Positions 1-64,000 of a stretch of DNA of 64,000 nucleotides are shown here, one piece after another; the first letter of the stretch is position 1, and each line of letters begins with the position of its first letter. The notes beneath the pieces were generated by a model. That model saw nothing but the letters and a program-made list of their open reading frames with translations. It was not told the DNA's origin and searched no databases. Origin of the DNA: Candidatus Saccharimonadales bacterium (GTDB taxonomy: Bacteria > Chloroflexota > Dormibacteria > Aeolococcales > Aeolococcaceae). Position numbers and translations under genes: made by a program. Where the stretch lies: positions 5,859 to 69,858 of the forward strand of contig DATLRB010000013.1 of NCBI GenBank assembly GCA_035534875.1, in the 5' to 3' direction.

Positions 1-48
1 GACGCAGGTTCACGTCCGACGGCGGTCGGCGCCGGGACAACCCGGGTC

Positions 49-306
49 TCAGCCGCCCTCGACGAACGCGTCCAACGCTGTCTGCATGCATGCGACGAGC
101 TCGCGTGCCGACGCCACGCTCAACTCCAGCGCGACACGTTCACTCACCGAGCGCCCTGCGCAGACGAAGTCGACGATCAGGGCGTGGTCGAGCGTCGCAT
201 GGAACGGATGGTCGACCGAAACGACGGCGCCGGTGATCGGGGCCCAGGTGCCCGCGGCCTTGGCGCTCCCGGTCACCGCGGTCCTCTCAACAATGTACGA
301 GCACAT
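49..306 (-). CDS. small conserved hypothetical protein (85 aa)
   Basis: Intact ORF with high GC3. The sequence MCSYIVERTAVTGSAKAAGTWAPITGAVVSVDHPFH is reminiscent of small actinobacterial proteins of unknown function. No catalytic motif recognised. Confidence 0.35.
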   Translation of the reverse strand: MCSYIVERTAVTGSAKAAGTWAPITGAVVSVDHPFHATLDHALIVDFVCAGRSVSERVALELSVASARELVACMQTALDAFVEGG

Positions 307-315
307 GCGTCTCTC

Positions 316-1056
316 CTAGCTCAGGTGGCGGCGATAGAAATCGAAAATGAGACGCCAGCCCTGGACGGCAGCCTCGACCCGGTACATCGGACGATCCACG
401 GCGAAGAACCCGTGACCGGCCTGTTCGAACGTGTGGAACTCGTGTTCCTTGCCGAGCCTCGTCAGCTCGGCGTCGATCCGGGTCACCTCGTCGGGCGAGG
501 GATTCCTGTCCTCGGCGCCAAAGAGCCCGAGGATCGGGCACGAAATCTTCGGCGCGCGATCGATGACCGGCTCCATCCTGATGGGCAACTCCGGCGGCGA
601 GGCGGAGATCACGAACGCCCCGTAGCAGTCGACCGCCGCATCGACCGAGAGCTCGCACGCCGCGAGGAAGGACTGCCGCCCTCCCGAGCAGTACCCGATC
701 GAGCCGGCCTTCCCGCTGCTCGCCGGCAAGCCTCTGAGGAAGCGCAGCGCCCCGCCCGCGTCGCCGAGGAACTGCTCGGTGCTGATCCAGCCCCCCGCGC
801 GAGCCGCCGCCGCCGCGTCGTCCGGGGCGAGGTCGGGTCCGAAACGGTGGTACAGGTTTGGACAGATCGCGATATATCCCTCGGAAGCGAATCTCCGGGC
901 GATCTCCTTGGTCGCCGCGTCCCACCCGGGTGCGTGGTGGATCACCAGCACTCCCGGGAAGGGCCCGGCTCCGAGCGGCCGGGCGAGATAGGCGCCGATC
1001 TCCTCGTCGCGATGACCGAGGATGGTCACGGTCTCGGCGATCATTCCCTGGTACAC
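316..1056 (-). CDS. dienelactone hydrolase family protein
   Basis: 246 aa. Alpha/beta-hydrolase pattern: PGVLVIHHAPGWD, nucleophile elbow GYCSGGRQSF, C-terminal HGFF. Confidence 0.8.
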   Translation of the reverse strand: MYQGMIAETVTILGHRDEEIGAYLARPLGAGPFPGVLVIHHAPGWDAATKEIARRFASEGYIAICPNLYHRFGPDLAPDDAAAAARAGGWISTEQFLGDAGGALRFLRGLPASSGKAGSIGYCSGGRQSFLAACELSVDAAVDCYGAFVISASPPELPIRMEPVIDRAPKISCPILGLFGAEDRNPSPDEVTRIDAELTRLGKEHEFHTFEQAGHGFFAVDRPMYRVEAAVQGWRLIFDFYRRHLS

Positions 1057-1101
1057 GTCGTTCCTCCAATCACACGATGTGGCGAACGCGACCGTACCGA
1101 A

Positions 1102-1461
1102 TCAGGACATTCTCAGGAGGTCTCCCACGCCGACTCCGGCCCGCGCAAGCGCGCCACTCGGCAGCTCGATCGCCGCCTTGGCCCGGCGCACAACGCGTGA
1201 GATCCGCCAGGGCCTGAGTCCCTGATACATCCGCACCACGTGGCCGTCGCCGTCGATGAACGCGACGTCGACCGGGAACCGCATGAAGAACATGTGGATC
1301 GAGCTGCAGGGACGCAGGCACAGGCCGGCGTCGGACGGGAGCTCGCTGCGACCCATGAGGCCCATGAACCGCCGCCACGGTGTATCGGCCATGGCGACGG
1401 CACCGGCGACGGTGGTGCCGGTGGAAGTGGTCAGACGGAAGCTCCGCTGCGCAGAGGGCAT
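1102..1461 (-). CDS. DUF192 domain protein
   Basis: 119 aa with the characteristic GLMGR...IHMFFMRFPVDVAFID...ELPSG pattern. Confidence 0.75.
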   Translation of the reverse strand: MPSAQRSFRLTTSTGTTVAGAVAMADTPWRRFMGLMGRSELPSDAGLCLRPCSSIHMFFMRFPVDVAFIDGDGHVVRMYQGLRPWRISRVVRRAKAAIELPSGALARAGVGVGDLLRMS

Positions 1462-1505
1462 GACCGCGATCCTACCGGGCGTACCCTGGCGCGCAACGGC
1501 CGTCG

Positions 1506-2525
1506 CTAGCTCGTCGCTCGGCCGTCAGGGATGGTGACGCGGACCTCGGTCCCGAGCCCCAGCCCGCTGCGCACCTGGACGCGGCCTCCCACCAGCGCGG
1601 CCCGCTCCCGCATCTGGATCAGACCGAGACCGGCGGTCCGCCCCAGGCGCGCGTCGGTGGCGCTGACGTCGAACCCATCGCCGTCATCCTTGACCACTCC
1701 GACGACCAGACGCGGCAGGAACGAGATGATCGCGTCCACTCGCTGGGAGTGGCCGTGCGCGAGCGCATTGTCGATGGCCTGCTCGATGATCCGGTACAGC
1801 GTGATCTCCGCGAGCGACCCCATCGCGCGCTCGCTGCCGAGGATGTGGAGCAGCACGGTTCCCCGATCAGCCCACGCGGCGAGGAGCTCCCGGATGGCTC
1901 CGACGAGCCCTCGACCCTCACGCAATGGCAGCAATCCGGCGATGACCTCCCCGAGCTGGTCGGACGCGTCGACTGCCGCAGTCCGGCACCGTGTGCCGGC
2001 CCCGGCCGCCGTCTCCGGCTCGCGGGCCAGGCTCCTGCCGATCAGCTCCGCCTCGAGCGCCGCGTCGGCGAGACGCTGCATCGGGCCCTCGAGGATCAGG
2101 CGAGCGGTCTCAGCGTGCTCCACGTCCGCTATCTCGTAGATCTGGCGTGCCGCCTGGCTGTAGCGGCTGGCGCGCTGATTCGGGTCGGCGACCGTGTCGC
2201 CGGGCACCTGGGCGAGCTGGCGGCTCACGGTGCGAAGGACGCGTTGCTCGGTCGTGATGTCGGCGAGTCGTGCGCGGATCCCCTCCGCTCGCGCCTCGAG
2301 GCGGGTGAGCTCGGTGCTCATCTCCAGTCCTTCGGTGAAGGTCGCCGCGATATCCGAGAGGATCGACCGCGATGCCAGGCCGGGAAGCACCTCGAGGGCT
2401 CTCTGCCGAGCCTCCTCCACCCGGCGGAGCCGGCCGAGGATATTGGCGCGCCGGGCGCCGACGTCGATCAGCTGCCGCTCCAGGTGAGCGCCGAGATCCT
2501 CGAGGTCGGCGGCGCGGGAGTCCAT
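1506..2525 (-). CDS. DegS-like (HisKA_3-type) cytoplasmic histidine-kinase paralog with degenerate H-box
   Basis: Coiled-coil N-terminus. HATPase_c motifs IIEQAIDNALAHG, DDGDGF and GLGLIQMRERA are intact. Clear paralog of the kinase at 37711-38802. The ORF extends to 2675, but the ATG at 2525 avoids overlap with the upstream GT2 gene. Confidence 0.7.
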   Translation of the reverse strand: MDSRAADLEDLGAHLERQLIDVGARRANILGRLRRVEEARQRALEVLPGLASRSILSDIAATFTEGLEMSTELTRLEARAEGIRARLADITTEQRVLRTVSRQLAQVPGDTVADPNQRASRYSQAARQIYEIADVEHAETARLILEGPMQRLADAALEAELIGRSLAREPETAAGAGTRCRTAAVDASDQLGEVIAGLLPLREGRGLVGAIRELLAAWADRGTVLLHILGSERAMGSLAEITLYRIIEQAIDNALAHGHSQRVDAIISFLPRLVVGVVKDDGDGFDVSATDARLGRTAGLGLIQMRERAALVGGRVQVRSGLGLGTEVRVTIPDGRATS

Positions 2526-2616
2526 GTGGAACCGCAGTCCCACCAGCGGAGCGTCGGCGACGCGGACATCGATGTGGGTCGAGGTGGTCGCTCGCTGGGC
2601 GGTTCTCACGAAGCGA

Positions 2617-3321
2617 TTATCGCCCGACGATGAACCGTAGACGCACCAGATCGTACAGAACCCCGAATGAATCACGCATCGCGCTCACCCGCGAGTCCTC
2701 CTTGTGCTCCCAGCGCACCGGTACCTCCTCGACGGTCCAGCCTCGGCGGCGAGCGCGGAGCAGCACTTCGGCGTCGAAGCCGAAGCGGAGTGTGCGCAGT
2801 GGCGTGAAGCAGGCGACCGCCGCCTCGGCGGTGAATGCCTTGAAGCCACACTGCGTGTCGTGGAGGCCCCGGAGTGCGGCCAGGCGCAGCAACCGGTTGT
2901 ATGTGCGACCCATCACCTCGCGTCGGCCCGGCTGGTGAACGTCGATCTGCGAGTCCGGCAGCGCCCGCGACGCGATGGCGACGGCGCAATTCCCGCGCAG
3001 CCGGGTCCGGAGCTGCTCGACCTCCTCGATTGGGGTGCTGAGATCGGCGTCGCTGAAGACCCGATGCTCACCCCTGGCGCTCAGCATGCCGAGGCGCACC
3101 GCGGCGCCCTTGCCCGTGTTGCGCTCGAGAGCGAGCACCCGCAGCTGCGGCCACTCCTCGGCGATGCTGAGCGACATCGACAGGGTCTTGTCGTTGCTGC
3201 CGTCGTCGACGACGACCACCTCGTACGGCTCCCCACGGCCGTCCAGGTATGCGCGCATCCTGACCAGCGTCGCGGGCAGGCGCTGTTCCTCGTTGTACGC
3301 GGGAACGACGATGCTCAGCAT
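2617..3321 (-). CDS. family 2 glycosyltransferase (polyprenyl-phosphate sugar transferase-like)
   Basis: MLSIVVPAYNEE...VVVVDDGSNDKT...FSDADLS are typical GT-A/GT2 motifs. Confidence 0.8.
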   Translation of the reverse strand: MLSIVVPAYNEEQRLPATLVRMRAYLDGRGEPYEVVVVDDGSNDKTLSMSLSIAEEWPQLRVLALERNTGKGAAVRLGMLSARGEHRVFSDADLSTPIEEVEQLRTRLRGNCAVAIASRALPDSQIDVHQPGRREVMGRTYNRLLRLAALRGLHDTQCGFKAFTAEAAVACFTPLRTLRFGFDAEVLLRARRRGWTVEEVPVRWEHKEDSRVSAMRDSFGVLYDLVRLRFIVGR

Positions 3322-3327
3322 CGGTGG

Positions 3328-4101
3328 TCAGCGCCCGGCGCGCATTGCTGCGGACTCGCGGCGCTCGAGCCACCAGTAGACCGGCAGCACCGACTGTCGC
3401 CGCAGGCGCCACGGCTGGATCGCGAGCCGCCACGCCCATTCGAGGCCGATGCGGCGGATCGAGGCGGGAGCGCGGCGTACCCGCCCGGCGAAGAAGTCGA
3501 GAGAGCCACCCACGCCGATCCCCGCTGGGGCTCCGATCACACCGAGGTACCGGTCCAGAAACAGCTCCTGACGGCCGGCGCCGAACGCTGCGAGGACGAT
3601 CTCGGGATGCGACTGCTCGATCTCGATCGCCGTCGTCTTTCCCGGAGGGCCGTCGCTGACCGCGACGACCTTGAGCCCCGGATGCGTCTCGACCATGCGA
3701 TCGCGCGCCGCGCCTGCGACACCCGGTGCGCCGCCGACGAGAGCGATCCTGTGCGCGCGGCGCTCCGCCTCGGGGAGGTAGGCGCCGATCAGGTCCGCAC
3801 CGCCCACGCGATCGGCCTCGGGATGCCCTCGACGGCGCAGCGCGCGCACGAGCCCGATGCCGTCCGGCACGACCAGCGCCGCCGACTCGAGCACCGAGCC
3901 GAAGGTTGGGCTGCGCCGCGCCATCATCACCATCTCCGGGTTGAGTGTGATGATCACCGCGGGCTGGGACGCCTCGCCCGCACGGCGCCGTTCCACGATT
4001 TCCACGAGCGTTTGCACGGCCGTCGCCATATCGACGATGTCGACGGGGCACCCGAGCACGCGAGCCCGCACCGTCGTCCGCGTGACGGGCGGCGCCTCCA
4101 C
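3328..4101 (-). CDS. WecB/TagA/CpsF family glycosyltransferase
   Basis: VLGCPVDIVDM...IITLNPEMVMMA...VVPDGIGLV...GAGRQELF match the TagA-family pattern. The GTG at 4101 overlaps the rpsI stop. The true start may be a few codons downstream. Confidence 0.72.
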   Translation of the reverse strand: MEAPPVTRTTVRARVLGCPVDIVDMATAVQTLVEIVERRRAGEASQPAVIITLNPEMVMMARRSPTFGSVLESAALVVPDGIGLVRALRRRGHPEADRVGGADLIGAYLPEAERRAHRIALVGGAPGVAGAARDRMVETHPGLKVVAVSDGPPGKTTAIEIEQSHPEIVLAAFGAGRQELFLDRYLGVIGAPAGIGVGGSLDFFAGRVRRAPASIRRIGLEWAWRLAIQPWRLRRQSVLPVYWWLERRESAAMRAGR

Positions 4102-4502
4102 TACCGCTTGGTGTACTGCGGCGCCTTCCGTGCTCGCTTCAGACCGTATTTCTTGCGCTCCTTCTCACGCGAGTCGCGGGTGAGCAGCCCTGCCGCTTTG
4201 AGCACGGGTCGAAGCTCGGGGTCGGCGGCGATCAGCGCGCGGGCGATCCCATGGCACACGGCGCCGGCCTGTCCGGCGATTCCGCCACCGAACACCTTGA
4301 CAGAGACCTCGAACCGGCCGGTGGAGTCGGTGACCCGGAGTGGCTGCGTGACCACGGTCTCAAGGTCGCGTCGCCCGAAATACTCGCTCGGGGGACGGTT
4401 GTTGACGACGATGACGCCGTCACCGGGGACGATGCGTACGCGCGCGACCGCCGTCTTGCGGCGACCGGTGGCCTGCTTGTATGGCTCAACTATTGGGGGC
4501 AA
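4101..4502 (-). CDS. rpsI: 30S ribosomal protein S9
   Basis: C-terminal 130 aa of ORF 4101..4895: [17 protein letters not shown]...[29 protein letters not shown]. In-frame TTG at 4502 overlaps the rplM stop. The start is approximate. Confidence 0.9.
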
Positions 4503-4959
4503 TGATGATCTCCCCGAGTTCGCCGAACGTGATCGGCTGCGGTCGCTGGGCCTCGTGTTTGTGCTCCGAGCCCGTGTAGACGCGAAGATGGGTGAGCTGC
4601 TCCGCACCGAGGGTGTTGTGCTGGAGCATGCCGCGGACGGCGTGCATGATCGGAAATGTCGCGTCGACGGCCATCGCCTCGTCAAAGGTGCGAACGCGCC
4701 GGCCGCTCGGATATCCCGAGTAGCGGTCGTACTTCTTGAGGGTACGTTTGCGTCCCGTGACCACGATGTCGCGCGCATTGATGACGATGACGTGCTCGCC
4801 GGTGTTGATGTGCTGGGTGAACTCGGGGCGATGCTTGCCGCGGAGGACGCGCGCGATGTTCGCGGCCAGACGGCCCAGCGTCTGCCCGCGGGCATCGACG
4901 AGAAACCAGCGTTGCTCGAGTTCTGCCGGCTTGGCCTGGTACGTCAGCGTTCCGCTCAT
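4486..4959 (-). CDS. rplM: 50S ribosomal protein L13
   Basis: [34 protein letters not shown] is canonical L13. Confidence 0.95.
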
Positions 4960-5750
4960 GCGGCGAGCTCCTGGTCTGTGGCGGTCGGCTCATAGCGCAC
5001 CGACCACTGGTGCAGTCCCCGTGCGGGAGCGACCGACACCGATGGATCCCGCACCGTCGCGGTGTCGACCAGCGATGCGAGCCACGCCGGAGTCGCGCGG
5101 CCCTGGCCGATCTTCACGAGTGCGCCGGTGAACGACCGCATCATGCCGCGCAGGAATGCGTCGGCGCAGACGGTGATCGCCACGGTCTCCAGCACCGCCT
5201 CGCCGCTCCCGAGCAGGTTGCGCTCGATGCTGACAGACGCGATGTGACGCACCGTGCTGCCGCCGATGCGAGGGGGGCTCCCGAAGGCCACGAAGTCATG
5301 CGCGCCGACGAGGCTGGCCGCCGCCTCACGCATCGCGTCGAGGTCGAGCGGACCGCGCACGATCCATGCGTTACGGCGCATCACCGGTGACCGTCCGTCC
5401 CGGCAGACGACGAGATAGCGATAGGTTCGTTCCACCGCGTCGCGACGCGCATGGAAGCCGTCACCTTGGAGAGCGACGCTGCGCACGGCAAGATCCGCAG
5501 GGAGCGTCGCGTTGAGCGCGTTGCGCAGCTCGTCCGGCGCCCACGCGCGCGAGAGCGTGCATCCGACCACCTGGCCGTGCGCGTGCGTGCCCGAGTCGGT
5601 GCGGCCCGCCGCGGTGAGCGCGGGGCTCTCGGTCGTGACCGTACTGAGCGCGTCACTGAAGACGCCCATCGCGGTCCGAACGCTCGGCTGGATCTGCCAG
5701 CCGGCGAAATCGGTGCCGTCGTACTCGAGGGTGAGGCTGTAGGTTGGCAC
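4956..5750 (-). CDS. truA: tRNA pseudouridine(38-40) synthase TruA
   Basis: LEYDGTDFAGWQIQP...AGRTDSGTHAHGQV contains the catalytic Asp motif. Sits in the usual position after rplQ. Confidence 0.9.
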   Translation of the reverse strand: MPTYSLTLEYDGTDFAGWQIQPSVRTAMGVFSDALSTVTTESPALTAAGRTDSGTHAHGQVVGCTLSRAWAPDELRNALNATLPADLAVRSVALQGDGFHARRDAVERTYRYLVVCRDGRSPVMRRNAWIVRGPLDLDAMREAAASLVGAHDFVAFGSPPRIGGSTVRHIASVSIERNLLGSGEAVLETVAITVCADAFLRGMMRSFTGALVKIGQGRATPAWLASLVDTATVRDPSVSVAPARGLHQWSVRYEPTATDQELAA

Positions 5751-5763
5751 GAGCGACTGGTTC

Positions 5764-6117
5764 CTACTCGACCAGCTCGATGATCGCCATCGGGGCGGCG
5801 TCGCTGTGCCGCGGCGGGAGCTTGACGACCCGCGTGTAGCCGCCCGGACGCTCCTTGTAGCGCTCGAGGTACGTGGAGAACAGCTTGTTGGAGACCTCGC
5901 GGTCGTTGACGTACAACGCCACCTTGCGCCGGGCGTTGAGGTCGTCGGGCTTGGCGTCGGTGATGACGCGCTCGACCCATCGGCGCAACTCCTTGGCCTT
6001 AGCCTCGGTGGTGGTGATGCGGCCGTAGCGCAGCAGGGAGGTCACCTGGTTGCGCGTCATCGACTGGCGATGCGCGGCGCTGCGCCCGAACTTCCGACCG
6101 GCGATGCGATGTCGCAT
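5764..6117 (-). CDS. rplQ: 50S ribosomal protein L17
   Basis: MRHRIAGRKFGRSAAHRQSMTRN...GGYTRVVKL. Confidence 0.95.
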   Translation of the reverse strand: MRHRIAGRKFGRSAAHRQSMTRNQVTSLLRYGRITTTEAKAKELRRWVERVITDAKPDDLNARRKVALYVNDREVSNKLFSTYLERYKERPGGYTRVVKLPPRHSDAAPMAIIELVE

Positions 6118-6129
6118 GAGTGGCTCCGC

Positions 6130-7104
6130 TTACCTCGCCATCGGCTGGAACAGCGTGTCCAGCTCTTCGGGCGTGACCAGCTCGCGCTGCACGAGCTTCT
6201 CGCGAATCTCGTCAAGCGACTTCTGGCCGAAGTTGCGCAGCGTCAACAGTTCCTCCTGCTTCATCGCCACGAGCTGACCGACCTTGGTGATGTCGTTGGC
6301 CTTGAGGCAGTTGAGGGCGCGAACGCTGAGCTCGAGATCCTCGATCGGGACGTCGGCGAGCCGGCTGGGAAGGTCGTTGCCGCGTGCCTGACGCTGCTGC
6401 GGCGCCGCGAGGTTGTCGCCGAACCGAACGAACAGACCGAGGTGCTCGGTGAAGAGGCCGGCGGCGCGGCTGACGGCCTCGACCGGCGCCAGGGTCCCGT
6501 CGGTCCAGACCTCGACGACGAGCTTGTCCCACTCGGTCTCCTGGCCGACGCGGGTCTTCTCGACGAAGAAGTTGGCCTTGCGCACCGGCGTGAAGATGGC
6601 GTCGATCGGGATCACACCGATCGCCTGGCCCTCCTTCTTGTTGCGCTCGGCGGTGACGTACCCCTTGCCGCGCTCAACCATCAGATCCATGCGCAGTTGC
6701 GCCTTGGGTGAGTCCAGGGTCGCGATGTGCTGACCGGGGTTGCGGATCTCGATGTCGCTGGGGCACTCGATGTCGCCTGCGGTCACTTCGCGAGGACCGT
6801 GCTGATCGAGGCTGATACGCACAGGGTCGGCACTGTGCGAGAGGACGTTGATCTCCTTGATGTTGAGCAGGATCTCGGTCACGTCTTCCTTGACGTTCTC
6901 GATCGAGCTGAACTCGTGTGCGATGCCCTCGATCGACACCGAGGTGATCGCGGCGCCGGGGAGCGACGACAGCAGCACGCGTCGCAGCGAGTTGCCGAGC
7001 GTGACGCCGAATCCGGGCTCGAGGGGCTCGATCTCGAACTTGCCGTAATCGGCGCCGCTCTCGATCTCCTTGACCGCGGGGCTGGTCATCATGTCAATTG
7101 CCAT
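6130..7104 (-). CDS. rpoA: DNA-directed RNA polymerase subunit alpha
   Basis: 324 aa. N-terminal domain GVTLGNSLRRVLLSSLPGAA. C-terminal domain LELSVRALNCLKANDITKVGQL. Confidence 0.97.
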   Translation of the reverse strand: MAIDMMTSPAVKEIESGADYGKFEIEPLEPGFGVTLGNSLRRVLLSSLPGAAITSVSIEGIAHEFSSIENVKEDVTEILLNIKEINVLSHSADPVRISLDQHGPREVTAGDIECPSDIEIRNPGQHIATLDSPKAQLRMDLMVERGKGYVTAERNKKEGQAIGVIPIDAIFTPVRKANFFVEKTRVGQETEWDKLVVEVWTDGTLAPVEAVSRAAGLFTEHLGLFVRFGDNLAAPQQRQARGNDLPSRLADVPIEDLELSVRALNCLKANDITKVGQLVAMKQEELLTLRNFGQKSLDEIREKLVQRELVTPEELDTLFQPMAR

Positions 7105-7160
7105 TCAGGACTCCTCAACAGGGAACAGGGACGTTGCGCCGATCTCGGCGCGGAGCACGG

Positions 7161-7790
7161 TCATCTCGAGTAGTACTCAACGATGAGCTGCTCTTCGATT
7201 TGTTGTTCCATCTCATGGCGCTCGGGCAAACGTGTGACCGTGCCCTTGAGCGCTGCGGCATCCAGGGTCAGCCACTCGGGAACGGACCTGCCGGATACGA
7301 GCGACTGCGCGTTCTCGAGCACGAGCATCTTGCGGCTGCGCTCGCGAACCTCGACCACGTCTCCGGGACGGAGTTGCGCGGACGCGATGTTGAGCGCCCG
7401 GCCGTTGACCTTGAAATGGCGGTGGCTCACGAGCTGACGGGCCTCACGACGCGAGCTGGCGAGCCCGAGCCGGTAGACGATGTTGTCGAGCCGGCGCTCG
7501 AGCTGCTGGAGCAGGACGGTGCCGGTGACGCCCTCGGCACCCTCGGCACGTTCGAAGTAGTGGCGGAACTGGGTCTCGAGGACACCATAGATCCGGCGCG
7601 CCTTCTGCTTGGCGCGGAGCTGGATTCCATAATCGCTCGCCTTGCGACGGCGCGCGAGCCCGTGCTGCCCGGGGAGCAGACCGCTGCGCTTGTCGAAGGT
7701 GCAGTTGGTCACGCACTTGGCGCCCTTGAGGTAGAGCTTGGCACCCTCGCGACGGCAGAGGCGGCAGACCGGACCGGCTTGATTGGCCAT
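7161..7790 (-). CDS. rpsD: 30S ribosomal protein S4 (Cys-containing form)
   Basis: CRLCRREGAKLYLKGAKCVTNC zinc-knuckle N-terminus and an S4 RNA-binding domain. Confidence 0.95.
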   Translation of the reverse strand: MANQAGPVCRLCRREGAKLYLKGAKCVTNCTFDKRSGLLPGQHGLARRRKASDYGIQLRAKQKARRIYGVLETQFRHYFERAEGAEGVTGTVLLQQLERRLDNIVYRLGLASSRREARQLVSHRHFKVNGRALNIASAQLRPGDVVEVRERSRKMLVLENAQSLVSGRSVPEWLTLDAAALKGTVTRLPERHEMEQQIEEQLIVEYYSR

Positions 7791-7799
7791 CGATTCCCC

Positions 7800-8195
7800 C
7801 TAGACCCGGCGCCGCTTTGGCGGGCGGCAGCCGTTGTGAGGGATCGGGGTGACATCGGAGATCGCGCTGACGTCGAGCCCGCTCGCCTGCAGGCTCCGGA
7901 TGGCGGCCTCGCGGCCGGCGCCAGGGCCCTTGACGAAGATCTCGATCGACTTGAGGCCGTGTTCCATCGCGCGGCGTGCGGCCGCCTCTGCAGTCACCTG
8001 CGCGGCAAACGGGGTGCTCTTGCGCGACCCCTTGAAACCCTGCGCGCCCGCCGACCCCCACGCGATGACGTTGCCGTCGGGATCGGTGAGGCTGACGATG
8101 GTGTTGTTGAACGTCGCGAGGACGTGCGCCTGGCCGACCGCGATGTTCTTGCGCTCCCGGCGCCGGGTTCGGACGACTTTCTTCTTCTTGGCCAT
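7800..8195 (-). CDS. rpsK: 30S ribosomal protein S11
   Basis: [30 protein letters not shown]...[16 protein letters not shown]. Confidence 0.95.
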
Positions 8196-8198
8196 TGG

Positions 8199-8585
8199 TT
8201 ACTTCGTCGCCTTCTTGCGGCGCACGCCGACGGTCTTCTTCGGACCACGGCGGGTACGGGCGTTGGTGCGGGTGCGCTGGCCACGTACCGGTAGTCCGCG
8301 CCGGTGGCGCAGTCCGCGATAGGTGCCGATCTCGGTGAGACGCTTGATGTTGAGCGCGATCTGGCGGCGGAGGTCGCCTTCCACCCTGCCCTGCAGCTGC
8401 TTGGCGATGACATCGCGCAACTTGCCGACCTGGGCGTCGCTCAGGTCCTTGGTGCGCGTGTCAGCGGCAACACCCGCGAGGGAGAGCATCCGCTTCGCAG
8501 TGGTCGGGCCAATCCCGTAGATGTAGGTGAGGGCGATCTCGATTCGCTTGTCTCGAGGGACGTCAACGCCGGCGATTCGTGCCAT
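8199..8585 (-). CDS. rpsM: 30S ribosomal protein S13
   Basis: [26 protein letters not shown]...[18 protein letters not shown]. Confidence 0.95.
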
Positions 8586-8594
8586 TGCCCCGCC

Positions 8595-8708
8595 TTACCC
8601 CTGCCGCTGCTTGTGTTTCGGGTTCTCGCAGATCACTCTGACCGCTCCGTGGCGCTTGATGATCTTGCAGCGCTCGCACAGGCGCTTGACCGATGCTCTG
8701 ACCTTCAT
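8595..8708 (-). CDS. rpmJ: 50S ribosomal protein L36
   Basis: Not in the ORF track because it is only 37 aa. My translation is [37 protein letters not shown] followed by TAA. GAGGAA lies upstream of the ATG. Confidence 0.9.
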
Positions 8709-8854
8709 CCTGGTGACGAATTCCTCATGGTTGGCGGCGTAGGGAGCCGATGGCAAAGTGCTCGATGCGTCCCGGGGCGATCCGTGACGCTGGTGCCGGC
8801 GGTACCCCGTTGCGTGCGCGCCGAACCAGGCTCATGCGAGAGCCCGAGGCAATG

Positions 8855-8884
8855 AGTATAAACCGCGCCCTGCTCAGCAGGCAA
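8855..8884 (-). promoter_or_regulatory. candidate sigma-70-type promoter for rpmJ / alpha operon
   Basis: Minus strand reads TTGCCT-N18-TATACT. It starts 15 nt after the map stop and would give a leader of about 145 nt. The spacer contains the inverted repeat CCTGCT/AGCAGG. Confidence 0.35.
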
Positions 8885-8898
8885 ATCGACTGCTGCCA

Positions 8899-9693
8899 CT
8901 ACTTCGCGTCCGCCAGAACGGGGTCGGGCCGCAGGGTCAGCACCTCCGGGCCCGACTCGGTGATAGCGACCGTGTGCTCGAAGTAACAGGAGAGCTTTCC
9001 ATCGGACGTCACCACGGTCCAGTCGTCGTCGAGGACGCGGGTGTCGGGGCGCCCCACGTTGACCATCGGCTCGATCGCGATCACATATCCGGGCTTGAGG
9101 AGGTTACCCGTCCCCGGCCGGCCGTAGTTCGGCACCTGCGGGAGCTCGTGCATCTCCCGGCCGATCCCGTGGCCGACGTACTGACGCACCACCGAATAGC
9201 CATTGGACTCCACGAACGTCTGGACGGCGGCGCCGATGTCACCGATATGGTTGCCAGGCCTGGCTGCGGCGATGCCGAGGTCGAGCGCCTGGCGAGTCGT
9301 GTCGATCAGGCGCCGCACCTCCGCTGACGGCTCGCCGCAGGCGACGGAGAGCCCGCTGTCGGCCCACCAGCCCTCGAGGATGAGCCCGCAATCAAGCGAT
9401 ACGAGATCGCCGTCGTGGATCACCTGCGGTCCGGGGATGCCGTGGACGACCTGGTCGTTGATCGAGACGCAGAGCGAGTTGGGAAATCCGTCATACCCGA
9501 GGAAACCCGGGACGCAGTGATGATCGCGAATGAAGGTCTCGGCCTCGCGGTCGAGATCGAGTGTGGTGATCCCGGCGCGCACGGAACTCGCCAGCTGCGC
9601 CAGGCACGCGCCGAGGATCTTCCCGGACGCCCGCATCTTCTCGATCTCATCCGGTCGCTTGAGGCGGAAGCTGTCGACCGCGTGCGTGCTCAT
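8899..9693 (-). CDS. map: type I methionine aminopeptidase
   Basis: 264 aa. Metal-ligand context FLGYDGFP...VSLDCG...VGHGIG...IEP...FEHTV. Confidence 0.93.
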   Translation of the reverse strand: MSTHAVDSFRLKRPDEIEKMRASGKILGACLAQLASSVRAGITTLDLDREAETFIRDHHCVPGFLGYDGFPNSLCVSINDQVVHGIPGPQVIHDGDLVSLDCGLILEGWWADSGLSVACGEPSAEVRRLIDTTRQALDLGIAAARPGNHIGDIGAAVQTFVESNGYSVVRQYVGHGIGREMHELPQVPNYGRPGTGNLLKPGYVIAIEPMVNVGRPDTRVLDDDWTVVTSDGKLSCYFEHTVAITESGPEVLTLRPDPVLADAK

Positions 9694-10280
9694 GCGCCCC
9701 TCACTTCGACACCGTTTTCCTTGAGCGATTCGATGATTCGATCAGTGATCACGTCGATATCTCCAACCCCGTTGATCGCCTCGATTCGTGTGCCCATCTC
9801 CCGGTAGTGTTCGAGCACCGGCGCGGTGTCCTGGCGGTAGACGATCAGGCGCTGAGTGAGGCCCTCGGCGGTGTCGTCGCTGCGGCCCTCGGTCGTGGCT
9901 CGTTTGAGGATCCGCGATTTGAGTTCTTCGTCGGGGACTTCGAGTGAGATCACGTCATGCACGTTCTCGTGGCGGGCCGCGAGCATGGCGTCCAGGGTGA
10001 TCGCCTGCGGCACCGTGCGTGGGAAGCCGTCGAGGAGCACGCCGCCGGCGGCGTCCGGCTCGTTGAGCCGCCCATTGATCATTCGGACGACGAGTTCGTC
10101 GGGAACGAGCCCACCGGCATCCATGATCGGCTTGGCCTCGCGGCCGAGCGCGGTGTCGCGAGCCACCTCGCTGCGCAGCATGTCACCCGCCGCCACGTGG
10201 GGGACTCCGAGGCGCAGTGCGACGTGGGTTGCCTGGGTGCCCTTGCCGCTGCCGGGCGGTCCGAACATCAGAGCGATCAT
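9690..10280 (-). CDS. adk: adenylate kinase (short-lid type)
   Basis: MIALMFGPPGSGKGTQ P-loop. 196 aa with no Cys4 lid. The ATG at 10280 overlaps the secY stop (ATGA). The upstream part of ORF 9690..10700 is an artefact. Confidence 0.9.
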   Translation of the reverse strand: MIALMFGPPGSGKGTQATHVALRLGVPHVAAGDMLRSEVARDTALGREAKPIMDAGGLVPDELVVRMINGRLNEPDAAGGVLLDGFPRTVPQAITLDAMLAARHENVHDVISLEVPDEELKSRILKRATTEGRSDDTAEGLTQRLIVYRQDTAPVLEHYREMGTRIEAINGVGDIDVITDRIIESLKENGVEVRGA

Positions 10281-11611
10281 TTGATGAATCCCTTGTACTG
10301 GCGCATCAGCAACTGGGTCTCGATCTGCTTCATGGTGTCGAGGGCGACGCCGACCACGATGAGGATGGCAGTGCCGCCGAGGTAGAGGCTGGTCGACGGG
10401 ACACCCGTGAGCACCGCGGTCAGCAGTGGCAACACGACAGTGATCACGGCGAGGAAGAGGGCACCCGCCAGGGTGATCCTGCCCATGACCTTGCCGAGAT
10501 ACTCGGCGGTGCTCCTCCCGGGACGGATGCCGGGAATGAACGTGGACTGCTTCTTGAGGTTGTCCGCGACATCGACCGGGTCGAAGACGATCGCCGTGTA
10601 GAAGTACGTGAACCCCATCACGAGCAGGAAGTAAATGCCGTTGTACAGGATGTTCAGAGGAATGAAGCCGCCCGTCGCCTGCCAGTTGTTGGTGATCCAC
10701 ATGGCAACGCTCTCGGTCCAGCCGGTGCTGCTCTGGAACAGGTTGGCGAAGATGGTCGGGAACGTCATGATCGAGATCGCGAAGATGATCGGTATGACGC
10801 CCGCAGCGTTGACTCGCAGGGGTAAGAAGTTGCGCCGCCCCTGGGCGGCCTGACCGGTTCGCACGTTGAGGACCCGCTGCGCTGACTGCACCGGCACCTT
10901 TCGCTGTGCCTGCTGCACCTCGATGACGCCGGCGGTGACGGCGACGGCGATGAGCGCCATGACGACGATCTGGATGATATGCGCGGTGCCACCGGTACCG
11001 CCGTAGCCGACGATCGCCGCCGGGAGCCTGCCGATGATGCCGACGAAGATGATCAGCGAAACGCCGTTGCCGACGCCGTATTCGGTGATCAACTCACCGA
11101 GCCACATCGCGATGATCGTGCCCGCGGTGAGGGTGAGGATGATGCTGATCTCGGTCGCGCCGGTCGGACTGGCCAGGATTGCGCCGTCCTTCGTGACCGA
11201 CGGGTTGGTGAACAGCGCGAGGTACCCGAAGGCCTGGAGCATCGCCAGCGGGACCGTGAGCCAGCGCGTGTAGCGGGTGATCTTCTTGCGCCCGATCTCC
11301 CCCTCCTTGCTCAGCTCCTTGAGCCGAACGGAGACGACCGTCATGAGCTGCATGATGATCGTGGCGTTGATGTAGGGATTGAGGCCGAGCGCGACCAGGG
11401 TGAAGCGCTGCAGGCCGCCCCCGCTGAAGAGGTTGAGCAGGCCGAGCAGGGTGTTGCCCGAGAAGAGGTCGTTGAGTGCTCGAGGGTTCGTCCCGGGGAT
11501 CGCGATCGCGGCGAGGATGCGGAACGCCGCCAGCAATCCGAGGGTGAAGAGCAACTTGCGCCGCAGCTCCGGGATCCGGATCGCCTGACCGAGCGCCTCG
11601 AGGAGGTTCAC
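10277..11611 (-). CDS. secY: preprotein translocase subunit SecY
   Basis: 444 aa polytopic protein. GLNPYINATIIMQL...GGTAILIVVGVALDT. Confidence 0.95.
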   Translation of the reverse strand: MNLLEALGQAIRIPELRRKLLFTLGLLAAFRILAAIAIPGTNPRALNDLFSGNTLLGLLNLFSGGGLQRFTLVALGLNPYINATIIMQLMTVVSVRLKELSKEGEIGRKKITRYTRWLTVPLAMLQAFGYLALFTNPSVTKDGAILASPTGATEISIILTLTAGTIIAMWLGELITEYGVGNGVSLIIFVGIIGRLPAAIVGYGGTGGTAHIIQIVVMALIAVAVTAGVIEVQQAQRKVPVQSAQRVLNVRTGQAAQGRRNFLPLRVNAAGVIPIIFAISIMTFPTIFANLFQSSTGWTESVAMWITNNWQATGGFIPLNILYNGIYFLLVMGFTYFYTAIVFDPVDVADNLKKQSTFIPGIRPGRSTAEYLGKVMGRITLAGALFLAVITVVLPLLTAVLTGVPSTSLYLGGTAILIVVGVALDTMKQIETQLLMRQYKGFIK

Positions 11612-12351
11612 TCCCTGTCCTCGGTCCCCGCCTCGTCTTCCTGTGGTGCGTCCTGCTCGGTCTGGGGGGCTGCGGGTCCGTCATCGCGAGCCGTCTTTCG
11701 TTTGCCGCCGCGTTCAGCCCGACCCTGTGCCGGTTTGGCCTCCGGGCTTGCGTCAGCGCCCTTGGCACGTTTCCTGCCGTCCGACTTCACGGCCGGCTCG
11801 GAGGGCGTGGCTGGACGGCTCAGCAGCTCGGCGCGCGCGACGGCCGCATCGGCCTTGCGCCGCGCCCGCTTGCCGACCGGCTCCGCTCCCCCGGCCGCGG
11901 GCTGCGGGCCGAGCAACTCGACCGATCCACCTGCGGCCTCGACCGCGGTCCGTGCGGCAGCTGAGATCCTGTGCACGCGCAGGGTCAGCGCGTGGCCGAT
12001 ATGGCCGGCTGCGAGCACTTTGACGGGCGACGACGCGCGCGGGATCAACCCCGCCTCGGTGAGCACGTCGGGATCGACGATCGTGTCCCTGTCGAACCGG
12101 CCGAGCTTGCCGAGATTGACCACGACATATTCATGACGCCAGCGATTGTGGAAGCCACGGAGCTTCGGAAGCCGCTGTTTGAGTGGCATCTGGCCACCTT
12201 CGAAACCGGTGGGGAGCCCGACGCTCGAACGCGATCCCTGGCCCTTCTGGCCTCGACCGCTGGTCTTGCCCTGTCCGGCACCCTGGCCGCGCCCGACCCG
12301 CTTGCGCGGCCGGCGGCTGCCCTTGGCGGGACTCAGTTCATGGAGCTTCAC
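11608..12351 (-). CDS. rplO: 50S ribosomal protein L15 with ~100-aa C-terminal extension
   Basis: The L15 core ([19 protein letters not shown]...[12 protein letters not shown]) ends near residue 148. It is followed by an A/K/R/E/P-rich tail. Confidence 0.9.
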
Positions 12352-12593
12352 GCGGCCGGCTCCGATTCAGACGCGAGGTCCTGGAGCACCGCGATCCCCG
12401 CCGGGGAGTCGGCGGGCTCGCCGTTGACCGCCACGAGATGGCGGACCTTGTGGACCATGCCCCGAATCGACGGTGTGGCCTCGTGCTCGACCGTGTGGTT
12501 GAGCTTGCGCAGGCCCAGCGCCGCGAGGGTTGCCTTCTGATCCCAGGCATAGCCGATCGCGCTCTTGCGGTAGGTCACGCGCACGGTGCTCAT
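12348..12593 (-). CDS. rpmD: 50S ribosomal protein L30
   Basis: [32 protein letters not shown], with about 20 extra acidic C-terminal residues. Confidence 0.85.
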
Positions 12594-13180
12594 GGCAGCA
12601 CGACCTCGCCGGCCGGGGCCTCGGACACGGCCGGCGTCCGCCCGAGCATCCGGTCTGCCATCTTGCGACTGCCGACGATCTGCTCGGGCGTCCGGCCGCG
12701 CAGCTCGGCGACCGCGGCCAGAGTTCGCAGGCTCGCGAGCGCCGAGACCGTGGCGCGCACGACGTTGATCGGATTGTCGGTCCCGAGGCTCTTGGTCAGG
12801 ATGTCCTTGATGCCGGCTGCCTCGACGACGGCGCGCATCGAGCTGCCGCTGATGACCCCGGTACCCGGCACGCCCGGCTTGAGCATCACCTTGGCGGCAC
12901 CGAGCTTGTAGCGCACCTCATGCGGGATGGTCGTGCCGACCATAGGGACGGTGATCATGTGTTTCTTCGCGTCGTCGACGCCCTTGCGGATCGCATCCGG
13001 CACCTCGCCGGCCTTGCCGAGGCCGGCGCCGACGCGGCCCTTGCCGTCACCGACGACCACCAGCGCGCTGAACGAAAAACGGCGTCCGCCCTTGACCACT
13101 TTCGCGACGCGGTTGAGCGAGACGATCTTCTCCTGGAACTCGCTGCCGCGATCGTCGCGGCGGTCCATACGCATACCCAT
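12590..13180 (-). CDS. rpsE: 30S ribosomal protein S5
   Basis: [45 protein letters not shown]. Confidence 0.93.
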
Positions 13181-13555
13181 CTAGAACTTCAACCCGCCCT
13201 CGCGGGCCGCCTCGGCGAGTGCTTTCACCCGCCCGTGGAAGAGATATCCCGCACGGTCGAACACCACGGTGTCCACGCCGGCCGCTCTCGCCCGCTCTGA
13301 GATCGTCTTCCCGATCGCGGTCGCTCCCGCGGCCGTGCAGGCGTTGGCGTCACCGATGACCGCGCGCAGCGCGGGCTCGGTAGTCGACGCGGCGACCAGG
13401 GTCCGGCCCGTGGAATCGTCGACGAGCTGCGCACCGATGTGCCGGAGGCTGCGGAAGACCGCGAGCCGTGGACGCGCCGCCGTTCCGGACACGTGCTTGC
13501 GCACCCGGCGGTGGCGCCGTGCGCGGGCGGCGCGTCGATCGTGCTTCGTGAACAT
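13181..13555 (-). CDS. rplR: 50S ribosomal protein L18
   Basis: [20 protein letters not shown]...[26 protein letters not shown]. Confidence 0.93.
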
Positions 13556-13590
13556 GCTGATCAGCCTTCTACTTTCTTACTTCGGTCTGG

Positions 13591-14145
13591 TTACTTGGTC
13601 TTGCCGGCCTTTCCGGACTTGCCGGCCTTGCGGCGGAGCTTCTCACCCCGATACAGGATGCCCTTCCCCTTGTACGGCTCGGGCTTCCTGAAGGATCGAA
13701 TCTTCGCCGCCACCTGTCCGACCACCTCTTTGTCCGATCCACTGATCGAGATCTGCGTCGGCACGGGAACCTCGATGCTGATCCCCTCGGGCGGCGTGTA
13801 CCGGATCGGATGGGAGTAGCCGAGGCTCAGGATGAGGTCGCCGCCCTGGCGGACGGCGCGGAAGCCGACGCCGACCAGGTCGAGGTCGCGGGTGAAGCCG
13901 CCGCTGACGCCCTGCACCATGTTGGCAACCAGCGTTCGGGTCAGACCGTGCAGGGAGCGATGAATGCGCGCGTTGGAGGGGCGGTCGACCGTGATCGTCC
14001 CGGTCTCGACGTTGATGAGCATCGATGGCGCAAAGGTGCGCTGCAACGTGCCTCGAGAGCCGGTGACGCTGAGTCGGTTGCCGGTCTCGAGGGCGACCTG
14101 AACTCCGTCGGGGACGGGGATCGGAAGCTTGCCAATGCGCGACAT
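13591..14145 (-). CDS. rplF: 50S ribosomal protein L6
   Basis: MSRIGKLPIPVPDGV...GVGFRA...PEPYKGKGI. Confidence 0.95.
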   Translation of the reverse strand: MSRIGKLPIPVPDGVQVALETGNRLSVTGSRGTLQRTFAPSMLINVETGTITVDRPSNARIHRSLHGLTRTLVANMVQGVSGGFTRDLDLVGVGFRAVRQGGDLILSLGYSHPIRYTPPEGISIEVPVPTQISISGSDKEVVGQVAAKIRSFRKPEPYKGKGILYRGEKLRRKAGKSGKAGKTK

Positions 14146-14155
14146 CAGGGCCGAC

Positions 14156-14551
14156 CTACCACACGAATGCGACGACTTCGCCGCCCAATCCGGCGCGCTG
14201 CGCCGCGCGACCGGTCATCAGACCGCGCGACGTCGAGATGATCGCAACACCCAGACCACCGAGAACCCGTGGGATCTCCGACTTCCGCGCATAGACGCGC
14301 AGACCGGGGCGACTGATCCGGCGCAGGCCGGACAGCGCGCGTCCGCGGGGGCTTCCCGGCTTGAGCGTGACCGTGAGCAGTTGCATCGGCGCTTCGCCCG
14401 TGACCTCGTACCCGTCGACGAAGCCCTCCTCGGTGAGCACGCGCGCGATCTCGACCTTCATCTTGGACACCGGGATCTCCACGGTGCGGTGATGGGCCTG
14501 GTTGGCGTTGCGGATGCGGGTCAGCATGTCCGCGATGCTGTCACTGGTCAT
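14156..14551 (-). CDS. rpsH: 30S ribosomal protein S8
   Basis: [13 protein letters not shown]...[16 protein letters not shown]...GGEVVAFVW. Confidence 0.95.
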
Positions 14552-14554
14552 GGA

Positions 14555-14740
14555 TCACCACGAACTCTTCTGGACGCCAGGTATCTGTCCGATGCTGGCG
14601 AGTTGGCGGAAACAGATCCGGCACATGCCGAATTTGCGCATGTAGGCACGCGGGCGACCGCACACCCCGCAGCGGTGGTGCGCCTGCGTCGAATACCGGG
14701 CGGGCCGGTTCGCCTTGGCGATCAGCGACTTCTTTGCCAT
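14555..14740 (-). CDS. rpsN: 30S ribosomal protein S14 type Z (zinc-binding)
   Basis: 61 aa. The Cys pairs CGVCGRP...CRIC are typical of short C+ S14. Confidence 0.93.
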
Positions 14741-14743
14741 CGG

Positions 14744-15307
14744 TCAGTTCTTCCTGAAGGGCATCCCGAGCCCGGTGAGAAGTGAGCGGCCCTCCGCGTC
14801 CGTACGGGCGGTGGTCACGATGCATACCTCCAGCCCGCGAAGCTTGTCGATCTTGTCGTAGTCGATCTCCGGAAACACGAGCTGCTCGCGCAACCCGAGG
14901 GTGTAGTTGCCATGGCCATCGAACGCCTTCGGATCGACGCCGCGGAAGTCCCGGATGCGTGGCAGCGCGACGTTCAGCAACTTGTCGAGGAAGTCGAACA
15001 TCCGGCGCCCTCGCAGCGTCACTTTGACACCGATGGGCATGCCTTCGCGCAGCTTGAAGGCGGCGACGGACTTTCTTGCCCGGATCACGATCGGCGCCTG
15101 CCCGGTGATCAATTTCAGATCGGCGATGGCGGCGTCGATGGCTCGTGGATTGGTGATCGCCTCGCCCAGGCCGATGTTGATGACCACCTTCTCGATGGAC
15201 GGCACCTGCATGGCGTTGAGATAGCGGAATTCCGCCACCAGCGACGGCACGATCTCGTCGACGTACCGGCGGCGAAGACGCGGCAACTCGGCTGTCTGGA
15301 CGGCCAT
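14744..15307 (-). CDS. rplE: 50S ribosomal protein L5
   Basis: [21 protein letters not shown]...[10 protein letters not shown]. The ATG at 15307 shares one base with the rplX stop (TGATG). The upstream part of ORF 14744..15409 was rejected. Confidence 0.93.
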
Positions 15308-15708
15308 CAGACCTGGGCCCTGTCGAACGTCTCGCCGCACTTCTTGCACACGATCACGCGCCGTCCCAACTCGTTCACGCCGTGCGAGATCCGAGTCTTC
15401 TTCTCGCATCGATTGCAGACGAGCATGACGTTGCTGTATGCCACCGGCCCGTCGAAATCGACGATGCCGCCCTGGATATTGCCTTTGACGCCGGATTTGG
15501 TATGGCGCTTGAGAAGGTTCACGCCACGAACCGCGACCCGTTGCTGCTCGGGAAGGATCCGCTCGACGACACCACGCTTGCCCTTGTCCTTGCCGCTGAT
15601 GACCTCGACGTTGTCGCCTTTGCGGATGTCGAGCGGGCGCAGATGTCCCTGGGCCCAGCCCTCGTGGATCAGCATGGCGCGGTGTCGGCGCTCGACTTTC
15701 GTCGCCAC
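15307..15708 (-). CDS. rplX: 50S ribosomal protein L24 with N-terminal extension and C-terminal Cys4 ribbon
   Basis: KOW motif [22 protein letters not shown]-terminal CNRC...CKKC. The start at 15708 lies 2 nt after the rplN stop. Confidence 0.88.
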
Positions 15709-15709
15709 C

Positions 15710-16078
15710 TCAGATCACCTCCGGGGCGAGGCTGACGATCTTCATGAAATTCCGCTCGCGCAGCTCGCGAGCCACCGGACCGAAGATGCGCGAGCCGCGC
15801 GGATTGTTCTGTGGCGTGATCAGCACGGCAGCGTTCTCATCGAAACGGATGTTGCTCCCGTCGGGGCGCTTGTACTCCTTGGTCGTGCGCACTACGACCG
15901 CCCGAACCACGTCGCCCTTCTTCACCTGGGCGTTCGGCTGCGCCACCTTGACGGTGCCGATGATGACATCGCCCACCGAGGCGTACTTGCGATAGCTGCC
16001 CCCGAGCACGCGGATGCAGAGCAGCTCGCGCGCGCCGCTGTTGTCCGCCACTTTGAGCACCGATTCCTGCTGGATCAT
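15710..16078 (-). CDS. rplN: 50S ribosomal protein L14
   Basis: [27 protein letters not shown]... Confidence 0.96.
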
Positions 16079-16079
16079 G

Positions 16080-16358
16080 TCAGCGAGCCTTCTCCAGAAC
16101 TTCGGCCACGCGCCAGCGGGTTTCCTTGGAGATCGGGCGGGTCTCGATGATGCGCACGCGATCGCCGACGCCGCAGGCGTTCTCCTCGTCGTGGACCTTG
16201 AAGCGCCGGGTGTGCCGGACGACCTTCTTATAGAGCGGGTGCGGCTTGAGAACCTGCACCAGCACGATCACGGTCTTCTCCATCTTGTCGCTCACGACAA
16301 CGCCGTCGCGCACCTTGCGGCGCGGGCGCGTCGCCTGGGCTGCGTCACTCATCGACAT
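16080..16358 (-). CDS. rpsQ: 30S ribosomal protein S17
   Basis: [21 protein letters not shown]...[23 protein letters not shown]. The start is the ATG at 16358 or 16352, inside the 3' end of rpmC. Confidence 0.9.
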
Positions 16359-16752
16359 CCTCCTGGGCGTCGACGGGTTCCGCGATGTGCTCCGCGGGCT
16401 CCGAGGACTCGGCAACGGGAACTGCGGCGGGAACGACGGCCGGAACCTCGAGGCGGGCGTCGGGCTTGGCCGCGCGCGGCGCACGGACGGGCTTCGGCTT
16501 CGCCGCGACCGGGCGGGCGGCGGCCCGCTCCACCAGCCCAGGACGCAGGCCGCGCTCGATCTCGATCTTCACGGTCATCGCGCGGGCGATCTCGTGCCTG
16601 ATCTCGCGGACCTGGCGGTGGTTCTCCACCTGGCCGGTCGCCTGCTGAAAGCGAACCTCGAACAGCCGCCGGCGCTGCTTGCTCAGATGATCGTCGAGCT
16701 CCACAACGGTCATCCTGCGCAGATCGTTGAGCGCATCAGTCTGCTTGGTCAC
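16345..16752 (-). CDS. rpmC: 50S ribosomal protein L29 with ~65-aa C-terminal extension
   Basis: L29 core [51 protein letters not shown], followed by an A/P/K then acidic tail. Confidence 0.85.
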
Positions 16753-17189
16753 GGTGTCGCCGCCTCGAGGTCCGACCCGGTCTCCTCGCGGATGAGGAAG
16801 CGCGTCTTGATGGGCAGCTTGAACGCGGCGAGACGCATCGCCTCCTGGGCGGTCTCACGGGTGACGCCCGCCATCTCGAAGAGCACGCGGCCGGGAAGCA
16901 CCACGGCGACCCAGCCCTCGGGCTGACCCTTGCCGCTTCCCATGCGTGTCTCCGCCGGTTTTTTCGTGAAGGCGTGGTCGGGGAAGATGCGAATCCAGAT
17001 CTTGCCACCACGCTTGACGTGACGGGTCATGGCTCGGCGGGCCGCCTCGATCTGCCGGTTGGTCATCCAGCACTGCTCGGTCGCCTGGAGCCCGTAGGTC
17101 CCGAAGTCGAGTTTGTTGCCGCGCTGCGCGGCACCGGTCCTCCGCCCACGGTGGAGCTTGCGATGTTTGGTTCGCTTCGGCATCAGCAT
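16749..17189 (-). CDS. rplP: 50S ribosomal protein L16
   Basis: [19 protein letters not shown]...[16 protein letters not shown]. Confidence 0.95.
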
Positions 17190-17191
17190 CG

Positions 17192-18205
17192 CTACTCCTC
17201 CTCTTCTTCGACGCTCTCGGCCGGCGCGTCGACCTTCTTGACCGGCTTCTTGGGTGCGCGAGAGACCGAGGCGGGCTTCTTCGCGACCACCGGCTTGCGC
17301 CGCGCCGGTGCCCGCTTGGGAGTGAGCTTCTCGACCTTCTCGCCGCCGGCGGCGGGATCCACCCCGGCGGCCGCGATGACCTCCTCGTCCTCGTCGATCT
17401 CGACAACGTCCTCCGCCGGGACCTCCTCCGCTTCGACATCGGGAATCTCAGTCGTCTCGGTGACGACCGCCACCTCTTCGGCGGGAGCCTCGGCAATGCG
17501 CGCTGCGGGCACGGGGACACGATCCTCGAGGCCACGGTCCTCCGCACGATCCTTGCCGGGCGCGATCGGCTCGCCGGTAGCGGTCACGAAGTCGCCGAGG
17601 TAGAGCCAGCACTGCACGCCGATGCGCCCGAACGTCGTGCGTGCCTCGGCCTTGCCGTAGTCGATGTTCGCGCGCAGCGTGTGCAGGGGCACGCGCCCGT
17701 CACGGTCCCACTCGCGGCGCGACATCTCGGACCCACCGAGCCTGCCGCTCACCTGGATCTTCACGCCCTTTGCACCCGCCCGCATGCTGCGCATGAGGGT
17801 CTGCTTGAGCGCACGCCGGAAAGCGATGCGCTTCTCCAGCTGCGAGGCGACGTTCTCGGCGACCAGCGTCGCGTCGAGCTCGGGCGTCTTGATCTCGTGG
17901 ATGGTGACGCGCACCTTCTTGCCCGAGATCCGCTCGAGTTCGTCGCGGAGAGCGTCGACCGACGCACCCTGCTTGCCGATCACGATGCCGGGCTTCGCTG
18001 TCTGGATGATCACCGTGAGCTGGTTGGCGCTGCGCTCGGTCTCGATTCGCGCGAGGCCCGCATTGCGCAGGCGGCTGCCGATGAGGCGCCGCATCGCGAT
18101 GTCCTCATGGAGGAGCTTCGTGTACTCCTTGTCGGCGTACCAGCGCGCGTCCCAGTTGCGGTAGACGCCGAGCCGGAACCCGATCGGATTGACTTTCTGA
18201 CCCAT
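17192..18205 (-). CDS. rpsC: 30S ribosomal protein S3 with ~130-aa C-terminal extension
   Basis: [24 protein letters not shown]... KH domain. The core ends near residue 205, followed by an acidic then lysine-rich tail. Confidence 0.93.
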
Positions 18206-18715
18206 CTACTCAGCCTCTTCCGTAGTCTGCTTGGGCGCGCGCCGGCGTGCCGGGCGTGGCCGGGCTGCGGGTGCGTCGGCACTCGCGGCCGGTGTCGCCG
18301 CGGTGGCCGGTGGGACCACCGGAGCTGGGACCACCGTGCGGGGCATCTTCACGGCTTTGCGCTGGCGCAGGTGCGCGGGCGCCTCGTCGTCGGTCACGAA
18401 GGCACGAAGGTGGCTCGTCCGCTTGAAGATGCTGCCCGCCATGCCGCGCGGCTTGGCACGCCATCGTTTGATGATCATGGCGCCGTCAACCTCGACACGC
18501 GCAACCCGCAGCGACGACACGTCGAGGTTGTAGTTGTGCTCGGCGTTCGCCGCGGCTGACTTGATCACCTTGGCGATGTCGACCGCGGCTGAGCGCGGCG
18601 AGTAGCGAAGGACCACGAGCGCCTCGGCGACCGGCAGCCCTGTGACCATCGCCGAGACGAGGCGGGCCTTGCGGGCGGTGGTGCGAACCCATTTCGCGGT
18701 TGCGACAACTTCCAT
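18206..18715 (-). CDS. rplV: 50S ribosomal protein L22 with C-terminal extension
   Basis: ARKARLVSAMVTGLPVAEALVVLRYSPRSAA...IKRWRAKPRGMAGSIFKRTSHL, followed by a 60-aa P/A/R tail. Confidence 0.9.
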   Translation of the reverse strand: MEVVATAKWVRTTARKARLVSAMVTGLPVAEALVVLRYSPRSAAVDIAKVIKSAAANAEHNYNLDVSSLRVARVEVDGAMIIKRWRAKPRGMAGSIFKRTSHLRAFVTDDEAPAHLRQRKAVKMPRTVVPAPVVPPATAATPAASADAPAARPRPARRRAPKQTTEEAE

Positions 18716-18721
18716 ATCGCT

Positions 18722-19006
18722 CTACTTCAACGCCGTGCTGCGTTCGGTGTGGTGTCCGTGCCCACGGTACCGGCGCGTGTGCGCGAACTCACCGAGCTTG
18801 TGGCCGACCATCGTCTCGGTGATGAGCACCGGGACGTGCTTGCGTCCATCGTGCACCGCGATCGTGTGACCGACCATCTCCGGGAAGATGTCGCTGCGGC
18901 GCGACCAGGTCTTGATGATCCGCTTCTCGCGCGACATGTTGAGCTGCTGCACCTTCTTGAGAAGGTGGTCATCGCAGAACGGTCCTTTCTTGAGCGAGCG
19001 ACCCAT
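18722..19006 (-). CDS. rpsS: 30S ribosomal protein S19
   Basis: [19 protein letters not shown]...[27 protein letters not shown]. The ATG at 19006 follows the rplB stop. The longer ORF extending to 19198 was rejected. Confidence 0.93.
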
Positions 19007-19008
19007 GG

Positions 19009-19833
19009 TTACTTGTCCCGCCGGCGCACGATCATCCGATCGGTGCTCTTGTTGTGACGGGTGCGATAACCGAGCGCGGGCTTGCCCCATGGGGTCTGCG
19101 GGTTGCCACCCGCACCGCTCCGTCCCTCGCCACCGCCGTGAGGATGATCGAACGGGTTCATGGTCATGCCACGAACCGATGGGCGGATGCCCCGCCATCT
19201 CGACTTGCCGGCCTTGCCGACGACTTCGTTCTCGTGGTCGACATTGCCGACCTGCCCGATGGTCGCGCGACAGCGAACGTCGATGAGGCGGACCTCGCCG
19301 CTGGGCATGCGCACCTGCGCGTAGGCGCCCTCCTTGGCCAGCAACTGTGCGGCGGTTCCAGCGCTGCGCACCAGCTGACCGCCACGCCCGAGCTTGACCT
19401 CGAGGTTGTGAATGGTCGTTCCGAGGGGAATGTTCGTGATCGGCAGCGCGCAGCCGGGGCGGATCTCGGCACCGTCACCCGAGCTGACCATGTCACCCAC
19501 GCTGAGCCCGTGCGGCGAGAGGATGTAGCGCTTGTCGCCGTCCGCGTAGACGACGAGCGCGATGCGCGCGCTGCGGTTCGGGTCGTACTCGATCGTCTTC
19601 ACCTTGCCGGGCACGCCGTCCTTCTGGCGCTTGAAGTCGATGAGGCGATACGTCTTCTTGTGACCGCCACCCTGGTGACGCACGGTGATGCGCCCGGACG
19701 CGTTGCGTCCACTGTGCTTCTTGAGGTGCTCGACGAGCTGGCGCTGCGGCGCGCTCTTGGTGACACCCTCGAAGCTGCTCACCGACATGAATCGGCGGCC
19801 AGGGCTGGTTGGCTTGTATTTCTTCGTAGGCAT
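19009..19833 (-). CDS. rplB: 50S ribosomal protein L2
   Basis: 274 aa. [22 protein letters not shown]...[14 protein letters not shown]. Confidence 0.96.
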
Positions 19834-19836
19834 CAG

Positions 19837-20157
19837 TTACACGCCTTCAAAGAGGCCTTCGATCTTCTGGCCCGCGCCGAGAGTCACGATTGCCTTCTTC
19901 CAGTCGGGGCTCTGACCGAGCACCCGCGTCTGCCCGCGCGAGCGGCGACGCTTCTTGCCACGCACATTGATCGTGTTGACGTCGATGACGGTGATCTTCT
20001 GGTCGGCGAAAGCCTCTTCGAGCGCTCGACGGATCTGGATCTTCGTCGCCGACGGATGGCAGCGGAACACATAGCGTCCGGACGCCATCGATGCGTATGA
20101 CTTCTCGCTGATGACCGGCAGGACGAGAACCTGCTCGAAGCTGCGGCCCGCGCTCAC
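19837..20157 (-). CDS. rplW: 50S ribosomal protein L23
   Basis: Position between rplD and rplB. VLPVISEKSYASM...KIQIRRALEEAF...KKAIVTL. Confidence 0.9.
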   Translation of the reverse strand: MSAGRSFEQVLVLPVISEKSYASMASGRYVFRCHPSATKIQIRRALEEAFADQKITVIDVNTINVRGKKRRRSRGQTRVLGQSPDWKKAIVTLGAGQKIEGLFEGV

Positions 20158-20777
20158 GCGAACGCCTCCTCGATGTGCTCGATGGCGTCGCGCGTGACGA
20201 TCACCGTGTCGGCACCGATGATGTCGCGCACCGACAGGTTGCCGGCGAGCGTCAACCGAACCTCGGGAATGTTGCGCGCGCTCTTCTCGAGCATCTCGTT
20301 GTGTGAACCGAGGACGACCAGGATCCTGCGGGGCGCGGCGACGGTGCGAATCAGGTCGGCGACTGCTTTGGTGCGGGGCGCCTCGAGCTCGAAGCCCTCG
20401 AGGACGAGCAGCCCGCCGTCCTGTGCCTTCGCCGAAAGTGCGCTGCGCAGGGCGAGCCGGCGCTGCTTGCGGGGCATGTCAATGCGGTAGGAGCGCGGAT
20501 GCGGCCCGAAGACGACACCGCCGCCTTCCCAGTGCGGGGCTCGCGTCGAGCCCTGGCGAGCGCGCCCGGTTCCCTTCTGACGCCAGGGCTTGCGACCGCC
20601 GCCACGGACATCGCTGCGAGTCTTCGTCGATGACGTGCCCTGACGGCCGTTGGCGAGCTGACGTATCAGCGCCTGGTGCATCACAGGCTCGTTCGGCTCG
20701 ATGCCGAAGATGGCCTCGGGAAGCTCGACACTACCGGTCTCGACACCGGCCTGGTCGACCACTCGAGCGGTGCTCAT
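20154..20777 (-). CDS. rplD: 50S ribosomal protein L4
   Basis: RQGTSSTKTRSDVRGGGRKPWRQKGTGRARQGSTRAPHWEGGGVVFGP. Confidence 0.93.
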   Translation of the reverse strand: MSTARVVDQAGVETGSVELPEAIFGIEPNEPVMHQALIRQLANGRQGTSSTKTRSDVRGGGRKPWRQKGTGRARQGSTRAPHWEGGGVVFGPHPRSYRIDMPRKQRRLALRSALSAKAQDGGLLVLEGFELEAPRTKAVADLIRTVAAPRRILVVLGSHNEMLEKSARNIPEVRLTLAGNLSVRDIIGADTVIVTRDAIEHIEEAFA

Positions 20778-21415
20778 GCCTGAGCTCCGATGGTCGCGGA
20801 GCGGTCGCTGTCCCGGATCATCACGACCTGGTTCTTGTGACCCGGAACCGACCCGTGCACGAGCAGGAGGTTGCGCTCCGTGTCAACGCGAACCACCTCG
20901 AGGTTGCGAACGGTCACCCGGGTCGCGCCGTGCTGGCCGGCCATCTTCAGGCCCTTGAACACGCGCGCGGCGTCGGTCGACCCGATCGAGCCCGCCTGCT
21001 TGATGTTGTGCGAGCCGTGGGACACGGGACCGCGGTGGAAATTGTGACGTTTGTGCTGTCCGGAAAATCCCTTGCCCTGGCTTACCCCGGTGACGTCGAT
21101 GCGCTGCCCGGCGGTGAACATCTCGACGCTGAGCCGCATGCCCACCGTGACGTCGCCGGGATCGCGCAACTCCTTCAGCCGCGACTGCGGTTGCAGCCCG
21201 GCACGCTTGAAGTGGCCGCGCATCGGCTTCGATGTGCGCTTCACGGCCTTGTCGCCGAAGCCGAGTTGCACGGCCTCGTATCCGTCGGTGCCGACGGTCT
21301 TGCGCTGCACGACGCGGCAGGTGTCCGCCTCGAGCACCGTCACCGGGACGGATGTTCCCTGCGGCGTGAAGATCTGGGTCATGCCCACCTTGCGGGCGAG
21401 AATGCCTTTGCTCAC
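20774..21415 (-). CDS. rplC: 50S ribosomal protein L3
   Basis: [13 protein letters not shown]...[26 protein letters not shown]. Confidence 0.95.
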
Positions 21416-21717
21416 AGCTTGATCTCGATGTTGACGCCGCTCGGGAGGTTGAGGCGCATGAGCGCGTCCACGACCTTGGGGTTGGCGTCGAGGATGTCGA
21501 GGATCCGCTTATGGGTGCGCATCTCGAACTGCTCCCGAGAGTCCTTGTCGATGAACGGCGAGCGCACGACGGTGTACTTGTTGATGGTGGTGGGCAGGGG
21601 AACCGGTCCAGCGACACGCGTCCCCGTGCGCGTAGCCGTCTCGACGATCTTGGACGCGGCCTGGTCGAGGACGCGGTGATCGTATGCCTTGAGGCGGATG
21701 CGGATCTTCTGGGGCAC
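21412..21717 (-). CDS. rpsJ: 30S ribosomal protein S10
   Basis: [25 protein letters not shown]...[34 protein letters not shown] start. Confidence 0.95.
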
Positions 21718-21755
21718 GGTGTTCCTGTGGTTCCTCTGCTCTTCTTATCGAGTGT

Positions 21756-22946
21756 CTATTTGTCGATCGATGTGACAGCGCCGGCACCCACGGTCCGGCC
21801 GCCCTCGCGAATCGCGAAGCGCATGCCGTCCTCGACGGCGATCGGGGTGATCAGCTCGATACCCATCTCGACGTTGTCCCCGGGCATGCACATCTCCTGG
21901 CCGTCCGGGAGCGCGATGGTACCGGTCACGTCGGTGGTCCTGATGTAGAACTGCGGGCGGTATCCGGTGAAGAACGGCGTGTGCCGTCCACCCTCGTCCT
22001 TGCTCAGCACGTAGACCTGTGCCTTGAACTTGGTGTGCGGGGTGATGGTGCCGGGCTTGGCCAGCACCTGGCCACGCTCGACGTCCTCGCGCTTGATACC
22101 GCGAAGGAGGCATCCGACGTTCATTCCGGCCTCGCCCGCGTCCAGGAGCTTGTGGAACATCTCGACCCCGGTCACCGTCGACTTGACAGTGTCCTTGATG
22201 CCGACGATCTCCACCGCCTCGTTGACCTTGACGATGCCGCGGTCGATACGGCCGGTCACCACGGTGCCACGACCTTCGATCGAGAACACGTCTTCGATCG
22301 GCATCATGAACGGCTTGTCGACGGGACGCATCGGCACGGGGATATAGGTATCGACCGCTTCCATGAGCTTGAGCACACCGTCGACGGCGTCCTTGTCACC
22401 TTCGAGCGCCTTGAGCGCCGACACGCGAACCACGGGGATGTCGTCACCGGGAAAGTCGTAGCGACTGAGCAGCTCACGAACCTCGAGCTCGACGAGTTCG
22501 AGCAACTCCTCGTCGTCGACCGCATCGCACTTGTTGAGCGCAACGACGATGTACGGGACACCGACCTGACGCGCGAGCACGATGTGCTCCCGTGTCTGCG
22601 GCATAGGACCGTCCGTCGCCGCAACGACGAGGATCGCGCCGTCCATCTGCGCAGCGCCGGTGATCATGTTCTTGATGTAGTCGGCGTGACCGGGGCAGTC
22701 GACATGCGCGTAGTGGCGCGTCGCGGTCTCGTATTCGACGTGCGCGGTCGCGATCGTGATGCCGCGCGCCTTCTCTTCAGGAGCATTGTCGATCTTGTCG
22801 AACGCGACAAAGGCGTTATCGCCCCCGACGTTCTCGGAGAGGACCTTGGTGATCGCAGCCGTCAACGTCGTCTTGCCATGGTCGATGTGACCGATGGTTC
22901 CGACATTCACGTGTGGCTTGGTGCTCTGGTATTTCTTCTTGCCCAT
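21756..22946 (-). CDS. tuf: elongation factor Tu
   Basis: 396 aa. [27 protein letters not shown]. Confidence 0.98.
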
Positions 22947-22988
22947 TTCGTGCCTCTACTGAACTCCTGCTCTCTCCGGTGGTCTCAA

Positions 22989-25076
22989 TTACACCCTGGA
23001 CTTGGCGACGAGCTCTTCGGCGAGACTCGCTGGAAGCTGCTGATAATGATGGAATTCCATGCTGTAGTTGGCCCTGCCCTGGGTCATGCTGCGCAGGTCC
23101 GTGGAATAGCCGAACATCGCCGACAGCGGGACTTCGGCGTGGACGATGTGCGATGTCGCGCGCCCTTCCATGCCGAGGATCTGCCCGCGACGTCCCGACA
23201 GATCACCCATCACGTCGCCCATGAACTCCTCCGGCATGAAGACGTCCACGCGCATGATCGGCTCGAGCAGCACCGGTTTCGCCTTGCGAACGCCGTCTTT
23301 GAAGCCCATCGAGCCGGCGATCGAAAAGGCCTGCTCTGACGAGTCGACGTCGTGGTACGAACCGTCGACAAGGGTCACCTTGACGTCGACGACCGGGTAG
23401 CCCGCGAGCACGCCGTTGGACAGCGAATCGGCGATGCCACGGCCCGTCGGCGCGATGTATTCCCGAGGGATCGTGCCGCCGGTGATCTTGCTCAGGAACT
23501 CGAATCCCTTGCCTGGATTGGGCTCGATCTCGAGTTCGACGTGACCGTACTGACCGTGGCCGCCGGACTGGCGCACGAAGCGACCGGTGCCGTGCGCCTT
23601 CGCCGTGACCGTCTCCCGGTACGACACCTGGGGCTTGCCGACCGTCGCGTCGACCTTGAACTCGCGAAGCATGCGGTCGACGATGATCTCGAGATGGAGC
23701 TCGCCCATTCCGGAGATGACCGTCTGTCCGGTCTCCTCATCGGTGCGAACGCGGAAGGTCGGGTCCTCCTCGGCGAGCTTCTGGAGCGCGATGCCCATCT
23801 TGTCCTGCTCAGCCTTGGTCTTGGGTTCGACTGCGACCGAGATGACCGGCTCGGGGAAGGTGATCTGCTCGAGGACGATCGGGTGTTTCTCGTCGCAGAG
23901 CGTGTCGCCGGTCGTGGTCTTGCGCAGACCGATGGCCGCGGCGATGTCGCCGGCGCGCACTTCCTCGATCTCCTCGCGGTGGTTCGCGTGCATCTGGAGC
24001 AGGCGCCCGACGCGCTCGCGCTCACCCTTGGTGGCGTTGTAGACGTATGAGCCACTCCGCAGCACGCCGCTGTAGACGCGGAAGAAGGTCAGCTTGCCGA
24101 CGAAGGGATCCGTTGCGATCTTGAAGGCGAGCGCCGCGAACGGCTCACTGTCGCTGGCGTTGCGGATCGCGGCCGGCTCCCCTTCCACAGCGGCACCCTC
24201 AACCGACGGCCGGTCGAGCGGTGAGGGAAGGAAGTCCACAACCGCGTCGAGCATCGGCTGGACACCCTTGTTCTTGAGCGCCGAACCGCAGAGGACCGGG
24301 ACGAGCTTGGTACCCACGGTGCCGGCGCGAAGACCGCGAATGATCTCGGCGGTGGTCAGAGTCTCGCCGTCGAGGTACTTGATCATCAGCTCGTCGTCGG
24401 ACTCGGCGACGGCCTCGAGCAGGTCGTGCCGGTATTGGGCGACGAGCTCACGCATCGACTCCGGGATCTCCGACCGCCGAAGGCTCGTGCCGAGGTCGTC
24501 CGTGTAGACGATGGCTTCCTCGGTGACGAGGTCGACCATTCCCCTGAACTCCGACTCGGCGCCGATGGGGAGCTGGATGGGCACAGCGTGCGCGCCGAGC
24601 CGGTCCTTGATCGAAGTCACGGCCGCGTAGAAGTTCGCGCCGATCCGGTCCATCTTGTTGATGAAGCAGATGCGCGGCACCTCGTAGCGATCAGCCTGGC
24701 GCCACACGGTCTCCGACTGGGGCTCGACCCCCGCGACGGCGTCAAAGACCGCCACGGCGCCGTCGAGGACGCGAAGGCTCCGCTCCACCTCGACAGTGAA
24801 GTCCACGTGCCCGGGCGTATCGATTATGTTGATACGGTGGCCGCGCCATTCGGCAGCAGTTGCGGCCGAGGTGATCGTGATCCCACGCTCCTGCTCCTGG
24901 ACCATCCAATCCATGGTCGCGGCGCCCTCGTGAACCTCGCCCATCTTGTGGATGCGCCCCGTGTAGAAGAGGACGCGCTCGGTCGTCGTGGTCTTGCCCG
25001 CGTCGATGTGGGCCATGATCCCGATGTTCCGGGTCTTCTCGAGAGGGAACGCGCGCGCCGCCACTGCAACCGCCAT
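22989..25076 (-). CDS. fusA: elongation factor G
   Basis: [33 protein letters not shown]... The ATG at 25076 lies 1 nt after the rpsG stop. The 90-codon upstream extension of the ORF overlaps rpsG and was rejected. Confidence 0.97.
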
Positions 25077-25077
25077 G

Positions 25078-25548
25078 TCAGTACCGGAAGTGCGAGAAGG
25101 CTTTGTTCGACTCGGCCATCTTGTGGGTGTCTTCCTTCCGCTTGATCGACGCTCCCACTCCGTTGGCGGCGTCCATGAGCTCGCCGGCGAGCTTCTCGGA
25201 CATGCTCTTGCCACCGCGGCCCCGCGCATAGCGGATGATCCAGCGCCTCGCGAGCGCCTGGCGACGGTCGTGGCGGATCTCCACAGGCACCTGGTAGGTG
25301 GCGCCGCCGACCCGCTTCGGCTTGACCTCGAGGATGGGCGTGACATTGCGGATGGCCTGGTCGAAGACGTCGAGGGGCTCCTTGCGCGAGGAGCGCCGGA
25401 TCTTCTCGAACGAGTCGTAGACGATCTTCTCGGCGATGCTCTTCTTACCGGCGAGCATGATGCAGTTCACAAACTTCGCCAGCCCCACGCTCCCGTAGAT
25501 CGGGTCGGGCAGGATGACGCGTTTCTGAACGCGGGCACGACGTGGCAT
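25078..25548 (-). CDS. rpsG: 30S ribosomal protein S7
   Basis: [20 protein letters not shown]...[20 protein letters not shown]. Confidence 0.96.
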
Positions 25549-25554
25549 CTGTGG

Positions 25555-25935
<381 letters not shown>

Positions 25936-26015
25936 GACCGTCCGATTATTGAGAATTGCGCTCTGCCACGAAACAGCGCGCGCGAATACGAGGAAGGCTC
26001 GTGGAGCGAAGCGAA

Positions 26016-26045
26016 AGCCTACCAGACGTTGAGTTCACACGTCAA
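26016..26045 (-). promoter_or_regulatory. candidate promoter for rpsL-rpsG-fusA-tuf operon
   Basis: Minus strand reads TTGACG-N18-TAGGCT, about 80 nt upstream of the rpsL GTG. Confidence 0.3.
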
Positions 26046-26248
26046 ACTGCAGTACCAGCCGTCACACCGGGGCCTCACGACCTCGCGGCCCGTGCCCGCG
26101 ACAAGCGGGCAGCGCCTGCTACGCTGTCGCTCTTCCAGAAGACGACACGCCGTCGTCCGATCGCCGAAGACCGCAGGCGCGGGACCCGTCCCGCTCAATC
26201 TCCTGCGCAGGTGGGCAGGGCTGCCGGATCGCGCCAAGCAGCGCGCGC

Positions 26249-26287
26249 CGGTGCCGTGATCCCTCCATCGGCGGAGGCACGGCACCG
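26249..26287 (+). promoter_or_regulatory. rplJ leader stem-loop (possible L10/L12 autoregulatory or attenuator element)
   Basis: CGGTGCCGTG (26249-26258) pairs perfectly with CACGGCACCG (26278-26287). An inner CCTCC/GGAGG stem is also present. The hairpin ends 2 nt before the GGAGG Shine-Dalgarno of rplJ. Confidence 0.35.
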
Positions 26288-26299
26288 ACGGAGGCAGCA

Positions 26300-26854
26300 A
26301 TGGCACCAGGCACCAGCGGCAAGCCCCAGGTGACGCGGGCAGGCTCGCGCAAGGTCGCGTCCGTGAACCACGTGACCGAGATGCTCTCGCGAGCCACCTC
26401 GGCGGTGGTCACCGACTACCGCGGACTCACCGTCCGGCAGCTCGAGGATCTCCGAGGGCGCCTCCGTGCGGAAGGCATCGACTACATCGTCGTCAAGAAC
26501 ACGCTCGCCAGGCGTGCGGCCGTGGATGCCGGGGTCGCCGGCTTTGCCGATGTCCTGACCGGCCCCGTCGGCCTGGCAATCGGTTACGGAGACCTCTCCG
26601 CTCCCGCCCGAATTCTGTTCGACCACTTCCGCGCGACCCGGACGCTGCCGCTCGTCGCCGGGCTCGCGGAGGGCCAGGTCCTCGACGGGAACGACGTGCG
26701 GACGCTGGCCGAGCTGCCGTCGCGAGATGTGCTCCTCAGCCGTCTCGCCGCAGCCCTCCTCGGGCCGCTCTCCGCGCTCGCCGCCGCACTGGACGCGCCT
26801 CTTTCCACGCTCGCGGCGACCCTCGAGGCCTACCGCGACAAGCTCGCCGCCTAG
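26300..26854 (+). CDS. rplJ: 50S ribosomal protein L10
   Basis: [38 protein letters not shown]. Directly precedes rplL. Confidence 0.9.
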
Positions 26855-26910
26855 CCGGCGCCACCCGATCAGGTTCGAAGAGCAGTTTCAAGATCTATAA
26901 AGGAGAACCA

Positions 26911-27297
26911 ATGGCCACAAAGTCACTCACCCCTGAGGAGTTCGTCGACGCGTTGGAGACCTGGACCGTCCTCGACGTCGTCAATGCCGTGAAACTCATG
27001 GAAGACAAACTCGGCATCAAGGCAGCCGCTCCGGTCGCCGCTGCCGCCGCCCCATCCGCGGCCGCTGACACCCCCGTCGAGGAGCAGACCGAGTTCGCGG
27101 TGATCCTCACCCACCCCGGCGACGCCAAGATCAACGTCATCAAGGCGGTCCGCGAGATCACGGGGCTTGGCCTCAAGGAGGCGAAGGATCTGGTCGACGC
27201 GGCTCCCAAGGCGATTCGCGAAGGGATCCCGAGGGCCGAAGCCGACGGCCACAAGGCAAAGCTCGAGGAGGCCGGCGCCACCGTCGAGATCAAATAG
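26911..27297 (+). CDS. rplL: 50S ribosomal protein L7/L12
   Basis: Ala-rich hinge followed by [23 protein letters not shown]...[13 protein letters not shown]. Confidence 0.95.
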
Positions 27298-27389
27298 GAC
27301 AGCTCGACCCAAACCTGTCCAGGCGGTCCGGCACGAGCCGGACGCCTCGGAGCCTTCGCGTCCTCTACAATCCCGGTCCCGGGTTCGAG

Positions 27390-27451
27390 CCCGTGCGCAA
27401 GCGCGTCAAGTGGTTCGAACGGGCGCCGAAGGCCGTTGTGCGCGGGTTTTT
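27390..27451 (+). terminator. candidate rplL-rpoB intergenic attenuator/terminator
   Basis: CCCGTGCGCAA (27390-27400) pairs with TTGTGCGCGGG (27436-27446): 11 bp including 2 G-U pairs. TTTTT follows at 27447-27451. The 35-nt loop is large, so the structure is uncertain. Confidence 0.35.
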
Positions 27452-27521
27452 GCTACGATACGGGATTGTGCCCGTCGCCGCGCGTGCCCGCGCGCATTCC
27501 TTCTCGGGGGAACTCTAGCAT

Positions 27522-30500
27522 ATGGTGCTTTCTCTTTCCACTACTGCCGCCCGCAAGTCGTACGGCCAGATTGCAGACAAGCTCGAGGTCGGAAACCTGA
27601 TCCAGACCCAGCTTGATTCATTCGAGTGGTTCAAGAGAGAAGGTCTCCGGGAGCTGTTCAACGAGATCAACCCGATCACGGACTACACCGGAAAGAACTA
27701 CGAGCTGCGCTTCCTCGACTACGAGTTCGGCGAGCCGAAGTACGACGAAGAGGATTGCCGCCAGCGGGATATGACCTTCTCCGCCCCCCTTCGGATCCAG
27801 ACCCGGCTGCACATCAAAACCGGCGAGAACGCCGGTGAGATCAAGGAAGCCGAGGTCTTCATGGGCGATTTCGCGATGATGACCGGCGAGGGAACCTTCA
27901 TCGTGAACGGCACCGAGCGGGTCGTGGTCTCCCAGCTCGTCCGCTCGCCCGGCGTGTACTTCACCGCCGCCGAGGACCGCACCACCGGCCGCCTGCTCTA
28001 CGCCGCCAAGTTGATCCCCAACCGCGGCGCCTGGCTCGAGGTCGAGACGTCGAGCAAGGACGTGCTCACCGTCAAGATCGACCGCAAGCGCAAGGTCCCG
28101 GTCACCACGCTGGTGCGCGCCATCGGCTATGCGAGCAACGACGATATCCGCGCCTTCTTCGCGGACGTCGACGAGGACCCGGAGCACCAGTACATCGCGG
28201 CAACCCTCGAGAAGGACGGCAGCACGAGCGTCGAGGAGGCGCTCGTCGAGCTGTACCGGAAGATCCGTCCGGGCGATCCCCCAACGGTGGAGAACGCTCG
28301 CAACCTGCTCAACTCGCTGTTCTTCAACGCCCGCCGATTCGACCTTTCCAAGGTCGGCCGCTTCAAGCTCGACAAGAACCTCGGGATCAGCGAGGAAGAG
28401 GCGCGCGAGCGTGCCTGGGACAAGGATCGGCGCGTCCTCGACAACCAGGACTTCGTGTCGATCATCCGCAAGGTCATCCAGCTCAACAACGGCCACGGTG
28501 AGGCGGACGACATCGACCACCTCGGCAACCGTCGTGTGCGCGCCGTCGGCGAACTGCTCCAGAACCAGTTTCGCATGGGGCTGATCCGCATGGAGCGGAT
28601 CATCAAGGAGCGCATGACCATCAGCGATTCGGGGACGATCACGTCCGCGAGCCTGATCAACGCGCGACCGGTGGTCGCCGCCATCAAGGAGTTCTTCGGG
28701 TCCAGCCAGTTGTCGCAGTTCATGGATCAGACCAACCCGCTCGCCGAGCTGACCCACAAGCGCCGCCTGTCGGCACTCGGGCCCGGTGGGCTGTCCCGGG
28801 AGCGGGCGGGGTTCGATGTGCGCGACGTGCACCAGAGCCACTACGGCCGCATCTGCCCGATCGAGACCCCGGAGGGTCCGAACATCGGCCTGATCGGTTC
28901 GCTCGCGACCTTTGCACGGGTCAACGAGTTCGGCTTCATCGAGACGCCCTTCCGTCGCGTGTACAAGGACGAGAAGGGGACGCCCTGGGTGAGCGACGAG
29001 GTCGTGTTTCTTTCCGCCGACGAGGAGGACAAGTACACCGTCGCGCAGGCCAACGCGCCCGTCGACGACAAGGGTCACTTCGCGGTGGCGCACGTCGCCT
29101 GCCGCACCCGGCACACGTTCAAGGACCTGCCGATCGGCGACGTCGACTACATGGACGTGTCACCGAAGCAGATCGTCAGCGTCGCCACGGCGTTGATTCC
29201 GTTCCTCGAGCACGACGATGCAAACCGCGCGCTCATGGGATCGAACATGCAGAAGCAGGCTGTGCCGCTGCTGGTTACCGAGTCGCCGATCGTCGGCACT
29301 GGCATGGAGATCCACGCCGCGCGCAACTCGGGCGAGATGGTGCTGGCACGCAAGCCCGGAACCGTTGTCGGCGTTGCCTGGCCGGAGCCGGCCGACAACG
29401 ACCGCTCGGTCGAGAAGATTCGCAGCGGACAGGACAGCGGCATGGGCATCCTCGTGCGTCCTGACGACGGTGGTCCCGACCAGTGGTACGGCGTCCACAA
29501 GTTCGTGCGCAGCAACCAGGGGACGTGCCTGTCGCAGCGCATCACGGTCTTCAGCGGCACCCGCGTGGCCGCCGGTGACGTGCTCGCCGACGGTCCGTCG
29601 ACCGACGGCGGCGAGCTTGCCCTGGGCAGGAACCTGCTGGTCGCGTTCATGCCCTGGGAGGGCTACAACTTCGAGGACGCCATCCTCATCAGCGAAAGCG
29701 TCGTGCGCGAGGACACGTTCACCTCGATCCACATCGAGGAGTTCGAGATCGAGGCGCGCGACACCAAGCTCGGTGCCGAGGAGATCACCCGCGATCTTCC
29801 CAACATCAATGAGGAGTCACTGAAGAACCTCAACGAGCGCGGCATCATCTACGTCGGCGCCGAGGTGCATCCCGGTGACATCCTCGTGGGCAAGATCACG
29901 CCCAAGGGTGAATCCGAGCTGTCCGCGGAGGAGCGCCTGCTGCGCGCCATCTTCGGCGAGAAGGCCCGTGAGGTGCGTGACTCGTCGCTGCGCGTCCCGC
30001 ACGGCGAGCGCGGCATCGTGGTCGACGTCAAGGTCTTCAGTCGCGAGAGCAACCACGAGCTCCCCCCGGGTGTCAACGAGCTGGTGCGCGTCTACGTCGC
30101 GCAGAAGCGAAAGATCGCCCAGGGCGACAAGATGGCGGGGCGCCACGGCAACAAGGGCGTCGTCGCCCGGATCATGCCGATCGAAGACATGCCGTACCTG
30201 CCGGACGGAACGCCTGTGGAGATCGTGCTCAACCCGCTCGGTGTGCCGAGCCGCATGAACCTCGGACAGGTCCTCGAAACCCATCTCGGGTACGCGGCCC
30301 ACGCGCTCGGGCTCAAGGTCGCGTCGCCGGTCTTCGACGGTGCGTCGGAAGAGCTCATCGAAAGCGAGCTGGCGCGTGCGGGACTGCCGAGCACCGGGAA
30401 GGAGCGTCTGCGTGACGGGCGCACCGGCGAATTCTTCGACCGCGAGGTCACCGTCGGGTACATCTACATGCTCAAGCTGCATCACCTCGTCGAGGACAAG

Positions 30501-30908
30501 ATCCATGCACGCAGCACGGGTCCCTACTCGCTTGTCACGCAGCAGCCGTTGGGTGGCAAGGCGCAGTTCGGCGGCCAGCGATTCGGCGAGATGGAGGTCT
30601 GGGCGCTCGAGGCCTACGGCGCGAGCCACATCCTCCAGGAGATCCTCACCGTCAAGAGCGACGACATCGTCGGCCGCGTCAAGGCATACGAGGCGATCGT
30701 GAAGGGCGAGAACACGCTTGAAGCCGGCATCCCGGAATCGTTCCGTGTGCTGGTCAAAGAGCTGGAGGGCCTCGCGCTCGGTGTGGAGATCCAGTCCGAC
30801 GACGAGCACCAGATCCTCCTCGGTGAGGAGGACATCCCCGACATCCCACTCGATCTCGGTATCCACCTCGAGCGCGACGAGCGCGACGACGTGGACGACA
30901 TTCGATAG
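27522..30908 (+). CDS. rpoB: DNA-directed RNA polymerase subunit beta
   Basis: 1128 aa. Conserved blocks include [33 protein letters not shown] and [14 protein letters not shown]. Confidence 0.98.
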
Positions 30909-30932
30909 CAGCAATCGGTAGTTAGGACACAC

Positions 30933-35303
<4,371 letters not shown>

Positions 35304-35330
35304 ACGGGACCGACACCACGCACCAGCACG

Positions 35331-35370
35331 CACGATCCGGTGACGGCTTCACGGCTGTTACCGGATCGTG
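35331..35370 (+). terminator. stem-loop downstream of rpoC (putative operon terminator, no U-tract)
   Basis: Perfect 11-bp stem CACGATCCGGT / ACCGGATCGTG with an 18-nt loop, 28 nt after the rpoC TAG. Confidence 0.45.
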
Positions 35371-35407
35371 AACTGTTGCGTTGCAGGCGGGGGCTAGGCT
35401 TGGCCCG

Positions 35408-35731
35408 ATGCTCCTTCTCCTCGCGGCGGCTGCGCACGTCGCCAAATCCAGCTCGATCCCGGGAGACGTCTACCTCGCAGCAACCGGAGCTCTGGTGTGC
35501 TGGGTGGTCGTCTACCTCATCTACAAGGTGGTAATGACGGGCCGAAAGGATTTCGGCATGCCGGTCAGGCGCCGCCTGCTCTGCAAGCGTCTCCGTGTCG
35601 ATCATGACCAGAGCGCCGAGGTGCCGATCTGGTGGACCGACCTCCAGGTGCAGCGCGCAGTCCGTGCGCACTGGCGGCACACGCTCCGGCTGCCCTTTGG
35701 GACGGCCCCGGAGGCGCGGCCTCAGTTGTAG
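35408..35731 (+). CDS. hypothetical small membrane protein
   Basis: GC3-rich frame with two hydrophobic segments (MLLLLAAAAHV..., ATGALVCWVVVYLIYKVV). No homology recognised. The alternative TTG at 35381 is possible. Confidence 0.3.
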   Translation: MLLLLAAAAHVAKSSSIPGDVYLAATGALVCWVVVYLIYKVVMTGRKDFGMPVRRRLLCKRLRVDHDQSAEVPIWWTDLQVQRAVRAHWRHTLRLPFGTAPEARPQL

Positions 35732-35847
35732 CGGTCTCGCACAGGCGTGTGACGGGGACCTCCGAATCGATCTGATCAGGGACGATGACCGCCTGCTCGC
35801 GATCGATCACGGGCTCACAGAGAGCATGACGCGGAGGTAGTCGCCAC

Positions 35848-36918
35848 GTGGCTCGGGTGCTCGTCGCCGAAGATGATGGGCTGACACGCCGACTCATCGA
35901 CGAGACGCTCGCGTTCGCCGGACACGTTGTGACCAGCGCCTCCAACGGTGCCGAGGCGATCAGCGCCGTCGACACCCCGGGCTGCTTCGATGCGGTGATC
36001 ACCGACTATGCGATGCCGCACGCGAACGGCGTCGACCTCATCGCTCACGCGCAACGAGTGGATCCGATGATCTCTTGCATCGTCGTGACGGCCTTTCGTG
36101 ACCTCCACCTCGCGATGCAGGCGATGCAGGCCGGTGCGGTCGCGTTCATCCCCAAGCCCTTCAAATCGATGCACCTGCTCACCGTGCTCGACCGAGCACT
36201 CGAGCGCCGCGAGCTTGCCGACGAGGCGCTCCGTCTGCGCTTTCTCGCACCGATGCTCGAGCGCTTCACCATGGTGCTCGCCAACGCTCTGGAATCCAAG
36301 GACTGCGAAACGCAGGAGCACTCGAACCGCCTCGTCGGCATGTCCGATGCCATCGCCCGCCATCTCGGCATCGGTGATGGCATGCGCAGCATCATTCGGT
36401 TCGGCGCCTGCCTGCACGACATCGGGAAGGTGGCGATTCCGGAGACGCTGCTCCGCAAGCCGGAAGCGCTGACCCCCGAGGAGCGTACCGTCATTCGAAC
36501 GCACCCCGAGGTGGGCGCCGCGATTCTCGCCGACATCGACACGTGGGAAGACGTCCGCCTCATCGTCAAGCATCACCACGAGCACTTCAACGGGGGCGGG
36601 TACCCTGACGGGCTTCGCGGTGACCAGATCCCGCTCGGCGCCCGCATCGTGTCGATCGTCGACGCCTTTGATGTGATGCGCACCGGAAGGCCGTATCAGC
36701 CCGCTCGCTCCTACGACTGGATCCTTGGGGAGTTGCAGCGCCAGAGCGGCCTCCAGTTCGACCCGGAGTTGGTGGCTGCACTCACCACGGTCATGCCGAC
36801 CGCGGGCACGACCATCGAGGTGCCACCGCTCGACTTCCAGCCCGAGCACCGAGCGGCGGTCGGGCGGCGGCAGAACGACGCCGCCATCGCCGCCTGGCTG
36901 GGGAGGTCGCCTCGCTGA
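35848..36918 (+). CDS. response regulator with HD-GYP phosphodiesterase output (RpfG-like)
   Basis: Receiver domain: VLVAEDDG...ITDYAMPHANG...IPKPF. HD-GYP domain: HSNRL...LHDIGK...HHEHFNGGGYPDGL. Confidence 0.85.
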   Translation: MARVLVAEDDGLTRRLIDETLAFAGHVVTSASNGAEAISAVDTPGCFDAVITDYAMPHANGVDLIAHAQRVDPMISCIVVTAFRDLHLAMQAMQAGAVAFIPKPFKSMHLLTVLDRALERRELADEALRLRFLAPMLERFTMVLANALESKDCETQEHSNRLVGMSDAIARHLGIGDGMRSIIRFGACLHDIGKVAIPETLLRKPEALTPEERTVIRTHPEVGAAILADIDTWEDVRLIVKHHHEHFNGGGYPDGLRGDQIPLGARIVSIVDAFDVMRTGRPYQPARSYDWILGELQRQSGLQFDPELVAALTTVMPTAGTTIEVPPLDFQPEHRAAVGRRQNDAAIAAWLGRSPR

Positions 36919-36949
36919 TCCGCGCCCGATTCCTCCCGGCCTGAGGGGT

Positions 36950-37660
36950 CTATCCCGCCAGACGGCTCAGCGCGGTCAGCGCTCCGAGGTCGCCGGCCAC
37001 GAGCGCCGCAGCCAGCGATTGGATCCCCTTGCCGTTGGGCTCGGTGAGCACGACATCGGAGCGCGCCTTGAGTGCATCGACGGCGTTGGCAACCGCGACC
37101 GAGACGCCGGCGACCGCGAAAAGGGGGATGTCGTTCTCCCCGTCGCCGACGGCGACGGTCGCGCTCGGAAGCTCGCCCATCGCACGCAGCGCGGCCTCCA
37201 TGCCCGTGCGCTTGCTGATGCCTGGCGGCACCACCATCGCGGATGCGCGGTTTCGGACGACCTGGCGATCGATGCCGAGCTTGGCGATGGCTGCCGAGAG
37301 CTTCGCTTCCTGGCCCCACGCGGTCGAACAGAGCACGCGTCCCACGACCAGCGGCGTGACCCCCATTCGCTGGAGCTCGGCGACGAGACCGCTCGGGACG
37401 CGCGGTGCGAGCAGCTGTTCCGCGCCGGTGCTCGCGTCGAGGACAACGGCGCCGTTCTCCAACACGATCGCCTCGAAGAGACGGCCGGGATCGAAGACGT
37501 CCGCAAGTTCCTCCCTGGTGCGGCCGGTCACCAGAACGAGCCGGATGCCGGTGGCGGCGACACCCTCCAGCGCCTCGATTGTGGCGTCGGAGCACACGCC
37601 CTCGGTTGCGAGTGTCCCGTCAAAGTCGCATGCCAGTACGCGATGCCGCATCCCGTCCAT
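36950..37660 (-). CDS. HAD-superfamily hydrolase (Cof/HAD-IIB-like phosphatase)
   Basis: Motif I ACDFDGTLA. C-terminal GDGENDIPLF. Confidence 0.75.
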   Translation of the reverse strand: MDGMRHRVLACDFDGTLATEGVCSDATIEALEGVAATGIRLVLVTGRTREELADVFDPGRLFEAIVLENGAVVLDASTGAEQLLAPRVPSGLVAELQRMGVTPLVVGRVLCSTAWGQEAKLSAAIAKLGIDRQVVRNRASAMVVPPGISKRTGMEAALRAMGELPSATVAVGDGENDIPLFAVAGVSVAVANAVDALKARSDVVLTEPNGKGIQSLAAALVAGDLGALTALSRLAG

Positions 37661-37710
37661 TGTCGGGGGGGCGTACCGATCCGGGCTTCGCGGCTCACGA
37701 ACCGGTGCTC

Positions 37711-38802
37711 TCAGAGATCGAATGTCGCCCGGACCTCCGTGCCCTTGCCGGGCTGGGACCTGATCTCGAGCTTCCCCTTGTCGCCGTCTGCGCGCTCGCG
37801 CATCGTGAGCAGCCCGAAATGGCGTGTCCGATCCACCGTCGCCTCGGTCGCCTCGACGTCCATGCCAACGCCGTCGTCCCGGATCACCGCGCTGACCTGC
37901 TTCGGCAGGAAGGTGACCACCACCTCCACGTTGGACGCCTTGGCGTGCTTGCGCGCGTTGTTGAGCGCCTCCTGAACGATCCGGAAGAGTGTCTGCTCGA
38001 GGCCGCCGCCCATTCGGATCTCCTCTCCGACGACACGCAGGTGGGCGTTGATCGAATTGCGCTCCCCGAACTCGCCAACGAACTTTCTGAGTGTCGGCAC
38101 CAATCCGAGGTCGTCCAGGGTCATCGGCCGGAGGTCGAAGATCAGCCGGCGCGTGTCATCCAGAACGCTGCGCACACCGTTCTTGAAGTCGGCCAGTTCG
38201 CTGACCACCATCTTGGGGTCGCGGGCGATGAGCCGCTCGATGATCTCTGCCTGGAGCACGAGGTTCGCCATCGACTGCGCCGGCCCGTCATGCATGTCCC
38301 GGGCGATGCGCATCCGCTCCTCCTCGATGATCTGGAAGACCTGTCGAGAGGCGTCACGGAGCCGGACGGTGCCGTTGGTCGGGCCGGCACTGGCGGCGAG
38401 GAGGTCGTCGAGGCTGCGATAGACCGCGCGGAGCACCTCCTGCTCGGCCCGGATGCCGGTGAGCCGGGTGCCCAGCTCGACCTGGCGCTCCTCCGTTGCC
38501 GCAAGGTCGGCACGGATCTTCGCGAGGGTGCGGAAGGCGCTGTCGATCTCTTCGACATCGCCGGCGGGCAGCACGCTCAGCAACGCTCCCCAGCGTCCTT
38601 CGGCCTCGCGCTGCGCGGTCCGGAGCTCCTGGAGGCGCAGCGCCACCGCCGAAAGCTCGTCATCGAGCGACGCAGCCGTCGCGTCCAGGTCTTCGATGCG
38701 CTTGGTCACCAGGAATCGGACGCCGGACAGCGCCGACGGGTTCATGGTGGGGGCCGCTTCGACTTCGCTCACCATCGTCATCATGTCACCGCAGAGTCGC
38801 AC
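37711..38802 (-). CDS. DegS-like cytoplasmic sensor histidine kinase (HisKA_3 + HATPase_c)
   Basis: H-box ERMRIARDMHDGPAQ. N-box QEALNNARKH. G-boxes DDGVGM and GLLTMRERA. Coiled-coil N-terminus. The start is ambiguous between 38775 and 38802. Confidence 0.85.
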   Translation of the reverse strand: MRLCGDMMTMVSEVEAAPTMNPSALSGVRFLVTKRIEDLDATAASLDDELSAVALRLQELRTAQREAEGRWGALLSVLPAGDVEEIDSAFRTLAKIRADLAATEERQVELGTRLTGIRAEQEVLRAVYRSLDDLLAASAGPTNGTVRLRDASRQVFQIIEEERMRIARDMHDGPAQSMANLVLQAEIIERLIARDPKMVVSELADFKNGVRSVLDDTRRLIFDLRPMTLDDLGLVPTLRKFVGEFGERNSINAHLRVVGEEIRMGGGLEQTLFRIVQEALNNARKHAKASNVEVVVTFLPKQVSAVIRDDGVGMDVEATEATVDRTRHFGLLTMRERADGDKGKLEIRSQPGKGTEVRATFDL

Positions 38803-38885
38803 CCTGCCCGTAGTTCACAAATGACTGTGACAGGCCTGTTGCACGGCGAGCCGCAAGTTGCGCCCAGCGTATAACCAGATCGCAG

Positions 38886-39356
38886 TTGAACCACCGCTCC
38901 AGGGAAATGGACAGGCTTATGACGCAGGGCGACCCACCTCGCATTCTCATCGCGGAAGATGACGACTCGCTTCGCCGTCTCCTCGAGTTGCGGCTCGCCA
39001 GCGACGGGTTCGACGTTCGCTGTGCCGAGGATGGCATGGAGGCGCTCGAGATCGTGATCAAGGGATGGCTTCCGGATGCGGTTGTCTGCGACGTGATGAT
39101 GCCGCGATTGAGCGGGCTGTCGGTGTGTCGGGAGCTCCGTGCTCAGGCAAAGACCGCGACGTGCCCGATCATCCTGCTCACCGCGCGCTGTTTCGACGAA
39201 GACATTCAAGCGGTCATGGATCTCGGCGGGATCACGTACATGGGCAAGCCGTTCGAGTTTGCGCATCTCCTCAAGATGCTCTGGTCGGCGGTCGGGCTCG
39301 AACAACCGGGCAATGCAGCAGCGGCCCGCGTGATCTCGGGAGCATCGCAGAGCTGA
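38886..39356 (+). CDS. stand-alone receiver-domain response regulator (CheY-like)
   Basis: ILIAEDDD...VVCDVMMPRLSG...ILLTAR...MGKPF with no output domain. The start could be TTG 38886, ATG 38907 or ATG 38919. Confidence 0.8.
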   Translation: MNHRSREMDRLMTQGDPPRILIAEDDDSLRRLLELRLASDGFDVRCAEDGMEALEIVIKGWLPDAVVCDVMMPRLSGLSVCRELRAQAKTATCPIILLTARCFDEDIQAVMDLGGITYMGKPFEFAHLLKMLWSAVGLEQPGNAAAARVISGASQS

Positions 39357-39363
39357 CGGACGG

Positions 39364-41037
39364 GTGGCGGGCGGCGTAATGAGCAGCGTGGCGGCTGAGG
39401 CGATGCACCGTCGACGGAACGGTTTCCGCGAACGCTTGGATTCGCTGACTTCACCGAGCGGGCTCTTCATCGCGGCTGTGCTCGTCATCATGGCGCTGCC
39501 GGTGACGCGGACCATTCAAGATCCTGACTTCTGGTGGCATCTTCGCGCCGGCCAGCTGATCATCCAGCACGCCGGACTGCTGGGCAACGATCCGTTCACG
39601 TATACCGTCCCGACCCACCACTGGACGATGCACGAATGGCTCAACGAGGTGCTGTTCGCCGTCGAGTTCGCCGTCGGCGGCCTCGGGCTCATCGTGCTCG
39701 TGCTCAGCGCGGTGACCTGGCTCGGACTCCTGGCGGTCATGCAGAAGGCACGCCTCCGCAATCCAAGTCGCGGCATCCTCGGCCTCGGCATGCTCGTCGC
39801 GGTGGTCGCAGGGTTTCCGATCTGGGGACCGCGCGTCCAGATGATCACGTTCGCGTTCTCGGCGTTGACACTTTTCCTTGTCGAGCGCTACATGGTCCGG
39901 GGCGGGAAAGCCATGTGGTTGCTCGTTCCCGTGTTCGTGCTCTGGAGCAACCTGCATGGCGAGTTCGTCATCGGACTCGGGTTCATCGTCGTGATCCTTG
40001 TCGCGGAGCTCGTCGGTGAGCGACTGCAGATGCCTGATCCAGCCCCACGCTCACGCCTCCTCCCAATCCTGTACCTGCTGATCGCCTGCACCGCAGTGAG
40101 CATGATCAATCTCAACGGGCCAACCATCCTGTTTTACGCGGCTGGTACACAGGCATCGACGGCCCAGCAGTCGCTGATCGAGGAGTGGTTCTCGCCGAGC
40201 TTCCACGACTGGGAGGTGCTCGTCTACGGGGTGATGCTGCTCAGTCTCGCGATGCTGATCGTCTTCAACCAGCGAATCCGTGCGAGGGATGTTGCGCTCG
40301 TGCTGGTCACGACCGCGCTCTCGCTCCAGTCCGCGCGACACATCGAGCTCTTCGTCGCAGTGTCAACCCCGGTCTACATCGACCAGCTCGAGCTCGCGAC
40401 ACCGCGAATTCGCGCCGCCCTGCGCCGTCTTCGACGTGCGCCGGTGCCCGCGCGACCGCGCACTCGAGCGCAACCGCCGCTGCTCTTCCGTCTCACCGCA
40501 TGCGCGCTGCTGATGGCCGGTCTCGGCGGCGTCTACGTCGCCTGGCTCGTGCCCAAGATGCAACTCCAGCCGTATTCCCTCGCGTACGCGCAGGAATTCC
40601 CGGTGTGCGCCGCGCAATGGCTCGCCGGCGCACCCGAACCGTTGAAGATCTTCAACCAATACGGCGAGGGAGGCTACCTGGCCGAAGCGCTCTCTTCGCA
40701 CGGCGACAAGGTGTTCATCTTCGGCGACGCCGCGCTCATGGGCGATCAGATGCTCGAGACCTACGCCAACGTCGAGACGGTCACGCCGAGCTGGGACTCG
40801 ATCATTCGTCGCTTCGGCACCGACATCGTTCTCTACGACATCAAGACGCCCCTCGCCGACGTGATGGACCATGCGGCGGATTGGACCAAGGTGTACCAGG
40901 ATGGTCTGAGCGTCGCGTTCGTCCCGACCGACAGGCTTTCGACGTTGCAACTCCCGCCCGTGCCCCGCTGGGCGCCGGGGAGCGTGTGCGCCGAACAGTC
41001 GAAGGCTGGTCCGAATGCCGGAGCGCAGAACCAGTGA
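39364..41037 (+). CDS. polytopic membrane protein, possible GT-C-like glycosyltransferase (paralog A)
   Basis: At least 10 hydrophobic segments plus a C-terminal soluble domain. Motifs DPDFWWHLRAGQ, WSNLHGEF, SPSFHDW and YGEGGYL. The function is only a guess. An alternative ATG is at 39379. Confidence 0.6.
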   Translation: MAGGVMSSVAAEAMHRRRNGFRERLDSLTSPSGLFIAAVLVIMALPVTRTIQDPDFWWHLRAGQLIIQHAGLLGNDPFTYTVPTHHWTMHEWLNEVLFAVEFAVGGLGLIVLVLSAVTWLGLLAVMQKARLRNPSRGILGLGMLVAVVAGFPIWGPRVQMITFAFSALTLFLVERYMVRGGKAMWLLVPVFVLWSNLHGEFVIGLGFIVVILVAELVGERLQMPDPAPRSRLLPILYLLIACTAVSMINLNGPTILFYAAGTQASTAQQSLIEEWFSPSFHDWEVLVYGVMLLSLAMLIVFNQRIRARDVALVLVTTALSLQSARHIELFVAVSTPVYIDQLELATPRIRAALRRLRRAPVPARPRTRAQPPLLFRLTACALLMAGLGGVYVAWLVPKMQLQPYSLAYAQEFPVCAAQWLAGAPEPLKIFNQYGEGGYLAEALSSHGDKVFIFGDAALMGDQMLETYANVETVTPSWDSIIRRFGTDIVLYDIKTPLADVMDHAADWTKVYQDGLSVAFVPTDRLSTLQLPPVPRWAPGSVCAEQSKAGPNAGAQNQ

Positions 41038-42587
41038 CACGCCACGACCTTCTGGTGATCGCCAGCACCGAGCGGGATCGTCGAGCGACGGCGAGGCGGG
41101 CTGCGTGGATCGCCGCCGCCGCAATCGTCGTGCTGGTGCTCACCGTCCAGCCGTTCAGTGACTCCGACGTCTGGTGGCACCTCGCGCTGGGGCGGCTGAT
41201 CACCACCAGCGGGATCCCCGCCCACGAGCCCTTCAGCTTCCTCCCCGCCGCCCACGCATGGGTCGGCCAGCAGTGGCTGTATGAGGTGACGCTCGCCGGG
41301 CTGGTGGGCGCTGGAGGCGCGGGCCTCGCATCGCTGGTGATGGGCCTCGCGGCGGTGGCGGCCGTGGTGCTCGCCGCGCTCTCGATCCCACGATCCGCAC
41401 GCGTCACGGGCCCCTGGCTCGCTGTTTCCATGGTGATCACCGGGGTCGTGCTCAACAGTGTCGCCGGCGTCTCCAGTGCTGTGATCTCGGTGCTCGGGGT
41501 CGCGATCGTGCTCTTCGTGATCAGTCGATGGCGCGAGGGGCGGACCGCTGCCGTCTGGGGATTGCCTCCGCTCTTCGTGATCTGGGCCAACATGGATGCC
41601 GGGTTCGCGGCGGGCCTGGTGATCCTGCTCGCCGCGTTGCTGCTGATTCCCGCCGGCTCCGCGAAACACAGCGCCGGCCGACGTCAACTCGGCATCGCTC
41701 TCGTGGTCAGCGCGATTGCTGTGCTCGCCAACCCTGCCGGACCGGGCATCTACGCGTCGGTGCTCTCCGGAGTCGTCAATCCCGGCGTCGCCCAGAGCCT
41801 CGCCGGGTTCGGTTCCCCGAACTTCCACGACTGGTGGGCCCGCCTGTTCGAGGGCGAGGTGGTGCTCCTGATCGCGCTCTGGACCGTATCGGGCGGACCC
41901 GACCGATTCAGCGCGATCACCGGATTCGGGCTGCTCATCGCGACACTCTTCGCGCAGGAGAACCTGGGGATGTTTGCGGTCTTCATGGCGCCGCAGCTTG
42001 CCGCGCACGGGTCGCGGGCGTGGACGATGCATCTGGCACCCCGCACCGCGAGGGGTCGGCAGACGGGGGTGCGCCACCTTCATCCCGTGGCGACCAGCGC
42101 AGTCCTGATCGCGATGACCGCCGCGATGGCGGTAACCCTCGTCCCGAGGCTCAGTGCATCCGCGGCGGCCCTGTATCAGGCGACGACGTACCCCGAGGCG
42201 GCCGCGTCATATGCCGGTGCCACTTTTCCCGGACAGCGCATCTACACGATCGACTCCTGGGGCGGATACCTGGCCTACCGCTTCCCGTCCGGCCGCATCG
42301 TCTTCCTGTACGACGAGCCGGCGGTCTTCGGCAACGGCGCGCTCCAGTTGTATGACGACATCGATCAGCTCGATCCGAACTGGGTCCACGTGCTCGCCAT
42401 TGAGAGCCTCCATCACGCGATCCTGCCGTCGAACGCTCGCGAAGCTGCAGCCCTGCATGTCCTGGGGTGGACGGTCAATTGCTACGACCCGGCGAGCGGC
42501 AGCCTCGTCATGTCGTCGCCGCCGGCCGGCACGCCGCCGCCAACAAGCGGAATGGAGATCCCGCCGCCCGGGGTCCCGGACTGCTGA
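41034..42587 (+). CDS. polytopic membrane protein (paralog B of 39364-41037)
   Basis: The GTG at 41034 overlaps the upstream TGA (GTGA). Motifs DSDVWWHLALGR, WANMDAGF, SPNFHDW and SWGGYLAY are collinear with paralog A. The upstream part of ORF 40185..42587 was rejected. Confidence 0.6.
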   Translation: MTRHDLLVIASTERDRRATARRAAWIAAAAIVVLVLTVQPFSDSDVWWHLALGRLITTSGIPAHEPFSFLPAAHAWVGQQWLYEVTLAGLVGAGGAGLASLVMGLAAVAAVVLAALSIPRSARVTGPWLAVSMVITGVVLNSVAGVSSAVISVLGVAIVLFVISRWREGRTAAVWGLPPLFVIWANMDAGFAAGLVILLAALLLIPAGSAKHSAGRRQLGIALVVSAIAVLANPAGPGIYASVLSGVVNPGVAQSLAGFGSPNFHDWWARLFEGEVVLLIALWTVSGGPDRFSAITGFGLLIATLFAQENLGMFAVFMAPQLAAHGSRAWTMHLAPRTARGRQTGVRHLHPVATSAVLIAMTAAMAVTLVPRLSASAAALYQATTYPEAAASYAGATFPGQRIYTIDSWGGYLAYRFPSGRIVFLYDEPAVFGNGALQLYDDIDQLDPNWVHVLAIESLHHAILPSNAREAAALHVLGWTVNCYDPASGSLVMSSPPAGTPPPTSGMEIPPPGVPDC

Positions 42588-42594
42588 CCGCGCG

Positions 42595-43947
42595 TCAGCG
42601 CCCTTCGACGTGACCCGCCGGATCGACGACTGAGCGAGCGGCCTCGAGTCCCGCTTCGAGCCGGTCGGTTCGCGCATCGGCGCCGTCTGCGGGCAGCGGG
42701 GATCCACCCGACAGTATCTGGGCAAGGTCGTCGCGCTCGAGCAATCGATAGATCTCGGCGGCGCCCTCATTGGCCGGCCTTGCAACGTCGTCCAGCCCTG
42801 CACTCCCAGCCTCGGCGCCCACAAGCAGCAGTGTTGCCGCGCATGCTTCGAGGTCATCCTGACCCATGGAGAGGATGACCGCCTGCTCGGCGTACCCCAG
42901 CGCTCGCAGGAGCGCCCCACGCTGAATCGCGACCTCGGCGAGGGCTCGCGAACCGGATGCGGCGAGTGCGTCGAGACCGAGACTGCGCGCGATCACGACG
43001 CTCTCCGTCAAGCGTCGTGCTGCGTCCTCGAGTGCGCCCGCGACGAGGGCGATCCGGCCGAGGTCGTGGAGCGCTTCGGCGGCAACCGTGAGGTCACCAC
43101 CTCGACGCGCGCTGTCGAGAAGATCCTCGCCGTATCGTGCCGCCGCCGCGTAGTCTTTGCGCGCCCTGGCGAGTCCACCGAGCGCGGCGAGGGTCCGATC
43201 GCGAATCTGCAGGTCGGTCCCACCGCTCAGCGAGAGTGCCTGCTCGAGACAGAGCTCGGCGTGCGCCGTGTCCCCGGAGTGGAATGCCTCGGCGGCGACA
43301 TCGATGAGCAGACCTGCGGTGGCAGCGCTGAGGTCACCGCGCTGGTCGCGGGCCAGCGCCTCGCCGATGTTCCGCATGGCATGGCCACCTCGGCCTGCAT
43401 CGAGCTCGACCCGCGCGAGATTCACCAGCGCCTTGGCCACGATGGCGTCATCGCCGGCTCGCCTGCCGAGCTCGGCCGCCTTCTCGAGCAGCGCGACGGC
43501 GCTGATCGACTCTCCTGCGCGTGCGGCATGACGACCCCACTCCCCCGCGACTGCGGCCTGCAGCACGACATCGCCGCTGCGCTCGGCCAGGCGAAGTGCC
43601 GCCTGCCAGTAAGCATCTGCCGCTACGTTGCCGGCACTCGACAGTGCGGCGGCAAGATCCGACAAGGCGCTCGAAGCCCAGTCGGCCCGGGCCAGCGACC
43701 AGACGTTCAGCGCGGCAAGGACATCTGCTGAGGCGCCGGATCCATCACCGAGGAGCTGGTGCGCCAGCCCTCGAGCCAGTAGAGCCGCGCCTCGCTGCTC
43801 GGGGTGCGCATCGGGGGAGAGCCGCTCGAGCGCGCGGTCGTACGCCGCGACCGCATCGGCGAGGCGGCCGTCTCGAAGGGCGGCCGCGCCCGCGGCAAGG
43901 TCATCCGGACGATCCGGATGCGGAGCGGCGATCGGTGGGAGCGACAC
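42595..43947 (-). CDS. TPR-like repeat protein
   Basis: 450 aa of Ala/Leu-rich helical repeats (...AVAAYDRALE..., ...LGRIALVAGALEDAARRL...). No enzymatic motif. Confidence 0.55.
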   Translation of the reverse strand: MSLPPIAAPHPDRPDDLAAGAAALRDGRLADAVAAYDRALERLSPDAHPEQRGAALLARGLAHQLLGDGSGASADVLAALNVWSLARADWASSALSDLAAALSSAGNVAADAYWQAALRLAERSGDVVLQAAVAGEWGRHAARAGESISAVALLEKAAELGRRAGDDAIVAKALVNLARVELDAGRGGHAMRNIGEALARDQRGDLSAATAGLLIDVAAEAFHSGDTAHAELCLEQALSLSGGTDLQIRDRTLAALGGLARARKDYAAAARYGEDLLDSARRGGDLTVAAEALHDLGRIALVAGALEDAARRLTESVVIARSLGLDALAASGSRALAEVAIQRGALLRALGYAEQAVILSMGQDDLEACAATLLLVGAEAGSAGLDDVARPANEGAAEIYRLLERDDLAQILSGGSPLPADGADARTDRLEAGLEAARSVVDPAGHVEGR

Positions 43948-44108
43948 GGCTGATCAGAAGTTTCCAGGACCGGGGCATGCATGCGTTCGCCTGTAACAGT
44001 GGGTGGTGCGGCATCGTTACGAGACCTTCGTCTGGCAAACGTAAAGCGCCGGTAGGCTCACCAGAGTGAGCGAGGCGATCCGCAACCGTACGCGCGTGCC
44101 CGACCAGC

Positions 44109-45494
44109 ATGGCTGAAGCCGTGAGCCGCGAGCTCACGCAATCCGCTCCCGCACGTCCGATGACGAACTCGGCAGACCGGCCGGCGGGTCGCCTGCCAAC
44201 CCGCAGGCCGCGCAGCGAGTCGACCGCGATGCCTGCCCGCGATCGCAGAGCGGGTATTGAACGAACGATCGAGCTGAGCCGATGGATGGTGCTCATCTTC
44301 GCCGCGGTTGCCAACAACTTCCCGGGGCTGGCGACCGGCCAGTCGACGGCGGCGGTCAACCTCGTGCTCGGCTCATGGGGCGTCTTCAACCTCGCGGCGA
44401 CGGTCATGCTGCTGGCGAATCGGATCCCCAGCCGCCGTCTCCAGGTGGCGACCATCGTGCTCGACCTCGCCGTCTCCAGTGGGCTCGTCTACCTGACGGG
44501 TGGGTACAACTCCGACCTGGCGGTCACGTTCTTCATTGTGGTCATCGCGAGCAGCCTTCGCTTCGGACTCGTCGGGAGCATGGCCTGCGCGTTCGTTGCC
44601 GGCGTCGCGTACTTCGCTGTCGGATTCAACGTTGCGAATCATCACCTCGACACCACGCTGATCGATGCGCTGGTGTCGCGACTCTTCCTCCTCTTCGTCG
44701 TCGCCCTGAGCAGCAACCTTCTCGCTCGGGAGCTCGTCGGCGAGCGCGATGCCCAGGTGCGCCGTTCCATCGAGCTCGAACACGCAGCGTTCGCGGAGTT
44801 GCGAGAGGTGGATCGAATCAAGAGCGAGTTCATGATGCTGGCCTCGCACGAGTTGCGGACACCCTTGACCAAGATCAAGGCGTGGCTCACGCTCATGCAC
44901 GACGCCGGCGATCGCCTGCCCCAGGATGCGCGTGACGAGGGCCTGCATGAGTTGCGTCTCGAAGCCGAGCACCTCGCTCGCCTGACCGACAACCTGCTGT
45001 GCATCGCCCAGCTCGAATCGGGGGAGATCCGCCTCAAGACCGCGGCCGTCGACCTCGAGAACGTGTTCCGTGAGGTCATTGCGCGGTTCGTGGAATCCGC
45101 CGATCACGACCGCTTTGCGATCACAGTCGCTCCGGATGCGCAACGAGTTCTCGCCGACCATGAGCGCCTTGCCCTGGTCATCGCGTGTCTCATCGACAAC
45201 GCGCTGAAGTTCTCCCCCGACTCGGAGCCGGTGCGCGTGACCACGTACCGAGCGGTGAACAAAGTGCACGTCGAGGTCAGGGACAACGGACGCCGGATCC
45301 CCGACAGCGACGTCGACCGTGTTTTCGCCTCGTTCTATCAGGTCGAGTCCCCGCTGCTCCGTCAGCGCGGTGGATTCGGCGTCGGCCTCTACCTCGCCCG
45401 GCAACTGGTCGAGCGTATGGGCGGCAGGATATGGATCGACAACTCTCGCGCGCGCGGCAACACATTTGTCGTCGCGCTTCCCGTGCACGTGTGA
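44109..45494 (+). CDS. membrane sensor histidine kinase (HisKA + HATPase_c)
   Basis: About 5 TM segments. H-box FMMLASHELRTPLT. N-box DNALKFS. G-boxes DNGRRI and GGFGVGLYLA. The start is uncertain. Confidence 0.85.
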   Translation: MAEAVSRELTQSAPARPMTNSADRPAGRLPTRRPRSESTAMPARDRRAGIERTIELSRWMVLIFAAVANNFPGLATGQSTAAVNLVLGSWGVFNLAATVMLLANRIPSRRLQVATIVLDLAVSSGLVYLTGGYNSDLAVTFFIVVIASSLRFGLVGSMACAFVAGVAYFAVGFNVANHHLDTTLIDALVSRLFLLFVVALSSNLLARELVGERDAQVRRSIELEHAAFAELREVDRIKSEFMMLASHELRTPLTKIKAWLTLMHDAGDRLPQDARDEGLHELRLEAEHLARLTDNLLCIAQLESGEIRLKTAAVDLENVFREVIARFVESADHDRFAITVAPDAQRVLADHERLALVIACLIDNALKFSPDSEPVRVTTYRAVNKVHVEVRDNGRRIPDSDVDRVFASFYQVESPLLRQRGGFGVGLYLARQLVERMGGRIWIDNSRARGNTFVVALPVHV

Positions 45495-45633
45495 TGCGTG
45501 GTGGCACCCGGCTGCGGTTGCAGATACGTAAAGACGGGCAACGCGTCCGTAACCGCCGCGAACCCGCCCCGGCCACGGTGCTACGGTGCGCCAATGGGCA
45601 CGTTTGGTGCGGTCGATCCAACTTGAGGAAGGG

Positions 45634-46446
45634 ATGACAACTTTTACGGAGTCGATCCTCGCGCCTCTGGGTCACGGCGTCGTCCGTGCCCCGGCAGAGG
45701 CGACCGTGCTCGTCATCGACGATGACCCGGCGATGCGGGACATCCTCTCCACCGTCGCCCAGCAGCACGGCTTCGGCCTGCAGTTTGCCGAGGACGGCGC
45801 CGAGGGATTGCGCCTCGCGGAGCAGAGCGACGTCGACCTCATCCTGCTTGACCTCAGCCTGCCGGGCATGCCTGGACTGGACGTCTGCCGGCGGCTCCGG
45901 GGGGCGGGCGTCGAGGTCCCGATCATCATCCTGTCCGCCAGCACGGACACCGTCGATGTCGTCGTGGCGCTGGAGATCGGCGCTGACGACTACATCGCCA
46001 AACCGTTCGAGATTCGTGAGCTCGCCGCGCGTGTCAACGCCAAGCTGCGGCGCCAGCGGACCACCCAATCGCAGGTGCGCCCAGGACGCCTCAAGTTCCC
46101 CGGTCTCATCGTCGATATCGGCCGGCACGAGGTGCTCCGCGACGGCGAGTCGGTCAACCTCACTCCCACCGAATTCGACCTGCTCGCCCTTCTCTCCGCC
46201 TCGCCGGGACGCGTGATCTCGCGCTCCGAGATGATCCAGAAGGTCTGGGGTCAGGGCGCGGACCTCGACCTGCGCAGTGTTGACGCCCACGTGTACCGGC
46301 TCCGCCGCAAGATCGAGCCGACGGGCCCCAGGCCGACGTACATTCACGCCGTTCCCGGAATCGGCTATCGATTCGAGCGCCGCGGTCTCAACGAGCGCCT
46401 GTCGCGCAGCCTGACCGGGAGCGACGAGACCGGCCTAGCTAGCTGA
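45634..46446 (+). CDS. OmpR/PhoB-family response regulator
   Basis: Receiver domain VLVIDDD...LLDLSLPGMPG...AKPF. Winged helix LTPTEFDLLALL...VDAHVYRLRRKIE...GIGYRF. The ATG at 45634 is preceded by GAGGAAGGG. Confidence 0.9.
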   Translation: MTTFTESILAPLGHGVVRAPAEATVLVIDDDPAMRDILSTVAQQHGFGLQFAEDGAEGLRLAEQSDVDLILLDLSLPGMPGLDVCRRLRGAGVEVPIIILSASTDTVDVVVALEIGADDYIAKPFEIRELAARVNAKLRRQRTTQSQVRPGRLKFPGLIVDIGRHEVLRDGESVNLTPTEFDLLALLSASPGRVISRSEMIQKVWGQGADLDLRSVDAHVYRLRRKIEPTGPRPTYIHAVPGIGYRFERRGLNERLSRSLTGSDETGLAS

Positions 46447-46914
46447 CCACGGCGGTGGCGACAGTCGGCTGCGCATGGACAGACCGCGAGGCAGCGTTCG
46501 CCGCTGGGCGGAATCCTCGACGAGCACGAGCTGGCCGCGATCGTTCAACGTGGCCGGTCGCGCCTCGACGATCTGGCCGCGGATCAGCGAGAGCGGTCGC
46601 CCATGTGGCCGCTGGAATTCGTAGCACACCACTTCGCGGCCATCCCACAGCCGCCGCTTCGACGAGCCGCCGTAGACCGCGAGGCTCCGAGTGACTCGTC
46701 GTTGCTGCGGGGTTCTCACGGTGTACGAGATCCGATACATCTCCCCCCGCCGCAATTGGAAACGATCCACCTCTCCGTGATGCCCTGCACCTGGTGCATT
46801 CATCATCGTTTGCAAGTATTGACGCGTTCTGTGCGATGGACTCGGACCGTGCGTGACGCGCAGGTCACAGACCGCCATCGTGTCTTCGGACGCCTGCCCA
46901 ACCTCGATCCGCAT
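46435..46914 (-). CDS. hypothetical protein
   Basis: GC3-rich ORF. Its 3' end overlaps the convergent regulator gene by 12 nt. The likely start is an internal ATG (46878 or 46806). No recognisable domain. Confidence 0.3.
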
Positions 46915-46955
46915 TGGCTATCGAGTGGCGGTGCAAGCTATCGTGCAGGTTTCAG

Positions 46956-47738
46956 GTGACCGTATCCATCGCATGCGTTTCCGGCAAGGGCGGCGTGGGC
47001 AAGACCACGACCGTCATCAACCTCGGCGCCGCGCTCGCCGAGCGAGGTAAGCGCGTGCTCCTCGTCGATTGCGACCCGCAGTCGAATCTGACCAGCGGCG
47101 TCGGGTTCGATCCCTACGACGTACGGTCGGGGGTCGCCGCAGTGATCGGCGGTCGCGTCGAGGCCGGTGCGGCGATCACCGAGACGAGCTGGCCGAACCT
47201 CTGGGTACTGCCCGCCTCCCCCGACCTGTCGGCTGTTGAGGGCGAGCTCGCATCGTCGATCGACAAGGAGCTCGCCCTTCGCGACGCGCTACGGCGGGAC
47301 GGAGCCCGAGCCACCTTCGACTACGTCTTGTTCGACACCCCGCCCAGCTTCGGCTTTCAGACCATCAGTGCGCTCGCCGCCGCCGGGGAGGTGCTGATCC
47401 CGGTGCAGATGTCCGGTTTCGCCATCCGCGGCCTCAAGGAGGTGCTGCGCACGGTGCACCTGGTGCGAGGGCGCCTCAACCCGGATCTTGCGATCCTCGG
47501 GATCGTGCCCACCTTCGTCAACCTGCGCACCCGCTTCAGCCGCCAACTCCTCGACGGTCTGTGCGAGCTGGCCAACATCCGCGTGTTCGCGACCGTCATC
47601 ACGCCGACGGTGAAGCTTCAGGAAACGTCGCTCGCCGGTATTCCGATCACCGCGTACGCGTCATCGTCCAAGGCCGCGGCGGCATATCGCGAGCTCGCCG
47701 GCGAGATCGTCGGCGACGGAGTTGCAGCCGTTGTCTGA
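46956..47738 (+). CDS. parA: ParA/Soj-family ATPase
   Basis: Deviant Walker [17 protein letters not shown], then [12 protein letters not shown] and FDTPPS. The GTG at 46956 gives a typical short N-terminus. The ORF opens at TTG 46914. Confidence 0.85.
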
Positions 47739-48408
47739 GGTCGGCGAGCGCTCCCCGCACACCGTCAACGGGCCGTCGCTCTCGGGTCCCATGGCGCGCT
47801 GGCTCGCGCCCACGTCCGAGTCCCGCGTCGAGCGGATAGCCATCGCCGCGGTGCATGACCGGCCGTGGTGGCCAGGGACCGACGTCGACGCCGCCACGCT
47901 CGCGGCGCTCCGTGCCAGCATCGCGTCGCGGGGGATCATCGAACCGCTGCTGCTCCGGCGCAGGGGCGCCGACCGGTTCGAGGTTGTCTGCGGATCGCGG
48001 CGCCTTCGTGCCGCCCGCGAGCTGGGTCAGACTCACGTCCCGGCGATCGTCCGCGAACTCTCCGAACGGGAGGCGCTGCTGGTAGCCGCCTGGACTACCG
48101 TCGAACGTCGCCAGCACACCGGTGATCGCACCGCGCTGAGCGAGCGCCTGCTGGCGGCCGGGTTCACCCAGGATGAAACCCGCGTCCTCTCGGATCAGCC
48201 GTCGCTCCAGCAGGCGCAACCCGCGGCGCGGGCGAACGCGCCCACGTTCGTGCTTCGCCCCGATCCCCTCTCGCGCCCTCGGCGATTCGCAGCCGATATC
48301 GCTTTCGAACTGCCCCGCGCCGAGGTGCTCCCTGCCATGGCGCCGGAGGCGCTGACCGCCGCGCTCACTGCTCTGGAGGGCGTGAGCCTGGTCGCCCTGG
48401 CGCGGTGA
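47722..48408 (+). CDS. ParB N-terminal (ParB/Srx) domain protein, atypical
   Basis: [21 protein letters not shown]...[17 protein letters not shown]...VPAIVREL. No clear HTH or dimerisation domain. An alternative ATG start is at 47791. Confidence 0.65.
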
Positions 48409-48926
48409 GCTCTGTTCCCCGTCACTCCGAGGAGGAGCTCCGCCAGCAATGGGCCTTTCTCGACGCCCTGGTCGACCGGCAGGCGGCCAGCTTGAGGTCC
48501 GGCGTCCAGGATCCCGAAGAGGATGATCTGACCGTTCCGATGGTCGCCACCGACACGGCCTACCTCCAGGAGATCTCCACCCTCACGCAGCGCGTCACCA
48601 CGCTCGAGGATGAACGGACGACGCTGCTCCGCCGGATCGACCTCGCAGAGCAGGCACGGATGGCGGCGGAGTCGGCGAGGGTGGCGGCCGAAGGCGCTCG
48701 CCAGGCCGCCGAGCGGACGCTGGCCGAGGAACGATCCCGCCTGCAGCGCGATGCCCGCCCGGCGGATGCCTTGTCACGACAGAGCGTCCCCTTGGCTCCA
48801 GGCGCGGCTCCGACACCCGTACACCACCCCGTCAGAGGCATCCCTGCTCGGAGCGCGACAGCCCCCCCGAAGGTGGCGGCGACGAAGCCGCGACGCAAGA
48901 GTTGGTGGCAGCGGATCAGGGAGTGA
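48405..48926 (+). CDS. coiled-coil hypothetical protein
   Basis: The GTG overlaps the upstream stop (GTGA). Heptad-like AEQARMAAESARVAAEGARQAAERTLAEERSRLQ. Basic C-terminus KPRRKSWWQRIRE. Confidence 0.45.
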   Translation: MSSVPRHSEEELRQQWAFLDALVDRQAASLRSGVQDPEEDDLTVPMVATDTAYLQEISTLTQRVTTLEDERTTLLRRIDLAEQARMAAESARVAAEGARQAAERTLAEERSRLQRDARPADALSRQSVPLAPGAAPTPVHHPVRGIPARSATAPPKVAATKPRRKSWWQRIRE

Positions 48927-49719
48927 CCGCGCCCGCCGGTTTCGGCCGTCTGCCCTGCGCCATCCCGACGAACTGACGCAGCGCCTCGGTCGGAGCCGGG
49001 CGCGTCGCGACCTCCCGGAGCAGCAACTTGCTCTCGGTGAGCAACTCCTGATCCGGGAGTTCGCCGCGGCCGGATGTGGCGACGACCCAGCCCGGGGAGT
49101 ACCAGAGCACCGTCTCGAACGCCAGCCCGCTCAGTGTCAGTCCGTTGAGCAGCGACTCGGTGATCCTCGAGAGCGGCCGTTTCGCATTCGTGACGACGAT
49201 CCCGCGGATCCGATCGAGCACATCGAGCTGCTGCGCGAGCCCCACGGTCAGCGCCGCCGCTCGCAACGAGAGAATGTCGAGCGCAGTGGGGATCACGATC
49301 CGGTCGGCGGCCCCCATCGGCCCGACCAGCGACGGTTCGTGTGGGTGCGTGTCCAGCAGGATGATGTCGCAGTCGTCACGAACATCCGCGAGCATCTCGT
49401 CGAGTTGCTCCTTCGAGGGCGACTCGTCATTGAGGCTTCGGTGTGACACGACGGTGCGGATACCGAGCGGATGATCGATCAGCGCATCTCGGAGGGTGAC
49501 ACGCCCGTGCAGGACATCGATGACGGTAACGCTGCGTTTGGCCCGCTCCAGAGCATTGCTCAATCCGCCGGTCGGATCGAGGTCGATTGCGATGACTTTG
49601 AGACCACCTGCGGCAGCTGCCGCGCACAGCGCATAGCTACTGGTTGTCTTCCCGACACCACCTTTTAGCGACGCAATCGTGATTACTTCTGCAGGCACGA
49701 CCGTAGAATATCCGCACAT
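48916..49719 (-). CDS. ParA/MinD/CpaE-like ATPase (second copy)
   Basis: [15 protein letters not shown]...IAIDLDPTGG...LLDTHP. The start is ATG 49719 or GTG 49698. Confidence 0.75.
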   Translation of the reverse strand: MCGYSTVVPAEVITIASLKGGVGKTTSSYALCAAAAAGGLKVIAIDLDPTGGLSNALERAKRSVTVIDVLHGRVTLRDALIDHPLGIRTVVSHRSLNDESPSKEQLDEMLADVRDDCDIILLDTHPHEPSLVGPMGAADRIVIPTALDILSLRAAALTVGLAQQLDVLDRIRGIVVTNAKRPLSRITESLLNGLTLSGLAFETVLWYSPGWVVATSGRGELPDQELLTESKLLLREVATRPAPTEALRQFVGMAQGRRPKPAGAVTP

Positions 49720-52342
49720 GGCCACCGCGGCGCCCCATGTCAAGCTACTGCGACAGCTTGCCAGCGCCAAAGACGATTATTTGAGTGGCGCGTTCGACAT
49801 TTCCTGGGACGGCGCTAAAGCGACGCTCTACCTCGTGTTCGGACGGCCGAGCCACGCTGTGTTCGAAACGGATCAAGCACAGATCGAAGGGGAAGCTGCG
49901 ATCGACGCGCTGCTCGCCGCGCTGCCACGGGTCTTCTCGGTCTCCGACTGGCGGCGCGCGATGTCGCCCCACGAAACCCTCTCGATCACCATCGACGAAC
50001 TCGCCGGCCCGTTCGTGCGCCTCGCAGGGTCGTACGCAGACGACCCGGTCACCGACGAGAGCCCCGAGTGGTGGAGCGCGGTCGACGACTCGCCGGATCT
50101 TCCCTTCGGGCTCGCAGACTTTCCACTGCTGCCTGGTGGACGTCCGCTCTGGATCGAGGCCTCGCCCGATGAGGTCCATCTTGCCGATCGCCTTGCCGAG
50201 CTGCCGCCCTCGATCCTGATGCTCACCGGCGCGAAGCTGCGTGCCGCGGCGGTCGTGAGCGGTGGCGACCTGATCGACGCCGTCTGGATCGATGCCGACG
50301 ATCACGCCCGCGGCGAGACCGCCGGGATGGCGATATTGGGCGCGACCAAGGGCTCACTGGCCGGCTACGCGCTCGATGATCCACGCGTCGCCGAGTCTCT
50401 GACCATGCTCTGGCGGCTCCCCGTGGCGGTGAGTGATGTCGAGCTGTCGTGGCTCGACCCTGCCTCGATGCTCGCCGCATTCCGAGCCGACGGCCTCGAC
50501 CGCGTGCTGGTCATCGACGCCCCCGTTCGCGGCATCGCGCTCTTCAGTCGCGGGGGGCTCGTGGCGGTCTATTCGGAGACACAGCGATCGGCGGTCGCCT
50601 CACCGGAGCGTCTACGCTCCCTGCTCTCGCAGGCGCGCGGACGGCTGACCGTGATGGAGCGTAAACCACGCCCGCTCGCGGCAGACACGACCCCGGCACC
50701 GGCGAGCGCACGTGACTTTTTCGAGGTCACGCCGCCTGATCCCGCACCCGTGGCATCGCCTGATGCCGAGCACGACGCTGCACCGGACGTCACTCCCGAC
50801 GCCGCGGCTGCTGACTCGCCTCCCGCGGTCGATGAGACGGGCGCTGAGGACGGCGAGACCGACGCCCCGCACACAGTGGGTGACACGGCGGACGACCTCG
50901 CACCCCCGCCGCCGCCCCCGCCGGACGAGCAGGCGGCGGCGGAAGCCGGTGACGTCCCGCCTGCTCTCGCTCCCGCTCCCGAAGCCGCCCGATCCGAGCC
51001 CAAACCCAAGCGGTCGCGCTGGGGATTCGGACGGTCTCGAAAGTCTCGTGCCGAACGTCGCGCGGCTGGGGATGCCGCTGCCAAAAGCACTGGCGAGTCC
51101 CCCGAGTCCGCAGGCTCCGAGGCGGCCACCTTTGCGGGGTGGAGCATCCGCCAGCCGAATGCCGGTACTCAGCCGGTGTGGTATCGCTCACAGGACCCGG
51201 CCGGCACGCCTCCGGCCGCTCCCGATCCTGATTCCGGGGAAGCCGATGGAGCTGCGCCGACGTGGTCGGTCGCGCATCCCGTGGATGACGCCCCGCCACC
51301 CGCCGATGCACCTGCTGCGGATGAGAGACCTTCCACGGACGACCCTCCGGTTGCTGATTCGGCGTTGGTTGCGTCCGATGCTCCGGTCGCGGCCGACGCC
51401 GCCGACGCTGCTCTGGCGGCGGAGACGCCTGATGCGGAAGCCGGCCCGGAGGTGGGAGCGGATGAAACGACGCCGCTGCTGCTGCTCCAGGTCCCCTCCG
51501 AATCGGCGCCGATCGACGAGCCGTCAGTGGAACCTGCGGAGGTCGGCGCTGCCGATCCTCTCGACCAGGGCCACCTGTTCGAGTTCGACTCGGAGGACGA
51601 GCCCGCGCCTGAAGCGGCGTCTGAATCGTGGCTTTCCTCGTCATGGCTTGACGACGTCGCGCATGGCGAAACCTCATCCGCCACGACCGAACAGGACATC
51701 ACCCCGGACGCTGACGCCTCGGAACACACCGACGCCGGACCAACCCCGGACGAGGAACCCAACGCGACCGCCGACCTCTGGGCGGAGGCGCCGGTCACCG
51801 ACCAGGATCATGGAGCCGAACCTTCGCCCCGAGACGAGCCCGTCGCCGACCACGGCGATCTCGATGCCGCCGGCGAGGAGGCGATCAGCCCCGGGCCGGT
51901 TCTGCGGACACCGGGCCCATGGAGCTGGCCGCTGGCCGAACCCGACGAGGAGCCTCGGGGCACCGCGGGTGCTGCCGCGGCATCGCACTCCTCCGATGAG
52001 CCCGACGCGCTCGAGCCGCAGACCGCGGACGGTGCGACGCCGGCGTCCGATGACGACGCGGACTCGGCTTTCTTCCATCGTGACGAGCCGGTCGGATCGC
52101 AATACGTGGACTTCGACGAGGTGCGCAACGAGCTGGTCCAGATCGGCATCGTGTGGCTCGGTGAGACGAACGCGGGACCGGTGACTGCGTTGCTCAGCAG
52201 TACCCGCTCGACGATCGACGATTTCGTCGCGACCATTGACACGATTCGCGGGCTTCACCTCGAGGGCCAGGATCCCGCGTCGATTCAGGCCATGGCGCGT
52301 GAGATGCACCAGCAGGCTGCGGAGCGGTTGTGCGGGGCGTGA
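49718..52342 (+). CDS. large acidic protein: structured N-terminal ~310 aa (DUF4388-like repeats?), ~465-aa disordered D/E/P/A region, ~90-aa C-terminal domain
   Basis: The frame is continuously open. The N-terminus LSGAFDISWDGAKATLYLVFGRPSHAVFET...IEGEAAIDALL resembles DUF4388-type modules (judged by eye). The middle region is low complexity. Confidence 0.6.
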   Translation: MATAAPHVKLLRQLASAKDDYLSGAFDISWDGAKATLYLVFGRPSHAVFETDQAQIEGEAAIDALLAALPRVFSVSDWRRAMSPHETLSITIDELAGPFVRLAGSYADDPVTDESPEWWSAVDDSPDLPFGLADFPLLPGGRPLWIEASPDEVHLADRLAELPPSILMLTGAKLRAAAVVSGGDLIDAVWIDADDHARGETAGMAILGATKGSLAGYALDDPRVAESLTMLWRLPVAVSDVELSWLDPASMLAAFRADGLDRVLVIDAPVRGIALFSRGGLVAVYSETQRSAVASPERLRSLLSQARGRLTVMERKPRPLAADTTPAPASARDFFEVTPPDPAPVASPDAEHDAAPDVTPDAAAADSPPAVDETGAEDGETDAPHTVGDTADDLAPPPPPPPDEQAAAEAGDVPPALAPAPEAARSEPKPKRSRWGFGRSRKSRAERRAAGDAAAKSTGESPESAGSEAATFAGWSIRQPNAGTQPVWYRSQDPAGTPPAAPDPDSGEADGAAPTWSVAHPVDDAPPPADAPAADERPSTDDPPVADSALVASDAPVAADAADAALAAETPDAEAGPEVGADETTPLLLLQVPSESAPIDEPSVEPAEVGAADPLDQGHLFEFDSEDEPAPEAASESWLSSSWLDDVAHGETSSATTEQDITPDADASEHTDAGPTPDEEPNATADLWAEAPVTDQDHGAEPSPRDEPVADHGDLDAAGEEAISPGPVLRTPGPWSWPLAEPDEEPRGTAGAAAASHSSDEPDALEPQTADGATPASDDDADSAFFHRDEPVGSQYVDFDEVRNELVQIGIVWLGETNAGPVTALLSSTRSTIDDFVATIDTIRGLHLEGQDPASIQAMAREMHQQAAERLCGA

Positions 52343-52346
52343 CCCG

Positions 52347-52784
52347 GTGACCACCCAGGTGGCGAGCTGGATCCAGGATCATTCGGTGCTGATCCTGGCC
52401 GGCCTTGCCGTGGTCGAGGGCATCATCTGTCTCGCGCTGCTCCGGGCGGCAAGACATTCGCGCAACGAGATGAAAGCGGCCCAGGCGGCGGCACTCGAGT
52501 CCGCACGAGCAGCTGCTCTGGCAGCTCCGGGTGCGATCGACCCCGAGGCGGTCCTCGCCCTGTTGCGCCAGGGCCATGCCCCCACCCTCGACAACGTGTA
52601 CGCGATGATGCGTCGGCGAGAGCTCGAGGGGGCGGACCGCAACGATGATGACGCGCCCGCCTCCCGCAGAGCGCGATCGCGTTCCGGGGTGGCGACGAGC
52701 ATTCCGACCAGGGACGCACCGCCGGACCGCACCTCGCTCACGACCTCTCAGGTGGAAGAGCGGCTGCGCCCGTACGAACGCTGA
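52347..52784 (+). CDS. small single-pass membrane protein
   Basis: The GTG lies 4 nt after the upstream stop. TM segment HSVLILAGLAVVEGIICLALL followed by an Ala-rich helix. Confidence 0.4.
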   Translation: MTTQVASWIQDHSVLILAGLAVVEGIICLALLRAARHSRNEMKAAQAAALESARAAALAAPGAIDPEAVLALLRQGHAPTLDNVYAMMRRRELEGADRNDDDAPASRRARSRSGVATSIPTRDAPPDRTSLTTSQVEERLRPYER

Positions 52785-52791
52785 GCTGTCG

Positions 52792-53304
52792 CTACCGCGG
52801 GTGGCTCCGCCGCTCGAGCGACGCTGGACGTCCCCTGCCGCACGCCTCGGCCGCAGCGAGGAATGCCATCGCGACCGCCTCCTCGCGCAGCCGAGCGATC
52901 GCGTCCTCCGTCCGGTGCAGCACGGTCACGCTGTTGCGGATGGTCCATCCGGATCGACCGGAAACCTTCGGAGGGAGCAGTTGCTCGCCCGGCGAGCGGA
53001 CCGACCAGCTCCCTGGGGAGGCACTTGCCGATTTCGTGGCCGAGTAGAGCGACCCGGGGCGCCTGGCTCCGTCGAGGGTGCCTGGCCGCTGGACTTCCAC
53101 GAAGACCGGGGCGCTCTGCGGCATCGATATGGGCCAGACCACCTCCACCGGCGGGATGACATTCCTCTCGGTCGGCATCGCGCCGGCGAGCGCGAAGAGC
53201 GCTGCGGCGAGATCTTCACCGGAATCGAAGGCGCTGCCCTCGCCGAACCACTCGTCGTCCTGAGTCGAGGAACCCTCCGCCGTCGCCAGCGCCCCTGTGC
53301 TCAT
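52792..53304 (-). CDS. hypothetical protein (acidic N-terminus)
   Basis: GC3-rich frame from the ATG at 53304. No domain recognised. Confidence 0.35.
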   Translation of the reverse strand: MSTGALATAEGSSTQDDEWFGEGSAFDSGEDLAAALFALAGAMPTERNVIPPVEVVWPISMPQSAPVFVEVQRPGTLDGARRPGSLYSATKSASASPGSWSVRSPGEQLLPPKVSGRSGWTIRNSVTVLHRTEDAIARLREEAVAMAFLAAAEACGRGRPASLERRSHPR

Positions 53305-53470
53305 CACAACGAGGTGATCGTACCGGGACGAGTTAACGAGTCGTGGATGTCTGGAACGCTGCAGGAATCGAACGTGTATCGAACCGGTTGCTCCCGTCAG
53401 CGCGTGGCGCCGCTGCGCACACAATCGGCGCGGAACCGCCCTCCGTCCGAAATCCAAGGAGCATCCTCAC

Positions 53471-54640
53471 GTGAGCATGGCAGCCGTCCCGCAGAAGCTC
53501 GACAGCCGGTATCTCGAGGCTCTGGGCCCCCTGCGTCCACTGGTCGACGACGACAGCCTGACCGAGATCATGGTCAACGGACCGGAGATGGTCTACGTGG
53601 AACGCAAGGGAAAGATCCTCCTGACCGACATCCGGTTCGACGACGAGGCTCACCTGATGCGTGTGATCGACACCATCGGTGCCGCCGTAGGACGACGCAT
53701 CGACTCGCGCACACCCCTGATGGACGCGCGCTTGCTCGACGGATCCCGCGTCAACGCGGCGATACCGCCGGTGGCGCTCGATGGTCCCATTCTGACGATT
53801 CGAAAGTTCAGCAAGGACCCGTATCAGGTGTCCGACCTCATCGGGTTCGGAACGATGACCCAGGAAGCTGCCGCGTTCATCCAGGCGTGCGTGCTCGCGC
53901 GCGCGAACATCCTCGTGTCCGGCGGTACCGGTACGGGAAAGACGACGCTCCTCAACGTGTGCTCCGGCTTCATTCCGATCGACGAACGCATCGTCACCAT
54001 CGAGGATGCCGCCGAGCTGCAGTTGCACCAGGAGCATGTCTGCCGTCTGGAGGCACGTCCCGCCGACGTAAACGGCGAGGGCCGCATCGCGATCCGCGAG
54101 CTGGTCATCAACTCGCTGCGCATGCGACCCGATCGCATCGTCGTCGGAGAGTGCCGCGGTGGCGAAGCCCTCGACATGCTCCAGGCGATGAACACGGGCC
54201 ACGACGGCTCGCTGACCACCATCCATGCGAACAGCCCGCGCGAAACCCTCTCCAGGCTCGAGACGCTGGTGCTCATGGCCGGTCTGGACCTGCCCCTCAA
54301 GGCAATCCGTCAACAGATCGCGGGCGCGATCAACCTGATCATCCAGCTGAACCGCCTCAAGGACGGCTCGCGCAAGGTCGTGTCCGTCACCGAGGTCATC
54401 GGGATGGAAGGTGAGATGATCACCGTGCAGGAGATCTTCAAGTTCGAGTCGCGCGGTGCAGATCCGTCGACCGGAAAGATCATCGGCGACTTCGAGCCGA
54501 CGGGCATCAGGCCGCGGATCATCGACAGGCTGTTCGACATGGGCATCCCGCTCCCGCCGCGACTTGCGCAGATCTTCCCGGACCGCCGCCAGGTGGGCGT
54601 CGTGACCGAGAAGAACGGTCACCTCAGCGGTGTCGCGTAA
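53471..54640 (+). CDS. CpaF/TadA/VirB11-family secretion ATPase (short form)
   Basis: Walker A VSGGTGTGKTTLLN. Asp box IVTIEDAAELQL. Walker B RPDRIVVGECRG. His box GHDGSLTTIHAN. AAGGAG lies 9 nt upstream of the GTG. Confidence 0.88.
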   Translation: MSMAAVPQKLDSRYLEALGPLRPLVDDDSLTEIMVNGPEMVYVERKGKILLTDIRFDDEAHLMRVIDTIGAAVGRRIDSRTPLMDARLLDGSRVNAAIPPVALDGPILTIRKFSKDPYQVSDLIGFGTMTQEAAAFIQACVLARANILVSGGTGTGKTTLLNVCSGFIPIDERIVTIEDAAELQLHQEHVCRLEARPADVNGEGRIAIRELVINSLRMRPDRIVVGECRGGEALDMLQAMNTGHDGSLTTIHANSPRETLSRLETLVLMAGLDLPLKAIRQQIAGAINLIIQLNRLKDGSRKVVSVTEVIGMEGEMITVQEIFKFESRGADPSTGKIIGDFEPTGIRPRIIDRLFDMGIPLPPRLAQIFPDRRQVGVVTEKNGHLSGVA

Positions 54641-54692
54641 CAGCTCGCGCTAACGATCGCCGACTGAGTGATCCCGTCGGCACACGCCGGCG

Positions 54693-54962
54693 TCAGCCAG
54701 GCGGCGGCGGTACGTTCGCCGGCTCGTAGATCAGGCCCTCGCCGCAGCAGCGGCCACACTCATCGCCTGGGGTCGCCTTCGACGCCCAGGCACCGACGGT
54801 GCCCTGCCGAAACTCCACTCTGCGATTGCGGTCGCCGGACCCGTCGCAATTCGGGCACCGGGCAAGGCGCCGTTCCGCCGCTGGCATGACCATACCCTGC
54901 GCTCCCGGCGGGAAATCGGCTGTACGGCGGCGGACCCAGGGATTCGCGGTGCCGCCCGACAT
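54693..54962 (-). CDS. small DnaJ-type zinc-finger protein (two CxxCxGxG repeats)
   Basis: 89 aa, starting 12 nt after the CpaF stop. Contains CPNCDGSG and CGRCCGEG. Confidence 0.5.
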   Translation of the reverse strand: MSGGTANPWVRRRTADFPPGAQGMVMPAAERRLARCPNCDGSGDRNRRVEFRQGTVGAWASKATPGDECGRCCGEGLIYEPANVPPPPG

Positions 54963-54973
54963 TCGAGCCCGGA

Positions 54974-56575
54974 TCAGGCGGATCCGACCCCGTCCATGAC
55001 GTGAATGGGCTGGAACACGTCCTCGGAGAGCTGCTCGCCTGAGGTGGTCAGATGGTCGAGGAACGTGGGCATGACACCGGTCGGCATGTACGAGCCGACA
55101 ACCTTGCCGTCCTCGTCGACACCAACCTGCTTGTAGGTGAAGATGTCCTGCAGCTTCACCTCGTTGTTGACGCAACCGAGCACCTCGGTGATGCTCACGA
55201 CCTTGCGCGTCCCGTCTCGCAGGCGGGACTGCTGGACGATGACGTTCACCGCCGAGCCGATCTGCTCGCGGATCGCACGCGACGGGAGTTCGGCGCCCGC
55301 CATCAGCACCAGCGTCTCGAGACGGCTGATGCAGTCGTGCGCGTTGTTCGCATGGAGGGTCGTCAGCGATCCGTCATGGCCGGTGTTCATCGCCTGGAGC
55401 ATGTCCAGTGCTTCGCCGCCGCGACACTCTCCGACGACGATGCGATCCGGCCGCATGCGCAAGGAGTTGATGACCAGGTCGCGAATCGACACGCGACCCC
55501 GACCTTCAACGTTCGCGGGGCGCGTCTCGAGCGTCACGACATGATCCTGACGAAGCTGGAGTTCGGCCGCGTCCTCGATGGTGACGATACGCTCGTCCTC
55601 GGGGATGAAGCTGCTGAGGATGTTCAGGGTGGTCGTCTTTCCCGAGCCGGTGCCGCCACTCACCACGACGTTCATCTTTCCCCGGACACACGCCCGGAGG
55701 AATCGCACCATGTCCTCTGTAATGGACCCGTACTTGATCAGGTCCTCGATCGTCAGCGCCTCCTTGGCGAACTTTCGGATCGTCATGGTGGGTCCGCGCA
55801 GCGCCAGCGGCGGAATGATCACGTTCACGCGGGATCCGTCCTTGAGGCGCGCATCAACCATCGGCGACGACTCGTCGACTCGGCGACCGATACTGCTGAC
55901 GATCCTGTCGATGACCTGCATCAACTGCTGATCGCTCTCGAAGGTGACCGGGCTCAGCGTCAACTTGCCATGCTGCTCGACATAGATCTGCTTGTAGCTG
56001 TTGATCATGATTTCGGTGATGTCCTCGCTCGCGAGGAGTTCCTCGAGCGGTCCGAGGCCGAGGACATCGTTGATGAGGATCTCGACAAGCCGCAGTCGAT
56101 CAGGCCGGCTCATCGTGATGTTCTGCTCGGTGATCACATCGTTGAGCAGTTCGGCGATGCGCTGGCGCACGACCTCCGGCGGGACGGAGTCGGTGCCCTG
56201 GGCGAGCTCCTCGACGAGGCGCTGATGCACCTTGCCACGCAGCGCCACGTGCGTGTTGACGTGGCCGCCCATCTTGTTCAGCCCTGGGCGCGACATCCCG
56301 CCGGTGCGGTTCAGGAGCGTGGGAGCGCGCTGCGGCTCAGGAGCGGGTGTGGGGCGCTCAACCTCGAAGGGTCGTGGCGCGGGAGCCGGCGTAGCCTGCA
56401 CCGGCGCCGACGCTCCCCCAGGGCGATTCTGCCAGCCGGCCGGAGAAAACCGGTCCGCTCCGTCATCTGCGGGACGATCCGGCGTTCCTGAGGGTGCGGA
56501 TGGCGACGGCGCGCTGGGGGCGGAAGTCGAAGGAGTTCCCTCTGCTTTCCGCTGCACTCGGTCGAGCAACGACAT
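54974..56575 (-). CDS. cpaF: CpaF/TadA-family pilus-assembly-type ATPase (long form)
   Basis: MSLLDRV... followed by a P/A/S-rich linker and a helical bundle. Then VSGGTGSGKTTTLN, IVTIEDAAELQL, RPDRIVVGECRG and GHDGSLTTLHAN. GAGGTGG lies upstream of the ATG at 56575. Confidence 0.9.
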   Translation of the reverse strand: MSLLDRVQRKAEGTPSTSAPSAPSPSAPSGTPDRPADDGADRFSPAGWQNRPGGASAPVQATPAPAPRPFEVERPTPAPEPQRAPTLLNRTGGMSRPGLNKMGGHVNTHVALRGKVHQRLVEELAQGTDSVPPEVVRQRIAELLNDVITEQNITMSRPDRLRLVEILINDVLGLGPLEELLASEDITEIMINSYKQIYVEQHGKLTLSPVTFESDQQLMQVIDRIVSSIGRRVDESSPMVDARLKDGSRVNVIIPPLALRGPTMTIRKFAKEALTIEDLIKYGSITEDMVRFLRACVRGKMNVVVSGGTGSGKTTTLNILSSFIPEDERIVTIEDAAELQLRQDHVVTLETRPANVEGRGRVSIRDLVINSLRMRPDRIVVGECRGGEALDMLQAMNTGHDGSLTTLHANNAHDCISRLETLVLMAGAELPSRAIREQIGSAVNVIVQQSRLRDGTRKVVSITEVLGCVNNEVKLQDIFTYKQVGVDEDGKVVGSYMPTGVMPTFLDHLTTSGEQLSEDVFQPIHVMDGVGSA

Positions 56576-56770
56576 GAGAGCCCAAACCACCTCGTGTGAT
56601 CGCGTTGGAATACCTGCCCGGAGGCTGGATCAAGCATCCCGTGGATGGACGAGGAACGGTGCAACGATCCTGTCGAAGCAGCGTCCCGGGGGCTCTGAGG
56701 GCGGTTTGATAGGGGTCGGCCGGAACGGGTCGGTCATATTCAGGTGCCAGTTCACGTGAAGGAACGCCGC

Positions 56771-57700
56771 ATGCAACGTCGGCCGCTGCCCTCGGCGTGG
56801 GATGAAGTGGTCCGCACCGCATCCGCGGTGCGGGCAACGTCCGATCTCGCGTACCCGGCGCCCCACGACGGCCGCCGTCGCCGGCGAGCAGTTCGCCCGA
56901 TGGCGATGATCGCCGGGCTCGTGACCGCGTGCGGTCTGGCTGTGCTGCACCTGGCGGGGACGGCCGGTTCGGCCAGCGCCAATGGCGGCGAGGACTCGCA
57001 GCTCTTCGCGCTCACCAACCAGGACCGGACCAGCAACGGGGTGCACTCGCTCAGCTTCAGCGGCACGCTCCAGAATATCGGCGAGAGCGCACCTTACAAC
57101 TGCTTAGGGGTGCATGTCTCCGGGCGCTCGTTCGACATGATCACGCGCAACTACTTCGCCCATCCGATCCTCGGATGCGGCGAGTACGTGTTCTCGATGA
57201 TGCAGGCATACGGCGTTCGCTACCGGTCGGCCGGTGAGAACATCGGGTGGGAGGCCGGCGCCTCCAGTCCCGCCGGCTACATCAACGTCGCTTTCATGAA
57301 CAGCCCAGACCACCGTGCCAACATCCTCGACTCGAACTACACCGAGTTGGGTGTCGGGTCGGACGAGAGCGCGCGAGGCGTCACCTGGACCGGGCAGGGG
57401 AGCGAGCAAAACGTCTGGATGTTCAGCGAGGAGTTCGCCCAGGTGGGGTCGTCCCCACCGCCGCCCCACAAGCCCCCGCCCCCCAAACCAGCCCCACGGA
57501 ACTCTCCGGCGCCCGAGCCGCCGGCTGCCGCCGGGACCAGCAGCACACCCGCCGCAGCAACGCCCCCGCCGACGCCGACGCCACTGTTGGTCCCCGCAGG
57601 CAGCCTTCCCCAGGACCTCCCCGCACCGCCGGTGGATCGGTACGAGGGGCTCTTTCCCAGCACCATCGAATCCGTCCTCGAAGCGTTCTTGACTTTCTAA
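56771..57700 (+). CDS. secreted CAP/SCP (YkwD-like) domain protein with proline-rich tail
   Basis: Signal region GRRRRRAVRPMAMIAGLV...GSASA. CAP motifs NYFAHP...GENIGW...MNSPDHRANIL. C-terminal PPPPHKPPPPKPAP. The ATG at 56771 is preceded by AAGGAA. Confidence 0.72.
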   Translation: MQRRPLPSAWDEVVRTASAVRATSDLAYPAPHDGRRRRRAVRPMAMIAGLVTACGLAVLHLAGTAGSASANGGEDSQLFALTNQDRTSNGVHSLSFSGTLQNIGESAPYNCLGVHVSGRSFDMITRNYFAHPILGCGEYVFSMMQAYGVRYRSAGENIGWEAGASSPAGYINVAFMNSPDHRANILDSNYTELGVGSDESARGVTWTGQGSEQNVWMFSEEFAQVGSSPPPPHKPPPPKPAPRNSPAPEPPAAAGTSSTPAAATPPPTPTPLLVPAGSLPQDLPAPPVDRYEGLFPSTIESVLEAFLTF

Positions 57701-57766
57701 AAGGCCAGCACTCTGACTCAGCTCAGCACCGTCGAAGCGTCCGCAAGCGACCTCGGTGGCAGCATC

Positions 57767-58543
57767 GTGGTTGCCACCGGTCTCCGCAAGGTCTATCGGG
57801 TGAGCCGGCCGCCGCGCGAGGCGATTCGAGACGTGTCACTGACCGTTGGCGCAGGCGACTTCGTCGCCATCATGGGCCCGAGCGGGTGCGGGAAGAGCAC
57901 GTTGCTGCACATGCTCGGCGGCCTGGAGCCGCCCGACCAGGGATCGGTCACGATCCAGGGCATCGACGTGTACGGCCTCCAGGACGAGGAGCGCTCGGCC
58001 TTCCGTCGCGACCACATCGGGGTCGTCTTCCAATTCTTCAACCTCCTCCCAACGCTGACCGCCGCGGAGAACGTCGCGCTGCCCCTGCGCCTGCGCAACG
58101 AAGCCCCCGGCAGGTTCGGTCAGAAGCTCTCCCGGCAGGTGATCGACGAGCGAGTCAACGCACTCATGGACCAGCTCAACCTGCACGGTCTGCAGGGTCA
58201 CGGTCCGGAAGAGATCTCTGGCGGAGAGCAGCAGCGGGTCGCCCTGGCACGTGCCCTCGCCGCCTCGCCATCCCTTCTGCTCGCCGACGAGCCGACCGGA
58301 AACCTCGACTGGACGAGCGGCCACGAGGTCATGGCGCTCCTGACCCGTCTCTGCCGTCAGGAGCACCAGACGGCAGTCCTCGTCACCCACGACGCACGGG
58401 TCGCGACGTACGCCGATCGGGTGCTGATCATGCGCGACGGGGCGGTGGTCGACGACGTCGCTCTGGATCATGCCGGACAGGCAGCGGATTCGATTCCGGA
58501 TCCGGCGATCCTCGTGGCCAGGCTCGCCAAGCTGGACCTGTGA
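57767..58543 (+). CDS. ABC transporter ATP-binding protein (MacB/LolD/FtsE type)
   Basis: [38 protein letters not shown]. Confidence 0.9.
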
Positions 58544-61029
58544 GCGACCTCTGGCTGTTGGCGGCGCGAGCCATCAGGGCACGCCCGCTGCGCGGCGTGC
58601 TCACCGCCAGCGCGGTGGCGCTCGGCATCGCCGTCGTGCTCGCCGTCCAGATCGCGATCCAGGGTCTCACGGTGCAGGCGAGTGAGGCCCAACTGCAGCA
58701 GGCGGGCGCGTCGTCGCTCGACGTCCGAGTCGACAGCGGATCCGGCCTGGCCCCTGAGCAGATCGGAACGCTTGCGCAACTCCCGGGGGTGGTCCAGGCC
58801 GTCCCGCTGTACGAGAAGCAGGTCACCGCCGGCCCGGCCGGGGGAGGTCTTCAAGGTGACACGGTGACCCTGGTGGGTCTCCAGGACTCGAGTGCGGCGC
58901 TCCGCAGTGTCTCGGTGGTGGCCGGACGGCTCCCGCTCCCCGGGAGCACCTCGGAAGTTGCCATCGATGAGGGGTTGAGCACCGCGCTGACGGGCGGTAC
59001 CGACGCCCCGCTCCAGATCGGTCAGGGGATCCAGATGATCACCGCCACGGGGCCGGACGTGTTCACGATCGTCGGTTTCACGTCGGGGACGCGGGCCGGG
59101 CCGTCCTTCACACACAACGCGGTCTTCATCGATGACGCGGCGATGCTTGGAGCCTTCGCGCTCGGCTTGCACACGCCCCTGGTCGCCTTGCGATTTGGAC
59201 CGGGTGCCACCGTGGCCGCGGTGTCGAGGGAGGTCCACGCCAAGTTCGGCCCGGCGGTGACAACCTACGATCCGCGAGCGGGCGCGTCCGCGCCATTGCA
59301 GGACCTGGAACCGCTGCTCGTGCTGGCGACCGTGCTGAGTCTCATCGTGGGTGCCGGAGTCACCGCCAACAGCGCGGCTCTGGCTGCTTACGAGCGGCGG
59401 CGCGAGATCGGGCTGCTGCGCGCCGCCGGGGCGTCGGCCCGCCAAGTGTTCCGCCTCTTCGCCATCGAGGTCGCAACCATCGCCGCGGCCGGCGTTCCAG
59501 TCGGCGTCGCGGCCGGCCTGCTCCTGGGCGGCGTCTTCAACAGCAGCCTCTCGCCCGCCGATCTTGCCGTGCCATCTCTGGCGCCACAGGCCGGCCAGGT
59601 GGCGGCTGCCATCGCCGCCGGCCTCGGCGCGGCGCTCATCGGAGGACTCCTGCCGCTGTTCGCCGCCGCGCGTCTCCCGATCCTCGACGCGCTGCGGCCC
59701 CATCCGATCAGCGAGCATCAGCGCGCGAGCGTCCTCCTTCGAACGGCGAGCCCCGTGCTGCTCGTCATCGCGGCGCTGTGCTTCCTGAGCACCGCCAGCG
59801 GCCTTGTCGCTCTCGGCGTCATCGCCCTGCTGCTCGGGCTGGTGGTCGCCCTGCCCCTCCTCGCTCCCCTGATCATCAGCCTCCTGGCGCTGGCCATCTC
59901 CCCGTTCGTCAGCGGCGCGCTCCCCGGCGCAGCCCATCTCGCCCGTGCCCGAAACCGGACGGCGATGACCATCGCGGGCCTCGCCATCGCGGTGGCAACC
60001 GCTGTCGGCGCCAGCGCGCTGAGCGCCGGAGCGCTCACCGCAAGCGACAGCTGGGTCTCACACCTGTTTGCGGGAGACATGGTCGTGACCAGTCCCGTCA
60101 CCCAGGACGACCAGATCGCGGCAGCGATCGGCAGCAGCCAGGGAGTCGCCCGGTTCACACCGTTGCGTTTTCTGTCCGAGACCGTCGCCGGCGCGTCCGA
60201 AGGCGTCGCGGCGGTCGACCCTGGCGCCTACGCCTCGATGGGTGGGCTCGATGTCGTGTCCGGGGAGCGGGCAACAACCTTGGGCGCCCTCGAGAATGGG
60301 CCCAGCTTCCTCGAACCCGCCGGACTGGCAGCTGCGACCGGTTGGACCGTGGGCACACAGCTCCCGGTTCAGACGCAGAAGGGCATCGTGTATTTCACGA
60401 TCGTCGGCATCGTCAGCCACTCGTTTCCGGCCGGCGACGGCGGCGAGAGCCTGGTGATGGCCGACGATCTTGCAAGAACGTACTTCGGGTCGACGGCGTC
60501 CGGTTTCGACGACCTCGTCATCACCACCCGTGGACCCTCGACAGCGCTCGCCGCCACCGCCACGAGCTATGGAATGCGGGCGGTTCCGGTGAGCGTGATC
60601 GAGAGTGACGCTCGCGCCGCCCTGCAGCATTCGATCGGTCTCGTGCTCGCGATCGCGCTCGTGTCCGTGATCATCGCGATGCTGGCGGTCGTGAACACGC
60701 TCCTCGTCAACGTCCGTCAGGGAACACGCGAGCTTGCGCTTCTTCGCGCGGTCGGCCTCGGCAGCCGTCAGGCGATGCGCCGCGTGCTCACCGAAGCGGG
60801 GCTCCTCGCCGGCGCCGCAACCCTCATCGGCGTCGCCGCCGGGTGTCTCATCGCGATACCGATGCTGCAGGCGAGCACCACGTCCACGTTCGCCCCCGGA
60901 TTCGTCTTTCCGTTCGAGACGGTGATCGTCCTCCTGCTCGTCGTTGTCCTTGCGGCGGTGGTCGCCACCATCGGTCCAGCTCGCAGAGCCGTGCGAACCT
61001 CAGTGCTCAGCGCGCTGCGACACGAGTAG
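58540..61029 (+). CDS. ABC transporter permease with duplicated FtsX/MacB-type domains
   Basis: The GTG overlaps the upstream stop (GTGA). 829 aa with two copies of the 4-TM FtsX module (REIGLLRAAGAS... and RELALLRAVGLG...). The upstream part of ORF 57247..61029 was rejected. Confidence 0.85.
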   Translation: MSDLWLLAARAIRARPLRGVLTASAVALGIAVVLAVQIAIQGLTVQASEAQLQQAGASSLDVRVDSGSGLAPEQIGTLAQLPGVVQAVPLYEKQVTAGPAGGGLQGDTVTLVGLQDSSAALRSVSVVAGRLPLPGSTSEVAIDEGLSTALTGGTDAPLQIGQGIQMITATGPDVFTIVGFTSGTRAGPSFTHNAVFIDDAAMLGAFALGLHTPLVALRFGPGATVAAVSREVHAKFGPAVTTYDPRAGASAPLQDLEPLLVLATVLSLIVGAGVTANSAALAAYERRREIGLLRAAGASARQVFRLFAIEVATIAAAGVPVGVAAGLLLGGVFNSSLSPADLAVPSLAPQAGQVAAAIAAGLGAALIGGLLPLFAAARLPILDALRPHPISEHQRASVLLRTASPVLLVIAALCFLSTASGLVALGVIALLLGLVVALPLLAPLIISLLALAISPFVSGALPGAAHLARARNRTAMTIAGLAIAVATAVGASALSAGALTASDSWVSHLFAGDMVVTSPVTQDDQIAAAIGSSQGVARFTPLRFLSETVAGASEGVAAVDPGAYASMGGLDVVSGERATTLGALENGPSFLEPAGLAAATGWTVGTQLPVQTQKGIVYFTIVGIVSHSFPAGDGGESLVMADDLARTYFGSTASGFDDLVITTRGPSTALAATATSYGMRAVPVSVIESDARAALQHSIGLVLAIALVSVIIAMLAVVNTLLVNVRQGTRELALLRAVGLGSRQAMRRVLTEAGLLAGAATLIGVAAGCLIAIPMLQASTTSTFAPGFVFPFETVIVLLLVVVLAAVVATIGPARRAVRTSVLSALRHE

Positions 61030-61035
61030 CCGGCG

Positions 61036-61662
61036 GTGGGCCCGGTCGGCGGGTTGGGTGCTCGCATCCTCGCAACGATTGCGGCGGGCCTCGCGCTCGC
61101 CGCGTGCGGCAGCGCCGCGTTGTCATTGTCGACGAGCGATCCGGTGCACGACCTGATCACCATTGATCAGCTTGTCGCACCGGATTTCACCGTGACAAAT
61201 TCGGCCTCGCACATCAACGCGACGACCATTGCCGCTGGCGATGAAGCCTTCGCATCCACCCTGAGCAAGGTTGGGTTGCAAGCTGCCGCGCGCGTCGAAT
61301 ATCAGCGGAATGTCGACTTCAGCACCAGCAACGGTCCGATCGACATCGTCGCGACCGTCGAGCGATTCGCCGGCATCAGCGGGGCGTCGAGCGCCTACGG
61401 AGCGACCGTGCGACAGCTGGACGCGATTCCCGGAGCGGTGGCGGCGTCCACCGGTCCCCTCGGCGACGAGGCGCACTCGATCAGTGTCGTGCGCACCACG
61501 CCCGGCGGCCTGCAGGCAGTTGAGATCACCCTTGTGTGGCGCGTGGGCAACCTCGTCAACGTCATCGTCTCGCGCGGTCGCTACGGAGGGACACGGCTCG
61601 ACGACGCGCTCATCCTGGCCGGTCTGCAGACGCAGAACGAGTCCGCACCCGGCTCCGGGTGA
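61036..61662 (+). CDS. putative lipoprotein
   Basis: Lipobox LALAAC after a hydrophobic N-terminus. Immediately follows the permease gene. Confidence 0.5.
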   Translation: MGPVGGLGARILATIAAGLALAACGSAALSLSTSDPVHDLITIDQLVAPDFTVTNSASHINATTIAAGDEAFASTLSKVGLQAAARVEYQRNVDFSTSNGPIDIVATVERFAGISGASSAYGATVRQLDAIPGAVAASTGPLGDEAHSISVVRTTPGGLQAVEITLVWRVGNLVNVIVSRGRYGGTRLDDALILAGLQTQNESAPGSG

Positions 61663-61668
61663 CGCCGA

Positions 61669-62442
61669 TCAGCTCTTGCGTGGCTCCCAGCGGAAACGCA
61701 TCACGGAAAGGAGCACAGCCCCAGCGCCCCATGCGGCCATGATCAGGAGATCGGTACCGTTGAAGCCGCTGGCGGATTGGTGCGCGGGATCGAATGCGGT
61801 GAACATGGCGTCGATGAAGTGCCGCACGGGGAACCACTCCGCAATCTGCGCGAGGACCGATGACGACGGAACCGGAAAGAACGTCCCCGAGATGAACACG
61901 ATGGGCAGGAACACCCCGTTGACGATGGCGGGAGCCGCCTCGGCATTGGGAATCGCGATGGTCATCGCCATGCCGAGCGCACAGAAGGCCAGGGCACCGA
62001 CCCCGATCGACGCCGCCGCCGCACCAATGTGCTGGGGCACGTGCACGCCGTAGACCAGAATGCCGAAGCCGGTGGTGAGCAGCGCCAGCACGACGCTGAC
62101 GATGATCGACGAGCCGACCACGCCCGCGATGAAGGCCCAGGGCGGGAGCGGCGTCCCACGCAGGCGCTTGAGGATGCCGTTGTCGCGTCGTAGTGAGAGT
62201 GTTATCGAGATGTTGGTGAAGCACGCACCCATGACACCGAAGGCAACCAGCGCCGGAATGTAGTAATCGTCGTAGCTCGTCTTCGCGGAGCCGACCTCTA
62301 CCGTCTGTCCCTTGAACAGTGTCGCGAACACGACCAGAAAGATGATCGGGAACAGAAACGCGAAGAATGCGCTTGCCGGGTTGCGCCAGAACGACCTCTG
62401 CTCGAACGAGACCTGACGTAACGCGATGCCCGCGCTACTCAT
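61669..62442 (-). CDS. ABC-2 type transporter permease
   Basis: 257 aa with 6 TM segments. Overlaps the upstream ATPase gene by 8 nt. Confidence 0.75.
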   Translation of the reverse strand: MSSAGIALRQVSFEQRSFWRNPASAFFAFLFPIIFLVVFATLFKGQTVEVGSAKTSYDDYYIPALVAFGVMGACFTNISITLSLRRDNGILKRLRGTPLPPWAFIAGVVGSSIIVSVVLALLTTGFGILVYGVHVPQHIGAAAASIGVGALAFCALGMAMTIAIPNAEAAPAIVNGVFLPIVFISGTFFPVPSSSVLAQIAEWFPVRHFIDAMFTAFDPAHQSASGFNGTDLLIMAAWGAGAVLLSVMRFRWEPRKS

Positions 62443-63325
62443 GCCTGGTCAGCTCCAGATAGACGTCCTCGAGTGACGGACGCGTGACCTCGAGGTTGAG
62501 CAGCTCGAGTCCGTGAGCCACGGCCCATGTCGTCAGGTCGTTGAGGGTCCGCGTCGGTATCGCGGTCTCGATGACCGCGATACCCTCCTCCATCCTCACC
62601 GGAAGCGGCAGTGCACCCGCGGCGATGCCCTCTGGGACCTCGAATCGTATGTGGGTCAGCTGTTCGGTCCCGGCGCGCAGCGTCTGGGGTGTGCCCTGCG
62701 CGACGACCTTCCCTGCCGCGATGACACAGATCCGGTCGGCAAGGTATTGGGCCTCGTCCATGTAATGCGTGGTCAGCACGATCGTCTTGCCCAGGGTTCG
62801 CATGTTGCGCACGACCTCCCAGGCGGCGCGGCGTGCCGAAGGGTCGAATCCGGTTGTGGGCTCGTCGAGGAAGATCAGCTCCGGATCCCCCACGAGGCCC
62901 AGGGCCACGTCGAGACGACGCTGCTGCCCTCCTGACAGCTTTCGAATACGCTCGCCGGCCTTCTCTGTGAGGCCGACGAGTTCGATGATCTCCGCAGCCG
63001 GGCGGGGGGCGGGGTAGTAGCCGCGATAGAGCTCGACAAGCTCGGTCACCGAGAGCATCGGCGGTACGGCCGCCTCCTGCAGCACGAGCCCAACCCGCTC
63101 GCGCAGCTTCCTGCCACCACCGTGCGGGTCGACCCCGAGGACGGTCACTGCTCCTGCATCCCGGCTCCGGTAGCCCTCGAGGATCTCGATGATCGTCGTC
63201 TTCCCGGCACCGTTGGGGCCGAGGAGCCCGAAGACCTCACCCTCCTCCACCACGAAGCTGATCCCGCGAACCGCTTCGACGGCGCCGTACGACTTCCGTA
63301 AACCGTCGACGGCGATGGCTGTCAC
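62435..63325 (-). CDS. ABC transporter ATP-binding protein (DrrA/CcmA-like)
   Basis: GLLGPNGAGKTT, LSGGQQRRLDVALGL, IFLDEPTTGFD. The GTG at 63325 is preceded by GGGGAGAG. The ORF extends to 63439. Confidence 0.88.
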   Translation of the reverse strand: MTAIAVDGLRKSYGAVEAVRGISFVVEEGEVFGLLGPNGAGKTTIIEILEGYRSRDAGAVTVLGVDPHGGGRKLRERVGLVLQEAAVPPMLSVTELVELYRGYYPAPRPAAEIIELVGLTEKAGERIRKLSGGQQRRLDVALGLVGDPELIFLDEPTTGFDPSARRAAWEVVRNMRTLGKTIVLTTHYMDEAQYLADRICVIAAGKVVAQGTPQTLRAGTEQLTHIRFEVPEGIAAGALPLPVRMEEGIAVIETAIPTRTLNDLTTWAVAHGLELLNLEVTRPSLEDVYLELTRHE

Positions 63326-63419
63326 TGAAAGTCTCTCCCCTGTATGACGAGCGGTCACAGAGTCGTTGCGCCATGGTGCCAGAGACGGGGGTCGGGGCCG
63401 ACCACAATTGGCCCAGCGC

Positions 63420-64000
63420 ATGACCATGACCACAACCAACGTGGAGATCCTGCGTCAGGGCTGGCTCGACGCCGCATCCGCCCTGGCGCCTGGCCTCGAC
63501 ACACTTCCCGAATTCCTCGAGCACGGTCTCGAAGCTGCAGTCATCGACGAACGCCTCGATGAGCAGTCGCTGCTGAGGGTTGTCAATGAGGTGACGGGGG
63601 CCGCCGCGGACTCGCTTCCCGCCGAGGAGCTGTACTTCCTCACGAGGCGGCTCCAACGGGCTGTCTACGAGTATCTCCTCTCGCTCGACGCACTTCCCGA
63701 GCCGCCGCCTCGCCGAGACGGGTCGAACGGTCAAGCGCCGAACGACACAACCCTGATCGGCGCTGAGGAGGTTGCGGCTCTCGGGCGTAACGGCCACGCC
63801 AGGGCGCCGGCCGAGCCAACGCAGGTCGCCACGGCCGCCCCGGAGTCGGACGCCGAGCCCGCGCGGAGCCCGGTGCCTGAAGCACAGCTCGACCCGGCGG
63901 CGGTGGCCGCAGCCGCGGATCGAGTCGAAGCCGGGCTTGCTGAACTCGACGCCCAACTGTCACCCGACGAGCCGCAGGACGTCGACCCCATCGCGGTCTC
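63420..64000 (+). CDS. hypothetical protein (5' part; runs off the window)
   Basis: My own translation. The frame stays open from the ATG at 63420 to the window end with high GC3: MTMTTTNVEILRQGWLDAASALAPGLDTLPEFLEHG... It is not in the ORF track because it is incomplete. Confidence 0.4.
   Translation, partial: MTMTTTNVEILRQGWLDAASALAPGLDTLPEFLEHGLEAAVIDERLDEQSLLRVVNEVTGAAADSLPAEELYFLTRRLQRAVYEYLLSLDALPEPPPRRDGSNGQAPNDTTLIGAEEVAALGRNGHARAPAEPTQVATAAPESDAEPARSPVPEAQLDPAAVAAAADRVEAGLAELDAQLSPDEPQDVDPIAV

Follow-up and report, generated by a model that had tools for sequence, protein, structure and literature searches.

The eleven-gene cluster presented in Table 1 is best explained as a phylum-specific, vertically inherited module of the Dormibacterota, an uncultured soil phylum, in which cytoplasmic and inner-membrane-associated proteins are grouped around motor ATPases of the CpaF type, as in Tad (type IVc) pili. 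It is located in a 64-kb stretch of a Candidatus Dormibacterota chromosome, which is called the window below. We tentatively propose that the cluster is an undescribed module that positions and regulates a dispersed Tad-type pilus motor. Its most unusual feature, missed by the preliminary description of this DNA, is that the ATPase CpaF1 has no three-helix bundle. That description had placed ten of the genes and named their domains correctly; the gene of the small protein is added here as the eleventh. It was also right that the arrangement matches no described system in the libraries and literature searched, and no description of the cluster was found there.

Table 1. Features of the cluster and of its syntenic regulatory neighbours (positions in the window)
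Feature	Position	Strand	Remarks
Histidine kinase, polytopic N-terminal sensor	44109..45494	+	Pfam HisKA, HATPase_c; syntenic neighbour
Response regulator, OmpR-type	45634..46446	+	Response_reg and Trans_reg_C; kinase partner
Small protein, ~123 aa	46435..46806	-	Core; SH3-like beta-barrel, Arg-rich C-terminal tail
ParA, Soj type (trio gene 1)	46956..47738	+	AAA_31 2e-48; CbiA; KGGVGKTT, DCDPQSN motifs
ParB_N protein (trio gene 2)	47722..48408	+	ParB_N 2e-18
Coiled-coil protein (trio gene 3)	48405..48926	+	Conserved N-terminal 40 aa; basic, W-containing C-terminus
ParA/MinD-family ATPase, stand-alone	48916..49698	-	Core; AAA_31 3e-21
Gap between divergent start codons, 19 nt	49699..49717	.	Conserved GTAGAATAT, -10-like
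Big protein, 874 aa	49718..52342	+	Frequent, not universal component
Single-pass membrane protein	52347..52784	+	Core; orthologues in all lineages
g7, ~170 aa	52792..53304	-	Core; orthologues in all lineages, 33-84% identical
CpaF1	53471..54640	+	Core; T2SSE 2e-61; Caulobacter CpaF 3e-114
Zinc-ribbon protein, 64 aa	54693..54887	-	Downstream of cpaF2; CPNCDGSG ... CGRCCGEG; DnaJ_CXXCXGXG weak, 0.0016
CpaF2	54974..56575	-	T2SSE 4e-65; CpaF 4e-128; canonical, full-length

Gene order and the invariant core

The genes are syntenic in related genomes. About 60 species-level genomes retain the gene order, which recurs in nearly all sufficiently long loci among 64 species-representative genomes. As shared by loci L001, L004 and L006, it runs from the histidine kinase and response regulator through the small protein, ParA, the ParB-like protein, the coiled-coil protein, the ParA-like ATPase, the big protein, the membrane protein and g7 to CpaF1 and, further on, CpaF2. 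The retention of this order in so many species indicates that the adjacency of the genes is not due to chance. However, synteny in the phylum extends over the whole region between rpoC and an ABC transporter (about 25 kb), so that conservation of the order alone is weaker evidence than it appears.

The same region could hold no functional unit at all. Rearrangement near rpoBC and the ribosomal operons might simply be slow, ParA and ParB being a partition system, the CpaF proteins displaced tadA genes and the rest unrelated hypothetical proteins. The equally syntenic flanks (two polytopic proteins, TPR, HK/RR, CAP, ABC/FtsX, rpoC) agree with this, as does the independent loss or interruption of three sub-blocks. 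However, overlapping or near-abutting frames join the genes physically. The ParB-like gene overlaps parA by 17 nt and the coiled-coil gene overlaps the ParB-like gene by 4 nt at its start/stop, while the divergent start codons of the ParA-like ATPase and the big protein are spaced by 19-20 nt. The sequence GTAGAATAT in this gap is conserved in the 11 loci inspected and probably supplies two leaderless genes with -10 elements that are shared or overlap. These overlaps, and the divergent gap with its -10-like box, point to tight coupling of the genes. In addition, none of the indels seen separates the five core genes, and the combination of a ParA-like protein, a PATAN-like protein and a secretion ATPase recurs independently at a second locus. 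The absence of any functional unit is considered very unlikely.

The invariant set consists of the MinD/ParA-like ATPase, the small SH3-like protein, the single-pass membrane protein, g7 and CpaF1. It persists where the ParA/ParB/coiled-coil trio has been lost (L005, L008, L013, L025), where the big protein is missing (L116, L117) and where insertions part the cpaF genes; L116 and L117 keep all five core genes together with CpaF2. The pairing of ParA/MinD-type with CpaF-type ATPases in a conserved unit, suggested earlier, is borne out, but the invariant part of the unit is smaller than was proposed. The dips in GC content reported at the module boundaries are real but modest (0.59-0.64 versus about 0.68-0.72), and are found at intergenic or divergent-promoter regions.

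The two CpaF ATPases and a possible link with pili

CpaF1 comprises only the NTD and the ATPase domain, with neither the IDR nor the three-helix bundle. Its residues 17-358 align with residues 147-488 of Caulobacter CpaF 9e24, and no start codon is available upstream in the stop-to-stop ORF, which extends from 53318. The Walker A, Asp box, Walker B and His box are all intact. The three-helix bundle is reported to belong to the minimal CpaF architecture and has been modelled as the contact with the platform (PMC12019362). Its absence from CpaF1 speaks against the idea that the most conserved gene of the cluster encodes a standard motor. In tblastn comparisons the orthologous hits in 64 loci are 79-100% identical, and CpaF1 is as conserved as an RpoC fragment (87.6% versus 85.7% identity to L117).

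CpaF2, which is encoded convergently to CpaF1, has the full layout of a disordered N-terminus, three-helix bundle, NTD and ATPase domain (IDR-3HB-NTD-CAD). Its residues 45-515 align with residues 21-485 of Caulobacter CpaF, its catalytic motifs are intact, and its identity across loci is 60-97%. Insertions of 2-5 kb often part cpaF2 from cpaF1, and in L005 CpaF2 is absent within 10 kb. The two proteins are mutually closest paralogs (58-61% identical), lying within a few kb of each other in nearly all genomes.

The preliminary description reported no pilus or conjugation parts. For the window this is correct: among its proteins scanned there was no T2SSF, Flp, TadE, prepilin peptidase, CpaB, secretin, VirB4, VirD4, relaxase or integrase. 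Precomputed Pfam annotation likewise gave no such part within +/-10 kb of six related loci, and six-frame scans gave no TadE/Flp or prepilin-peptidase motif. The statement does not extend to the genomes, since TadE genes (Pfam 36 bits, cut-off 22.9) and TadG-like genes are present in Dormibacterota, and in OY970355.1 TadE/TadG pseudopilin genes sit exactly between cpaF1 and cpaF2. Since the regions scanned yielded neither a TadB/TadC platform nor an Flp pilin or prepilin peptidase, the link with pili rests on the TadE/TadG genes and this one relocation event. The same genes may also fit the alternative raised in the preliminary description, that of displaced tad genes. In the literature searched, no pili are described for Dormibacterota.

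The cluster resembles Tad/Flp systems in having two genuine members of the CpaF ATPase family, both with their catalytic motifs intact and one of them of full layout, in the ParA/MinD-family ATPase encoded alongside them (compare TadZ/CpaE), and in the TadE and TadG genes of the same genomes. It differs in the absence of TadB/C, Flp, TadV, CpaB/RcpC and secretin from the locus, in the lack of a three-helix bundle in CpaF1, and in five extra conserved proteins with no counterpart in described Tad loci. The ParA-like ATPase also counts against a Tad reading, as it has no TadZ receiver-like N-domain and scores below the TadZ/Ssd model cut-offs and those of every other curated family.

Alternatively, there might be a new platform-independent machine, in which CpaF1 would form a membrane-associated complex with the single-pass and small proteins, g7 and the MinD-like ATPase. 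This complex would be unrelated to pili and could have an envelope, division or export function specific to Dormibacterota, CpaF2 being merely a neighbouring paralog. CpaF1 has the conservation of the RpoC fragment, is the sole part never separated from the membrane protein, g7 and the ParA-like ATPase, and lacks the part that in models touches TadB/C; in every lineage the surrounding +/-10 kb is free of polytopic platform genes, and CpaF2 is often displaced. However, the close relationship and proximity of the two CpaF proteins, the TadE and TadG genes inserted between them in one genome, and the known biology of PATAN and TadZ proteins, which points to pili, all speak against such a machine, and there is no positive evidence for an alternative substrate. 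A machine of this kind seems unlikely, if less so than the absence of a functional unit.

The ParA-like ATPase and the other proteins

The ParA-like ATPase contains the motifs KGGVGKT, DLD and IILLDT. Among NCBIfam models, those of MinD and ParA match best, but none reaches the cut-off; its best PDB matches are MinD, FleN and Soj, and VirC1 is matched weakly. The family is restricted to Dormibacterota, with identity from 95% down to 45%; at the C-terminus lies a conserved amphipathic motif, ALRQF[IV]xMAQGRR (hydrophobic moment 0.56-0.64). The small protein is conserved in all lineages, and in loci without the trio (L005, L116) its gene immediately follows that of the ParA-like ATPase. The AF2 model of its core has a pLDDT of about 90, with weak fold matches (SH3/Tudor-like and ribosomal bL19-like, TM 0.3-0.4).

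The membrane protein has a short N-terminus, one TM helix and a conserved helical segment, AARAAALAAPGGIDPE..PTLDNVY, which is predicted to be cytoplasmic from the positive-inside rule. The g7 protein has an acidic N-terminal motif, DDEWFGEGSAFDSGEDLAAAL, and a C-terminal motif, GRSGWSIRNSV..L..TE....LREEA. These two proteins and the coiled-coil protein have no family match in the profile libraries searched.

The big protein consists of an N-domain of about 335 residues with three beta-rich subdomains and an invariant PLLP motif, an acidic disordered linker of about 450 residues, and an 85-residue four-helix C-domain. Its pI is 4.1, and the linker (residues 336-788) contains 22% D+E, 15% P and 21% A. 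Members of the family usually have 430-550 residues and a variable acidic linker, and the giant size is a lineage-specific linker expansion. The view that this protein is the centre of the system is not supported, since it is absent from the deep lineages L116 and L117; its co-occurrence with the ParA-like ATPase and the CpaF pair holds in most lineages but fails in these two. A 430-residue homologue gave an AF2 model of pLDDT 87.5, and the fold search found nothing. The first N-domain subdomain is weakly PATAN/DUF4388-like, with matches in 22 of 48 family members (best 6e-5, below the Pfam gathering cut-off).

PilB1, the pilus ATPase of Synechocystis, and the platform protein PilC are binding partners of PATAN domains (bioRxiv 10.1101/2021.06.11.447907). 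The likeness to these PatA-type regulators is that two independent loci each link a protein with a PATAN-like N-terminal subdomain genetically to an ATPase of the PilB/CpaF superfamily. However, the match in the big protein falls below threshold and a receiver domain is missing; the protein combines three beta-rich subdomains with a long acidic linker and a helical C-domain that is distinct, and the putative partner is CpaF or TadA, not PilB. In its stand-alone A/D ATPase with deviant Walker A, encoded back-to-back with a mostly disordered low-complexity protein and adjoining a small basic-tailed partner, the cluster also resembles McdA-McdB, PomXYZ and ParC-ParP, in which a ParA/MinD ATPase that positions cargo is paired with a disordered adaptor. 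It has no sequence relationship to McdB, PomX/Y or ParP, though; two lineages do without the disordered protein, and the candidate cargo is an ATPase, not a compartment or array.

The second locus of these genomes (L081-L115) contains a big-protein paralog with the PLLP motif, a long MinD-like protein (524-570 aa) and a TadA/VirB11-like ATPase that is only 30-37% identical to CpaF1 and CpaF2 and is followed by two 4-TM proteins, a pattern present in 21-25 of the 35 loci. It differs from the cluster in the length of the MinD-like protein, in the 4-TM proteins, which are platform-like, and in a VirD4-like protein; a subset also carries T4SS pilin, TrbL (TrbL_4), SSB and sortase. We take this locus to resemble the actinobacterial Ssd (CpaE-like)-TadA-TadB-TadC "helicase/secretion neighbourhood".

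The trio, one part of the system as first described, has the domains assigned to it, but is dispensable, being absent in six lineages (the four named above, L116 and L117). Coiled-coil orthologues were found in L001, L004 and L006, and in about 55 loci by tblastn. As in chromosomal ParABS (Soj-Spo0J), a Soj-like ParA is followed by an overlapping ParB N-domain gene, the product of which has an arginine-rich box, GSRRLRAA, aligned to Spo0J. However, this 228-residue protein aligns with Spo0J (1vz0) only to about residue 153, with no recognisable HTH recognition helix or dimerisation domain, the third gene encodes a coiled coil, and there is no parS and no repeat array within the window.

A device for DNA segregation or transfer might be imagined, in which ParA and the ParB-like protein mark DNA that TadA/VirB11-type ATPases move. 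It would be a conjugation or uptake system that has been domesticated, with VirC1 and VirB11 as the analogue. The best NCBIfam model of both ATPases, although below cut-off, is "TadA family conjugal transfer-associated ATPase"; VirC1, matched weakly by the ParA-like protein, is a known ParA-like partner of T4SS, and the paralogous locus is conjugation-like. On the other hand, both ATPases match CpaF (1e-114 to 1e-128) far better than VirB11 (1e-33), and the position of the cluster is fixed on the core chromosome. Given also the dispensable trio, the missing HTH helix and parS, and the lack of VirB4, VirD4, relaxase and integrase at the cluster, such a device is the least probable of the explanations considered.

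Possible working and regulation

In the proposed pilus-related module, CpaF2 would be the motor of a Tad-type filament, with the genes for pilin, pseudopilin and platform dispersed over other parts of the genome. CpaF1, which the single-pass protein and g7 would hold at the membrane, would work with this motor or regulate it. Together with its small basic-tailed partner, the stand-alone MinD/ParA-type ATPase could place or license assembly in space, a role likened to that of TadZ/CpaE, the MinD-like ATPase localising classical Tad machines (PMC11407121). In most lineages the PATAN-like scaffold with its long acidic disordered linker may bridge the positioning and motor ATPases, and the Soj/ParB-N/coiled-coil trio may add a nucleoid-based cue.

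The adjacent kinase and OmpR regulator, with nearby c-di-GMP enzymes, would control the module. The histidine kinase, found upstream in nearly all related loci, is a candidate regulator (6TM_PilS weak, 21.7 bits, cut-off 27), and the OmpR-type regulator is 74-99% identical across loci. An RR-HD-GYP gene lies near the cluster in the window, and in one subclade RR-EAL and a kinase are inserted between the cpaF genes.

The zinc-finger gene noted earlier beside a CpaF gene is clade-specific: it is absent in L001, L004 and L116 and confined to about 20 close relatives in the window's own clade. It is nevertheless a real gene, because substitutions by codon position in this ORF are 187:251:580.

Gene content and conservation of the cluster

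The cluster lies in core chromosomal DNA with a GC content of about 67%, which also carries ribosomal protein genes, secY and rpoB/rpoC. Gene calling guided by GC3, followed by translation, placed all genes of the preliminary description where it had put them and added one conserved gene, small, that its list had omitted. The domains named there are all supported by Pfam and NCBIfam, which add no further domain. The dips in GC content that it reported do fall on intergenic regions, but they are only modest. The zinc ribbon gene is a real gene, with substitutions per codon position of 187:251:580, and is confined to the window's own clade.

Coordinates of the cluster genes and of further features in the window and in related loci (L numbers)
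Feature	Location	Strand	Description
small	46435-46806	-	additional conserved gene
ParA	46956-47738	+	Soj-like
ParB-like	47722-48408	+	ParB N-domain
cc	48405-48926	+	coiled coil
ParA-like	48916-49698	-	ParA/MinD-like ATPase
big	49718-52342	+	874-aa protein
TM	52347-52784	+	single-pass membrane protein
g7	52792-53304	-	170-aa unknown
CpaF1	53471-54640	+	CpaF family
Zn	54693-54887	-	64-aa zinc ribbon
CpaF2	54974-56575	-	CpaF family
ParA-like/big spacer	49699-49717; L001-L066, 9981-10000		between divergent start codons
cpaF inverted repeat	53905-54402 and 55176-55673		convergent cpaF genes
polytopic pair	39364-41037 and 41037-42587		adjacent polytopic membrane proteins
signalling genes	35848-36918 region		just after rpoC
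receiver-EAL insert	L004, 14009-16497; L006, 13953-16240		between cpaF genes
TadE/TadG insert	L064 (= L071), 15211-18466		in OY970355.1
genes beside TadG-like gene	L077, 1752-4242		in second TadE/TadG copy
degenerate ParA-like	L117, 10001-10780		altered Walker A
second locus	L081-L115, e.g. L094, 8001-16960; L090, 3729-17044		big paralog(s) and VirD4-like protein

Homologues of the N-domain of the big protein were found solely in metagenome-assembled genomes of Candidatus Dormibacterota, a few of them filed under other names. Six cluster contigs (L011, L015, L048, L051, L059 and L063) belong to bins named Gaiellaceae, Acidiferrales, Saccharimonadales, Actinomycetes or Binatia; on contigs with a Dormibacterota-specific cluster, such names probably reflect mis-binning or mislabelled genomes. 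Orthologues of the big protein, 48-54% identical, are present on four contigs. Three of these have the identical gene order including the flanks, namely sensor kinase, OmpR regulator, cluster, CAP-domain protein and MacB-type ABC transporter, and the fourth, L005, has the core genes only. The scan was extended to one genome per species, giving 64 loci, including two complete chromosomes, with the order read from the tblastn table. Practically all loci of sufficient length keep the order. The chance adjacency that the preliminary description had allowed for is excluded, and the cluster is conserved as a unit throughout the phylum.

The trio of ParA, ParB-like and coiled-coil genes is missing in L005, L008, L013 and L025. 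In loci without the trio, small follows immediately after the ParA-like gene; where the trio is present, it gives the impression of having been inserted into an operon of these two genes. Many genomes have inserts of 2-5 kb between cpaF1 and cpaF2, which encode, for instance, a receiver-EAL protein together with a kinase, or a sigma factor alongside an unknown protein. Two deep lineages, L116 and L117, were found through the contigs of those ParA-like family members that diverge most (45-56% identical); the big protein is absent from both, and small, ParA-like, TM, g7, CpaF1 and CpaF2 are all kept. The invariant core therefore consists of ParA-like, small, TM, g7 and CpaF1, since these survive the loss of the trio, the inserts and the loss of the big protein; CpaF2 is nearly always near. 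A pair of polytopic membrane proteins of 516-557 residues, with a DPDFWWHLR-type loop motif at the N-terminus, is syntenic with the cluster in every lineage examined. No match to this pair was found in Pfam, NCBIfam or the PDB.

The two CpaF proteins

CpaF1 and CpaF2 match Caulobacter CpaF at 3e-114 and 4e-128, respectively, and the Walker A, Asp box, Walker B and His box are present in both, which identifies them as hexameric ATPases of the CpaF/TadA family, as found in Tad systems. CpaF2 aligns with full-length Caulobacter CpaF from chain residue 21, the three-helix bundle being covered, and has a Pro/Ala-rich disordered N-terminus ahead of the bundle. The alignment of CpaF1 with the Caulobacter structure 9e24 begins only at chain residue 147, only 16 residues of CpaF1 precede this point, and a start codon further upstream is not possible. 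CpaF1 has just two domains, the N-terminal one and the ATPase domain, and no bundle. In a structural and phylogenetic study of 2025 (PMC12019362) the minimal CpaF comprises the bundle, the N-terminal domain and the ATPase domain; deletion of the bundle abolished expression, and the bundle was modelled in contact with a TadB/C-type platform. CpaF1 is outside this definition. The idea that the cytoplasmic segment of the TM protein supplies the missing bundle in trans was rejected at the sequence level (hhalign against the bundle region of CpaF2, 0.1% probability).

CpaF1 is the most conserved protein of the cluster, its orthologues, as hit by tblastn in the 64 loci, being 79-100% identical. The window and L117 versions share 87.6% identity, compared with 85.7% for an RpoC fragment. 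A bundle-less CpaF is kept under housekeeping-level constraint across the whole phylum, in the constant company of four unknown proteins and a MinD-like ATPase. The convergent cpaF genes amount to a long inverted repeat, 378 nt at 77% and 101 nt at 72% complementarity, on which gene conversion or inversion could act.

The ATPase, its partners and the second locus

The ParA-like protein has 260 residues, with the deviant Walker A KGGVGKT at residue 12, DLD at 39 and IILLDT at 112, and belongs on these motifs to the A/D ATPases. It has a conserved amphipathic C-terminal motif (ALRQF). Its nearest relatives in the PDB are MinD, FleN and Soj, and no cut-off of a curated subfamily is reached. TadZ/CpaE is a MinD-like ATPase that carries an atypical receiver domain at its N-terminus, whereas the ParA-like protein, with its P-loop at residue 12, has no N-terminal domain at all; the CpaE_hom_Actino model gives 21.5 bits against a cut-off of 154, which places the protein outside TadZ/CpaE. 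In L117, from whose lineage the big protein is also absent, the Walker A is degenerate, with KSAVGKT in place of KGGVGKT. The small protein combines an SH3-like barrel and an Arg-rich tail. Fold searches gave weak matches of SH3/Tudor-like and ribosomal bL19-like type (E 0.07-0.3, TM 0.3-0.4), which speak to fold class and not to function. From its gene position and the analogy with arginine-tailed ParA partners, it is likely a partner of the ParA-like ATPase.

The trio has two features of a ParABS system, a ParA (AAA_31, 2e-48, deviant Walker A KGGVGKTT) and a ParB N-domain (ParB_N, 2e-18). The GSRRLRAA sequence of the ParB-like protein aligns with the GERRYRAA box of Spo0J, so the arginine box of the CTPase domain is kept. 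The likeness to Spo0J stops at the first HTH helix, near residue 153, and TIGR00180 is matched solely at positions 4-104 of 186; no HTH recognition helix is recognisable. No parS was found within 3 mismatches in the 64-kb window, nor any repeat array, the sole long inverted repeat being the cpaF pair, and centromere-like DNA at the cluster was rejected. VirB4, the VirD4 coupling protein and relaxase were not found in the window by Pfam, NCBIfam or tblastn with a VirD4-like protein of Dormibacterota. A device for DNA segregation or transfer appears highly improbable. A mobile element was also rejected: neither the big protein nor its paralog matched a plasmid, there is no integrase, and the position beside rpoBC is fixed. 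PADLOC revealed no anti-phage defence system and gave only generic P-loop matches, the best at 8e-8 to PDC-M28B over 39 residues.

The acidic protein that had been called giant does have 874 residues and a pI of 4.1, but the family alignments indicate a lineage-specific expansion of a family usually of 430-550 residues. They show three parts: a conserved N-domain of about 335 residues with an invariant PLLP motif, a linker of about 50 to 450 residues, and a conserved C-domain of 85 residues. The linker of the window protein has 453 residues, with 22% Asp+Glu, 15% Pro and 21% Ala. The AlphaFold (AF2) model of a 430-residue member (pLDDT 87.5) has three beta-rich subdomains and a four-helix C-domain. 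A fold search of the PDB with this model gave sliding-clamp matches only, at TM 0.11 and an rmsd of about 20 Å, which are meaningless repeat-pattern hits, and no PDB sequence was matched below E 0.2 in a profile search. The recurrent weak match in Pfam is DUF4388/PATAN (PF14332), seen in 22 of 48 members with a best E of 6e-5, below the gathering cut-off; the reference member reaches 14.9 bits where 25 would be needed, and the window protein has no match at 0.01. In Synechocystis, PATAN domains are binding partners of the pilus ATPase PilB1 and of the platform PilC; such domains also occur together with GspE-type domains (bioRxiv 10.1101/2021.06.11.447907). The start codons of the divergent ParA-like and big genes are separated by 19-20 nt with a conserved GTAGAATAT, and this suggests shared or overlapping -10 elements for two leaderless transcripts. 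A scan for consensus promoters and terminators found nothing.

An exhaustive profile search with the big-protein family gave 315 representatives. The distant members are paralogs of the big protein in the same Dormibacterota genomes, at a different locus, which was scanned with the family alignment A4, A3 being too diverse. Beside the paralogs, this second locus holds a VirD4-like protein and an operon for a TadA/TrbB/VirB11-like ATPase, two 4-TM proteins and a MinD-like protein of 524-570 residues, and a subset has a T4SS pilin, TrbL (TrbL_4), SSB and sortase. The locus as a whole resembles a conjugation or T4SS-like element that includes a Tad-like module. Platform-like membrane partners stand beside the ATPase of the second locus, whereas the studied cluster has none. 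The triad of a ParA/MinD-like ATPase, a PLLP-motif PATAN-like protein and a secretion-superfamily ATPase occurs twice per genome, and this double occurrence is the best evidence that the three kinds of protein work together. It would extend the link between PATAN and PilB to the CpaF/TadA/VirB11 branch. Mere synteny in a slowly rearranging region, which would also keep the order constant, is an improbable explanation of the cluster beside such a recurrence.

Relation to Tad pili and possible function

The statement that the window holds no pilus part was borne out by Pfam and motif scans: Flp pilin, the pseudopilins TadE/TadF and the prepilin peptidase TadV are all missing from it. The TadB/TadC platform (PF00482) has no match among the window proteins scanned, and none in the Pfam annotation of ±10 kb in L001, L004-L006, L116 and L117. 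The wider search for tad genes proposed in the preliminary description did find TadE and TadG genes elsewhere in the phylum, but no Flp, TadB/TadC or prepilin peptidase (sought by motif scan) in the related locus DNA scanned. The TadE genes score 30-40 bits in Pfam against a cut-off of 22.9 and the TadG-like genes up to 22.9 bits against 22.3; scans based on TadG gave stand-alone TadE-TadE-TadG modules only and no tad locus. In OY970355.1, TadE and a TadG-like gene of 659 codons lie exactly between cpaF1 and cpaF2. A second TadE/TadG copy, 77% identical, is found 1 Mb away (L077), and in other genomes the module stands alone. Beside the TadG-like gene of L077 are a putative signal-peptidase-I-like ORF (SGSMxP) and two ORFs whose N-termini appear TasA/camelysin-like. 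Literature searches on pili or Tad in Dormibacterota found nothing relevant.

The cluster is not a Tad system as defined, nor ParABS, TadZ or a conjugative T4SS, since defining features of each were looked for and not found. We tentatively favour a module that positions and regulates a Tad-type motor whose parts are dispersed. CpaF2 would be the canonical motor; CpaF1, lacking the bundle, would be its partner or regulator and would be anchored at the membrane by the TM protein and g7. The MinD-like ATPase and its small partner would fill the role of TadZ, and the PATAN-like scaffold and the trio would be lineage-dependent additions. If a Tad pilus is served, this would be a new way to position and regulate the motor, in which the PATAN-like scaffold and a stand-alone A/D ATPase replace TadZ and a motor paralog acts as regulatory subunit.

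Type IV filament motors are thought to require the three-helix bundle and a polytopic platform. A new platform-independent machine centred on CpaF1 is a doubtful alternative. It is unlikely, in more specific terms, that CpaF1 is the engine of an unrecognised membrane-associated ATPase machine that has no TadB/C-type platform and is not a pilus, with TM, g7, the MinD-like ATPase and the SH3-like basic-tailed protein as fixed partners. Were this true, the triad of PATAN-like protein, A/D ATPase and secretion ATPase would be a general, undescribed organising principle used twice per genome; if no pilus is served, the secretion-ATPase fold would have found a new use. Both the hyper-conserved bundle-less CpaF and the recurring triad are features that a specialist would not expect. 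Under the favoured reading of a motor-positioning module as under the alternative, the cluster gives a testable context for five uncharacterised protein families and a first molecular handle on the surface or cell-organisation biology of Dormibacterota, an abundant uncultured soil phylum.

The region around the cluster is unusually rich in signalling genes, and enzymes of c-di-GMP are among them: a receiver-HD-GYP protein is near the cluster in the window, and receiver-EAL is inserted in some loci. The window region just after rpoC codes for this receiver-HD-GYP protein, a HAD hydrolase, a HisKA_3 kinase and a single-domain receiver. In one subclade (L004 and L006) the receiver-EAL protein lies with a HisKA_3 kinase between the cpaF genes.
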